Shown here: piece after piece, positions 1 through 64,000 of the stretch | Layout: each line of letters opens with the position of its first letter | Numbering within the stretch: position 1 is the first letter of the stretch | Origin: Pseudogymnoascus verrucosus | Taxonomy: Eukaryota | Length of the DNA stretch: 64,000 nucleotides | Direction: 5' to 3' (one strand) | Assembly: GCA_001662655.1 (NCBI GenBank) | Contig: KV460256.1 | The notes under the pieces: generated by a model | Database searches by the model: none | Told to the model about the DNA's origin: nothing | What the model saw: only the letters and a program-made list of their open reading frames with translations | Position numbers and translations under genes: made by a program

Positions 1-3000
1 TTGTTCCGCAGTTGTGGCTTCAATCAGTTGTTCGCGAACTGGTTGAGCTGTTTGTTTGGAATCCGCAACGGTGTTCGTCGCCTGCGTGTCAATGAGATAG
101 TGAGACAACCGTGGGTACAGGATCCAAGGAGGAAGGTGCTTGCGATCCGCAGGAACTCGCTCAATACCGGTACTTATGACTGGCTCGAGATTCATCTCCG
201 GAATACCAGCGAATATTGTCTCGGCAAACATCTGGTGCAGGTCTGTTTCCGAAAGCGGCATGTATGAGTACTTTTCAAACGTTTCTTGGACGACTTGAGA
301 AGCACGCTCAATGTAGCCAATACCAGCGACTCTGCCAATGTCGAAGGCACTCCCAGCCAAGCCGCGAGCTCGCCTTTGTCGGACCAGGCTAGTCATATAG
401 GAACAAGCAGCTGCATAGTTGCTTTGACCAAAAACGCCACCGACAGAGGAGGTCGAAGAGAAGCATACGAAAAAGTCGAGTGGAGTGTCGTAGAATATCT
501 CATCAAGCCAATTAGTACCATCGATCTTTGGTCTCAAGACGTCGGTCATTTGCTCGTATGACATCTGCGAGAACAAAGTATCTTTCAAAACCATCGCAGC
601 ATTGGCGACGCCCATGATCGGCGGGTAGGATGCCTGAATGTCGTTGATGACCTGAATAACATTGGCTTTGCTTGTCACGTCCATAGCGTAGACTGCGACT
701 TTGGCACCGTAAACCCTGAAAGAATCAAGCCACTTTTGGTCCACACTAGGATGACGGCTGGTCAACAGAATGTTTCGCGCACCGTTCCGAACCATCCATT
801 CACACAGCGATTGACCAATTTGACCAGTCAAACCGACCATGAGATATGACTTGTTAGCCGAGAATAAGTGTGTCGCATCAATGGTGTCGACAATGACAGG
901 AGCGGTGTCTTCGGCAGTCCAATCAACAAGGGTGGCAGGATGCAAAGGTGACTTAACATTGGTAACCTGGCTTAGGGAAAGCTGTGTTGGTTTATGGCCA
1001 GCCACGTGCTGTCCCGCGGCTGTAGCAGCATTCTTCAGAAGGGAGATGAGCTTTTCCTGGTCTTGGAAGAGACCTGAGCTTGTCGCACGCCAAAGATCTT
1101 TCGAGCCAGTGTACTGAACACCTGGCAGGGCTTGCTGGATAAGAGCAGATACTTCCTTGGACTCATCGTCAGTTGCCAGGTCCAAAAAGTTAGTGACTCC
1201 AGTGGGCAAGAGGCGTGTGATGTTGTGACCGTGCATCCAGGGGCTAAGTCTGAGCCAAGAAGGGTCGCCGTCCGCCCTAGAGGTACTGAAAATGACTTCG
1301 AATTTTCTGGCGGATGCTTGCCTCCTGAGAGCTTGCGCAAGGGAAGATCCGAGGGAACCAGTACCGGGCTCGTGAACAAGGACTTTGGCCCCTACAACAA
1401 TTGTGGAGAGCATGCGGGCCGCCAGAAGTTCCGCCGCAATGACAGACAGAAGATCGGCTGGGTCTTCCCGTGTGTCTGTAGGAATGGTGACATCTGGGTA
1501 GGATTTATTCGAGTTCGAGGAAGAAAGGGCGATGACGGCGTTGGATGTCGAAATTTCAAGCCCAACACTGACGAACAAATAGAGTCCGGCAGTGATACCC
1601 AGTGCCGACAGAGTCGAAACGCACGCCTTCATGGCGGATTTACCTTCCTTACCTTTGCTGAAGAATGGAACGTCCTTCAAGACCGGCAAACCGGAGCCTG
1701 TTTCACTGATGGAGATCACATCCGACTTCAGGCTGGCGTGTTTAGCGACTGAGCGTCTTTGAGAGTTAATGCGATCATTCCTCGTAGGGTCAGGAAGCAT
1801 GCGTGGTGCGTAGAGACTTCCATGCTGGAACATGAGCTCGGTTTCCTTGGTGTACAACAACTGTTGATCAAGGGCATCGGAAGCTTCCCACTGGCCCACG
1901 GTATGCAGACGCAGGGCCACCTCCATGATCAATGTAGAGACTCCATCCAGGCCAGAAGCAATATCAAGATGTTGTACCGAGAGGTCAGGCATCTCATGGA
2001 TAATACACCTTAGGAAACCAACCATGGCCTGCTGATAAGGTTGGTCGCGAGAATCGCGACCAACCCAGAGCAATGTCTGAGAATGCTCCAGCATAATCTT
2101 GAGAGCATCCATCTTCTCAGGTGTCAGACTCTTGAACATTGGGTCTTCGAGATCTGAGAGACAGATGACAGTTTGTCCGGGAACAACAGAGCTTTGAGCG
2201 CTGATTAGGTCTGCGAAGGACGCAACTGATTGACAGCTCAGTCCGGCAATGTCGGCGATGTCCTCGGCGATCTTAGACACTTCTAATGATTTGCCACCGA
2301 TGATCGTGAGCTGGGAGATTTGTGCGGCGTTGGATAAACGGTATAGAGGCTTCCTCAGATAACTGACACGATTGTCCACGGCCTGTGCTGAGATGACCGA
2401 GAACGGCCAGGCCAGTCCATCACGATTTGGGGTGGTTGAATCAACTCCACAGAAGCCGGATTGGCGAAGGACAGTATTCCAGGCCTCAAGAGGCATGGTA
2501 GGAGCATAAGGACGCCCATCTTCGCAGCCAGCCCACCAACCTGAAATACCGCCGAACATTGAAGTGAACGCAGCAAGCTTGTTGTTGGTGATTTCGAGCA
2601 ACATCAAGTATCCGCCAGGCTTGAGAAGACGGCGAACGTTCTTGAGTGTTTTCTCCATCGATTCGGTAGCGTGAAGGACGTTGGAAGCAATGATGAGATC
2701 ATATGTGCCTTCCTGGAAGTCCTGAGACTCAGGTGTTCTCTCGGTATCAAAGCTCTTGAAGATCAGTTTATCCTTCCAGTCGCTAAACGCCTCAGCAGCC
2801 TTCTCAAAGTAGCCACTGGAGATGTCTGTGTACGTGTAGGAGGAAAAGGTGTTACCGATGGTCTCGAGAACGGATTTGGTCGCGCCACCTGTGCCAGCAC
2901 CTACCTCAAAGATCTTGGCCCTTGGATAGACGTGCGTGAACTGGGAGACCATTCTGCCCAAGGACTCGTTGTAAACCTGAAAGCCAAGGCCATATTTGTA

Positions 3001-6000
3001 AAACTCGTCCAGCAAGCCGTCCTTCATCATATGTTCAATCATCGTTGACTGACGTCGAACGGCAGATGGAAGAGTCTCGCCGACGGTTCTCACCAAGCGG
3101 CAATCCACGGAGTCAGCATGAGCCTCGAACAGAGCATCGATCTGTGTTTGGGTGTCATTCCGCCACTCTGACTGGATATAGGGATGCTTTCCGGCATCAA
3201 CGAGAGATAAGGTCCAATTAATCGAATCCCGCAGGCGTTGAAAATGCCACTCAGACTTCGTCCAGTCTGCCTCAGTAAGTTCGTGGATCCACTTTCTGTA
3301 GTAGAAAAAGGCAAGTCTTTCACGAACAGTGCCAAGCTCCATGTCATTCATTGATGGTTTCAGTTCGCCAAGAGCCAGTTCTCCATCTGGAGCTGCGACG
3401 CCGAGCTTGTTGTATGAGAAAACAGTGCGATCGTCGGAAACAGTGGCCATCGAGAGGGGCACAACAGCAGCGCCTTGGACCTGGATCATAACGTGTTGTT
3501 CGTCGGCGCTGAGTATGTCTAGATTGCCACGAATCGAGTCGACAGCGTTCGCCTCAGGGGCAAGGAGTTGAGCTCGCACCGGAAGCTGGACTGAGTGCAA
3601 AGGTAGAGTAGCACAGAGTTCTGGATTCACGCGGATACACTCGAAGAACGTTGGAACGTGCAAAGACCACAAGCGTCCATCATCAGGCGCCGAGTATGCC
3701 AAGATAGCACTCTGGAAAGCCACGTCAAGCAGCGCGGGGTGAACCATTAACCTTTCAGATTCATCACCGTAGTCGAAGCTAGATATTAGAGCAGTAGCCT
3801 GATTGAGCTTGCGCTTCAAGTTTGTCATAGTGCGGAAAGAGTCAGAGTATTCATACCCAATGGTTGAGAGGGAAGTATAGAACCTCTCCGAGTCGGTCTC
3901 AGTCATATTCGAGTCATCCAGCTGGATTGGTGGCAGGACCGACATCGAAGGCTCACCGAAGATCACGTTTATTGTACCGCTGGCGTTGACTTCAAGGTCT
4001 CGAGCCGACTTGATAGCAGCGGAGTAAACGGAGAATTTCGCTGCCCGAGTTTTCAGATTCGATTTGCTTGGAGTAATATCCGTTAGAGTTACCAGAGTCT
4101 CAGCAGCAGGATCGGATTCGCCTCCAAAGGTGATGGCTTTTCCGATGACCAGATCTCGCAGTTCGATCAATTTGATAGGCCTGTTTCCAATGATAGACTT
4201 GGCTGCCTCAAAGGCCATGCTGGCGTAGCCAGCTGCTGGAAAGACCGGCTCACCCTGCAGCTTGTGGCCCGTCAGCCAAGGTACCTCTGAGATCTTGAGC
4301 ACATTCGACCAGCGACGCTCGAGCTCAGTATTGTCCACATGTGGTACACCGAGCAGCTCGTGGAATGGGTCCGATCGACTTCTCATCCTACGTGCGATGC
4401 GAGACTCCTGCCAGTGGGTCTTTTGGTCCCACTGGTAGGAAGGCAGACCAGTGGCGAGCTTGGCCTGCGGAGCGTCAAGGAAAAGTCGCTCGAAGGCAGC
4501 GAAGTCAACAGCCTCAGGGCCGAATTGGGTCCACATATAGCCCAGACCGTCGGCGAATGCTTCAACGTCGTTGAGACCTCTGTACATAACACCGGTGTAG
4601 GGAAGGCTGAGGCCAGTTTCGGCAATGTTCTGCTGTGTTGGGCCCTTGAGAGCAGCGTGAGGCCCAATCTCGATGGCAAGGGTCGGCTTCTCAGCTCGAG
4701 CTGCTGCCGTCACAGCTTCATAGAAGGAGACCCTGTGTACCATGTTGTCACGCCAGTATAAATCTTGAAGTAGGTTAGTCGGCTCCATGACCTCACCACC
4801 TGTCACACTGGAGTACCAGGTCACAGAGGTATCGCGGTTTCGGTTAACTTCAACTTTGCACGCACGCAAAGCCTTCATGTAGGCATCGCCGCAAGCCAGC
4901 ATATGGTGTGAGTGGTAAGCGGTGTCGACCTTAAGCAGACGTGCGAACTTCTTTTCCTCTTCGAAGACAGCCTTGATCTCAACGATAGCATCTGCATCGC
5001 CCGACAAGGTAACGCTTGCTGGCGAGTTGTGTGCAGCGACCACGACACGTCCAACAAAAGCGTCAAGCTCAATCACTTCGGTGGCATCTTCGAGAGATGT
5101 TCCAACAGCAAGCATAGCGCCTTTTTGTCCGGTCGAGCCGCCTGCAAGCTTCGCGTACAAGCCACGGTAGTAGGCAATTCGAATAGCATCCCGGGCATCG
5201 ATGAAGTTTGCAGCATATGCCGCACCAATCTCACCTGAGGAGTGGCCCACCACGGAACTTGGCATAATCCCGGCGCTGCGCAAGAGGTCGACGAGCACAA
5301 CTTGGACTGCTGTACACAGCGGCTGTGAGAAAGCGGCTTCGGTGATACAAGACGACTTGGCATCAAGGAGTAATTGATCAGCAATTTTCCAGGTTGGTCG
5401 TTCTGCAGCTGGCAAGGTTGCAAGGGCACCATCAAGCTCCTGCAATCGGCGGCGAACAAATTCGGAGGATCGTATTAGTTCAGCACCCATGGCTGGCCAT
5501 TGCGCGCCCTGACCAGTGAAAATACCAAGGACCTTTGGAGGGGTTGAACTCGATCGGACGCCAATGTTCGCGTCCGACTTATCCTCGCACTCTTTGAGTC
5601 TGAGCTTGATCTTCTGGATCAAGCTTTCGACGTCAGGGGCCGAGAATGCGATTTTATGCGAGAAAGTAGAACGACGCTGCTGGAGCGTCCAGGCAAGATC
5701 TCGCATGTTGACTGGGTTGGTTTTTAGATAGTCCAAGTGTGCCTGCAGACTGGAAACGAGCGAGGTGTTTGACGCTGCGGAGAAGACAAAAGGAGTAGCC
5801 GGTACAACCAGGGCGCTGCTAGCGTTGTCAACCTGTTCTTGGTAGCTCTCCAAGATGGCGTGAGAATTGGCGCCGCCGAAACCGAAACTATTCACACTTG
5901 CCCTTCGCACAGCATTTTTAGGCAGGGCAGGCCATGGCTTTGCATGAGTTGGAACCTGCAGGCCCTGGATGAAAGGTTCAATGCTCGGGTTAAGGCGATT

Positions 6001-7197
6001 GAACAGCAGATTTGGGGGAATGACGCCAGCTTGAAGGGATAGCGACGCTTTAAGTAGACCGGCTATTCCAGCAGCACCCTCCGTGTGACCAATGACGGTC
6101 TTGATCGACCCAACGTACAAAGGATCACCGTCAAGTCCTCCAAAGGTGGAGTGGATTGCGGCTGCTTCCTTAGGATCTCCTACCTTAGTACCGGTACCAT
6201 GTGCCTCAAAAAACTGGGGTCTGTCGGCGGGATTTGCAAGGTCAAGACCAGCTCGAGCATAGGTGCGGCGGATAAGTGCAGCTTGCGCCTCCGAGCTTGG
6301 TACAGTGATTCCCTGTGTGCGGCCATCTTGGTTGATGCCAGTCTCACGGATGATACATTCAACGTGGTCGCCATCAGCAAGAGCATCGCTCAGCTTCTTA
6401 AGAACAACGGTCGCGATACCGTCGCCGCGAGCATAGCCGTCAGCATCAGCATCCCACATGCGGGATCTGCCTGTGGGCGACAGCATGTGCATATTACTCT
6501 CGGCCACATACATTTCTAGAATCCGTTAGCTTGATCACTCGGTGTGCAGAATTAGCTCACCAGGGCCTAGAAGCAGAGTACTGCCACATGCAATAGCAAC
6601 TCTCGAGTCGTTAGACCGTAGTGCTTGAACAGCATTATGCACAGCGATCATACTCGAAGAGCATGCTGTGTCGATAGTCATAGACGGTCCACGCCAATCG
6701 AAAAAGTAAGAGATTCGGTTTGAAAGAATTGCGCGCGATGTGCCAGTCGCAAAGTATGTTGGTAGACTGTTGGCATCTCTGAGAAGGCTGGTTTCATGGT
6801 CCCCTCCCATAACACCAACATAGACGGCAGTGTCAGAGCCACGTAAAGACTGGATGGTGTGGCCGCCAGCTTCAAGGGCCTCGTAGACAGTTTCCAGCAA
6901 GAGACGCTGCTGAGGATCCATACACTCAGCCTCGCCTGCACTAATGCCAAAGAAGTTGGCATCAAACTTGGTAAGATTCTCTTCCAGGGTGTAGGAGTGT
7001 AGAACATTGGACGTGCCATGGTGATCCCCGTCTCTGTGGTACCAACCTCGCACATCAAAACGTTCTTTAGGTATCTCCGTCAAGATATCACGTGGACTTT
7101 CCAGCAGCTGCCAGAGAGCAGCAGGAGAATTGGCAGCACCGGGGAAACGGCAACCGCTGCCGACAATAGCGATGGGCTCAGATTGTTGATAATCCAT
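1..7197 (-). CDS. Highly reducing iterative type I PKS of the LovB / PKS-NRPS hybrid clade (KS-AT-DH-cMT-pseudoER-KR; ACP and anything after it lie beyond the left edge); 3'-partial
   Basis: Starts [20 protein letters not shown] at 7197. A 45-nt intron (6516-6560, GT..GCTAAC..AG) is followed by a frame I read as open to position 1. Motifs: [63 protein letters not shown]; c[10 protein letters not shown]; degenerate ER LVHEPG; KR GLTGQIG and GQSNY. Confidence 0.95.
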
Positions 7198-7444
7198 ATT
7201 GTACAAAGATGAATGACAGAATATGCGAGATACAGGGAATGACAAGTTCGACGATATTGGAACCAAATGCGAGGACCCAAGTAGCTACCACGTCCTTCTT
7301 AATAAGTGTATACAATTTTGATGGAGTGAGAGATATCATGGAGCAAGATACCCTTATTTTAGAAAAGCGAATCCTTCATTTTCTATTGGCTGTTAAACAT
7401 CCGAAGCGGCAAGAAAGTCATTACAAGCTACTCTACTCAGCTGA

Positions 7445-8536
7445 TTAAAGAACCGAAGGCGTCTGTAACCTTGGAGAAAGATGGATTTCCAACTCTTGGA
7501 GGTCGTTCCATAGCTTGTGTTCAAGCTGACTGATTTCGTGAGATCCTGTGTAGGTAGTTGGCTGAGAGCCCGACCGTTCCGCTGTCAGACCATATGCACC
7601 ATAGCCACGCCGTACGTGTTCCAGCAGATGCTTAACAAGGTTATAGATGACCACGAGGCGAAGTCGGGCGAAGGAGAAGGGGTCGCCTTGATGAAAATCT
7701 CGTGAGTTCGACGCCTCATATGACATAAGCCTGACCAGAATCGTATGCACATGGAGGAGTTGGACATAACACGCAGAGAGAAGATGCCCCAGGGCAGCCG
7801 GTAAAACCTCATCATTCGGAGAGTCGAAGAGCCGAAGCCGATACATGACCAGGAGCAAGCTCTTTGATGCGACACAAGCTTCCGTGTATATCTCGTATCC
7901 GTCAAGGCTTTGTAGGGTTCCTAGTAAAGTCGCCAAGGAATTGAAGGCGTTCGTATGAGAGACGAGCTGGGGCTGGACCTCCAGGCTGGCGGTCTCGTTG
8001 CGACACGTGGTGTGAAGCGTATAGAGGCTGCAACTTAGCGCTGCCAGCTGCTGCATGGAATTTGTGAAAATGTCATCGTGAGATAGCTCAGCAGATGAGG
8101 TGCTTGGGGTGTATGTTGTTTCCATGGCAAGATCAGCGAATGATCCCCTGTCAGATGCAGTCCCTAACAAGGACCATGGATCCAACTGAAACCAGGTCCC
8201 TGCCAGATGGCTAAACTCTTGAGACACCAGTGCTGATCGGAGCTCGTCAGATATCGTTTCCTGGTTGTCGATTGGTTCCGGGGTAGCCTGCGAGGGCTGA
8301 GGCAGAAGAGGTACCTCCTTCGGCGTTGCATAGCTCTTGCTGGTCGACTTCCTGCTTCCGCTTGGCCGTCCCTTTGGCAATGGCGCGCTATAGACACATT
8401 GTATCCCCAGATATCGGCATCTGGCACAGCTGCTCAAATCGTCTGAATCCGGTCGAGGGCATCTGATTTTCTGAAGACGACAGCGATCGCATGAGGCTCG
8501 TTTGGCCGGGGTCGGTCTGGTTGAACTGCTTTCCAT
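7445..8536 (-). CDS. Zn(II)2Cys6 transcription factor, probable cluster-specific regulator
   Basis: 363-aa ORF with N-terminal CDRCRLQKIRC-x9-CARC-x6-C binuclear cluster, lying between the PKS and the trans-ER. Confidence 0.9.
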   Translation of the reverse strand: MESSSTRPTPAKRASCDRCRLQKIRCPRPDSDDLSSCARCRYLGIQCVYSAPLPKGRPSGSRKSTSKSYATPKEVPLLPQPSQATPEPIDNQETISDELRSALVSQEFSHLAGTWFQLDPWSLLGTASDRGSFADLAMETTYTPSTSSAELSHDDIFTNSMQQLAALSCSLYTLHTTCRNETASLEVQPQLVSHTNAFNSLATLLGTLQSLDGYEIYTEACVASKSLLLVMYRLRLFDSPNDEVLPAALGHLLSACYVQLLHVHTILVRLMSYEASNSRDFHQGDPFSFARLRLVVIYNLVKHLLEHVRRGYGAYGLTAERSGSQPTTYTGSHEISQLEHKLWNDLQELEIHLSPRLQTPSVL

Positions 8537-8705
8537 TTTCGTGGTTGAAGAGCAGGTGTCATGAGCAGAGCCATGTGACAGAATAGTCGGTATGTGAATG
8601 GTAATTTATCTACTATCGTATACATAATCAGCCAACGGATTGTACCGTTAGCAACGCAGGATCGCGGTTCTGTTCCATGAGGGGTTGCATCGTCAAATGG
8701 GTGTT

Positions 8706-8881
8706 GGTGGCGTAGATGTTGGTCTAGATCCAGGTGTTGATAAGTCGAAGGATCAAGCATAATTTGCGAACAAGCTGACAAGAGTAGCTACTAAGCGGTG
8801 GTGCAGATATTGGTCTAAATATAGGTGTTAATAAGTCGAAGATCTGGCATAATTTGCGAACAAGCTGGCAAGAGTAGCTAC
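8706..8881. repeat. Two-copy imperfect direct repeat, unit about 90 bp
   Basis: GGTGG..AGAT(G/A)TTGGTCTA..AGGTGTT(G/A)ATAAGTCGAAG..GCATAATTTGCGAACAAGCTG(A/G)CAAGAGTAGCTAC at 8706-8791 and 8797-8881. Confidence 0.9.
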
Positions 8882-8887
8882 AGATAA

Positions 8888-8947
8888 CCCTCCATGTGTC
8901 CGAGATGAGATCCTTTTATAAGGATCTCATCTCGGGCACATGGAGGG
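8888..8947. repeat. Near-perfect inverted repeat (28-bp arms, 4-nt loop)
   Basis: CCCTCCATGTGTCCGAGATGAGATCCTT-ttat-AAGGATCTCATCTCGGGCACATGGAGGG; one T:G mismatch. Confidence 0.95.
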
Positions 8948-9363
8948 ATTGATATTAACAGCTTGGGGTCTCACACCAGATTTAGGTGTTGAGTCCAAAC
9001 CTCGTATGAAACACATGCTATAATATGGCACAGCGAGCCTGATAGTACAGAGACTTGCGGCATACTGATGTGTGGAGGTTGTGCGGAAGAGGTCACAAAT
9101 CACCTATATGGCACGCCATCCTATCGAGTGCTACAGACGACAGCACACACTTATCTAGCTAGGAACGTCCGTAGAGCTCCATTTCTAATTCATCCTTTTA
9201 CCCATGTATCATCCCTGCCACATCCACATATACCGCACTGCAGTAAGGATAAGTTCTCATGCGAAGTATCTCAGCCGAGTATCGACTTTATTTAGGGCTT
9301 ATTACATGCAGCAACATCGGAAAATGCGGGCATTCTATCTAGCTGGGTTTCTCGACATGGGTA

Positions 9364-10549
9364 TCAGTCGACGCGGACAACTAGCTTCTGTCCTGAGACC
9401 GCCCCAGTACGAATTATGTCCACACCCTGGATGACACCGGCCCAGCTGTCGGCTAGGACTCTGATTGGGTGAGATTTGATGCGACCGTTGTCCAGCAATG
9501 TTTGTGTAGCCGCAAAGATCTTGGCGCTCAGGGTCCGATCTACAGCCGATGCTTCCCGCGCGTACTCACCATCCAATGCGACGCGACCGCCGAACATGGT
9601 TAGGACCATCAGCCACGAGGCGCGGACCGTTGGGCGCGTAGCTGCCACCGCTTGGCGGACGGGCTCGACCCCGCAATACCGCCCGCCAGCCCTGCCAATT
9701 GCGCCATAGCACAGCTGGGCACTGTCTGACTCAGACACGCAGTCCAGCGCGTACGCCAGGCCATTGCGTGTGTAAGCGCGGATCTCTTTGGCGCAGTCCG
9801 GACTGCGGTAATTAAACGCCTTTTCGGCTCCAAATTCGAGGACCAGTGTGAAATTCGACGGCGAGCAAGTTGCAATTGGCCGTAATCCTGCCCTACAGAG
9901 TCCTGTCATCAGCGAGCCGTTTTCAGTCTGACGAAACCAAACGCGAACGCTCAAGAGCTTACAGCTTGAGAAGTTGAATGGCCCTGGTGCCAGTGGCGGT
10001 GCTGCCTCCAGATACAAGGACCCACGCTGCATTTGATGTTACATCCGAATCCGGCCCGGCCCTGTCGATCAGATCCTCGATACTTACGGGGATCTCTAAT
10101 TCGCGAAACAAGGCAAGTCCCGCGGTGGCCAAGCCGATGCCAAGAGTGGATGCCTCCTCGAAAGTCATCGTGTCAGGAATCCTGAGGAGCAGCTCAGCGG
10201 TCGCTCCAACATACTGTGCAAAGGCACCGACACGGGGCTCCAGGGAGTTGTTGCCATGAACGGCCCCAGCAACCCTGTCTCCGATGGAAAGATGATGTGG
10301 GGCGTCTGAGCCAAGTGCGACAACGACCCCGGCGAAGTCGTATCCATGAATAGCGCCAACTGCTGGACTGTAATCGAGCATCTTGGCGTCGACGGGATTA
10401 ATAGCGACAGCAACAGTGCGAACAAGGGCCATATCAGGGGCCACATGAGGCAGAGGCCAATCTTGGTGCAGAGAAAGCTGGCCGGGGCCGGCAACCACTA
10501 AGGCATTCTGGCGCTGTGGGAGGGCAAACGTAGAGGTGACCGAAGACAT
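9364..10549 (-). CDS. Trans-acting enoyl reductase (LovC-like, MDR superfamily)
   Basis: ATG at 10549 (MSSVTSTFALPQRQNAL). Motifs VAINPVDAKM, GYDFAG, GAFAQY, VSGGSTATG, SGQKLVV. A 70-nt intron (9893-9962) joins the two ORF-track fragments in frame. Confidence 0.93.
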
Positions 10550-10589
10550 TACGTAAGATTGGATGCAGAACACTGGCTTCGCTATTCCT

Positions 10590-10693
10590 GGGACTGTTAG
10601 GACTGTTAGGACTGAAGTTGTCTGAAGTTGTCTAAAATTGTCTGAAGTTGTCTGAAGTTGTCTGGAGTTGTCTCTGAAGTTGTCTGAAGTTGT
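10590..10693. repeat. Compound minisatellite: GGACTGTTA x~2.5, then GAAGTTGTCT x~8
   Basis: Tandem 9-mer and 10-mer units directly visible, 40-145 bp upstream of the trans-ER start. Confidence 0.9.
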
Positions 10694-11137
10694 CCCCGTG
10701 TTCTTTGGCTGGAAGTTTCTCTCGTATCTTATCTGCATAATAGGAATCGCCAGGGTGCGACAGAATGGAGCCCAATATATAATAAGCCTTAGGTCACATC
10801 GTCGTGAGGAAGTGGCACTGCTGCTGCACTGTTGTTGCATGCAGCTGATGCTCGAAGTCGCCGGTCATCATCAGCGGAGCTCCTCATCTGAATGGCTGAA
10901 AATCGCCGAACGTTAGAGAGACCAAGGAAACCCATAGCGCGAGATCAATTTATGTAGACAGTATAATCTAGAATGACAATTTATCTCCAACCGCATATCC
11001 AGATCAAATGGTCTCTCCTATCGCCTTTCCAACTCGATCAAACATCAGAAAAGTGTCGCTTTGCTGCTGTCACGTGAATCACGTGATAATCTTCTCCTTC
11101 CCCGTTATTACCCCAAACTCTATTCCGGCGCTTTGAC

Positions 11138-12950
11138 ATGGCTCCAGCTGTGTCGAGCAACTCAGAACACGAGAGGACGATTCAACAACCAGAAACTCCA
11201 GAAACTCGGTCTGAAAATGCGGAAAGTCAATCACAAGATGATGGCGGGGACTACACGCCACGCAGAAACATGATCCCCATCATGATTGCCCTCTGCGTCG
11301 CGTCGTTCCTTGCTATTCTTGACATCTCCTTCGTCACAACCGCCTTGCCGACAATTGCTGCGTACTTCAAGGCTTCTCAAATCAGCTACTCATGGGTTGG
11401 TTCGTCTTACCTTGTAACCCAGTCCGCTTTGGCTCCGCTTTGGGGCAAGGTGAGCGACATTTTTGGACGCAAGCCAATTGTGTTACTGGCAACGTTCGTC
11501 TTTTTCATTGGGAGCTTGATTTGTGCCGTGGCAAATAGCATTGCCGTGCTTATTGCTGGGCGTGCCATTCAAGGTGCTGGAGCCGGCGGCGTGCTGCTCA
11601 TCGTGACGATTCTAATAGGAGATCTCGTCAGTCCACGGTAAGTGACATTAGGAATTTCCAGCTTTGAAGTTACTATATGCCTCCAAAGACTGCTCCCTAG
11701 AATGCGCTGACCCACTTCCCAGACAGCGCGGACTATATTTTGGCATTCTCGGTGGGGTATATGCCATCGCAATATCTTCCGGTCCTCTCATCGGAGGAGC
11801 ACTTGCGGAAAATATCGGCTGGAGATGGTGCTTCTACATCAACCTACCGTTCCAGGCCATCGCTTTTGCCCTCCTGGTCTTTTTCCTTCATGTTCACGAT
11901 CCCCGTACCGAAATTATCAAAGGTTTAATGGCTGTTGATTGGCTGGGATCGATTGCTATTACAGGCTCGGTCCTTATGCTTCTCCTGGGCCTTCAGTATG
12001 GCGGTGAGGTGTATCCTTGGAGCTCTGCCATTGTCGTGTGTTTGATACTTTTCGGTGTGTTGGTTTGTGGTATCTTTGTTGGCATCGAGTGGAAGCTGGC
12101 CCGTTATCCAGTGCTCCCTCTACGACTGTTCACGACTCGCCCTGTCATCGCCCTATTCGTCGTGGATCTCACGCACGGGTTTCTTTTGTACGGCACGGCC
12201 TACTTTGTCCCATTCTACTTCCAGGTAGTTGTTGGAGCATCACCAATTGACTCGGCGGTCTGGTCCCTTCCTCTCGCCATTCCCCTGTCTCTCTTCACCA
12301 TTGGGACAGGTCTTTATATGCGGAAGACGGGAAAGTACTTATACATGATCATTGCAGGCATGGCTATCTCCACTCTGGGCACCGGTCTGTTGATCGATTT
12401 CGGTGCAGAAATCAATTGGCCAAAGATCATCATCTATCAACTGATTATCGCCGTCGGCCTGGGTCCCAACTTTCAGGCACCGACCATTGCCCTGCAAGCA
12501 AGGTTTCCACCCGCCGACGCGGGCGTCGCCGTCTCCGCGGCCAGTGCAATCCGCGCACTCAGCGCCGCCTTCAGCATCGTCCTGGGCGGCGTCATTCTTG
12601 AGAATCGACTCTCGGCAAAAAGCGGTCGTCTCATTGCTTCTGGAGTCAGCCCTGCGATGGCGGAAGCAATTGCACGGAATGGCGCAGCTGGATCTGTGGA
12701 GCTCGTTGCACAGCTCACTCCGGCCCAGCAAAATATTTTCAGGTTGGCTGTAAAGGACAGTCTTGCCGATATGTGGATCTTCTTCGTCGTTCTTTCCGGA
12801 ATCGGACTCATTGCATCTTTCCTCGTTGGAAGCGAGGAACTTTCTGATGAGCATGTTGAACACAAGACGGGTTTGGGAGTGGAAGAGGCAAATCGATTAG
12901 TGCATGAAAAGCCGCGGGTCACTGAGCCAGAACTGGCTGAGATGACTTGA
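11138..12950 (+). CDS. MFS drug:H+ antiporter (DHA2, 14-TMS type efflux pump)
   Basis: Motifs LDISFVTTALPTI, WGKVSDIFGRK, GRAIQGAGAGG, GPLIGG, WRWCFYINLP. Intron 11638-11722 joins the two ORFs (..SPR|QRG..). Confidence 0.93.
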
Positions 12951-13189
12951 AGATACTCCACAACTTGGAGGAGCAGTGCGATACCTCACCAACGCTGGTA
13001 ATGCATCTTCTGCTTTTTGGCATTCGACAAGGATACGCATGATTTGTACTATCTTGAAGTTGGAAGAGGAAACAAATTGCCAAAGGAGATTGCTCGGAAA
13101 TGTCGCAAGCGATCAAATTTATCGACCTCATTATCAGGTCCAGCGTCAATGTGCAATAGGCTAAATCTGTAATATATCTGAACTACCAC

Positions 13190-14170
13190 TTATATACCTC
13201 GAAGAGGACCCCCGTTTGATGGTACAAGTTCCGCGCATCTTTTTGTTCATATCAGCAATCCGTTACAGTATCTCCTCTTGCGTGATTTTGTCCCATTACT
13301 CCTGTAGAGCCTCTTTCATCTCTTCTTCGGAATCGAAGATTCTTCGGCGTAAGCGTTACTTTACAATAGCCCAATTACCATCAATAGGGTTAATATCCGG
13401 ACTCTGGGCAGGATGGTCCCATAGGTTTTGGACGTTGTGGGCCTTCTTGTACTCTTGTGCTAGCCCATATTTCCTTACCCCATGGGAAGGATCCCCATCC
13501 TCTTGTAAAAGCCATTATTTATCGTCAATAAGCCGCATAGACTTAACAGCTTCGACGTATATAGGAAGAAGTTTATCTACGTAGTACTTCTGGGTCATTG
13601 AATTACCCCTGAACCTTGACCTCTACCTTATGAGGCTTCCCAGCTTCCCATTCCCTTACTCTTTCGGTGTATTCCTCCTTATCCTCAGTCGTTGGACGAT
13701 TGCGTGGCTTCTGGGGGTAGGCAGGTTCCTCAACCTTGTCCTCCTCATCATTGTAGAACCTTCGTCTCTCTGCCTTTCTCCACCAAGAGACCCACGCGGC
13801 GATATGAAAGCGGACGCCCTTAAGGGGAGGTCTCTCTTTAATATTCTCAGGGTCGTCGCGGTGGCCTTCTTCTCGGAGGGACGCTACCTTGAGCCTGTTA
13901 AATTGGATCAACGTGAGCCTCATCTGTGTAGAACTATATGGTCAAAGAACTCAAAGATAGGTTGGTAAAGATGTGTGTTTCCGTAGGTAAAACCTTTCTG
14001 CCCGGTTTTTATAGGAGGTAAAACCTTCTTAACAAAGGCACACTTATATCTCCCACCCCCCCTTGGTATTGCTCCCTTAACTTCCGTTGTGATTGGCGCT
14101 TACCAACAGGTAGTTGGTGGTACTCAATCTGAGCTTCGTACGGTTATTTTTTTTCGGGCAGGATTTCGAC
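13190..14170 (-). mobile_element. Degenerate Tc1/mariner-type DDE transposase relic
   Basis: Minus-strand translation across frameshifts gives TDEAHVDP, NSMTQKYY, LQEDGDPSHG and HPAQSPDINPID, interrupted by several TAA stops and small indels. Ends approximate; no TIRs identified. Confidence 0.85.
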
Positions 14171-14656
14171 TTACTTGGAGAAGCAAGTATCGTAAGGGAC
14201 GCGTGCGTCACGAATTCTGTCACCCACTGTTGGGACTCGTGTACATATTGACCTGCTGCGTGCGTGAGTCCGAGGCTGATCTTGAAGTATTGCCTCGCAA
14301 TATCTAATTACGGAACTACTTCGTACATGGCCAAATTCTTCCACTTTAGTCGTCTATGCGGGCTTCTAGATATCTCTAGAATATCTGAGCTCATGTCTGT
14401 TGGCCGCTTCCTAGACAGAATCAACATTTACGCAAATGGCTCCTAGGACGGTCTAAAATGGGCTCGAAACCTGTTCAAGCCAAGGTGCTGCCAGGCAACA
14501 TTAAATTAATCTGCTGTATTAGACAAGCGAGGTGCCGGACAATATAATTACCACGCGTCCACAGCGAAACCAATCTGGGGGGGGTGCCACGCGTCATCAA
14601 TCGAGAGTTCCCGAAAGTAGTAACACACGGGGGTCAGCACTGTCAGCCACCTGTCA

Positions 14657-14832
14657 GATCTATAAGTGCTAATAGCCGCGTAAGAGGAATTCAACGAAGC
14701 ACGGACTGTTATTGGTCGAAAATCCGCCGATGCTGCTTCACCATCGCATGCAGCTGCATCGGCGGATTTTCGACCAGTAACAGTCCGTGCTTCGTTGAAT
14801 TCCTCCTACGCGGCTAGTAACACTTATCGATC
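14657..14832. repeat. Long inverted repeat / fold-back (84-bp arms, ~8-nt loop)
   Basis: 14657-14740 matches the reverse complement of 14749-14832 with 7 mismatches and no gaps (core GAGGAATTCAACGAAGCACGGACTGTTA / TAACAGTCCGTGCTTCGTTGAATTCCTC). Confidence 0.95.
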
Positions 14833-15191
14833 GCCGCGACACGAAATGCCTGCGAAGGGGGCGGCAATGCTTGTTTCTCCTTTCTAAGGTCGACGTGTCG
14901 TGCGACAGGCATCAGCTTCTACTAAGACTACACTCGCATCCTCCTTTTGAATAGTCCGGGTTTTCATCTCAGCTCACAACACTCTGGCATCCACTCACTC
15001 TTCATTGATGTACTTTCTCTAGCCCGCTACGACTTTGCTCTACCACGAAATCAAGCCAGTTTGCCATCCTTCTCCGCCTTTCTTTAGCAGCTCTACCACC
15101 TCTTATCACTCCGACACTTCCTAACCCTAAGTCGAGTCTCGTCCATTCCGCCCTCGACTCAACGCATCTTCCACCCCTCTTTATTACCACG

Positions 15192-16217
15192 ATGTCGTCC
15201 CCCGAAGCAGCCGGCCAAAATGATCCCTCCCAGTACCTCGTCTCCTTCGGCCCCGACGCCAACTGCACCCTCGCCCTATGCCCCGTCGAAGCCTCCCTCC
15301 AGGGCTACCGGCCCGCCTTCGGTGTGCAAATTGCCTTCATCGCCCTCTTCGGCGTCTCCATGCTCATCCACCTGGCCCAGGGCATCCGCTACCACACCTG
15401 GTTCTTCGCCAGCATGATGGCGATCGGCTGCATCGGCGAGATAATCGGTTACGGCGGGCGCGTTATGCTGTACCAGAACCCTTTCTCCTTTAACGGCTTC
15501 ATCATCGAGATCTGCTGCATTACAATCTCGCCCGTCTTCTTCGCCGCCGCCATCTACGTCACGCTCGCCAGGGTCTCGAATTTTTTGGGCCCCGAAGCTT
15601 GCAGGTTTCCGGCCAAGATATACGTGTGGGTGTTTGTTCCTTGCGATGTCGTTAGTTTGATATTGCAGTCCGTGGGCGGCGCGTTATCATCGAGTTCGGT
15701 TGGAAGTGACAAATCGGGCGAGTACATCACGATTGCAGGTCTGGTGTTCCAGGTCTTCACTCTTACTGTCTTCACCGCTATGGCGTTAGACTACCTCTTC
15801 CGCTATATCTCGTACCGTAAGTCTCAGCAAGTGGATCAACGCCGGATCCTCTCGACGCGCCTCGGGATCTTTGGCGTTTTCTTCTCGGCATCTATTATCT
15901 TTATCCTCATCCGTTGCTGCTACCGTATTGCCGAGCTCGGTCAAGGATACAGTGGGTCAATCTTCCACAAGGAGGGTCTGTTTATTGGGCTAGAGTCGGT
16001 AATGGTGATCCTGGCTGTGTTCGCCTTAAACATTGCTCAACCAGGTACGGTTCTGTCCCATGTAGGGAAATTCTCGTTCGTACTAACAGTCGCAGGCTTC
16101 GCATTCCAGAACCGCACTCAGGGGGCCTATACAACCTATGGTAACAAGGTTGAACACGAATCTAGCTCCGAGCAAAATGCATCAAATGTAAGAGAAGTCA
16201 CTATGACCCAAGAATAA
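15192..16217 (+). CDS. RTA1-family (lipid-translocating exporter) membrane protein
   Basis: Motifs GEIIGYGGR, ISPVFFAAAIY, FVPCDVVSLILQSVGG, GLVFQV, IRCCYRIAEL. Probable in-frame 51-nt intron at 16045-16095. Confidence 0.92.
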   Translation: MSSPEAAGQNDPSQYLVSFGPDANCTLALCPVEASLQGYRPAFGVQIAFIALFGVSMLIHLAQGIRYHTWFFASMMAIGCIGEIIGYGGRVMLYQNPFSFNGFIIEICCITISPVFFAAAIYVTLARVSNFLGPEACRFPAKIYVWVFVPCDVVSLILQSVGGALSSSSVGSDKSGEYITIAGLVFQVFTLTVFTAMALDYLFRYISYRKSQQVDQRRILSTRLGIFGVFFSASIIFILIRCCYRIAELGQGYSGSIFHKEGLFIGLESVMVILAVFALNIAQPGTVLSHVGKFSFVLTVAGFAFQNRTQGAYTTYGNKVEHESSSEQNASNVREVTMTQE

Positions 16218-16779
16218 AACATGTTGTAAGGCAGGCCGCCAACAGCCCGGCAAACGCTCCAACCTGGCGATGGATATGTTGCCTATCCGAGGGATCGGCG
16301 CACATTGGGCTTGTAACAGGGTCTGAATGGTCTGACGGAGGCTATCTAATCTATGCTGAAGCAGAATAGGCGTGTAGGCTAGCAGTAAATGGGATTTTCT
16401 TTTTTGTATTAAGTTTTGTCGCTAGCGAATACACTAGCATAGCAAGAAAGGCTTAAATAAAGCCTGAAATTCAGCGTTTGTATTAAAACAGCTCGTGGTT
16501 ATAACTATATTTGTCACATGTATATCATCTCAGTTCTGCGGTCTTCCCCCCCGGGTTTAGCGACCCCCCGCTTCGGGCAAGGCGCGTGCACGTGTCGGCC
16601 GACGCTTTCAACGTCTATAAAGTTGCGCCCACCCCGTTCATCGACCATCCTCCTCTTCAATCTCTTCCTAACACTCCCCCGCTCGGTCGTTTTGGTTCTC
16701 GTCATGTGCTATTGACCCCTCCCATAGATCCACAGAGAGCGCCCGCCCCTTGATCGGCCCCGCCGTAGCTGAAAAATCG

Positions 16780-17627
16780 CAACGACATATCCGGTTTGAG
16801 GCAAGGACCCTCCTCGATCTGCCGCTCTAGATTCAATGCTCCTAATTGTTAGGACCTCAGACGAGAAGACTTTGATAGAGCAACAAGGTGCAGAGGAAGA
16901 AGGGGAGGACGACATAGTGGCATCAACGGAGGGGATAGAGATGCAACGACGGCAGTAGTAGAGAGAAGGGAGTGAGCTAGAAGGAGAGGATAAAGAGCTT
17001 AATAAGCTAGCTATAGGAGAATGCTTGCACACTAGAGAGGAAGAGGACTGCTTAGACAAATCTAAGGACAAGGACTGTGTTTGCAATTCTATTAACGAGG
17101 ATAACAAGAACATATAGCTAGCAAAACGACGTAGACTACCCTCGCTACTTTAGTGACGAAGGTCAGCAGAGCGCAAAGCCTGATGTCACACAACTCCGTC
17201 GCTCATTGTTCACGACTACTAAGAGAGGCCACGTACAGCCCAAGACTGTTCGTGCTCGGAATTCGACAGCTGATGAGCAACAACTCTCACTCCACACCCT
17301 TCCTAGAGCCCCTCTGCTATAACGGAGTCGGTGTTAGCTGCTAAGTATAAGGAATGGCTCCTTCATAGCTTCCTCAAAAGCACTAGGATCAGGAACGACA
17401 CGACTTTCAATCTTAGGGTTTATCTAGCCGGTGTCCCGGAGCCCCCTGAACTATCGGCTCTGTATAAAGCATTGTGTAATAACAACCAACTACCGATAAA
17501 GCCTCAAAAACCTTACAGCACTATTACACATTCCAAGACACACAATTCCCAGTCGACGTCTCTAAGAAAGCGCGCTCTATGGACGCTCGATCCAGGTACG
17601 CTACTCCACGAAATTCAGCAAGCGTAG
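16780..17627 (+). pseudogene. Decayed gene with acidic region and truncated Myb/SANT-like C-terminus
   Basis: Stop-riddled acidic stretch, then KYKEWLLHSFLKSTRIRNDTTFNL and KRALWT joined out of frame to IQVRYSTKF (start and end of a Myb-like repeat). Many TAG/TAA/TA dinucleotides. Left boundary approximate. Confidence 0.5.
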
Positions 17628-17849
17628 CAGTGCTAGCACTAGGTTGAGAAACGACAACGGCTATAGATTGAGCACAGGCTGAAGTAAGAAGTTCCCTGGC
17701 AGGACTCTGGCCGTAATAGGCACATGCTGGATTACGGTATAGCGTAATAAGCTTCCTCCTATAGGTGGATAGGAAGCAGTTTACGCTCTCTGTCCCTACT
17801 TGTCCCTAGGCCTCTGTTAGGGACGAATATATAACACTAGCAGCCCTTA

Positions 17850-18180
17850 ATGTATGTGTATAAGTGCTATCTTCTGCTTTTTAATTTCTGCCTATTTTAC
17901 ATAACTTTATTATTAAACTTAATCTTTAATTAAATCTAGCTGTTTAAGCAGCTCTTATAACAATAAAAGCTATACTATTAGAAGAGCTTAAGAGTTATTA
18001 AGTTTAAGAGGGTTTAGCTTATCCTTAGATGTTTTCTACTTAAAGTAGCCTTATGACTATGCTAGGGTAGCTTGTTCTTCTTTAGAGAGAGTTTTCTGCC
18101 CTATGGTTCTAGGGCCCTTAAAAGTAAAGAAAGAATGTTGTAGATAGTAGACTTCAAAATCTAAACATAGCAAGAGCGTT
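17850..18180. other. AT-rich, TpA-enriched tract resembling RIP-mutated repeat DNA
   Basis: Visibly AT-rich with dense TA/TAA/TAG and few CpA/TpG; no credible ORF. Confidence 0.55.
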
Positions 18181-18739
18181 CCTTTTACACCATTTTCAAG
18201 CTCTAGCTCGACCCACTTCGTGCATGTCGATGTAGCCGCCATCAGGAAGCTAAGGGGGAATCGGGTGAGGCGCAGGCTGACTGGTGTGAGCGAGGTAATA
18301 TTTTTCGTGTCGGTTAGTTGGTTTTAGGCATCATTTTTTGTATTCACACATAAATTTGGGGCTACCTTGTTATTCTTATCTGTCCTATTCAGCTTGCTTA
18401 TAGCGTAGGAGAGCCGTAACCCCACGCCAGACAAGATCCTATGTTAGCAGACTAGAATGCAAGAAAGAGAAGAGCAAACTCGGAAAGCAGGGAAGGAAAT
18501 GAGGTCTGTGGTCTAGCAGTTCCTTTGTGTGATGCACGTATCTTGATCGAAGAGCCGTCTTTGTAGTTTGCCTCGTGATTGGAGGCTGTAAGCGGCATTT
18601 GGTGCATGGTCATTACTGATTTGTAGGCTGCCTCGTCTAAATATTGTCGTGAGATGAGGTATGGGAGTGAATCGTGATATGAGATATCTAGGCGAGGCAT
18701 CAATGTGCTTCTTTTTCGAGCCACCTCTCCTTATTCTAC

Positions 18740-19156
18740 TAGCCGTGGGTAGAAGCAACGTTCGTTCGTGGGAACGATATGGAAGCAAAGTGCGTTCATA
18801 GGATTTTTCATAGTAAATTACTAAAAATTAGAACTTTGTCATTTTCTGTATATTTAACATGTGCCTATTTTATACCCTTTTTAGTAATTAATAACTTTAT
18901 AATCTTATAAACTTATAAACTCTAAATGCTCCAAGTAGTATTATATGTATATATCATCTATAAATTTTTAAGGATGGCAATAGAGCATTTAAGGTAGTTT
19001 ATATATGTTTTTATTCTAAAAATTTAACTACATTTTAGTCATGTTACGCATAATTTACAATGTAAAGGTTACTATAATATTTAGATATTTAATAGTTGCG
19101 AACGCATATTGCATCCCCGTTTTCTTCCGAACGCACTTTGCTTTCACCCATGATTG
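18740..19156. mobile_element. MITE-like non-autonomous element with ~60-bp imperfect terminal inverted repeats and AT-rich interior
   Basis: AAGCAAAGTGCGTTC (18783-18797) is the exact reverse complement of GAACGCACTTTGCTT (19129-19143). Each end holds two variants of this motif. The interior is extremely AT-rich. No clear TSD. Confidence 0.6.
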
Positions 19157-20076
19157 GTGCTAAAGCCGATTCTAAGACTTAACGATCTTGCCATACCTTA
19201 GTAGATCGATCTTATCACTAGGGTAGTTAGGGCCAACGGCAGTTGGAAAATCCCTCATCGTAGATTCTAGTGTGGGGATATTATATGCTGGTGATAATTC
19301 ACTTGGCAAGTTCACCTCTTCTCTCTCTGACGACCTTGTTTTGCTACCCCGCACGCCAAGCCTTTGGAATCTTGAAAAGAGAAACTCTCTCGTCTGTATT
19401 AGTGGCGGCAGACAAAGTTTTTATTACGGCCCATTTCCTTATGGAACGGATATGAATTAATAGTAGATTGGCTCATCCACGAGCGCAAAACAACGTTTCT
19501 AAACCCCTAGTCTCTGTCCCTCTGCGCACTAGAAGCTCATATACTAGATACTTACAAAGCTAACGGGCACGAATTTTTATAACCTGCGTGTCTAGGCCCA
19601 TATGTCAGACCTCCCCGAGATAGAGCCGGTGCGACGAGGTGGAGGAGCCGAATATAATGGCCGCGAGGCGAAGTTCCGAGTCTAAATGCATAAACCGCCG
19701 GCAATCCCCATCGACCCCGCGCCGTCCCCGCAACGACTTCCCCACGCTGGCTCCACGGAGCTTTGTTTTGTTTCCTGTTCGTTGCGAATTGGGAGCATGT
19801 ATAACGGACGGTTATAAGGCTGTCATATACGGCAATGCTTGTCAGCTATGCGTATTTGGACGTCGCCGAGATAAAGCCGGTGTTAGAGGCGGTAAAGGCG
19901 GAGAGCTGCAGGTCGATGCTGTACTCTGCGGGGTTGTGAAGTGGAGGAGGATACTGTACGAATATAGCACCCAAATACAGCTTTGAAAAGGTTATCGGCG
20001 CAGCATAAAGTCCACCGTGACTGCAACAAAGTTTACAATGTTCGTAGTAGAGATACTGTCGCGTCGCTTTATCGAA

Positions 20077-22440
20077 ATGATTAGCTCCTTCTCGCTCAAA
20101 CATTTCGTCGGCGCCGTCGCCTCCACGGCGGTTCTAACAGACTTAGTTAATGCGCGCTCAACCGGTCAGTACTGAAGGCGCTTCCTCCCGTCTATGAGTG
20201 TTTATGAACCTGACCTTTTGCTAGGCATCGAGGTTAATGGAACATCCTTCGCGCTCAACGGCGAACATGCAACATACCGGTTCCACGTCGACGAGCTCAC
20301 GGGGGACCTGATTACCGACCACTTCGGTGGTGCAGCTACGGAAGACATCTTGCTAGCAGAACCCCGGATCAACGGTTGGGTTGAGTTGCTCGGCCGAGTA
20401 AGACGAGAGTATCCCGACCTCGGCCGAGGGGATTTCCGTGTTCCTGCGGTGCGAATTCGTCAATCCGCCGGATACACCATCAGCGATCTCCAGTACAAAT
20501 CGCACAGTGTCGTCCAAGGTAAGCCTGGTTTGCCGGGTTTGCCTGCAACTTTTGGCGATCCCGAGGATGTTTCGACTTTGCTCGTCCAGATGTACGACAA
20601 CTATAGCTCCATCGCGGTTGACCTGTCCTATTCCATCTTCCCAAAGTACGACGCTATCGTCCGAAGCGTCAAAATCACCAACCAAGGAGAGCACAACATC
20701 ACCGTCGAGAAGTTGGCTAGTCTCAGTGTCGACCTGCCGTATGATGACCTGGAAATGGTTGAGCTAAGGGGAGACTGGGCCCGCGAAGCAGCGAAGGTTA
20801 GGAGGAAGGTTGAATACGGGACTCAAGGGTAAGTGAATACAACCAGGAAGCACCTATTTAATGCTAGCAAGACTTGTTTGCTAACGGCGATATCCAGTTT
20901 TGGCAGCACTACTGGCTATTCGTCGCACCTCCACAACCCATTCCTAGGGCTCGTGACCTCAACGACGACTGAGACTCAAGGTGAGGCTTGGGGATTCTCT
21001 CTAGTCTACACGGGCTCATTCTCCGCCGAAGTCGAGAAAGGCTCACAGGGCCTCACTCGAGCCATGCTCGGCTTCAACCCTTACCAGCTTTCTTGGCCAC
21101 TAGCCCCTAATGAGAGTCTCACCACACCTGAGTGCGTCATGACGTACTCCATGTCGGGACTTGGAGGGATGTCGCGGAACTTTCACCGTCTCTACCGCAA
21201 CCACTTGATGAAGAGTAAGTATGCTACTAAAACCCGCCCAGTTCTGCTGAACAGCTGGGAAGGCCTTGGATTTGACTATAATGAATCTACAATCTACACT
21301 CTTGCCCAGGAGTCGGCAAAGCTTGGCGTTAAGCTATTCGTGCTGGATGACGGGTGGTTCGGAAAGGAATATCCTCGTCTCAGTGACAATGCTGGTCTCG
21401 GCGACTGGGAAGTGAACCCGACCCGCTTCCCTCAGGGACTACCGACCCTCGTGGATAAAATCAATAAGCTTAAGGTCGCAAATTCGTCGGTAGACCTGGA
21501 GTTTGGACTCTGGTTCGAACCCGAAATGGTTAACCCCAACTCCACTCTGTACCATGAGCACCCCGAGTGGGCCATGCACGCCGGCTCATATCCCCGAACC
21601 CTAACGCGAAACCAACTGGTGCTAAACGTAGGCCTGCCAGAGGTGCAGGAATTCATAATCGACACCGTGTCCAGCATCCTGAGCAAGTCATCCATCAGCT
21701 ACGTCAAATGGGATAACAACCGCGGAATCCACGAGACTACCAGCCCTAGCGACGGTCACACCTACATGCTAGGCCTGTACCACGTCCTCGACACGCTCAC
21801 ATCTCGGTTCCCCGACATAATCTGGGAAGGCTGTGCCTCCGGCGGCGGCCGCTTCGACGCCGGAGCCCTCTATTATTTTCCCCAGATCTGGACATCCGAC
21901 GATACCGACGCCGCCGAGCGGATCTCCATCCAATTCGGGACATCCCTTGCATACCCGCCCTCATCCATGGGCGCCCACATCTCCGCCGTCCCCAACGGGG
22001 TCACAAACCGCAACACCTCCATCGAGTTCCGCGCCCACGTCGCCATGATGGGCGGCTCATTCGGGCTCGAGCTTAACCCGGCTGACATGCCCGAAGACGA
22101 TAAGGTGAAGTTCCCCGCCATCATCGCGCTTGCGGAGAAGATCAACCCTGTCGTCATCCAGGGTGACTTTTGGCGACTGAACCTGCCGGAGGAGTCTAAT
22201 TGGCCCGCGGCCCTGTTTATCGCAGAGGACGGCAAACAAGCTGTGCTTTTCTACTTCCAGATGCGAGCGCTGATCAACCACTCTTTTCCGTTTGTGCGTC
22301 TGCAGGGGCTGGATCCGATGGTATCGTATAGCGTTGATGGGAACAAGACGTATTCTGGGTCCACACTAATGAATATCGGGCTGCAGTATGCGTTCGATGG
22401 CGATTATGATAGTCGGGTCGTGTTCATTGAGAAGGTCTAG
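20077..22440 (+). CDS. aglC: Alpha-galactosidase, glycoside hydrolase family 36, probably secreted
   Basis: Signal-peptide-like first exon ([20 protein letters not shown]); introns 20165-20224 and 20829-20897. Motifs [45 protein letters not shown]. Confidence 0.93.
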
Positions 22441-22765
22441 ACGTGGAGGTTTTATGTGATAATGGAGGTGGGGTATGGTAGGGAAGGATTTTGGAGGAGG
22501 GATAGAGGGGTGGGAGTGGGGGGCAAGGTGCCGGAGCTTTGTTGCTGTCAATCCCGTATAGCAGAATTAGATATCAGGTGAATGTGGTTATACGCATACT
22601 TACGAATATTGACCGTTAATTTCTTCCTACTTTCACTCCGCCACTTAACCGTATCCTGGTTTGAGGGCAATTCATTATGAGCTGTATTCTAGAGTACTTA
22701 AATGGTTGCATTGTGGCAGTTTTGGGGCAGTAGGGTTGGATGACCACCTACAATCAGGGTCGTCA

Positions 22766-22771
22766 CCGAGG
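22766..22771 (+). promoter_or_regulatory. Candidate FarA/FarB site (CCGAGG) upstream of the acyl-CoA synthetase
   Basis: Exact hexamer about 550 bp upstream of ATG 23317; a short motif that may be chance. Confidence 0.35.
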
Positions 22772-23316
22772 GGAAACGAGCAAACTCTGCGAGTGTCATT
22801 GTATAGTAAACTTCATGTAGAGGAGCATGGACTTATGTAAATGTCGGAGAAATGTTCGGGTTGGTGATTCCCTTTGTTTCTTCGCTTCCTCGCTATAAAC
22901 ATAGCGCGAATCGGTAGGTGGGGTCTACCCCGCATTATGGGTACCGAAGTTATTCCAGCAAGGCCGCGGTACGACATATTTATTGTGATGCCATTACACA
23001 ATATGAGGATAGGACGAGGACAGGACGTGGAGAGCTGGGAGTTGGACAGAAATAGTTGGCGATGTTTAGATACGAACACGATGTAAACACCTTCGTGCTT
23101 TAAATAATAGGCTGGTACTATCAATCTTTCCTTCCTCCGTGGTGGCTTTCGCCCCTTGGAAATGATACCGAGCCGCGGTTATCTATAATTTTGTAGGACA
23201 TAGTAGCTCGAGCTATTGTCAGCCGCAAGGTCCCTTTAAATATATTATGCGATAGCCATCGTAGTTGAACATCTGTTTAAAACACCTCTTATAAAATCTA
23301 AAAGAATAAGGTCGCC

Positions 23317-25570
23317 ATGGCATTAATAACAGCAGCGGCGGCGACAGCAACATGGATGTACCTCGATGCGAAATACTCCATCCGCAGCGACATTGCTCAA
23401 ATCCGCGGAGGGTATAGCGTCCAGAAATACGTCCAAAAACTATTCAAGATCCATGGCGAGCATGATTGGTCGTTCTACCACGTCCTCCACGCCACATACG
23501 GCCTGAATGACGATACCGAAGCCCTGGTATTCGAGTCGCGGAGCTGGACATATGGCCAGCTCCGAGGGGAGATAGGACGACTGTCAGAGACCTTTCAGCG
23601 CATGGGAATCAAGAATCGAACTGTCGTCGCCATGTTTGTCAATAACTCCCCAGAATTCATGTTTGCCTGGTGGGCGCTGTATAAGCTCGGAGCCATCCCG
23701 GCGCCGATAAATACGGCGATTACGGGGGAGCATATCAGACATTGTTTGAGGATCAGTGAGGCGGAGTTCTTGATTTCGACTTATGAACTTTATGGCATTG
23801 TGGCGGGGACGTTGTTTTCAGACGACGGAGAAGGGGCGCGCTCGGAGTCCGAAAACTCGATTCATCCTGAAGTCCCGCTTCTCAAAGGAATGGTTCTTTA
23901 CGACTGTGATACGTACTCAGCCACGGAGTGTGAGCTTTTGGCAGAAAGTGTAGTCCTTATCAGACACAGCGATCTTCCACCAGTAACTCCGGAGATGGGT
24001 GATTTCCCCAAGGCATCCAGACCACACGTTGCTCTCGGTGATACCGGTCAATATCTCTTCACGTCGGGCACTACCGGTCTACCAAAAGCGACAACCTGGC
24101 CTTCGGGATATAGTATTGTGGGAACTTGCCCTGGCCGCCATCCAGGCATGAACGACAAATATCGCCGCTTCTATATCTGTTTACCCATGTTCCACGGGAC
24201 AGCAACGTGAACCCCCCCCGTCCCATCACCTAAGAAAATATCGTAATATCTGACTTTCCGATCCCAGGTTCGCAGCTCTACCAAACACCTTCTCCTCATC
24301 CGGCACCATCATCCTCGCTCGCCGCTTTTCCCGCCGCCAATTCTGGGACGACTGCCGCCGATCCAACGCCAACGCCGTGCTCTACATCGGCGAGATGCTG
24401 CGCTACCTCGTCCAAGCCCCACCAGATACCCAGTTCCCCGACGAGAAGAAAATGCACAACGTCGACCTCGCATTCGGTCTCGGATTGGCACCAACGGTCT
24501 GGCGGCAGTTTCGCGAACGATTCGGCGTACCGTGGATCGTGGAGTACTACTCTGCCAGCGAATCGACGGTGTCGTTGGTGAATAGCAATTTCAACGATTA
24601 TGGGCTGGGGAAGGTGGCGCACTGGGGTCCGCTTATGCGGAGTAAGTGGTTTGGCCAGAATAGCTTTTTTATTGTGAGGACAGATATCGATACGGGTGAG
24701 GTGGTCAGATCTCCGGAGACGGGGTTTTGCATAAGGGCTGAAATTGGGGAGATTGGGGAGTCGATTGTTAGGATTGCGCCGCCGGTGCAGAGGAGGCATG
24801 ATTATGTTGGGGAAGGGGGGGTGGAGGCGACGAAGAAGAAGGTGTTGAATGATGTCTTTGAGAAAGGCGACGAGTTCTTTAGATTGGGAGATGCGCTCAT
24901 GATAGTATGTCAATTCCCCCCTTTACACTCACCGAGATCATGCAGGTACTGATATAGTTCCTTTAATTTAGGACAATGATGGATTCATATCCTTCCACGA
25001 CCGTCTGGGCGACACCTACAGATCAAAGGGCCACAACGTATCTACCACCGAAGTCGAAGGTTCATTCAGCAAGCATCCCAGTGTTGCCTCGGTCAACGTC
25101 TACGGTATCCCAATGAACCACCACGGGTACGATGGCCAACTAGGCTGTGCCGCTGTCACATTCCGCAGCGACTCATCGGGTGGTGAGCAAGAAATCGTCC
25201 GGGAATTGGAAAAGTGGCTCTTGACCTCGCAGGGCGCATTGCCGGCCTACACTGTGCCAAGGTTTCTGCGAGTTCTCGTGGACACCGAAGGGACTAGTCA
25301 GGTTGGGATGGGCGGTGGTGATACGGGGCAGGAACGAGTGTCGTTGATAATGAAGAAATTGAAGACGGGGCTCCGGAAAGAAGGTTAGTTCGTCCCCGGG
25401 GTTGCTGTCTTTTGACGTAGGTTGCTGATTATGGCATTGTGATTCTAGGCTTTTCAATTCCGACAGGTTGTAAAGACAGGTTATATTGGATTGAGAGAGA
25501 AGGGGCGGGGTTTGTGCCTTTCACAAAGGAGGCGGAGCAGTTGCTACTATCGGGGAAGGCTCGTCTTTAG
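23317..25570 (+). CDS. FATP / very-long-chain acyl-CoA synthetase family protein (Fat1/CefD1-like) with C-terminal PTS1 (-ARL)
   Basis: AMP-binding LFTSGTTGLPKA; LPMFHG; YIGEMLRYL; EYYSASE; FATP motif DVFEKGDEFFRLGD..FHDRLGDTYRSKGHNVSTTEVE. Three introns (from 24207, ~24905, ~25384). Ends LSGKARL-stop. Confidence 0.92.
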
Positions 25571-25758
25571 TTTTATGAATTTACTGTATATAATTAGTCG
25601 CACATATTGAGCTGCTACAGAAATTTCGAAATACACCGCGAGAGATGTAGAATAAATATCATTAGAAGCCCATAAAGGAATCATAAGTTAAGATAAAAAA
25701 AACATTTCTCATTATCATTCTTTAAACTCCAAATCAAACAGACCCATGTAATATAACA

Positions 25759-28139
25759 CTACATATCAAACGAGGTATCATTAAACCCAAGGTCTGCAGA
25801 TTGATCCAATCCAGTAGTAGCCCCGTCGAAGTCAAGCATGTATATATCGCCAAAAAAATCCATATCCTGCGTGTCATTCAAATATGACTGCCCAAAAAGC
25901 TCATCCCTCACCCCCCAAGATGGGGAAGCAGGTAACAGATTCGACGGCATGGAGGCGGGTATGACTGGAAACAGCTTCTGCAATTCTTCCTCTCGCGGCT
26001 GCGTATCTGTCGGTGGTGGAATACTCTTAGCCTCAGGCTCGAGAATAGAGAGACCAGCTGCACGAGCGGCGGCGCGAAGGAATTGCAGAGCGCTAACCGC
26101 GGTGCCGTAGGCTTCTTGGAGGATCTGGAGAAACTCCATGCTCTGCTTGATTTCATCGGGGACGGTTGGTGGCGGGGGTGATTTTACGGATTTGAGGTCG
26201 AGCACGTGAACCATGGCGGCTGCTACGACAGTACCTACTGCTGTTGTTGAGGAGTAGGGGAGTAGGCCGAGCTGGTGGAGATTTTGGTTCACGCGAGTTA
26301 TCTCCAAGGAGGCTTCGCGGACAATGCGCTGGGGGGTTTGCTGGGGGTCGTTTTGGGTGGAATATTCCCAGGACAAGCCGCTGTTTAGTGTTTTATGTCC
26401 ATGCAAGACGGCGATGGCTCCGTAGTATAGGATGTAGATGTTGGCCTTGGCCATGATGAGGCAGCGGTCTGCAATATCGTAGTTCTCTTTCGACACATTC
26501 TCGTATAGCAAGTCTTTTGGCGTTGCTACAAGCCATTGTTCGATATTTTTCGCGCAGCTGTCCATATCTTCATATGGAGCCTGGCTATATGTCCCGTTAT
26601 ATATATCCTGGGAGCCACCGTCGACTTTCCGGCGATTAGCAAAGATTGAAGAGACAATGTGACAGATACAAACGCATAGTTTTGTATGTTCTATGCATAG
26701 AAGGGCCAGTTCCTTTTGTCGCGCTACATCACCCGAATATGTGCATTCCAAATATGAAGCGCTATCTGGCAGCGAGCCGATATCGAAGTCGTCCAAGGTA
26801 AGCATGGGGACATTGTAGTATGTCAACCTCGATGGACGTCCTAATGCCAGTGCGAGCTTCTGTTCACGGCAAAAACTAGTCCACCACAGACGCCTCCATA
26901 TTCGTATTTTGTCTTTCCCAACCTTGGATTCGACTGGGTCAAGATGTAGGCCAATAGTGTGTCCTAATGAGATTGCAGTGCCGCTCCAGAACCAGGGATC
27001 CTTTTTCTCGTCTACTCCAGGGTACCAATTACTCAGAAGTAAAGCTGCTTGGATCGAAATGAATCGATCCGGCTCGGTGTCAAAATCATAAAGAAGCTAC
27101 AAAGCATTAGCTTATATTCGACATCAACAGAGTTGGAACACACACCTTTGCCCTTATAAAAAACGACATCCGTGCTGCCCGCTTGGAGGGGTAGCCAGCG
27201 CGTATAACATGGTCGTTTTCGACAAATGCCAATGCGGCGCACATGACAGCATTAAAAAGCAAAAGACTTATCGTACCGCATTTGTCATTTCCACGTTGTG
27301 TGATTGTCAACAAGTTGTGCAGATCTAATAAGGGGAATAATGGATGCTGTAACTCAAGGTACCGTGAAGCGCAGATATGTCGGAACTCTGCACTGGGGAC
27401 TGAGAAAGCGCCATTGCTGGAAAGAAACTGTAGAACTGTCTTGTCTAGGCGAGTTGGTAGTGGCGATATATAGGGAGGCAAGCAAGGAATGGCTTCCCCG
27501 ACACTACCTTGGGTGATGGGTGCGCAGTCGAAATAGCTATCGCAGTAGAAATAATCCGATGAATTCGAACTAATAGCGGACGTTGTAGGTGGATCTTGCT
27601 CACAAGAAGATTCTCCTATAGTTGTTCCGGCAAGCTCGTCATTTTGATGTTGAGACGAGGATTGGTTGCCAGACGACATGTACTGGGACCAGTCCAGCCC
27701 ATTATGATCAAAGCTGGCTACACTCGTAGGAGAAGTGGTCGATGGGGTTTGCGCACAGGACGTACGCCCATTCGTTGCCCCAGGAGGTTCTTTGTTCTGG
27801 TGTTGAGATGCAGATTTGTCACCAGACAACGTGTATTCAGACCAGTTCAGGCCATTATGTGTAAAGTTGTCCATAGGCATTTCATTGACAGTCGGGGGGA
27901 TTCGTACAGGACGTGATACTCTGGGGAGAATTGAGTATGGCATGTCAATGGAGTCTGGGACATACTGACCGATGTCTTCTATTCCTAACAGTAACACACT
28001 TGACAGAATCCAAACGACAATTGGTACATGGTGGTCCACTTTCGACTACATTACAACGGACCTTCCTTGATCGACACGAGCTGCAGGCTTTCGCCGCACG
28101 ACGCTTGACCTTATGACCAGTCGCAGCTTGATTCTCCAT
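25759..28139 (-). CDS. Zn(II)2Cys6 transcription factor with Fungal_trans domain, FarB / cutinase transcription factor 1-beta-like
   Basis: KRRAAKACSSCRSRKVRCNVVESGPPCTNCRLDSVKC is the zinc-cluster pattern typical of CTF1-beta/FarB relatives. Middle region ISLLLFNAVMCAA and RRLWW. Two introns inferred (~27.9 and ~27.1 kb). Confidence 0.88.
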
Positions 28140-28685
28140 CGTAATTGCCACTCCTGCAAGAAAGTAAAACTGCTAGATAGATGGAAAAATACACTGAAGA
28201 AAGATATTTTACGCAGACAAGGAGCCGGGAATGTCGGATTCTTGGAACTGCGCGATCGGGGATGTTTGGGGGCGGGTTGTGCGGGGTAATTGGGAAGAAT
28301 GAAGCCGTGCGGGGGGTTGTGTGTGGGGAGCTTGCTGTAAGCCAAGTCAATGGTTTGGGTGTAAAATTCCACTTAACCCGTCTCTTGGGCCACTTTGATG
28401 TCTGTACGTGCGTGAGGGGAAGTGTGGGGTAGCTCTTTCCACCCGGCGTCGGGTAACCTCCGGACTTCCACCACGCAATATCGCCATATCAACGGCTTCA
28501 TAATGTCTATCGCAATGCATATATCACCAAAACATGCTATGAAGCCCGGGATGCTCCATAGGTCTCCATTATTCTTACATTTCTGGTTACGTTGTCTGAC
28601 ACAAAAACATGGGGTTTCTGGGGATTATGCGGGGTGGTGGGGCAGTGGCGCATGGTTTTTACCTATTCGAGGTAAGTTTAGATAG

Positions 28686-28691
28686 CCTCGG
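28686..28691 (-). promoter_or_regulatory. Candidate FarA/FarB site (CCTCGG on +) in the TF/permease divergent promoter
   Basis: Exact hexamer about 155 bp upstream of permease ATG 28845. Confidence 0.35.
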
Positions 28692-28844
28692 TTTTCTATT
28701 GTTCGGCAATGTTATTGGATCTTCAATGTCACTGCTTAAACAGTCGAATATGGAGGAATATGTCGTTGATATAAAGAAGGTTTCCAGTGACCATGTCGGG
28801 GCACATAAACTCCACATTTAGTAGGGGAGCTTCTTCGAATCAAC

Positions 28845-30743
28845 ATGGCAGCCAATACCAACTCAACAGAAAAGGGGGTCGATGTGGTTGCACGTCATGA
28901 TGAAGAGAGCGCCGATTCAGAGTTTCCACAAGAGAAACCATCATCATCACAGGGTTCTGAAGTAGAAACAGTCGATCATCCACGTCTGAAGAGCATTAAA
29001 AGAAAGGTAGATCTTCGGATCTGCCTTGTTCTTGGATGTCTATACACGATATCTCTCTTGGATCGTGTCAATTTACCAGTGAGTCTCTCTGTTGCTTTGG
29101 ATAATTTATTGTATATATAGAACTAACGAAAAATAAAGAATGCGTACGTCTATATTGCTTTATGGTATTCCTGCCCTCACTATATTCGAGACTGATCGTC
29201 TGGATAGGGTAGTCGCTGGGATGGCCAAAGACCTCAAATTGGTTGGCAACCAATATGTGAGAGATGCACCCTTTTTGACTCAATTAGCTTTGCTGATATA
29301 TCCAACAGTCGTTGCTTGTCTTGGTCTTTTTCCCTTTCTATATTTCCTTCCAGCCCCCTATGACAGTCATTGCCAAGAAGCTCGGCCCCCGGAACTTTTT
29401 AACTGGCATTGTTGTCAGTTGGGGTCTAGTTATGGTAGGACACGGCCTTGTTCCAAATTGGAAGGTGATGCTTGCTCTCAGGTGCTTGCTTGGTCTGTTT
29501 GAAGCTGGCTTTTTCTCTACTTGCGTGTATCTTCTGAGCACCTGGTATGTCCGAAGTAAGTCTCGACCAACATTCTCACGCCCTGCATATTTACTAAAGT
29601 CTTCAAACAGGGGAGGTTGCCAAAAGAAACGCAGCTTTTTATCTTCTTGGATCGTTCTTTGCTGGGTTTGGTGGCATCCTAGCCTATGGAGTTTCGAAGA
29701 TGGATGGAATCGCAGGAAGAGAGGGGTGGAGATGGATTTTTATCATCGAAGGGGTTCTAACAGTCGCAATGGGTGAGAAATGTCCCATATTTTCTTGTAG
29801 CAAACATGCTAATAAACACCCACCATAGGTTTGATTGCATTCTTTTTTTTGGTCGACTTCCCAGAAAAAGCCATGAATTCATGGAGGTTTCTTAACGAAG
29901 ATGACCTAAAGATCATCGTCGATCGCGTGGAGCGGGATCGAAGCGATGTTGTTGCGCCTCCATTTAAACTCGGCGAGTATCTTAAAAACGGACTAGACTG
30001 GAAGGTCTACTTTTTCGCGGCAAACTTCGGCCTTTCTTCTGTGGTCACTTACGCTGCTGCCTACTTTCTCCCCATCGTCCTTCGCGACGGGCTTCATTTT
30101 TCCGTCGCTGCTGCACAATGTCTCAGTACACCAGTAAGTAACGGGAGCCCATTTCACCATTTTGTTTCACTTCTAACGCTGCCCTTGAAGTGTTACGTTT
30201 TCGCTAGTATTCTTGGATATTCACAGGGTTATTGGTCGGACAAGATTAATATGCGCACGCCGTTCATCTTGTTCAACTGCCTGCTCGAGATCATTGGCGT
30301 AGCCGTCCTCGGCTTCGCGACCCAAAATCCAGCTCGGTACTTTGGAGCCTTCCTAATCATTGGTGGCGCCAACTCAAACATCGCTCTGGTTCTCACATAT
30401 CAAGCAAATAATATTGTGGGTCAATGGCGACGAGCTTTCTGCTCAGCAACCATTGTTGGAGCAGGTGGCATGGGAGGTATAATCGGATCCCTCACATTCA
30501 GAAGCCAGGATGCACCGGATTACAGGTTAGTTTTTCCATGCTTAACCAGAGAGCAGTCAATGATGAAACCCGAATCTGATCTTTTTAATGCACAGACCTG
30601 GCCTATATACTTGCCTTGTGGCGGCTATAATGGTAGCCCTCTCCGTTACAACTACAACAACTCACTTCTATTTTAAGAATAAAAAGCAGGCCCAGGGACT
30701 CATTGTCCTGGAAGGGTTGCCAGGGTTTAGGTACACGTATTAA
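28845..30743 (+). CDS. MFS transporter, Dal5/Tna1 (allantoate/nicotinate, anion:cation symporter) family
   Basis: Motifs RKVDLRI..LLDRVNL, RCLLGLFEAG, YLLSTWY, GWRWIFIIEG, ANNIVGQWRRA; ends with the family-typical FRYTY-stop. Multi-intron gene. Confidence 0.92.
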
Positions 30744-31236
30744 TTATTGGCAATGGCTCTTTAGTCTGGAATTCGAATTCTTTGACGGAGGAAAGTACAG
30801 CTGTTATATTAAATACATATCGAACCAATGTGAGAATGGCACTTTCTGCACCAAGTACAGATTAGAAACTAAGTTTCATATCCAAACATTAAACCGTATA
30901 TATTCTTAATTTGCGTAAAACTCTCGAATTGACTCTTGGATCTTGAAAGTTGGAATGGGCTGAATTAAAGATTGATGATCTCTGGACAATCGTGTTATGG
31001 AGTGCTATGTGATTTTAGGACATGACATCTCCGGCCAAATAACTCTATAGCGGAGCAAGCTACATACTTTTAACTATGGTCCAACGGCTCGGTGGGTTGG
31101 ATCTCGTGCAGATAAACTTCAGAAAGCAAGAATCTCAATATCTCCTTTAAGCTCTTCAGTAGCAATTTATTTAGATAATAACCATGTAGAACAATATATT
31201 TAAGCTGACTACATCATCATGCATCTACTCTCGATA

Positions 31237-33028
31237 TTAGTAAAAAGTCGGCTTAATCTTGCCATTTGCTCTATCCATGAGTCGTATGGGTAAAAGCACC
31301 TCATATCTGCATCTGATTAGCAAAATACATCTTCCCCGCAAGGAACACTTACACATGCTCAACCCAAGCACTTGTAATCCGCCTTGTCAGCGCTGGGTCC
31401 ACGATTTCTTCAGCTCCGAACGCATTTGCCGTCCGAACTGGATTCATCAATCGTCTATACTCCTCATCCAGCTCCTTATATCTCTTCTCTCTCGCCTCTT
31501 TTCCGCTCTCTTTTTCGATTTTCTTCAACTCCGCTGCATGTCCAACTTCAAGGCCGCCTTCCAAAGGCAAGCTTCCCCACTCACCACTTGGCCATGCAAT
31601 CCGCATCCGTGGATCTCGGCAGTCGAGCATAATGCCTCCTGCTACACCATAAGCCCTCCTGGTAACCACTGAAAACACTGGCATCGTGGTGCTAAAATAT
31701 GTAGTGCCAAGCGCAACACCATGTCTCATCGTTGCCGTGCGCTCTGCCACTGTACCAATCGCATAGCCTGGCACATCAACGAACTGCACAAGAGGGATGT
31801 TGAAAGTATCCAAGAACTTCAAATGCCGCGTTAATTTCTGGCTACCTGCTGCATCAAGTGCCCCGGCATTGACTTCGCAGTTTAAGCTGATAATTCCCAC
31901 TGGTCGTCCATCAAGGCGTGCAAGACCAGTAATAGCAGTCGTACCCCAAAGGCCGCCGATCTCAAACCAACTTCCAGCGTCGACAACGGTTTCGATAATG
32001 GTCCGGGGATTATACATCCTCTCCTTCTTCCGCGGGATAATAGTCCGCAAGTTCTGACAGTCGCGTTCAACTCGATCTTCGCTATTGATTACTGGTGGCA
32101 GCGCCAACCCATGGTTGGGCAGATAGCTTAACACAGTGCGCAACTGCTCAAAGCAGCCCTCTTCATCTGGCGCTAGATTGTCAATTGTCCCGTTTGTGCA
32201 ATGCATCCCTGGGCCACCAAGGTCCGTAAATGACAACCCTTCCTCGAAGGTTGCGTTGGCCACAACCTTAGGGCCAGCATTGAAGAGGGACCCGATATCC
32301 GCCGCCATAACTGAAAAGTGACATGAAACAACCCTCGCCGCACCAAGCCCAATAGCCGGACCTACAACAGCGCCTAGGTTGGGAATCCCAAGTTCTAGCT
32401 GTTTGGCTACCTCTTTAAAGGATGGCACTCCAGGAATATAGCTATACCCCAACGTCTTAATCGTCGTAACGCTTCCGCCGCCAGATGATCCATCTACAAG
32501 CTTGATGATAGGGAGTCTTAGTTCAATCGCCAGATTCTCCATGTAAATCGTCTTCTGCATCAACGCGCCATCTGCGTGCCCTGCGCGAATCGAGAAATCA
32601 TCCGCGGTAAACACCACTTTTCTTTTTCGTAGTGCCCCAAAGCCTTGAACATTGTTGCTCGGAATGAAGTGTGTAGGTTCCTCTTTTATTCCGGCTAGCT
32701 TTTTCCACTGAACAGTTCCAGCCACGGAGCCTATCTCATGGACAGACCCAGGGTCAAAGAGACGATTGACCCGCTCGCGGACCCAGAGTTTTCCAGCGGC
32801 TTTTTGGCGAGAATAACCAGCGTGCTTAGGATCTGGTGTTACAGCGAATTTTTGCAGCGTTGATATTTGCGAGAGGATGTCCGAGTAGTCTACGGGAAGA
32901 GCGTCCGCGGATTTATGACGGCGTTTGCGGGACGTATTTTGTAAGGGGCTGATGTGGTTTGTGACTTGTGAGAGACGGTCCTTCGGGCTAGAGCTTGAGG
33001 AAGCAGTTTTATCGCCTGGGGGGATCAT
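31237..33028 (-). CDS. Acyl-CoA carboxylase carboxyltransferase (beta) subunit with N-terminal PTS2-like nonapeptide
   Basis: Motifs GKLWVRERV, DDFSIRAG, GLARLDGRPVG, FVDVPGY, RRAYGVAG, AWPSGEWG. A 46-nt intron (31307-31352) leads to last exon YEVLLP..KPTFY-stop. Residues 18-26 read RLSQVTNHI. Confidence 0.92.
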
Positions 33029-33263
33029 GGTCTATATTCTCAAATGTGATAAGAGGTATGTGGTTGCGAGATGTCAACTGTGCCAATTGATTTTGGCGTG
33101 GCAACAAACAACTTTCTATCGAAATCCGGAATTGAGTGTTACTAGTGGTATTTATTATGATACCTCATAATATTACGACCAAATCAATAGGGTAATTAAC
33201 TTAAGGGAGGAAGTTACGTCGTCCTTAAGAATTATAGATTGCCGTCGGTACGAGGTACTGCAC

Positions 33264-33274
33264 CCGAGGCTCGG
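33264..33274 (+). promoter_or_regulatory. Candidate FarA/FarB site within palindromic CCGAG-G-CTCGG in the carboxylase bidirectional promoter
   Basis: CCGAGGCTCGG lies near the middle of the 426-bp spacer between the divergent subunit genes; ACGAGG variants flank it. Confidence 0.45.
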
Positions 33275-33454
33275 TGGCGTCTGTCTCACCAAACATTTTG
33301 GGCTTGCGGGGTACCATAACGAGGCTGCGATGGTATTGTTTACTGTTCATGGGTTTCGCAATTGTGTGAGCTATACATAGCATTATAAATACCTTTTTAT
33401 TACCCTTTTTTTACCCCTAATTTTACTTTACTCTATGAAAGAACTTCTTGCAAT

Positions 33455-35472
33455 ATGGAAGCACCACGACCGCCATTACGTCCTATTAGGCGACTTCTCA
33501 TCGCAAATAGGCAAGTCAACGTTGTCAGCAGCACTAATAGTCCAAGTCATTGACCATTTGTAGAGGCGAAATCGCAATCCGTATCCTTACCTCAGCTCGC
33601 GAACTCAACATTGAAACCTACACCCTTTACTCCCCTGGCGACACATCTCACAGCCCGCGCTCCACCTACTCCCTTCCAATTCCATCTGCCTCCACCTACC
33701 TCGACATTCCAGCCCTCATTACACTCGTTAAAGCCAACAACATAGATGCTATCCACCCCGGATATGGCTTTCTGTCAGAATCCTCAGAATTCGCACACCG
33801 GCTATGGACGGAGGCAAACGCAGTTGTGATTGGGCCAGGATGGGAAACACTTGCAAGAACTGGCGATAAACTCGCCGCGCGCCAATTAGCAGAGGAATCT
33901 GCTGTCCCCGTGCTACCCGGTCTACACACTCCAACAAATAATATAGAAGATCTAAGAAGTTTCGCGAGGCAAGTTGGATGGCCGATCATCATTAAAGCAG
34001 TTGATGGGGGCGGAGGCCGAGGAATCCGCATCGTGAGGGAGGAAGCAGGTCTAGCAGATCTGATGGAGAGAGCAATGAGAGAGAGTCCACAGGGATTATT
34101 GTTTGGTGAGAAAGCAGCTATCGACGGCTTTAGGCACGTAGAAGTGCAAATTGTGGGAGACGGGCATGGAAATATACGACACCTGTGGGAGAGAGAATGT
34201 TCGGTACAGAGGCGATTCCAGAAGGTTGTCGAATTTGCACCAAGCTCTATTAGAAACAGAGAGGTAGTGGGTAGAGTTATCGATGCTGCAATGCGGATGG
34301 CAAAAAGAGTGGATTATCTCTCGCTCGGAACGTTCGAGTTCCTTGTCCACAGCTCGAAACCCGAATTCTACTTTTTGGAAGTCAATCCGAGACTCCAGGT
34401 TGAGCATACCATTACAGAGTCATTGTGTCCTGGCCTTGATCTTGTTAAAGTCCAACTCCAGGTTGCAATGGGACAATCACTAGAAAAGCTACTGTCACAC
34501 ATTCCACGAGATCCTCGCATCCCACCAGCTCTCAACTCAATGCAGCTCCGTATCACTTCTGAAGACGCCTCGGCCGATTGGTCGCTGAGCATCGGAAAGA
34601 TCTCATCATTCACTTTACCAGCAGGAAATGGAATCAGAGTTGACACTCACATCGTGCCTGGTCTAATTGTTAAGACGGATTTTGACAGCCTATTGGCGAA
34701 GGTTATTATCACGACATCCGGTTGGGAAGATATGATAGCAAAGGCCAAACGAGCTTTAGAAGACACAAACATCAGTGGAGTGACGACCACGCTTGATGCC
34801 CTACGTGGCATCATTTCTCACCCTGATTTTGAAGCTCAGAATTGCGATACTCAATGGCTTGAGAAAACCCTGCCTCGAGTTCTAGAAGCTGGGAAAACAT
34901 TCACTGCCGCCCTCCCTAAGCCCATTGCGTCTTCCACGACACCTTCAGGGGTTGGATTTTCAACCGCATCAACAGGTGTGCCCTTCCGCAAAGGAGATGC
35001 GTGGTCCATCTCTCTGTCACCAGAAGGCGCCAAAAACGAATCTCCACCAGCCCACCTCCTGCTCACGAAGGTCTTACGCAATGAATTTCCAACCTCCCTA
35101 TCAGCCACTATCCTCTTTACCCCGCCATCCGGAACTCCGCAGCCCTATACTATTTCATTGGCTTCAACGACAGCCTCAGCGGGCTCCCTGGCCTCAGGTT
35201 CTAAGCATCGCCGTGGTGATGCGAGCAACCCAAATCACATCATAATCCCGTTCCCAGGGCAGCTAGTGGAGATTATGGTCGATGTAGGAGATGTCATTGC
35301 AAAGAATGATATTATCGCTGTTGTCAAGCAAATGAAGATGGAGCTCGAGATCCGAGCAAGTAGATCTGGGATTGTGAGCTGGGTGTATGAGGGCGAGGAA
35401 GAGGATGAGGTTAGCGAAGGAGTGTTGGTGGCGGAAGTTGTGGAGGAGATCTCGAACAGAGCCAAGTTGTGA
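33455..35472 (+). CDS. Biotin carboxylase + biotin carboxyl carrier (alpha) subunit of an acyl-CoA carboxylase, with C-terminal PTS1 (-AKL)
   Basis: LLIAN|RGEIA is restored by a GC-AG intron (33511-33563). Motifs IHPGYGFLSE, KAVDGGGGRGIR, RECSVQRRFQK, FLEVNPRLQVEH; biotinyl domain QMKM. Ends SNRAKL-stop. Confidence 0.93.
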
Positions 35473-35729
35473 TATAAATAGAGCTTCCAAAATATATGTT
35501 TAAAGTTTAGCTATCAGGGACAAATAATCTGGGCTCCTTAATATCAAATGTATGTTTGCGTTTTGGGTATATCATCCTCATGGCGGACAACATCTCTCCC
35601 TTCATTCCAGCCTATCAAGGTATGGTCATATGTTGGGAATATATGTTATTACTGAAGTAGAGGTGTTACATACGATCATAGATTCTAAATAATTGTGCAT
35701 CTTATCTGCTCTGCTATCCACACGTTGCG

Positions 35730-35790
35730 GTAACACCTATGGCGCAGATGTTGCCTTGATCAGGAGGAACATCTGCGCCGTAAGAGTTAC
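35730..35790. repeat. Inverted repeat (23-bp arms, 3 mismatches) between convergent genes
   Basis: GTAACACCTATGGCGCAGATGTT (35730-35752) versus AACATCTGCGCCGTAAGAGTTAC (35768-35790). Confidence 0.85.
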
Positions 35791-35937
35791 GGGAGCTGCA
35801 GCTACCTGGTATCGCAGTGACCCCATCTCAGTTTCTGCTGGAAAGCAGACCGACGCCGATACGACGCAGACTTTTGTGGCTATGGACTGTATGTTCCATA
35901 TGGTCCGCTTCCAGACCGTAATCTCCCTAGGCAAACT

Positions 35938-38002
35938 TCATTTTGCTACTTTACTCTCATATAAAGAATCCGAAGTCCTGGAATCTAAATAAGCCAGGAT
36001 GCGCGGGTACGAATCGCGAAACTTCCGTGCTGTTGCTACAAGTGGTGAACTGAGATTGTTATCGATTAGCTCCAGCATAATTGCGCCGACAAGGCGTATC
36101 TTTGCTACGCATGACTCTCCATTTATACGCAGATAATCTAGTTCACAACTGCTTACTATATGTAGCATACTCTCTGCGATGTTTATTTTTTGTAGGAGCA
36201 ATGCTGAAGATTCGCCAGTTCTGAGTCGGATTTCCTTTGCGGATTCGAAGACTGCTGGATCAATCTTCGTTGCCGAGGCTGAGTCTGGTTTACGTTTCGA
36301 CCATAGCTGACTCATCGAGTCTGCGAGCGCTGGCATTGCGTGTAGCACGACCATTCGCAGGCATTGGAAGCTGATTTGTAAATTTACTCTCTGAATTGCC
36401 AGTGCCTTTAACCCCCGGTTTGTACCAACTTTCTCCTGAATACCGAAGCTTGATGTAGAATTGAAAAATGTCGGGTGGGATTGAAGTCCGCTTGGTAGAG
36501 CATCTAACGATGTTTGAAAGCCAAGATAGAGCTCAATGAGCCGGGAGATATCTGCTAGTGTAGCATGTTGCTGGGATGGGTTGGATCCAGGGCGGACAAG
36601 GAAGCGTTCTCGTAACAACTCGATTTCTAATAGTAAAGTGTACACGGAACTCCACAGCTCATAGTTGAGATTGAATCCTGTTAGCATGTCTAGATTCTCG
36701 TCCTCCATAGGATCAAGTGCTGAACAAGTCAAACTGTCCACTTTCCCAAGACTGCGTGCGTACGGTATAATCATGTCTCCATCCAACGCGAATTTACCCA
36801 TAACAACGGGATGGTTGCTAAGGATGCTGGCAGACTTGTCTCCCACAAAGAGCAGCAAGAAGGCACGCCGGCAAAACTCACTTTCTACGTCGTTCATATG
36901 CGCATACGAGGTTTTGTTATGTAATCGCATGCCTTGGCATATTCGAATGGCATCTCCCAGGCTGTGCCAAGATGACCGTAGTTTTCCAGTGGTGTGATTA
37001 TACTCTGCGTGGAGATATCTGATGGCAATGGAAGTTGAAGTAGGATTTTCGAGATCTTCGTTAAGGTAGGTATTTAGAGTTGCTCTTGAGGCATGGTAGA
37101 AATATACCGCAAGCTCTGCCTTAACAGTATTTGTTTTTTGGGGGAGGACAGCGATTGTCACAGCGCACACACCTGTCAGTATAGCCAATAAAGGTGCTTC
37201 CTTTTGCAACTGTCGGTCGTTGATCTGACATATTGCAAGATCTATATCCGGTCTATGGATAATTGGCATCAGAGGGTACAGGTTGTCAAAAAATGAATCA
37301 ACACAGTCCGTGAGTAATGATTCCAGCCTCCGAGAGTCATCAATTTCATTGATAGCAATATCCAAGTTGCGAATTATAGCCTCAATCTGTGAATCACGGG
37401 TGGCACAATCTCCGGTAGGTGCTAGTGGGCTTGCGTATGCCGTCTGGCTTGTTGGCGGACTGTCCTGATGAATGGATGTCGACACAACATCGCTACCAAC
37501 ATATTGTGGTGTTATCGGATTACCAGTCTCAGAAAACGCATCGAAGCTAACAGGGGAAATAACTGTAGATGACAGACGACGAGGATGTCTATTTGGAATA
37601 TGGGTACCCTCTAGAATGGGCGCTTCGCCCCTTTTCTTTCGCCCGCGTTTCCGGGAAGGTAAAAAAAATTCACAATTCAAAAGTCGGATTTCACAATTGG
37701 CACATGTTGGCCGTCGGAGGTCACACTTTAAAGGTTAGCTATACGCTGAAAGGCAACGAGGGAAGGATGATGCTAGAGGGATGTTTTGCTAAGCTGTTGA
37801 TCTATGGAAGTGCACTTACCTTGACTTTGCGGATACGACATCGATCACATGCACGACTCAACCTCTTTCGTTCAGAAGCTTTCTCTGAAGTTGCGGGAAT
37901 TAAACACTCGGATTCGTCCGCCACATGAGCGATGCTTTGAATATCTTGCCGGTCGTATTCATTCTCGACTGTTGAATTGTCTACTGGAAAAGAATTATCC
38001 AT
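35938..38002 (-). CDS. Zn(II)2Cys6 transcription factor with Fungal_trans domain
   Basis: RACDRCRIRKVK|CDLRRPTCANC..C completed by intron 37726-37819; FFDNLYPLMPIIH and RRAFLLLFVGDKSA. Divergent from the GH43 gene. Confidence 0.9.
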
Positions 38003-38700
38003 GGATAATTGTCGATGCAATGACGTGATGGATAGACAGATGATATCAAGGTTGGAATAACAGACTTCGTTTTCGGCAGATAGCGGGGATTTAAAGGTGA
38101 AGATGGTCGGGTATTTGTAGAAGTATTCCTCTATTTTCCGTCCCCGCAAAATGCCAAAAGCGCGTTAGTTGCTTTATTACCCCTCTTCCCCGCGTTTTCA
38201 AGCAATTGTGACGCTTTGCTAAATGGCATACAACCGCCAAGAGAGTGCAAGCCTGTTCAGGCTGAATAGATCATCCTTGTAGTAGACGCCGTGATGCAGA
38301 TATCGCGCTCGTGTCTCTAGGTCTGAGAGTGGGGTTCCTTTCGGAGTAATCATGCGGCTCGTGGACGTTGCTATACTCCGAAATGAACGCCACTTGAGTG
38401 CTAAAAATAACAACCCACCAACCACAGGATAAGCGATTATATCTTGTCATGGTGTGTTTTGGAAAGCTCTCCATCGTAACTCTTTTAAAGGAAAAAGTGG
38501 CCCTATTCACATCCAGACTTACAGCTTTCGTAGCAGTACAGCAAAGGCTCGGACAGTTTAGCCTAATTTCGGCACCATTGTGCCATTGTTTCCGGTTATA
38601 ACTTTTAATTCACGAGTATAAACGGATTATTGCCATTTACTATCGCTTGTCTCTTCATGAAATTAGAACAGTGAATTAGAATTCAAAGTCGACAGAGTAG

Positions 38701-40584
<1,884 letters not shown>

Positions 40585-41039
40585 CGCCGAGCTCCTCTCG
40601 AGATGGAAAGTGTTACAAATCAAGAGTCGTAGCTCTTTGATGAGCAGCAGTTCTTGTTTCCACGTGGGTCTATGATGGGTTTCACACCGTACCCGCGGGT
40701 CATGCCACACCAGTGCGAGTCTGTTTCCCATTTCAGGGTGTGGCCGCCTGTGTCTGAGCTAACTGCCTGGCCTACAGCATCAGCTAAGTCTGCAAATGAA
40801 CAAAGACTCAACCTCACTATGTAGACTGTCCCAAGAATCCATTAGATATTAGAGTGTTGTTATATTTAGCTATTTAAAATCATATTGAAGCAATGTTTCA
40901 GCCTTCTCAAGAAAGAGCACACCTGTGGTGTTAGGGTCGGCCTTGCATTACATGGGAAGGGACACCAGCAGCACCAACATAGGCAATTTGATTCAGCGAA
41001 CAAAAGCTGCAAGTATATAGAAAAATGATATTTTAACAG

Positions 41040-42278
41040 CTAAGAGCTCGAACAGGTAACTCCTGTTATTGTTCCTCCATTTTTCGTGCAAATAACCTTG
41101 GACGTACCAAGCGGTGATAGTACACTATAACCCGTAAAACTAACATGACATGCTCCAGCTGGACAAGTTACTTCAGAGGTAGTTGGCTCATAGTGAGCTG
41201 ATGTTTTCCCCGAGAAGTTAATTAAATTAATGTCCGTGAATTGCGCAGTGCTCGGATATGATGCACAATAAGCGTCTGTTTCGCCGTAGCAGCCCCCAAG
41301 TTGTATAGCATAATCGCTCGCATCAACTACAACGTTTGCCCAGGTAACGTTTGAGACTATAGCAGACCCATGGTTTGGTCCGCTTGGGTAAATCTTGATT
41401 CCAACTGCTTTAGCTGAGGTGACCATGTCGGCGCCATCAACATAGATGTTCTTGACGGTATCCACAGCTCCATATGATTTTCCAAGGGATCCGACGGAGA
41501 GGCCATGCGAGCCTGTACACTTGATATTGGTCACAGTAACGTAGTTGCAACCGGCTTTGAATGCAACGCAGTCGTCCTGATTGCTGACTGTCGTGTCAGT
41601 TATCGTGACATAACTGGCATCCCAGATATCAAACCCGTCCGTGTTCTTAGGCGCGTAGGAGCTCTTGCTGGCAGCAGTCAGATATAGAGAGGCGAATTTG
41701 ATGTTTGAACTCCCACCCCCGGCATAAAAGAAAATACCAGGGGGGTTCTTAAGGTGGATGTTCTTTATGATGATGGATGTGGAGCCTCCTTTAATCGAGT
41801 ACAGTGCTGGTCTCTTCAGACTGCTGTTGGTAGCAAAAATATCGTAAGCGTTCTGTCCATTGCCATCGATGACTCCTGTTCCAAGCAAACTCTGAACTGT
41901 TGCCCCTTTAACGCCGCTCATGAGAAATATCTCAGAGTGGTAGTACCAATAGTCGAGGTCATTCGATGCTTTGAGGGTGCCTTCGATGTTGAATATACAG
42001 CCAGTGCAGCCTTTAAAGTCAACAGAGGATCGAATCGCATAAGTAACCCCCTGTGGGATGACAATCGTGCCTCCAGCACCGCAAGAGCTGATTGCATCTC
42101 TGATTGCAGGAGAGTCATCGATCCCAGAATTACCAGCAGATACTGGTGTACATGTTGCTCTCTTAGCAAGTGCAAAGGTCTTGTCCGGCGTACGTTCAAC
42201 GGAGAATGGAGCCGCTGTTGCAAGACCTGCGAAGAGACCAATGATGGAAATGGTACGAATAAATTTTAAAAGTGTCAT
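41040..42278 (-). CDS. xghA: GH28 pectinase, probable endo-xylogalacturonan hydrolase, secreted
   Basis: Signal peptide; NTDGFD, QDDC, GSHGLSVGS. The usual RIK motif reads GIK (KAVGIKIYPSGPNHG), as in XghA-type enzymes. Intronless. Confidence 0.85.
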   Translation of the reverse strand: MTLLKFIRTISIIGLFAGLATAAPFSVERTPDKTFALAKRATCTPVSAGNSGIDDSPAIRDAISSCGAGGTIVIPQGVTYAIRSSVDFKGCTGCIFNIEGTLKASNDLDYWYYHSEIFLMSGVKGATVQSLLGTGVIDGNGQNAYDIFATNSSLKRPALYSIKGGSTSIIIKNIHLKNPPGIFFYAGGGSSNIKFASLYLTAASKSSYAPKNTDGFDIWDASYVTITDTTVSNQDDCVAFKAGCNYVTVTNIKCTGSHGLSVGSLGKSYGAVDTVKNIYVDGADMVTSAKAVGIKIYPSGPNHGSAIVSNVTWANVVVDASDYAIQLGGCYGETDAYCASYPSTAQFTDINLINFSGKTSAHYEPTTSEVTCPAGACHVSFTGYSVLSPLGTSKVICTKNGGTITGVTCSSS

Positions 42279-42900
42279 TTTGGGAGTGAAGGTGTTGTCT
42301 GTAAAATTTTCATTATTATTCCCACCAAGAAATGCTCAGAGTATAAATACACATGAAATCCATATCGTTGCTCAAAGTAATCATCCAAAACCTCCCCTCT
42401 TGAATTGAAATGAGTCTGGTGACCACATTCTATACCGTGTTGTTTAGAGTTTATATGCTCGAAGATTTATATCTCACATATTCATGTGATGTTATAAATT
42501 ATGTTAATACGTACACTACGGATTTGGCGTTGAAATATCCCGCGGGAAATACCTGAAAGTGCAAAAAACTGTATCATAGCCTAGTTCGGATATTTTGAAC
42601 CTAAAACTCCGCTCTGAAGATTAACATTGCCGAAAAGCTTCGGAAAATAGGTTAAAGGCATTTAGGCTACAAGTTATATAATTTAACATAGTTTATTCTC
42701 TCATTTTTAATCCTCTTTCACGTTTTGCAAGGGAAGTATGACCTGAATTCTAATAATTGCTCTATGTCTTGTATTTTTGACCGAGAAAATGATCCACCAA
42801 ACATGGAATTGCTTCAGGGGCCTGGGGAAGTGTATAAAGTGTGGTAGAGCACCGCCCGAATGATAAATAAAAAAAAGTGTATGTGCCATATATTGCAATC

Positions 42901-44172
42901 ATGTCTGCTCTAACAACTATTCTTTTTATAGTTCTTGCTTCAGCTTCATTCTTTGGGGCTGTATCGGCACACCCATCTTCGGTTGAGAAAAGAGGAATAT
43001 CTCGGACCTCCCCTCCATCCGGCTGTCTCGTTGTCAGAGGCTCAGGTACCAAAGCAGGGGAATACGGCACCATAAGCTCGGCAGTAGCTGTTCTTTCGGC
43101 AACAGCAACTAGTTGCATTTTCATATATCCAGGTATTTATGCCGAGTCAATCTACATAAAGAATAGGGGCCCGCTTACTATATACGGGTCGACAACCAAG
43201 TAAGTTCTTAATCAGCAAAGCTCCACAATCTAATTAAACTTATTAGCTCTGGGAACTGGAAATCGAATACGGTGACAATTACTCATGGAATTGGCTCATA
43301 CGATGCTGGGTCTCTAGACGCAAGCTCTGCGATGAACGTTGTCAGCAATGATGTGAACATATACAATGTCAATTTTGTAAATACGTATGGTACAGCCGGT
43401 CAAGTGAGTCACGGTCTTGGTCAAAGAGGCTCCTGTCTAATTTAGCTTTAGGCAGTTGCATTGACAGCAAATGGCGAGAGGCAAGGCTACTATGGATGCT
43501 CATTTAAGAGCTACCAGGATACCTTGTACGCAAAGGCAGGCTACCAGTATTACTCGAACTGTTATATTGAAGGTAATTTCTGATTTCTTTACTTTTTTAT
43601 TTTTTGGTAATTCTGTATCTGACAAAAATCAGGCGCGGTGGACTATATATTCGGTGATGCTAGCGCATGGTTCGGCGAATGTACTATGGCCTCGAGCGGA
43701 GGAGGTTCGATTACGGCAAGTTCTCGAACTTACGACACAGACACGGCCTGGTATGTAATCGATCATAGCACGGTACGTTAATCCCATCAGATATCCTTCG
43801 CTGTGAGCATTTTCTGACTTTGAAGCAAAGGTCACTGCGGCATCAGGGGCAAGCGTCACTGGAATTGTCTTTCTAGGTCGGCCGTGGCGTGTTTTTTCCA
43901 GAGTTATATATCAATTTTCAACACTAACAAACGTCGTCAATGCTAAAGGATGGGCACCAATGACGGATGGAGCTACCCCGTATGTTGAACACTTTAATGT
44001 TGATCGTTTCATTTGCTAACCTCGGTGTTTTCCTAGAATTTTTGAGGAGTGGTCAAACACAGGCGCAGGTGCTTCAACATCAAGCCGTGTTTACTATACA
44101 GCTGCCACTGCGCCTGTTACAAAAGGGCAACTTTGGCCGTTAGGATACTCATGGATTGACACAAGCTTTTAG
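42901..44172 (+). CDS. Pectin methylesterase (CE8), secreted
   Basis: Signal peptide MSALTTILFIVL. Spliced motifs GQ|AVAL, YQDTLY, IEG|AVDYIFG, LGRPW, EEWSNTGAG. About five short introns. Confidence 0.92.
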
Positions 44173-44631
44173 TCTTTATTTATTTGAATCGATGGGTGAT
44201 ATGAAGGCTGTTGAATTGATCTAGCGCTTCTTTTATCATCTCATTAACCTCTTTCGCTTTTTGATTGTTACAATTACCAATTTTACCTTTATTTATGTGC
44301 TCTTGACTATGATTAAAAATAAGAAGTAATCATCATTATTAGAGCTTGTTTTAGTCGATCAATCTGTAATACAACCAATGTCTCTAAACAAACCTATAGA
44401 AATATAAGCTTATAGTACAGTCCTCTAGTTCATCGAAAATGTAGACGGTGGCCTTTCTTCGATGATTTAAACGTGGCCCTATTTGAAGTTAATGGTCTTC
44501 TCGGACAGATTAATGATCTTACAGTACGGAAGCAACTAAAATTTAAACTAGACATCGGATTGCAAACTTTGAGAATATATCTAATTTAGACTACATAATG
44601 CGAAACATTCTCTGATTCTTTTTGATATCCT

Positions 44632-46259
44632 TTACACACAATTTAGATCTAGTTTTGTTTTGTCTATGTTTGTGCAAGTAAAGGCGGCATTCTTGCCGCT
44701 CAGTTCGTTCACATTGATGTTATGTGCTGCTATGTTGCTACACACCTGTAGAGTGTTGGTTAGCTGCATCTAGTATGGAAGTTACATAATCTGTTGGAAA
44801 GGCTTGCCTCAGAAGTACTGCAAATAAGGTATCCTGCGATTGGGTCGTATTTCTTTGACATAACACCGACAAAGTCGTTAAAAATGACGTCCTTAACTAT
44901 AATCTCGGACTAAATAATAGATATTAGGATACTTATCATACTCTTTTAGCTTTTGTAGGATAGTTACCGGATATAGAGCACATAGCGTTGTGTTTGACGT
45001 TGCGTAACACTGGGTAAGGGCGATGACCTCTGAATACCCAGTTAGTACCTGATCTCACAACTCATAGGAGATTGAATCTACTCACGGTCATTGTTGATGT
45101 TTGTGTACTTCTCATATGTGATATTTTTAACACGACCTGCACCTCCACCGACAGTAGATCCAACAGTTCCAGGTGCCACACCAGGCCAAATCTTGATTCG
45201 CGCCCCATCAGTCGCGTTGCTCATTGAGATGTTGTAAACGTGGATGTTCTCAACAATGTCAAACTCCCCTTGATACTGGCCAAGACTTCCTACTGAGATT
45301 CCGTGGGATCCTGTACACCTTAGATTCTGCACAATAATCTCTGTGGAATTTGGCTTGAACGAGACACAATCTTTACAGTTAGCAAGAATCTTCCAAGAAG
45401 GCAGCGACTTTGACTATACCATCAGTGTTATGAATAACGGAATTTTGAATTACTATGTTTGAGCTCCGATATGTATCCCATCCGTCAGAATTCTAAGATG
45501 GCCATGAGCACACTGTTATATCAATTAGGCACAGTAGTACTTACCTTTACTGCAACACTAGCATTCTTGCTAATTGCGCTCAGATTCATGTCGCTAATGA
45601 TGACCTCCGATGAGTTCGAGATAAAATTAAACCAGTTTGGCGGGTTAATCAGCTTAAGTCCTGAAATTGTTGCACCGTGCAATCCGTCAGTCCCAAAAAG
45701 AATGGGCCGAGCAACAGAACTGTTGGTAGCCCAAGCTGCCCACCATGTGTCTCCTAATCCTAATGAACGAGTTAATTTAGAAGATTTAGACACATTAGAG
45801 GAGAACGTTACCATCAATCGAGCCTGTACCCAAGCCATAAATATTTACATCTCGTCCACCAAAACGCCAGAACAGACTAGCACTTTGGAAGGAGTACTGA
45901 AACGCATGTGCCTGCCAATACGTGAGGTCGTCTTTGAATTTAATATTTCCCAAGATGGCGAAGTCAATATTGGCAAGGAACGTCAGGTCCAAAACTGTAG
46001 CAATGGTGTAGGTCTTGCCTGGAGGAAAATACACCGTGCCGCCATGGTTACACTTTCGAGCGGCAGCAAGGATAGAAGGCCCGGCGTCAGCAGTCTCTGC
46101 TAGAACTGTGCAAATCCGTTTGGGATTTCTAGGGGGTGAGTGTGGGAACGGCCTTGAAGGTTGCTTCGGGTGGCATTTGACGGATGGTCGGTTTGGTCCT
46201 GGGGATGCCAAGGCTGTAACAGCCATAAAGGCGAGAAGAGCTGCATTAAAGACACGCAT
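44632..46259 (-). CDS. GH28 exo-polygalacturonase-type enzyme, secreted
   Basis: Signal peptide [11 protein letters not shown]. Motifs [47 protein letters not shown]. Multiple short introns; ends LDLNCV-stop. Confidence 0.9.
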
Positions 46260-47193
46260 GTCCGTCTGGTTAATTTATAAACCGAGCTGTTAAATGATTT
46301 GAAAATAGACAATTGTGCGAAACTAAGTTGACATATTAGATATATATATAGATATCTCGGATATGGAGTAGTAAGCTAAATACGGCTCAAGGCACAATTC
46401 GATTATTGAACATCAACAGCGGACACTTCTTGCGGAATAAAATGTTTTCCCCCCATGAAATTTGCCTATATAGCGTACCATAAAAGTTCAGGTAGTAATT
46501 GGCGTAACTAGAAAAAATATCACATCTTCGGCAACCTGTCAAATAGTTATTCCGTACTTGAAAATGGAGATAATGCCCCATTCCACGACGAATGACCATA
46601 TGATAATAATGTGCCGCGGCTTATTTATTGGCAGGTTATGAGCAGGAATTCGGTTCTGCGAAGATGCGTGACAAGGGTAAATTACCCGCGGCTGATATTG
46701 GACGAACGGCAAACTCTCCTTCGCTAAAGGGATGGACTTAACCATAATTTCCCAAAGGCTCCCAGCAGAAACAGCTAGAGCGTATGGCTAAGTGGGGATA
46801 CAGGCTTGCAGATATCGCCGTGGGGAAATGCCGGGGAACAATTTCTCTCTCCACCTGCATTCCATCCCGTGTTTACGCCCGTGTGTTCTTTGCCAACGAC
46901 GCCACAAGTGAAGTGTAATATTGTCGGTCGATATGCATTTGGCATACTGATGGAAAATTACAACCCATGGAGATATCTTTATTCCACTAACACAACTTGT
47001 CGGAGTATAAGATCTATGGATACGCCATAGAGTTTGCTAAGCATCAAAACGCACAAGTCTCTGACCACACTTCTTCTCCTCTCCTCACCTTTGTATAGTC
47101 TCCGGAGACATTGCATTCGAAATCCTGAGGTATAACGTTTGTCAAGAGGCTGATCAGTCTTCATCTACAGCTCTCTTCCCTTCATTTATCAAA

Positions 47194-49127
47194 ATGGCAC
47201 CAAGTAAGCAGGTCGTGTACAATTGGTCAGTCAATTCATAGCACATAACGCGGTGTGTAACAGTGTTCTTATGATCAATATAGGTACATCTCGCTTTTGG
47301 CGGCCGGATGCATGGTGTTGATGGGCTATGATTCTAGCGTCTTCAATTCTGTCCAGGGTTCGGATAACTGGAGGGTACACTTTAACAATCCTGTACGTGA
47401 AATCGGCCTTGCAGCGAAAGAGAAACAAATCTGACTTTCTAGAATCCTAATATGATCGGCTTAATCAACACCACGTACTCAGTTGGGGGAATTATTTGCG
47501 GATGGTTCTTCTCTGGCCCACTCGTGAGTTTTCCTAATGACGGCCTAAGATCACACATCGAAAATAACCTGACACTTCCTACGCAGGCTGATTGGGCGGG
47601 TCGCCGGTGGGCCATGGCGTTTGGTTGTGCGATCACAGTTGTGGCTACCTTCATCCAATGCTTCGCCCCGTATCACAATCTGGGATGCTTTATGGCTGGC
47701 AGGGTTCTCATTGGGGCTGGTCAAGCTTTTGCAATCAGTAAGTAATGGCTGTAACTAAAATTTCTACATGATTGCATATCTAATTCTTTCTATAGCTGCT
47801 GGTCCAATCTACATTAATGAAGTTACTGCGGCTAATGTTCGTGGCAAGGTCATGTCATTTTGGCAGATGTTTTTCTCAGTCGGAGCTTTCTTTGCCTACT
47901 GGGTCAACTACGCCTGCTCAAAGAATAAGACTCGTCTCGGTGACTGGGATTGGAAGATTGTAAGTAAATGCGGTGACTCCCCGCACGGAGTCAACCTCAG
48001 TGGCCAGTCTATCAACTACTAACGTGCGCCGACCAGGTCGTTATCTTCCAGCTGCTTCTCCCCATTGTCATCATGGTCCAACTGCCGTTTATTCCAGAAT
48101 CTCCCCGCTGGTGGATTGCTCGTCACGGTAATGTCGATGAGGCCAGAGCTTCCTTAAAGAGGGTGCGAACTACAGATGAAGAAATTGAGGACGAATTATT
48201 AAGTATCAGGGAAGCAATTGCCTATGAACAGGGAGCTGCTCCAGGCAAACGCCAACAATACCTGTCATTTTGGAAGGATAAATCCATCCGCAGGAGACTA
48301 TGCCTTGCCTTCCTTATCAATATCGGTCAACAACTCACTGGACAAGGCACCTTAAATGCCTATTCTTCGACTATCTATAAATCCGTGTTCAAGGATCTTG
48401 ACACGGTCAACTTGGTTAACGCTCTTAATGCAACATTCGGAATCGTTTTCACACTAAATGCTACTTGGACAGTTGATCGGTAAGTCAGATATATGCCTGG
48501 GGGGACGCGGGCCGTCACGGCTCAGCGGTGGTATTAGCTCTAAGATTATATGCTAATTTACGATTGTGCAGCTATGGTCGCAGGTTTTTGTTTATTGTCG
48601 GAGCTTGCGGTATGGCCATGACCACAATGCTTATGGCTGTTGTAGGCCTTACAACCCCGAATGTCGATGGTACTAAGACCTATCCGGTCGGTGTTGGAAT
48701 TGCAACCCTTGCATTCCTTTTCGCTTTCTTCTATAAGCCATCGTGGGGAGCAACTACATGGATCTATACTGCGGAGATTTTCCCTACCCACGTTCGTGCC
48801 CCAGCCGTTGGGATGTCTGTACAGATGCAGGGCGTTGCGAACACTATCTTCCAACAGTTCTTTCCAATTTTCTACGCGAATGAAGGCTTGTAAGTACTAT
48901 GAGCTAGCCTAAACCTAATATCGCTGACATCTTACAGGAAATCCTTCTTCTTCTTTATGACTCTGAACATTATGCTAGCTGTTGGAGTCTTTTTCCTGCT
49001 CCCCGAAACCAAGAATGTTCCTTTAGAACAGATGGATACCTTGTTTGGTGGTGTCAGCCATGTTGACAAGGGTGCTGAGATTCTGGAGAAGCATGGTGAC
49101 TATGTTGAAGAGGAAAAAAGAGTATGA
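47194..49127 (+). CDS. MFS sugar porter
   Basis: Motifs MGYDSS, DWAGRR, GRVLIG, PESPRW, QQLTG, D|RYGRR, WIYTAEIFP, PETK. Many introns. Confidence 0.92.
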
Positions 49128-49291
49128 TAGAAGCATGTCATTTAGCTAGTATTATCTAGATCAAGTCCAACAGCAATTTCTTAGAACTAGTCACGCTGAA
49201 GCAATCATCGAACACTCGCCATACTCACTGCACTACTCGTAGGTACCAAGAATGGAGACGATTACCCGGTCGTGGTTAGCTATGCTGCACA

Positions 49292-50233
49292 CTAAATCCC
49301 AAAGAACTTCAACATCAGTCCCACATCCGCCATCGGCGCGTGTCCAACTCCCTGTGCAAAGAAGCCCTGCAGCTGCGAGCCATCTCCATACACCATCTGC
49401 GTAAACTGGGAGGACGGGACCCCCGCCACATTCCTATTAAACGACACACCGAGAACATCTCCCCACTGAGCCAGCGCCTGCTTCGCACACTCCGGCCGCA
49501 CCAACGTATCATCCAGCCCATGCCAGATCAACATTCTCGGCCGCCTCCCCGCGTACCCTGGATACGAATTGCGTACGAAACTACCCCATTCCGTGGAGCT
49601 GTGCTGGATCTGACCTTGCGCACAGGTCTGGTTGGGCCCGGCAGGCGTGGCACTCGCGGAGCCGGCAAAACATGCAAACGCCGTTCCCGAGTTGGCTGAG
49701 CCGGCGGCGAAGACGTCGGGATATGATCCGGCGAGGACGTTCGTCATCATACCACCGGAGGAGAAGCCCATGACGAAAACCCGGGCGGGATTGGCGGTGT
49801 ACTTCTGTAGCGTGTAGGTCACCATGTTGACGATTCCGAGGGCGTCGCCGCCGCCTCTGTGCGTTAGGCTGGCGGCGTTGTTGACGTCCCAGCAGTTACT
49901 CATGTTGGGTGTCTCGGGGTAGATGAGTATGAAGCCATTTTGGTCGGCGTAAGAGGGTAGCGAGGTTCCGCTGTACCACTGTGATGCTGTTCCGCCACAT
50001 GGGTGTAGCTATGGGCATTTGATTTAGTTGGTTTCGGTGCGTATGTAAGACTTGAGATTTGCCAGTTAACTTACCGCGACGATGACTGCGGGATTGGCCG
50101 CTACACGATCTGGTACGTAGATGTACATCCTGATGTTTGAGGGGTTCGAGCCAAAGTTTGGCACCTGCTGCAGGCTAGCACCTAGGGCCAGGGCCATAGA
50201 GCAGGCAAATATGAATAGAGAGTGGAGAAGCAT
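49292..50233 (-). CDS. Carbohydrate esterase family 1, acetylxylan esterase A-like, secreted
   Basis: Signal peptide MLLHSLFIFAC; NFGSNPSNIRMYIYVP, HPCGG, CWDV, nucleophile GFSSG, WHGLDD, GVGH. One intron at ~50010-50074. Confidence 0.9.
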
Positions 50234-51010
50234 TGTGAAAGGAAGCGTCTCTGTTCAGTGAAGTATTTTGTCTGGAATTATCTGTTCTTCAACGGATTGC
50301 AATTATTATAACTACCATGAGCGAAAGGATAACCTTTATAGAGCTGTTTGCTAACGATCTGTTCTGGAGAAAACGACAGTGAGGTGGTAATTGTAACCAT
50401 GTTCATACTGCATATATGCAAAACTACCAACGGGAAGTACAGGGGATAACCTAGCTGTTTAACAAGGTTAATTATATTAACTTAGCACCGGCAGACAGGT
50501 TCGGCAGCCACTTGGCGTGCATCTAGAAATGCCGTAAGTTGGTGCCGACTGTGTAATTAATTTATACCCCCCTTCTTTCTAAATTCTTAATGAAGGTAAA
50601 GAGAATTAATGTATGATATGAGAATGATCTGGGAAGAGATTGGTTCGAAGGAGCGGGAACTACTTGGATCTTGGCCGGGTAAACCCACATAGCTACAATC
50701 ACGAGGCATAGAACTGACGGCTTAGCGGGGTAAGTTACGAGGTTAATACCAGGTGTGAGGGTTGGCAGAGATAACTGGTTCAAAGATGCGATAAGTCTGT
50801 ACTAACCCTAAATTAACTTCATCTTTATATTAGGATTGCGGGTCAAGTATTGAAACCCCCAATTATATAATGCGGGGAATTAGCCTTAATTCTCGTACAG
50901 TTTTCACTTCAGCCTTGATGTTGCAGACAGAAGTTATGGAGTGTTAAAGTAGATATCTAGCATTTTACATCATTTTCTTACTTTAGCCGTATCTACCTTT
51001 CTCACCCTGC

Positions 51011-52397
51011 TCAGAATGGGATATCCGCATTCGTCAGAGTCTCGAACCCGATGAACAGCGGGTTTGGCTCCCCGATCTCAGCTGGCCTCTGCCTCAACAT
51101 AAGTTTCTTCGTGAACGGCATGCTCTGGTGCATTCGGTTCGCAAGGGCATTATACGGCGTATCGAGAACTACACATGTCAGCACCCTGAAAGAAAAACGA
51201 GGAACTGGCGAGGAGAGGAGTCACGAGCCAACATACCAGGATCCAATGACCTCCCAATAGTGCCATTACACAACCACTGTGGAATTTCCTTATCCCCCGT
51301 CTCAAACGGCGCATGCAACTCCAGCGCCGCGCCGACCCGCGTTCCTAACTCCGTCTTCCACAGATCCTCACCCTGAATCCTCGACGTCTCGGCTACATGG
51401 GCCATGGATGCGATCCCATAACTCACGTGCGCAAAATCGCGACACGTCTCCTGCGTGATGCCACTGACAGGGAATGTCGCCTGTTTGAACCAGTACTTGA
51501 TGATTGCGTCTTTTGTCGTGTTAAGGCCGCGACCTTGGACAGGCAGCGGACCGTCGCTTGTTAGATAGATGTAAGCAGGGACGCGGCCCGCAAACTTGGA
51601 CATTGAGGCTGTGTAGAGGGCGCGATCTTCGAGGAAGACAGCGGCGCCGATAGAGGCCTCCATCATCACTATATCAAGGTTAATTTGTGGTGTTGAGAGA
51701 ATGGAGAGCGAATCATAATCATACCCAGGTCCCAGTTTCCGTTATTTTTGATGTCGCCATCAGCGATGATAGGGAGGTATGCGTTGCGCAGCATGCTTTC
51801 AAAGGCTTTGATACCCTTCGACGTCCACCCGCCCTTGGAATACCGCATTATCTCTCCCGCGCGGACCCAGTTCGCAGCAGACCAGGCTGCTTGGAGGGGC
51901 GCATTGGAGTTATTATGACCCTCAATGGTACTAGACCATGAATCCATGTAATGGATCGCCTTATCTGCGTATGGCTTCTTCTTTGTAACCGAGTAGGCCA
52001 GCGCATTCATATACGCTGCCATGGAGTCCTCGCGCTCCTGGTAGCAGCCGATGTTAGGCGTGGACGTGGGGCCGCATTGGACAACTTTGTAGGGCTGTGC
52101 GGTACGCGTCGGGGAAGAGTAGTTGTACTTCAACATGGAATCGAAGGCTTCGGTCCATGGCTGGTCGCCTTTGGCTACCTTGTGCGAGACGTAATCTAGT
52201 TGTTGCTGGTGGACATAGACGCCGGGGTGAACCCACTTCTTGGGAGCGTGCGTGGGGATGGGGAGAGGGTTGTGCTGCGTCTTCTCGGGGCGATTTTTTT
52301 CGCCGGCGTCTGGGAATGCGGCGGCGTTGGCACCGATGCACAAGACCGACAGAAGGAGGGCAGTCCAGAGACGGACTATGAAAGTGGTGGACACCAT
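51011..52397 (-). CDS. Secreted (alpha/alpha)-toroid 'Alginate_lyase' domain protein (PL5/PL38-like fold), substrate unknown
   Basis: Signal peptide; WVHPG, EREDSMAAYMNAL, NAPLQAAW, NNGNW, QETCRDFAH. Introns 51669-51724 and ~51172-51232 join the ORF fragments. Confidence 0.78.
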
Positions 52398-52601
52398 GTC
52401 TGATCTCAGTCAGAAGTCCGAAGTTTGCAATAAATTAAAGTGAACTTGTGAACTTTAGCACTTCACTAGGAGTTGCAGATCGTATATTGCTGATGCAAGG
52501 CCGAGGTTTTATATCACCGCATCCTGCATATTTACAAACCCATGGTGGCAGCTACAAGACGCCAATTTCCGCGGGCTTTCTTTCCAAAGCGGCATAGAAA
52601 T

Positions 52602-52610
52602 TCCACCAAT
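52602..52610 (+). promoter_or_regulatory. Candidate galacturonate-responsive element (TCCNCCAAT)
   Basis: Exact TCCACCAAT in the lyase divergent promoter; related CCACCAA at 52970, 42322 and 42794. Confidence 0.35.
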
Positions 52611-53270
52611 CCAATTACACAATAGACTGATAGAATTGAGTAAACTTACAAGACAAGTTTGTTCGTGCAGCGACATTTGCACGGGAAGTAGTGAAGCTGC
52701 GATACTCACCTTACTATCTCTCTCTAGAGGTTTCTCTAGCGGTGCCAGCCCGTGTTACCCCGCATCCACAACCAACCAGTTATGCCGTGTAAAATGGTAA
52801 TCTGGGGCGCATTAGTAAAACTAAGTTTAAACTAGGACTAAAAAAGGGCCTTTAGTGATTAGTTCACTGGGAACCCATGCCTTGTATACTTGCCAGGCCG
52901 GGAGTTGCCTTAACTAACGTATTCCCCAGGAACGAGAGGCGCTCTTCCCCACGATTCGATGCCTAGATTCCACCAACCATAAAATTGTCCGTGAAATATC
53001 TCTGGGAGTGTTTGAGTGTCATGGACATCGGCAATTGGAGCTTCACCGTTATAGTCCTAATGACAGCGCAAACCATGTCTAGGTTAGTTTTTAAGGTTTA
53101 TTGCGCAGATCCCGAGCTGTGAACCCTTGTCTCTCGGCGTGAGGGTTCAAGGCCGCGAACCAGCCTCGCCTGGGCAAACGTGGGTGGGGTCCGCGACGGA
53201 GGTGAAACATCTCAATTTCCGCTTTCGCCGAGCTGGATTCCCGACGGACGCAACTCCAGAGGGAAGGGCG

Positions 53271-53667
53271 GATTGCAAGGTCGATGAGACCTCGTTGCGG
53301 AAAATTAGAAGTGAGCTGTACAGTTCCTGTGTCTGTACCCTCGCTCTGTTGTTATTTTTTGTTTATCCTGATCCTCGCTTTCGATTGGGAACGACACCCC
53401 CGTGTTCTCGTGTCTATCACTGCAACTTGCAGTTGCAGTGATAGACACGATTGCAAGGTCAATGGGACCTCGTTGCGGAAAATTAGAAGTGAGCTGTAAC
53501 GTTCCTGTGTCTGTACCTCCCTCGCTCTGTTGTTATTTTCTGTGTATCCTCATCATGAGACCTCATCATGAGGATACACAAAAAATAACAACAAGGATGA
53601 GGACCTCATCCTCGGTTTCTACTGGGAATGACACCCTCCCTGTGTTCTCATGTCTATCGCTGCAAGG
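53271..53667. repeat. Two-copy tandem repeat (period 178 bp) containing internal hairpins
   Basis: GATTGCAAGGTC..CCTCGTTGCGGAAAATTAGAAGTGAGCTGTA.. starts at 53271 and 53449. Inverted repeats at 53409-53449, 53528-53593 and 53594-53612. Confidence 0.93.
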
Positions 53668-53871
53668 ACAGAAACTGAACGGAGTTTGACGCTTTCTAGA
53701 CACCGTGCCCGCTTCATTCGCCGATTGCCCGCATATGCGGCCAATAAATGAGCATATATATAGTGCCCCAAAAGAAACCACATTTCCTCAAAACGATCTG
53801 ACTACATTCTTCCTTTAACAATCTCTAAGCACAACCAAATCTACGATCTAATTGACTATACATCACACACA

Positions 53872-54630
53872 ATGACTCCCAAATCCACCTTCGCATCTCT
53901 CCTCCTCCTCCCAGCCGCGGTCCTTGCCGTTCCTGCCGCCTTGGCCGATCCCAAATGCGCCCCTGGCGGTAACTTCGACCTCTCCTTCTGGAGCCTGCAG
54001 CTCCCCACCGGTTCTTCTTTCACCACAATCAAGAGCGCCGACCTACAAGGATGCAACGGCTACACCGATAGCAACTTCTCGACCGACAAGTCCAGCGGAG
54101 CTATCGTCCTCGTCGCACCCGGCAATCCCGATCTGACGGGCTGCACTACGAGCTCCGGTAGCGTGCACTGCCGCACCGAGCTGCGTGAGGTAGTCAGCGC
54201 AACGGGCAAGAACGCGGCGTGGTCGCCCAAGAATACGAATACTCTTACCGTGTCCATGACGGTGGTGGCGGCGGATGATGGAAGCCACGGTACGGCGATT
54301 GGACAGGTGTTTGCGGCGGATGCGAGCAAGCCGCTCGCGGAGATGTATTACAGCCGCCAGGGCGAGATTGTGGTCGGGGTCAAGCCGGATGCGAACTCGG
54401 GCCAGATCGTGACGAAGGTCGGGACCGTGGCTGTGGGGACGAAGTTTGAGTATAAGCTTGATTACTCAAAGGATGTGTTGACGGTGACAATTAATGGGAA
54501 GGCGACGAAGCTGGACACGGGGGGTAACTGGGCTCCGACCTGCTATTTTAAGACGGGGAATTACAATCAGGGTAAGTCAGCAGCTTCGTCGAAGGTGGTT
54601 ATTTCCGCGATCAAAGTGTCGCACTCTTAA
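53872..54630 (+). CDS. Polysaccharide lyase family 7 (Alginate_lyase2, beta-jelly roll), secreted
   Basis: Signal peptide; FDLSFWSLQLP, RTELRE, IGQVF (canonical QIH position), YFKTGNYNQ. Intronless and GC-rich. Confidence 0.9.
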   Translation: MTPKSTFASLLLLPAAVLAVPAALADPKCAPGGNFDLSFWSLQLPTGSSFTTIKSADLQGCNGYTDSNFSTDKSSGAIVLVAPGNPDLTGCTTSSGSVHCRTELREVVSATGKNAAWSPKNTNTLTVSMTVVAADDGSHGTAIGQVFAADASKPLAEMYYSRQGEIVVGVKPDANSGQIVTKVGTVAVGTKFEYKLDYSKDVLTVTINGKATKLDTGGNWAPTCYFKTGNYNQGKSAASSKVVISAIKVSHS

Positions 54631-54998
54631 ATTTGGGATGGGGCGACAGAAGAAGTTGGGGTGAAGAATTATCCTCTTAGTGTAGTGAAATGGCATAACT
54701 GAGAAATGAGAACTCGTCTTTTTGAGTGAAATCAACTTATCCAATGATAGACGGAAACGATATCCTCTCATAGCATTCCCCAACTCACACACTCTAGCAA
54801 GACACCATCATCAAGGGTAAATACGAGCATCCGAGCTCGGGACACTGCGGATAGTGGGGGCAGGACGTGTTGTGAGATGGTAGTGTGTGCATGCGGCGCG
54901 TGTTTGGTTCGATGGGATATGTTTTTACAACCCGAAAGAAGGTTAAGCTCCTCCCTGGCGGGCGGGAGAGAGTTGGTTGTGGCGTGGAGATGGCTGTG

Positions 54999-55078
54999 AT
55001 GGTGGTGGTGGTGGTGGTGGTGAGAAGAAGCAGCGGTGACAGAAGCAGCAGTGGCAGAAGCAGCAGTGGCAGAAGCAC
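54999..55078. repeat. (GGT)n microsatellite followed by AGAAGCAGCAGTGGC-like 15-mer x3
   Basis: Simple repeats directly visible. Confidence 0.8.
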
Positions 55079-56090
55079 CATCTTGGTCTCCATTGCAAGA
55101 CTATACGCCTCGGCAATCGACGCTGCTACCTGTGCGAACCTCATCTCGATAGAATCGCGGGTGCCCTGCACCGAACCGGAAACGATCTTGATCTCTGTAG
55201 AGATCCTCTTCGCATTCTCCGCTTCTTCGGAAGAATGGCGCGATTGTCCCCTGAAAAAGAGACAAGTATAGACACGCAACAAATGGGCCATGGTTGACCT
55301 CCTATCTTGCTTTATCGAATATTTCTGGGTTCGCCGTGTTAGTCGGCTTTATCTATGTAGACACTCATATTGATAAAAATGCCAGGCGAGGCAGTGGGCA
55401 CCGTAGAATGCCATTCTGAGATGAAGAAACTAATCAAGTATCTAAAAACAAAGGTCAAAAAGTCAAAAAGACTCATCAGGTTCCATCAATTTTAGACATC
55501 TGATGAGGGAGAAATCACATTTTATGATTTTACTTTTTGTCGATATATCCATTTTTTCCCTTGCTCTTTCTATAAACCGGAATTAGAACCCATGATCTCC
55601 CTTATATAACCCTGGCCAGATTGTCCTAACAGTGGTACTTCCACTGCGCCACTGTGCCGCTTATAGGAGGAGAGGCGGTTGTTTTGGTTTATATAGTGAG
55701 GGTCGACACTTGGAGGTAACAAAGGGAGGTGGGAATTGTCTTTGGATTTGCACTGGTGCACGGTGTTTCCCTTCAGTGTCGGCGTCTGGTTCGTATAACA
55801 CATATACATACTTCTACTAGGCCCCTTTTTATCCAACTACTCTCCGAATCAACGTAAAATCCATCTATATCCTCACAGCGCGTATATGGTCCTCTTGAAT
55901 TGCTTTCCCAGTATCAAATAGCCCAGCCTTCTCAGCCTTGCGCTAGCGGCGGGGTGTCTGCAGGGGTCTCGCCTGACATCTCCCCCACCTCTCCACCATC
56001 CTCCTTCCACTCCCAAACCACAAACCACAAACCATAACCCACTCCTCCTCACAATCGCCCTCGCGGTTCTCAACAAACCCAACAGCGACA

Positions 56091-56918
56091 ATGGCCCTCC
56101 ACGCTCCCCGATCACCTCTAATATGCCCCTCCACGCCATCCGACCCCGGCCCCGGCCCCTCCTGTATACCCTCCATCGCAGTGGCAGCGGCCGCGGCGGC
56201 ACATAACCAGGCGCCGCAATTCATGCTAAGCTCCCTCAACTTATCCGATCTATCCTCCGACCCCCTCCAACAATTCCGGTCCTGGTACATCTCCGCTCAG
56301 ACCTCTGGCGTGGTGAGTCCCGAAACCGTGTGTTTGAGTACCGCCTCGCTACCAAGTGGACGGGTGACGAGTCGGTACGTTTATTTGAAGGAGATGGATG
56401 GGCGCGGATTCGTGGTGTACAGTAATTGGGGGACTTCTCAAAAATCCAAAGATGTGGAGGCGAATTCATGGGTCAGCTTGGCATTCTGGTGGAGGGAGCA
56501 AGAGCGCCAAGTCAGGATTGAAGGACGCGTGGAGAAAATGAGTCAGGAGGAGAGTCAGAAGTACTTCGATACGAGAGCGAGGGGATCGAAGATCGGGGCG
56601 TGGGCTAGTAGGCAGAGTGGACGGATTGATGGGAGGGAGGTGTTGGAGGGGTGGGTGGGCGAGGTCGAGGAGAGGTTTAAGGGAGTGGATGAGATTCCGT
56701 GTCCGGAGTTTTGGGGTGGGGTGAGGGTCGTGCCAGAGAGGGTAGAGTTTTGGCAAGGAAGGGAGAGTAGGTTGCATGATCGGTTTGAGTATGTGAGGAA
56801 GGGTGGGGAGGAGAGAGGGAAGGAGGAGGGGAGGAAGGAGGAGGGGAAGGAGGAGGGGAAGGAAGAGAAGGAGCCAGAGGTGGGAGGGGAGTGGGATATT
56901 GCGAGGTTGAGTCCGTAA
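56091..56918 (+). CDS. PDX3: Pyridoxamine 5'-phosphate oxidase
   Basis: Motifs DPLQQFRSW, SRYVYLKE, RQVRIEG, IGAWASRQS, WGG, EFWQGRESRLHDRF, W..RLSP. The true start codon is uncertain. Confidence 0.93.
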   Translation: MALHAPRSPLICPSTPSDPGPGPSCIPSIAVAAAAAAHNQAPQFMLSSLNLSDLSSDPLQQFRSWYISAQTSGVVSPETVCLSTASLPSGRVTSRYVYLKEMDGRGFVVYSNWGTSQKSKDVEANSWVSLAFWWREQERQVRIEGRVEKMSQEESQKYFDTRARGSKIGAWASRQSGRIDGREVLEGWVGEVEERFKGVDEIPCPEFWGGVRVVPERVEFWQGRESRLHDRFEYVRKGGEERGKEEGRKEEGKEEGKEEKEPEVGGEWDIARLSP

Positions 56919-57702
56919 GTTGGGCTGGGAGAAGTGTTTTATTGGCTGGTGGTTGAAGAGTGATAGTTAAGAGAGGATGAGTTCTGTTTTTTTTTCAAAT
57001 GGCGAGGGAGAGGGGCCTGGAAATAGCGAGGCTGAATCTACGATCAGGCGGAGATGTCTCAATCGGGGCGTTTTGGGAGATAAACTCAGCTTTTTTTTTT
57101 GCAGGCATTAACAGAATCAGAGGAGTTACAAGCGATGAGGAATCTCTCAAACGTATTCTTTATTATTTATTATCCACGTGTTACATCATTGTACTGGCGT
57201 CAACTGTTGTTGACGGCAACGACACCGACCGGATTATCTCCAGGGGGGCCGGAACAACCTAACGCCGAACTCGCTTCCGACGCCGAGATGTGCTGAAAGG
57301 GCAATATGCATCGACGATGCTCAAGATCCCCAAACCTCCCAGCCCCAAAAAACATTAATTCACTCAACATACAACATTTCAACTGCCGATAATCGATATC
57401 TTGACCTCAATCTGAATCTGCATATCCAAAATACTCTTGCTACGATCGCTACTTAGCATTATCGCGTCTTCCTCGTCGCGCTGTCCACAGCCTGCGGCCG
57501 GTAGGGGTGGCATCGACCCCCTTCTCGATCTAAGGGCCTGTCCATACAGGTCCAGAACTCTCGCGGATATACAAAGCGCCAGAAGCATCATAATCTAACA
57601 TCTAACAAAAGCCACTCAAAATAAACATCCTGAACCAACATCTCCGACTCCGTGCAGCCATCGCCACTCGCGCATCGCCAACACCTGTGGTAGGCGCTCA
57701 CG

Positions 57703-60238
57703 ATGCGCTATACTCGCGATGAGCTGGAGCACTTGCGTGACTCGCCGCTGGTCGTAAGACCGGTGAACTTGCCTCCCCAAGAGGAGTATATGGGGTGAGT
57801 AGCGCCACCGCGACGAGCAGTAGCTCGCCCAAACAAGGAACATCCATCACTAACTGTTCCCAGTCCGCCAGAGACGGATCGCAAACCAAACACCAGAGAG
57901 AGACGTGGGTCAGCTGGATTCTCGGATCAGACCAGCAGAAGACCTGGCGTGGACAAGCTTGCACGAGGCCCAGGGGGTATGTACCACCGTTTGTTTGTCG
58001 AAATGCATGGCTAATCTTACCGCTAAAGCTCCCTTGGACATCATCCTCGGCCCTCCCAAGACCTCATTCGCATCCTCGACCTCGGCGCGCAACGCGAGAC
58101 CGTCCGATGCTGGCGAGAGACAACAAGACCAAGACCCCCGAGATCGACACCCCTTCCGCAAGAGCGACGGCGAGAGCGACCGCACGCGCGACAACCAGCG
58201 CCAGAACCTCCGCCCGCGACGCTCGGATGCCGACCAGGATAGCGATGGATGGAGCACCGTGAAGCCGCGTAAGAGTTTTGGCGCGGATGGAGCGGAGCGC
58301 TTCAACGGCCGTATGGGCGGAGAGAGACACCGTGATGATCCGCCGATGCCGAGGAGAGGGAGCAGAGATGCACGCGATGGCGAGAGAGAGAGGCCTGCGC
58401 GTGGCTTTGAGACGTTTACGCGCGATCGAGATGCTATTAAGGAGCAGGTGGAGGAAGGCGATGGAGCCCGTCGAGGCTTCGGTAGGGGGAGAACGGAGTC
58501 ATGGTTCAAGGATAAGGAGGAGTCAGCCGCTGCAGCTGCGGCGGAGAATCGAAAGAGTAATGGCGAGAGACTTGCTGATCGCAGCCGTGGATGGAGGGAG
58601 AAGGATACTGAGAAGACGAACGGACGCGCCCATGACCGTAATGCTGATCGGAATAATGATCGTGAGAGGGGCGGTGACAGGGATGATAGGGGTGGGGGAC
58701 GTTGGGATAGAGACAACAGGCGACAGGAGCGCGATCCAGAGTGGATGGATGAGCCTTCGGATAGCAAGAAGCGAGCTCATACCCAGGAAGACTTTCAGAA
58801 GTGGAAGGAGAGCATGAATGCTGGGATTATGAAGACGCCTGCTGCCGAGGTGCCGCCAAGCAAGTCAGCCCCTGATGCGCCTGGTCAGAGTTCGTTCTTC
58901 GGCTTTGATAAGCCGAAGGCCGAGACGCCTGTGGTTATTGATCCAGGCCCAGATAGGTTTATGAGTATGTGGTCGACACCAAAGCCAGAGGGCGCCGAGA
59001 CGCCGCTGGCTTTAAAGAAGGAGGGCCCAGTCAAGGTAGCCGCAGTTGGGAAGGCTTCGCGATTCACATCGTTCTTTGCTGCTCCTCAGGAGGACACGCA
59101 GCGACGCCAAACGGAGCCTGCCCCACCAGTTCCGGGACTCGCGCTTAAGGAGTCCAACCCGCAGTCTGACAAGGAGAAAGAGGACTTCCAGAAACTACTA
59201 CAGAAGTTGCAAAGCCAAAGCCTTCTTGGGATGAAGACCCCAACACCTCCAGTGAACCTGGCATCCCAGCCGAAGCCGCCACCACAACAGAAACAAATGG
59301 ATATCCAACTTCCGCCAATTGACCAGTTCCAACAATATCGCCCTGGCTTCCAAGAGCCACCACGATCAGGCAGCCGTGAATCGCAGACCCAGCAAGCTGC
59401 TCTCCAGGATTTACTCAGCAACCGATCTACAGCCGTTAGTCAGCCCTCGACCCGCCCCGAGCCTATGGCACATGAGCTCGCCAACCAGCGCCAGAACATT
59501 GCTAGCCAAGGCTCAACCCGTCCGGACCAGGACATCAACCGCAACGCCGCGTTCCTCATGGGTCTAATGCAAGCACCACGCCAGCCAGACCAGCAGCTCC
59601 GCCAAGAGCAACTCATGATGAGACCCCCACAATCGCAGCCCCAGAGACAGCAACAGCAACAGCACCTTTCAGAGCGCGATCAGGATCTCCTAATGCGCGA
59701 GCAGCGTGAGCGCGCCGCCCAGCGCCAACGTCAAGAAATGCCACCGGGATTCTTCGACGAGTCCTTCCTAGGCCGTGGCTCGCACCCGCAACAGCAGGAG
59801 CCTCGCCCGCAGTCCCAGCAGCAGCAACAGCAGCAGCCAACACAAATCCTGCAACGCCCACCACCAGGCCTCGAGCAGCTTCCTCCAGGATGGCAACAGC
59901 AGCCTCGCGACCAGCAGCAGCAGCAACAGCTCCCACAATCCATGCCACGCCACCCGCTCCAGCCACCACCTGGCCTCGCCGGCGGTCCATCCCGCGGAAT
60001 GCCGCTGCCACCTATGTTCCCACCCGGATTCGCGATGCAGGGTTACGGCCCACCGCCGCCAGAGATGAATGGAGGAGGCGCACAGCGTAATGTCCCGCCC
60101 CCGCCACCACCGGGGTTCATGGGACCACCACCGGGATTCATGCCCCCGCCTATGGGGTTCCCAGGTGAGATGGGGTATGCGCCGGCTTTTGATGGGAGGG
60201 GGCCGCCGCCACCGCAGCAGGGAGGATTTAGACGTTAA
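57703..60238 (+). CDS. Eap1/4E-T-like eIF4E-associated protein with long R/D-rich and Q/P-rich low-complexity regions
   Basis: Exon 1 MRYTRDELEHLRDSPLVVRPVNLPPQEEYMG; introns 57795-57863 and 57977-58028 splice in frame into ORF 57905-60238. Conserved-looking islands ILGPPKTSFAS, PEWMD, EDFQKWKESM, SRFTSFF. Confidence 0.7.
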
Positions 60239-60595
60239 GTCTGATGAGGGGGGTTTACTGGTATGAGAGGGATTCTGGTGTATCGCGAGGGGGTTTGGTA
60301 TGTGGTGGGTACTTTATGGGGTTATGACTGGCCATGTATAGCTGTGGATACGATGAGGGTACAGAGGGGAATATCCTGGTTAACACACTTACACGTTGTC
60401 TGAGGGGGGCAACGACGAAAGGCGTACTTCACGGAGCGAGACGGGCGCATAGATACCTACCGAACTCGCGATCACAATTAGTCACGCGCGGAAATGAAAT
60501 CCTGTATCAGTAGCACACGCAACAGTATCCCTTTATGCTCATAAGTCTGTGATATATCATACAAATTATCTTCTCTAACCCCCATTTCCTCCACT

Positions 60596-63500
60596 CTAAC
60601 CCCAAGTCCCACCCCCACCACCTCGTCCCTGCCTCTTCTGCGCACTAAGTCTCCAATCATCCTCCGCAGCAAACTTATTATACAGCGGCTGAATCCTCTC
60701 CGCCTTCCTCCGCTTACTGAGCCCATCCTTCCCAGCAACCTTGAAGAACGTCGGCGCCGCCTCCACGAGCCACTTCGGCTCAATAACGGTCGTCTGGTGC
60801 ATATACTCCTTACTCGTCAAAACAAGCGTATGGTAAATCACCCACTCCGCCTGTTTCCCAAACAGCGCCGAGGAAGGATGCAAACTAACAGGTGTCCCTT
60901 CAATCAACGTCTTATACCCCTCCTGAGGGTCCTTGCGCGCCGCGCTCCGGAAGAAACCAGCACACAGCGCGCGCCGCACGCGTGCAGTGTCGCGCCCACA
61001 CGACGCGATGGCGTGGCGGTAGCGCGTCATGATGTTCGCGAGCTGATCACGCACGTCCTTAGCGCGCTTCATCGAGCGGGCCTGGATGAAATTCTCAAAG
61101 CACCAAGGAGTCGCATAATTAGCTTGTTTCCAAGCATTATACACATTCAAGAGGGTAAGGTGGTCTCCAGCCGGATCGTGGAATTTGGCTTTCTTCTGGT
61201 CGGCTTGTGCTTGTTTCTCCTTGGGGCGGTAGAAGGGCGATTGCAGGGACAGCATGGCTACGATGGAGAGGATTTCGTCGGCGCAGGCGAGATCGACGGA
61301 GGCAATGAGGACTTTGGCTAGGGCGGGCTCCATGGGGAAGTCGGCCATTTTGCGGCCTAGGCGGGTGAGGAGGCCTTCGTCGTCGAGGGCGGAGAGGGCG
61401 TAGAGTTCTTCGAGGGCGGTTAACATGGTGTTTGTGGGCGGGGGGTCCATGAAGTCGAAGTGGAGGAGGTCGTTGATGCCCATGGCTTTGAGCATTAGGA
61501 TGGTGTGGGAGAGGTTTTGGCGCTGGATCTCGGGGATGGAGGTCGGCAGCATCTCGGATTGGAAAGCGGCTTCGGTGTAGAGACGGAAGCACTTTCCCGG
61601 GCCTGTGCGGCCGGCGCGGCCGGATCGTTGGCGGGCTTGGGCTTGCGAGATGGGGGTTACGACGAGAGAGTCCATGCCGAGCTTGGGGTCGTAGGCGTTT
61701 TGCTTGGCGAAGCCGGGGTCGATAACGTAGTAGACGTGGTCGATGGTGATGGATGTCTCGGCAATGTTTGTGGCAATGACGACCTTGCGGCTTCCAGGGG
61801 GTGCGGGGTCGAAGATCTTACTCTGCATTTCGGTGGGGAGGGCAGAGTAGACGGGCAGGATGATGAGTTCTGGTACGGTGGGGCCAAGAGCTTTCATCCG
61901 CTCGAAGAGAATCTCACAACTTGTGTCAATTTCTTCTTGTCCCGTTAAGAACAAGAGAATATCTCCAGGGGGTTCCGTGAGATGAATCTGCATGACCGTC
62001 ACCAAAGCCGCGTCCAAATAATCAGACTCTGGTTCCCTAGAATACATGATCTCGACTGGGAACGTGCGACCAGGGATGGAGAAAATCGGGCACTGGTTGA
62101 AGTACTCTGAGAATTTGTCTGCATCGAGTGTTGCGGATGTAACGATGACCTTCAGATCCGGTCGTCGCTTCAAGGTCTTCTTGAGCAGCGCAAACAACAC
62201 ATCAGTAGAAATCGTCCGTTCGTGAGCCTCATCCAACATAATAACAGAGTAGCGCTTCAAGTCAGGGTCCATAAGAACCTCTCGCTCCAGCATACCATCA
62301 GTCATGTACTTGATCTTCGTATTTGGGCTCGTGCAGTCCTCGAAACGGATCGTGTAGCCAACTTCCTCTCCCAGCTTACAGCCGACCTCCTCAGCGACAC
62401 GCTTCGCAACAGACATGGCAGCAACACGACGGGGCTGCGTGCATCCGATAATACCATTATTTGCAAATCCCGCTTCGGCCAAGTACTGCGTCAACTGAGT
62501 CGTCTTTCCAGATCCCGTCTCACCGACAACAATCAGAAGTGAATTATCGTGGACAGCCTTGATGAGCTCAGAGCGGAATCTGAATATAGGCAAAGAATCG
62601 CGCTGTTCCTTGATTGTCATATTGGTGCGCCTACCCAGCGGCACATCTTTGCTCTGGGTAACACGTTTCCACTCAGGAACAACTTCTTCACTGGCCGGGT
62701 TTTGCTTGGCTGATCGGAACTCGCTGGCGAACTTTCGGTCTTCGGGCGCTACCATTGGGTCCTGCCATTGTGCGGACAAGTCTACTTTGGCTCCCTCTTC
62801 GGCGGCCTTGTCCTGCGCTTCCTGTTGTCTCAGCTCTCGCCTGTCCTTTGCCAGAGTTGCTCCAGACATTGCGGCACGGTTAAGAGATCCATCTGGTGCT
62901 TTAACAACTCTAATCGGTGATAATTCGAGCGATTGCTTAGTCTGACCAGCAAGGAAAGGAGGCTCCTCGTCCTTGATCTCGATATCGATGTCTTCCTCAA
63001 GTTCCATCTCGCCCTCACCATTCAAGGCGGCATTATAGTCTTCATCTAGATCCGGGTAGTCCGAAGCTTTTACCACTCCAGACGCGATCAGCTGCCTGAC
63101 CTCCCATCTCTCAGGCGACGTCATCCTCTTCTTCTGCCGCGGTGGCGGAGCATTATCCCTCCCAAAAGAGGAGCCTTGGTCACCGAGTAAATTGCCATAT
63201 TCGCGTTTCCCGCCTCCTCCAAGCTGCTCTGAGTTCGCGCCAGACTCTATCCGAGTTTGAGGCGCAAGGTCGCGCCCTGTCTCCTGATCCACCTCCTTCA
63301 TAGATAATCCAATCTTCCCATTCTCAATTTTCACAACCTTGACCTTAACAGTCTGGTCCCTCGAGACGAGATCCGAGGGATGGTTAACCCGCGACCCTTC
63401 TAGAAGAGCAGATATATGCACGAGACCGTCGACTCGCCCCCTGACTCCGTGCAGGTTGACGAATGCGCCAAAGTCTTTAACACTGGTGACATGTCCCTCG

Positions 63501-64000
63501 TACACTTTGTATAGTATCGGCTGGTCGTCGATTTCCTGTTTCGGGGGGTTCCTCAGACTATCCTCGCCATGTCTCCGTCGCCCGCTCTCGTGCCCGTCTC
63601 TGCGGCTCCTGTGCCCCTTCCGCGATCGACCATATTCGTCTTCCTCCTCATATTTATCCATTCTCCTTGAAACGTTGTTGCGGTTCTGCTCAGGCGACCT
63701 AGATCGATACCGTCCCTTCCTCCCTCTCCTCTCCTCAAAGTCGTCCTCGGGGCTTCGAGTTCGTTTCCTAGTTTCCCTAGGTTTCTCGCCCCGCGCTTTC
63801 CCCCCAAGCCCTTCCAATAACATCATGGTATCATCAATCGCATCCGCCCCATCCGCCTCCATATCGACGCGCGGGGGCTCAACATCCGGTATCGCCAGTC
63901 CCTTGAACACCTTATCCTTCCCTTCATTCCGTCCATTCGTCGACTCTCTATGCGTGCTACCCTCCCCTTTGTACCGCGGATGCATCGTCCTGACGAGGCG
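60596..64000 (-). CDS. PRP22: Pre-mRNA splicing DEAH-box RNA helicase Prp22; 5'-partial
   Basis: RS-like region, S1 domain (DFGAFV), [34 protein letters not shown]-terminal PLYNKF..WRLS. Confidence 0.97.

Follow-up and report, generated by a model that had tools for sequence, protein, structure and literature searches.

A candidate peroxisomal two-subunit biotin-dependent acyl-CoA enzyme of filamentous fungi and its gene neighbourhood in Pseudogymnoascus verrucosus

Many filamentous fungi carry a pair of genes for a two-subunit biotin-dependent enzyme that databases label as mitochondrial, and both predicted chains bear conserved tags of peroxisomal type. We analysed this pair, composed of a BC-BCCP (alpha) subunit and a carboxyltransferase (CT, beta) subunit, in a window of 64,000 nucleotides of contig KV460256.1 from Pseudogymnoascus verrucosus (GCA_001662655.1), where it is the important unit among five adjacent genes. 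Judging from the signals in both chains, the alpha subunit very probably enters peroxisomes via PTS1 and Pex5 and the beta subunit via PTS2 and Pex7, as a heteromeric biotin-dependent peroxisomal enzyme. The modelled fold and lineage of CT make it equally probable that the reaction takes place at the alpha carbon and converts a saturated acyl-CoA into its 2-carboxy (malonyl-type) form or back.

The usual location given for fungal biotin carboxylases is the cytosol or the mitochondrion. If the present reading is true, a peroxisomal carboxylase that forms part of the fatty-acid regulon would fill a gap in the metabolism of fungal peroxisomes, a single complex would be imported by both PTS routes, biotinylation would be needed before import or inside the peroxisome, and many annotations as 'mitochondrial PCC' or 'pyruvate carboxylase', on which omics papers rely, would be corrected. 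The pair is also a first way into a large bacterial CT clade that is still uncharacterised, it might supply a new alpha-carboxylase for making unusual extender units, and the ligase linked to it in Pseudogymnoascus and Exophiala could lead directly to the substrate.

Gene models and subunit domains

An earlier, sequence-only reading described five adjacent genes with named domains, and this description holds: all five are adjacent and intact with canonical splice sites, and three models are letter-for-letter identical to Pseudogymnoascus database proteins (ligase, P0484; BC-BCCP, P0121; CT, P0001). The plus strand encodes a FATP/Fat1-like acyl-CoA ligase of 686 residues ending in -GKARL (23317..25570; exons 23317-24206, 24268-24904, 24972-25383 and 25449-25570; Pfam AMP-binding), for which NCBIfam PRK08279 (FATP-type long-chain acyl-CoA synthetase) is the best profile, at 409 bits, below the cut-off of 625, while the Atlas name for its clusters is very-long-chain fatty acid transport protein, with a score of 0.99. 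A Zn2Cys6 transcription factor of 760 residues follows on the minus strand (25759..28139; exons 28139-27970, 27920-27146 and 27096-25759; Pfam Fungal_trans); it is plausibly FarB-like, and we take its zinc cluster to resemble that of FarB/CTF1-beta. The MFS permease on the plus strand has 494 residues encoded by eight exons, including a micro-exon of 5 nt (28845..30743; Pfam MFS_1). A Dal5-like anion:cation symporter type is plausible for it; TIGR00893 matches with 51.9 bits on one exon (cut-off 395), and Atlas places it as MFS only.

The genes of the carboxylase pair are divergent and 426 bp apart, with CT on the minus strand (31237..33028; 581 residues; exons 33028-31353 and 31306-31237; Pfam Carboxyl_trans) and BC-BCCP on the plus strand (33455..35472; 654 residues; exons 33455-33510 and 33564-35472, separated by a GC-AG intron; Pfam BC and Biotin_lipoyl). 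In Pseudogymnoascus, the pair at this locus is a duplicated, extra copy. A BC with ATP-grasp, a BCCP with the MKM motif and a two-domain CT place the pair within the biotin-dependent acyl-CoA carboxylase superfamily, and carboxyl transfer on a CoA ester is predicted. The BC catalytic motifs are kept in 115-120 of 120 BC homologues, with invariant ATP-grasp motifs, and the QMKME biotinyl motif occurs in all 120; the biotin-acceptor Lys610, in QMKM, is encoded at 35335..35337 (plus strand). The 654-residue chain comprises BC and BCCP and lacks a pyruvate carboxyltransferase domain; the predicted model places an extra small beta domain between them at residues 498-554, with low confidence. Both Pfam and the predicted model indicate a two-domain crotonase fold for CT, which is 72-100% identical across its best 120 homologues. 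The names given in source annotations are 'propionyl-CoA carboxylase beta chain, mitochondrial' and 'pyruvate carboxylase', and the best PDB sequence matches are PCC-type beta chains for CT and PC BC domains for alpha.

Lineage and modelled fold of the carboxyltransferase

The pair is supported by sequence as a non-MCC two-subunit biotin-dependent acyl-CoA enzyme, in line with the earlier reading. In a CT tree built without a GCC/AtuC sequence, the fungal CT is nested within an uncharacterised bacterial clade. AU tests rejected its union with the MCC clade (p-AU 2.8e-9; anchor L104, typed by PDB search), with the PCC clade (5e-72; anchor L101) and with the LCC clade (5e-6; anchor P0421); trees and AU tests exclude membership of CT in MCC, PCC or LCC. 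Identity to PCC-beta anchors is about 29-31%. Sequence scores reach 206 bits for PCC-type chains and 89-134 bits for MCC/GCC beta chains, with a weak score of 112.7 bits for AtuC (5ikl).

The CT model superposes on transcarboxylase 12S, the Deinococcus CT and LCC with an rmsd of 2.8-3.1 Å over 469-498 residues, compared with 23.4-23.7 Å for MCC (8rth, 461 residues) and glutaconyl-CoA decarboxylase (1pix). Its domain connectivity is of the PCC/ACC/LCC type and differs from the N/C connectivity of MCC; according to PMC4673880, connectivity separates the alpha-carbon from the gamma-carbon lineages. Because the model superposes on alpha-carbon enzymes and not on MCC, the analogy to geranyl-CoA carboxylase and the gamma-carboxylation drawn from it are not supported. 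In the HMMER alignment with AccB, CT has Gly opposite the Tyr adjoining the specificity residue, which might make the pocket larger. The AlphaFold connectivity of CT may echo solved PCC structures.

Among known systems, PCC and the actinobacterial AccB-PccB-AccD share the BC-BCCP plus CT layout and match the CT model in connectivity, at Z 37-41 and an rmsd of 2.4-2.8 Å, whereas the fungal pair is about 30% identical to PCC, forms a separate clade and carries peroxisomal rather than mitochondrial signals. LCC (4rcn) and the Deinococcus single-chain carboxylase (5fif/5h80) combine an alpha-lineage CT with a PC-like BC, as in the fungal pair, and among the closest bacterial relatives of the fungal CT are BC-BCCP-CT single chains (P0292, P0297 and P0302), but the fungal enzyme is split over two divergent genes and lies outside the LCC clade. 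MCC and geranyl-CoA carboxylase (AtuC/AtuF) have the same subunit layout encoded by adjacent genes; their chemistry is at the gamma carbon, and the fungal CT is of the opposite modelled connectivity. The top structural match is the alkylmalonyl-CoA-forming carboxylase of a Streptomyces polyketide cluster (5inf/5ini/5ing; Z 42.2, nearly tied with other PCC-type chains; rmsd 2.6 Å over 468 residues), which would resemble the fungal pair in serving unusual acyl-CoAs but has 26% identity to it, and the fungal locus has no linked PKS. Mammalian peroxisomal malonyl-CoA decarboxylase, which clears malonyl-CoA from odd-chain dicarboxylate beta-oxidation, is a possible functional analogue of unrelated fold and independent of biotin. 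Lombard and Moreira 2011 (PMC3199775) report generic 'acyl-CoA carboxylases' (XCC) in fungi and green algae, a candidate counterpart of the fungal pair; the passages covered state no function for them, and 'peroxisom' does not occur in the paper. In agreement with the earlier suggestion that no fungal equivalent has been characterised, we found no characterisation of the pair in the literature covered, key subscription papers being beyond its scope.

Peroxisomal signals and Far-type sites

The targeting signals pointed out earlier at this locus recur in orthologues. The BC-BCCP chain ends in -RAKL (PTS1, -AKL, 35461..35469, plus strand), and x[KR]L is found at the C-terminus of 120/120 BC homologues, 91 of them with a canonical PTS1. 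The ligase has -ARL (25559..25567, plus strand); of its 34 full-length relatives, 22 have a canonical PTS1 and five more end in -AQL. CT carries the PTS2-like nonapeptide RLSQVTNHI at residues 18-26 (32951..32977, minus strand), predicted as an isolated helix, and PTS1 occurs at none of 120 CT C-termini. The relaxed PTS2-like motif is present in 118/120 CT homologues, compared with 1/120 BC N-termini, 1 of 131 relatives, most of them bacterial, and 1.7% of shuffled sequences; the strict consensus matches 7/120 because the last residue is usually I or V, and the signal is degenerate in L003, L004 and L014. As predicted signals, these exceed chance. The nonapeptide is identical at 7/9 residues to RLSQVTSHL of the Pex7-dependent Histoplasma Pot1 (PMC13343957). 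Among the relatives are five fusions of BCCP with CT, including two from Diplonema, that likewise end in -AKL or -CKL, and P0282 ends in -SKM. Against this reading, no carboxylase of this kind is listed in the proteome tables for Histoplasma peroxisomes, although natively biotinylated proteins would not be enriched by that design.

A link to Far regulators had also been proposed, and Far-type sites, as defined in PMC5068947 and PMC4117967, are indeed present in the cluster promoters. The shared CT/BC promoter holds CCGAGG inside the inverted repeat CCGAG-N-CTCGG (33264..33274), and further sites lie in the shared promoter of the transcription factor and permease (28686..28691, minus strand; P 0.21 alone) and upstream of the ligase (22766..22771, plus strand; P 0.30 alone). 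The 400 bp upstream of CT contain a FarA/FarB site at this locus and in all 12 of the 12 other loci whose start could be placed, nine of them independent, compared with a background rate of 22%. This conserved site suggests that the carboxylase pair belongs to the Far fatty-acid regulon.

Spread of the cluster, direction and rival readings

The claim of a five-gene module stands weakly, holding in several Pseudogymnoascus and, for the ligase and CT, in Exophiala xenobiotica. Locus tags or shared contigs link ligase and pair in five Pseudogymnoascus assemblies, and linkage of the transcription factor and permease was traced within this genus. Outside it, adjacency of ligase and CT was seen only in E. 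xenobiotica, a member of a different class (merged model P0242; CT and ligase subfamily 63% and 67% identical). The full cluster is local to Pseudogymnoascus, and most fungi have the pair without these neighbours. The bacterial loci of the same CT clade look catabolic from their gene content. Of five plasmid loci with annotation, all five have BC, BCCP and either a CoA transferase or an AMP ligase inside a 9 kb stretch, four also have a tricarboxylate-type transporter, and none has an annotated mutase. Among 80 GTDB loci, BCCP is near CT in 16, BC in only four and CoA-activation genes in only 11, the last a point against the reading that follows.

Our best reading, a tentative one drawn from sequence and models, is a peroxisomal pair in organic-acid catabolism that interconverts acyl-CoA and (alkyl)malonyl-CoA, with decarboxylation slightly favoured. 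The permease, peroxisomal FATP-like ligase and local regulator packaged with the duplicated pair would serve uptake and activation of an organic acid; malonate-type, odd-chain or methyl-branched dicarboxylic acids would supply the malonyl-type CoA. CT would strip the carboxyl group from malonyl-, methylmalonyl- or longer alkylmalonyl-CoA, BC would unload carboxybiotin in reverse, possibly yielding ATP, and beta-oxidation or the carnitine shuttle would take over the acyl-CoA that is left. A fully intact BC counts against decarboxylation and makes ATP-driven carboxylation the default for the pair, and cellular ATP ratios favour this forward reaction. The same alpha-carbon enzyme could carboxylate acetyl-, propionyl- or medium/long acyl-CoA supplied by beta-oxidation to (alkyl)malonyl-CoA, either to dispose of propionyl-CoA or to serve biosynthesis within the peroxisome, such as polyketide or chain extension, a possibility of appreciable though slightly lesser weight. 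A BC that is complete, invariant in its ATP-grasp motifs and fused to BCCP, the enzyme's top structural matches (PCC/AccB and the alkylmalonyl-CoA-forming 5inf/5ini, Z 42), the formation of alkylmalonyl extenders by ligase plus carboxylase in bacteria (title of 5ing) and the possibly larger pocket from Gly opposite the AccB Tyr all fit, yet the fungi show no linked gene that would consume the product, the nearest PKS (1-7284 of the window) being 16 kb off with unrelated genes between, and the bacterial neighbours are catabolic. Ascomycetes are not known to have a B12 mutase that could take up the forward product, and no mutase is known downstream of a PCC-like step in these fungi.

It is rather unlikely that, although the pair itself is peroxisomal, the ligase, permease and regulator are unrelated neighbours in a gene-rich accessory region and form no five-gene pathway with it. 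It would explain why 0/19 other (metagenomic) CT loci have these three genes, with mostly housekeeping genes as neighbours instead, and why ligase and pair lie on separate contigs in four fungi (Pseudogymnoascus WSF 3629, Verruconis, Eremomyces and Paraphoma); against it stand the direct ligase-CT adjacency in E. xenobiotica, the linkage in five Pseudogymnoascus assemblies, the same logic in bacterial operons, the PTS on ligase and pair, and the Far site in all three promoters. A GCC/MCC-like gamma-carboxylase acting on beta-methyl enoyl-CoA, letting a branched or terpenoid acid through beta-oxidation, would suit FATP-type ligases, which activate branched acids, and the acyl-CoA dehydrogenases (16/80 loci) and enoyl-CoA hydratases (12/80) near bacterial relatives. 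It is made very improbable by a CT model whose connectivity is swapped when set against MCC and glutaconyl-CoA decarboxylase (rmsd 23 Å), the rejected MCC clade (p-AU 3e-9), MCC/GCC scores below PCC-type ones, and a fungal cluster with no dehydrogenase, hydratase or lyase. Source annotations and best PDB matches speak for a conventional propionyl-CoA or pyruvate carboxylase of the mitochondrion or cytosol, but an alpha chain without the pyruvate-CT domain, the low identity to PCC-beta anchors, the rejected PCC clade and the conserved PTS1/PTS2 signals leave it scarcely credible.

A wider and more speculative extension of the decarboxylation reading, which we regard as doubtful, is an overlooked, ancient class of peroxisomal biotin enzymes in filamentous fungi and distant protists. 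A bacterial single-chain BC-BCCP-CT protein would have been split at different points, giving BC-BCCP plus CT in fungi and BCCP-CT in diplonemids, with a peroxisomal signal acquired separately by every part, and the enzyme would act in reverse as an ATP-conserving (alkyl)malonyl-CoA decarboxylase completing dicarboxylic- and branched-acid oxidation.

The five genes and their conservation

All five genes recognized by the sequence-only reading are present in the window, intact and spliceable, with domains confirmed by Pfam: a ligase (+ strand, 686 aa, ending -ARL), a Zn2Cys6 factor (− strand, 760 aa), an MFS permease (+ strand, 494 aa), a carboxyltransferase subunit (CT; − strand, 581 aa) and, divergent from CT, a biotin carboxylase–biotin carrier subunit (BC-BCCP; + strand, 654 aa, ending -AKL). 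Database proteins of Pseudogymnoascus match the models of ligase, BC-BCCP and CT letter for letter. A 13.8-kb contig from run X2 is colinear with window positions 22500-35373, with 257 differences, so the gene arrangement is present in another DNA sample. Four contig sets compared with the window gave no splice joints, a result that has no bearing on expression. The first intron of the BC-BCCP gene (33511-33563) is of the GC-AG type, with the spliced model equal to the database protein, and the permease gene has a predicted 5-nt micro-exon at 29139-29143.

The idea of a conserved five-gene cluster is weakly supported. This CT/BC copy is linked with the ligase in five Pseudogymnoascus assemblies, four of them by locus tags (V499_00951/952/955; VF21_09726/727/730; V496_09711/712/717; V498_00519/00514) and the fifth, 23342-1-I1, by one contig common to ligase and pair; for the second pair copy of the genus, which is the copy seen for P. 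destructans, no ligase linkage was seen. The ligase subfamily is patchy (35 matches), with its nearest relatives in Chaetothyriales. CT and ligase are tandem neighbours in Exophiala xenobiotica, where many isolates have merged models of 1,280-1,300 aa; ligase and pair lie on separate contigs in WSF 3629, Verruconis, Eremomyces and Paraphoma, and in Cladophialophora bantiana the ligase is 54 tags away from a divergent CT. None of 19 metagenomic CT loci has this ligase, factor or permease nearby, the neighbours being mostly housekeeping genes. We read the cluster as a putative lineage-specific specialisation of a general enzyme, in which ligase and permease are probably coupled to the pair in Pseudogymnoascus.

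Beyond the cluster, 10-16 kb from the ligase, the stretch 1-12947 holds a reducing polyketide synthase with methyltransferase (KS-AT-DH-MT-KR), which runs off the window start, and next to it a Zn2Cys6-like ORF, a TRI12-like MFS pump and a gene resembling trans-enoyl reductases. Carbohydrate-active neighbours (GH36, GH43, GH28, PHB-type esterase, alginate lyase) occupy 20176-22440 and 38925-54627. A second Zn2Cys6 factor at 35938-38000 is convergent with the BC gene.

A conserved pair with predicted peroxisomal signals and Far-type sites

Greater interest attaches to the conserved, peroxisome-tagged pair than to the cluster of five genes. The CT search, with 8,000 candidates scored, returned 1,420 matches at E<=1e-30; the best 120 of these are 72-100% identical, and those named belong to Leotiomycetes and Dothideomycetes, with a Sordariomycete added by the BC search and Eurotiomycetes by the Exophiala model. 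CT and BC carry adjacent locus tags in Oculimacula, Ascochyta, Neocucurbitaria, Botrytis and a Mollisiaceae isolate, and BC lies next to CT in 6 of the 19 metagenomic loci; four of the 19 with >7 kb upstream (L003, L011, L012, L014) lack it. In databases the proteins are named mitochondrial propionyl-CoA carboxylase or pyruvate carboxylase. Pseudogymnoascus has two pairs, 88% (CT) and 70% (BC) identical to each other. Flanking a further CT/BC locus (L002:2917-21249; 85%/80% identical) are a fungal transcription factor, a thioesterase-like gene and an MFS transporter that is no relative of the window's permease; the locus is possibly an independent cluster. The Paracoccidioides 'propionyl-CoA carboxylase' PAAG_02163, which adjoins LamB according to the available text of PMC4014450, is probably a different, urea-carboxylase-like enzyme.

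The peroxisome-targeting-like signals proposed earlier for all three enzymes are kept in homologues. BC-BCCP ends in x[KR]L in 120/120 homologues, with a canonical C-terminal signal (PTS1) in 91; 13 of the 29 non-canonical ends are near-identical Parastagonospora copies with -ERL. A relaxed pattern for the N-terminal signal (PTS2) occurs within the first 60 residues of 118/120 CT homologues, in an otherwise variable N-terminus; of the two exceptions, one model is truncated and the other has a long N-terminal extension. The same pattern is found in 1/120 BC N-termini, 1/131 mostly bacterial relatives and 1.7% of shuffles. The strict consensus is met by only 7/120 CTs, the stretch is degenerate in loci L003, L004 and L014, and no CT C-terminus carries a PTS1 (0/120). 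Among 34 full-length ligase relatives, 22 have a canonical PTS1 and five end in -AQL. The available text of PMC13343957 reports that import of Histoplasma Pot1, which has a nonapeptide, requires Pex7; the window's RLSQVTNHI matches that nonapeptide at 7/9 residues, and in the AlphaFold model of CT it forms a lone helix followed by a disordered linker. Judging from these terminal sequences, the pair is very likely imported into peroxisomes by both routes. Most fungal CTs also have an RKRR-like basic cluster after the PTS2-like helix (CT residues 34-39; window ~32912-32929, − strand).

The FarA/FarB (CTF1) site is given as CCTCGG/CCGAGG in the available text of PMC5068947 and PMC4117967. Each of the cluster's three promoter regions has one such site, weak singly (P 0.08-0.30), and the hexamer is not enriched across the whole window (29 vs 31 expected); the 1 kb tested upstream of the second Zn2Cys6 factor has none. 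The 400 bp preceding the CT start contain a Far site in the window and in 12/12 other loci with a placeable start (from the 19 CT loci; nine independent once near-copies were collapsed), against a background of 22% of 400-bp windows. A separate upstream-region test used 13 of the 19 loci, omitting L004, L006, L008, L010, L016 and L019 as duplicates or truncated. An inverted repeat, CCGAG-N-CTCGG, encloses the site in the window and in the CT loci L001 and L002. Since the site is kept at CT loci, we infer that the pair itself, beyond this cluster, would belong with the fatty-acid and peroxisome regulon.

The claim that no fungal equivalent has been characterised agrees with full-text literature searches, which gave no account of a peroxisomal biotin carboxylase of fungi, an in-silico mention elsewhere being possible. 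As far as its text is available, Lombard and Moreira 2011 notes in a single sentence that fungi and some green algae have generic acyl-CoA carboxylases; it assigns them no function and does not mention peroxisomes. No such carboxylase is named in the available parts of section 7 and supplements of the 2026 Histoplasma peroxisome proteome, nor is the enzyme described in those of PMC13596307, PMC7712234, PMC12125574, PMC8611851 and PMC9637915. The peroxisome-tagged pair is a real, directly testable variant of a known enzyme kind.

Lineage of the subunits and bacterial relatives

PDB searches served to type the anchors of the CT tree (MCC beta, L104; PCC beta, L101; LCC, P0421). FastTree kept 123/133 rows, the ten dropped, AccD6 anchor among them, having BLAST cover <380 residues, and IQ-TREE used 60; neither AtuC nor a fungal MCC is in the trees. 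With both programs the fungal CTs fall in a long-stemmed bacterial CT clade (support 100) that includes both stand-alone CTs and single-chain BC-BCCP-CT proteins; among those members whose names were seen, none is characterised. AU tests (34 rows, LG+G4, quick trees) rejected grouping the fungal CTs with PCC (p 5e-72), LCC (p 5e-6) or MCC (p 3e-9), the last being the placement that the sequence-only reading had named as speaking against its proposal. A subclade of 23 rows (98) unites fungi, the chytrid Synchytrium, Binataceae/Pseudomonadales-type chains and five BCCP-CT fusions (P0328, P0337, P0301, P0307, P0331), all ending -AKL/-CKL and two from Diplonema. The Synchytrium CT (P0286) has an N-terminal polyketide-cyclase/START-like piece, possibly from a merged gene model, and lacks a PTS1. 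Because the BC tree, read ignoring the out-of-frame row L102, leaves the alpha subunit's origin unplaced, the idea of single-chain fission draws on CT trees and architectures. The alpha linker (456-580) gave no BLAST match to single-chain proteins and was barely covered by a fold search, which makes a BT/PT-like domain within it conjectural.

Five of 17 plasmid matches were inspected, and all five combine a same-clade CT with BC, BCCP and a CoA transferase or AMP ligase, with GntR, TetR, IclR or LysR-type regulators nearby and, in 4/5, tricarboxylate-type transporters. By analogy, these loci share the uptake, activation and carboxyl-transfer logic of the fungal cluster. Among 80 GTDB CT loci, many of them short, BCCP is near in 16, BC in 4 and CoA-activating genes in 11; tblastn placed acyl-CoA dehydrogenases at 11 and hydratases at 11, clustering at 16 and 12. 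No sodium-pump beta subunit was found near CT+BCCP loci in the 39 ORFs scanned of 83 listed. The Cupriavidus plasmid operon (L128:6371-19491: transporter, CoA transferase, BCCP, CT, BC) has bioA-bioF-bioD-bioB and a P450 immediately after it. The Rhodococcus plasmid locus (L129:6166-19413) has two AMP ligases, CT, BCCP and BC, with a methylmalonate-semialdehyde dehydrogenase nearby, a gene set that hints at substrates of isobutyryl or dimethylmalonyl type.

Chemistry and direction of the reaction

CT domain connectivity separates the alpha-carbon (ACC, PCC) from the gamma-carbon (MCC, GCC) lineage, according to the available text of PMC4673880. The AlphaFold model of CT (pLDDT 88.6, 71 sequences) superposes on PCC-type, LCC and Deinococcus chains at rmsd 2.3-3.1 Å over ~470-500 residues, whereas MCC (8rth) and glutaconyl-CoA decarboxylase (1pix) are at 23 Å; MCC/GCC chains are not among its top 50 structural matches, which by itself is no evidence. 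As the model fits alpha-carbon chains and not 8rth or 1pix, the earlier analogy with geranyl-CoA carboxylase is unlikely. The modelled fold makes alpha-carbon chemistry highly probable, in which case the pair would be expected to convert a saturated acyl-CoA into a malonyl-type CoA ester and back.

To our knowledge, methylmalonyl-CoA has no outlet in ascomycetes, which are not known to have the B12 mutase. Forward carboxylation by the pair, a possible if somewhat doubtful direction, is in keeping with the intact BC and with normal energetics, but its product, e.g. methylmalonyl-CoA, would meet that missing outlet, and the bacterial operons look catabolic, with no mutase annotated in the five plasmid loci. 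For these two reasons decarboxylation is slightly and tentatively favoured: the pair would decarboxylate (alkyl)malonyl-CoA arising from dicarboxylic or branched acids, with BC unloading the carboxybiotin.
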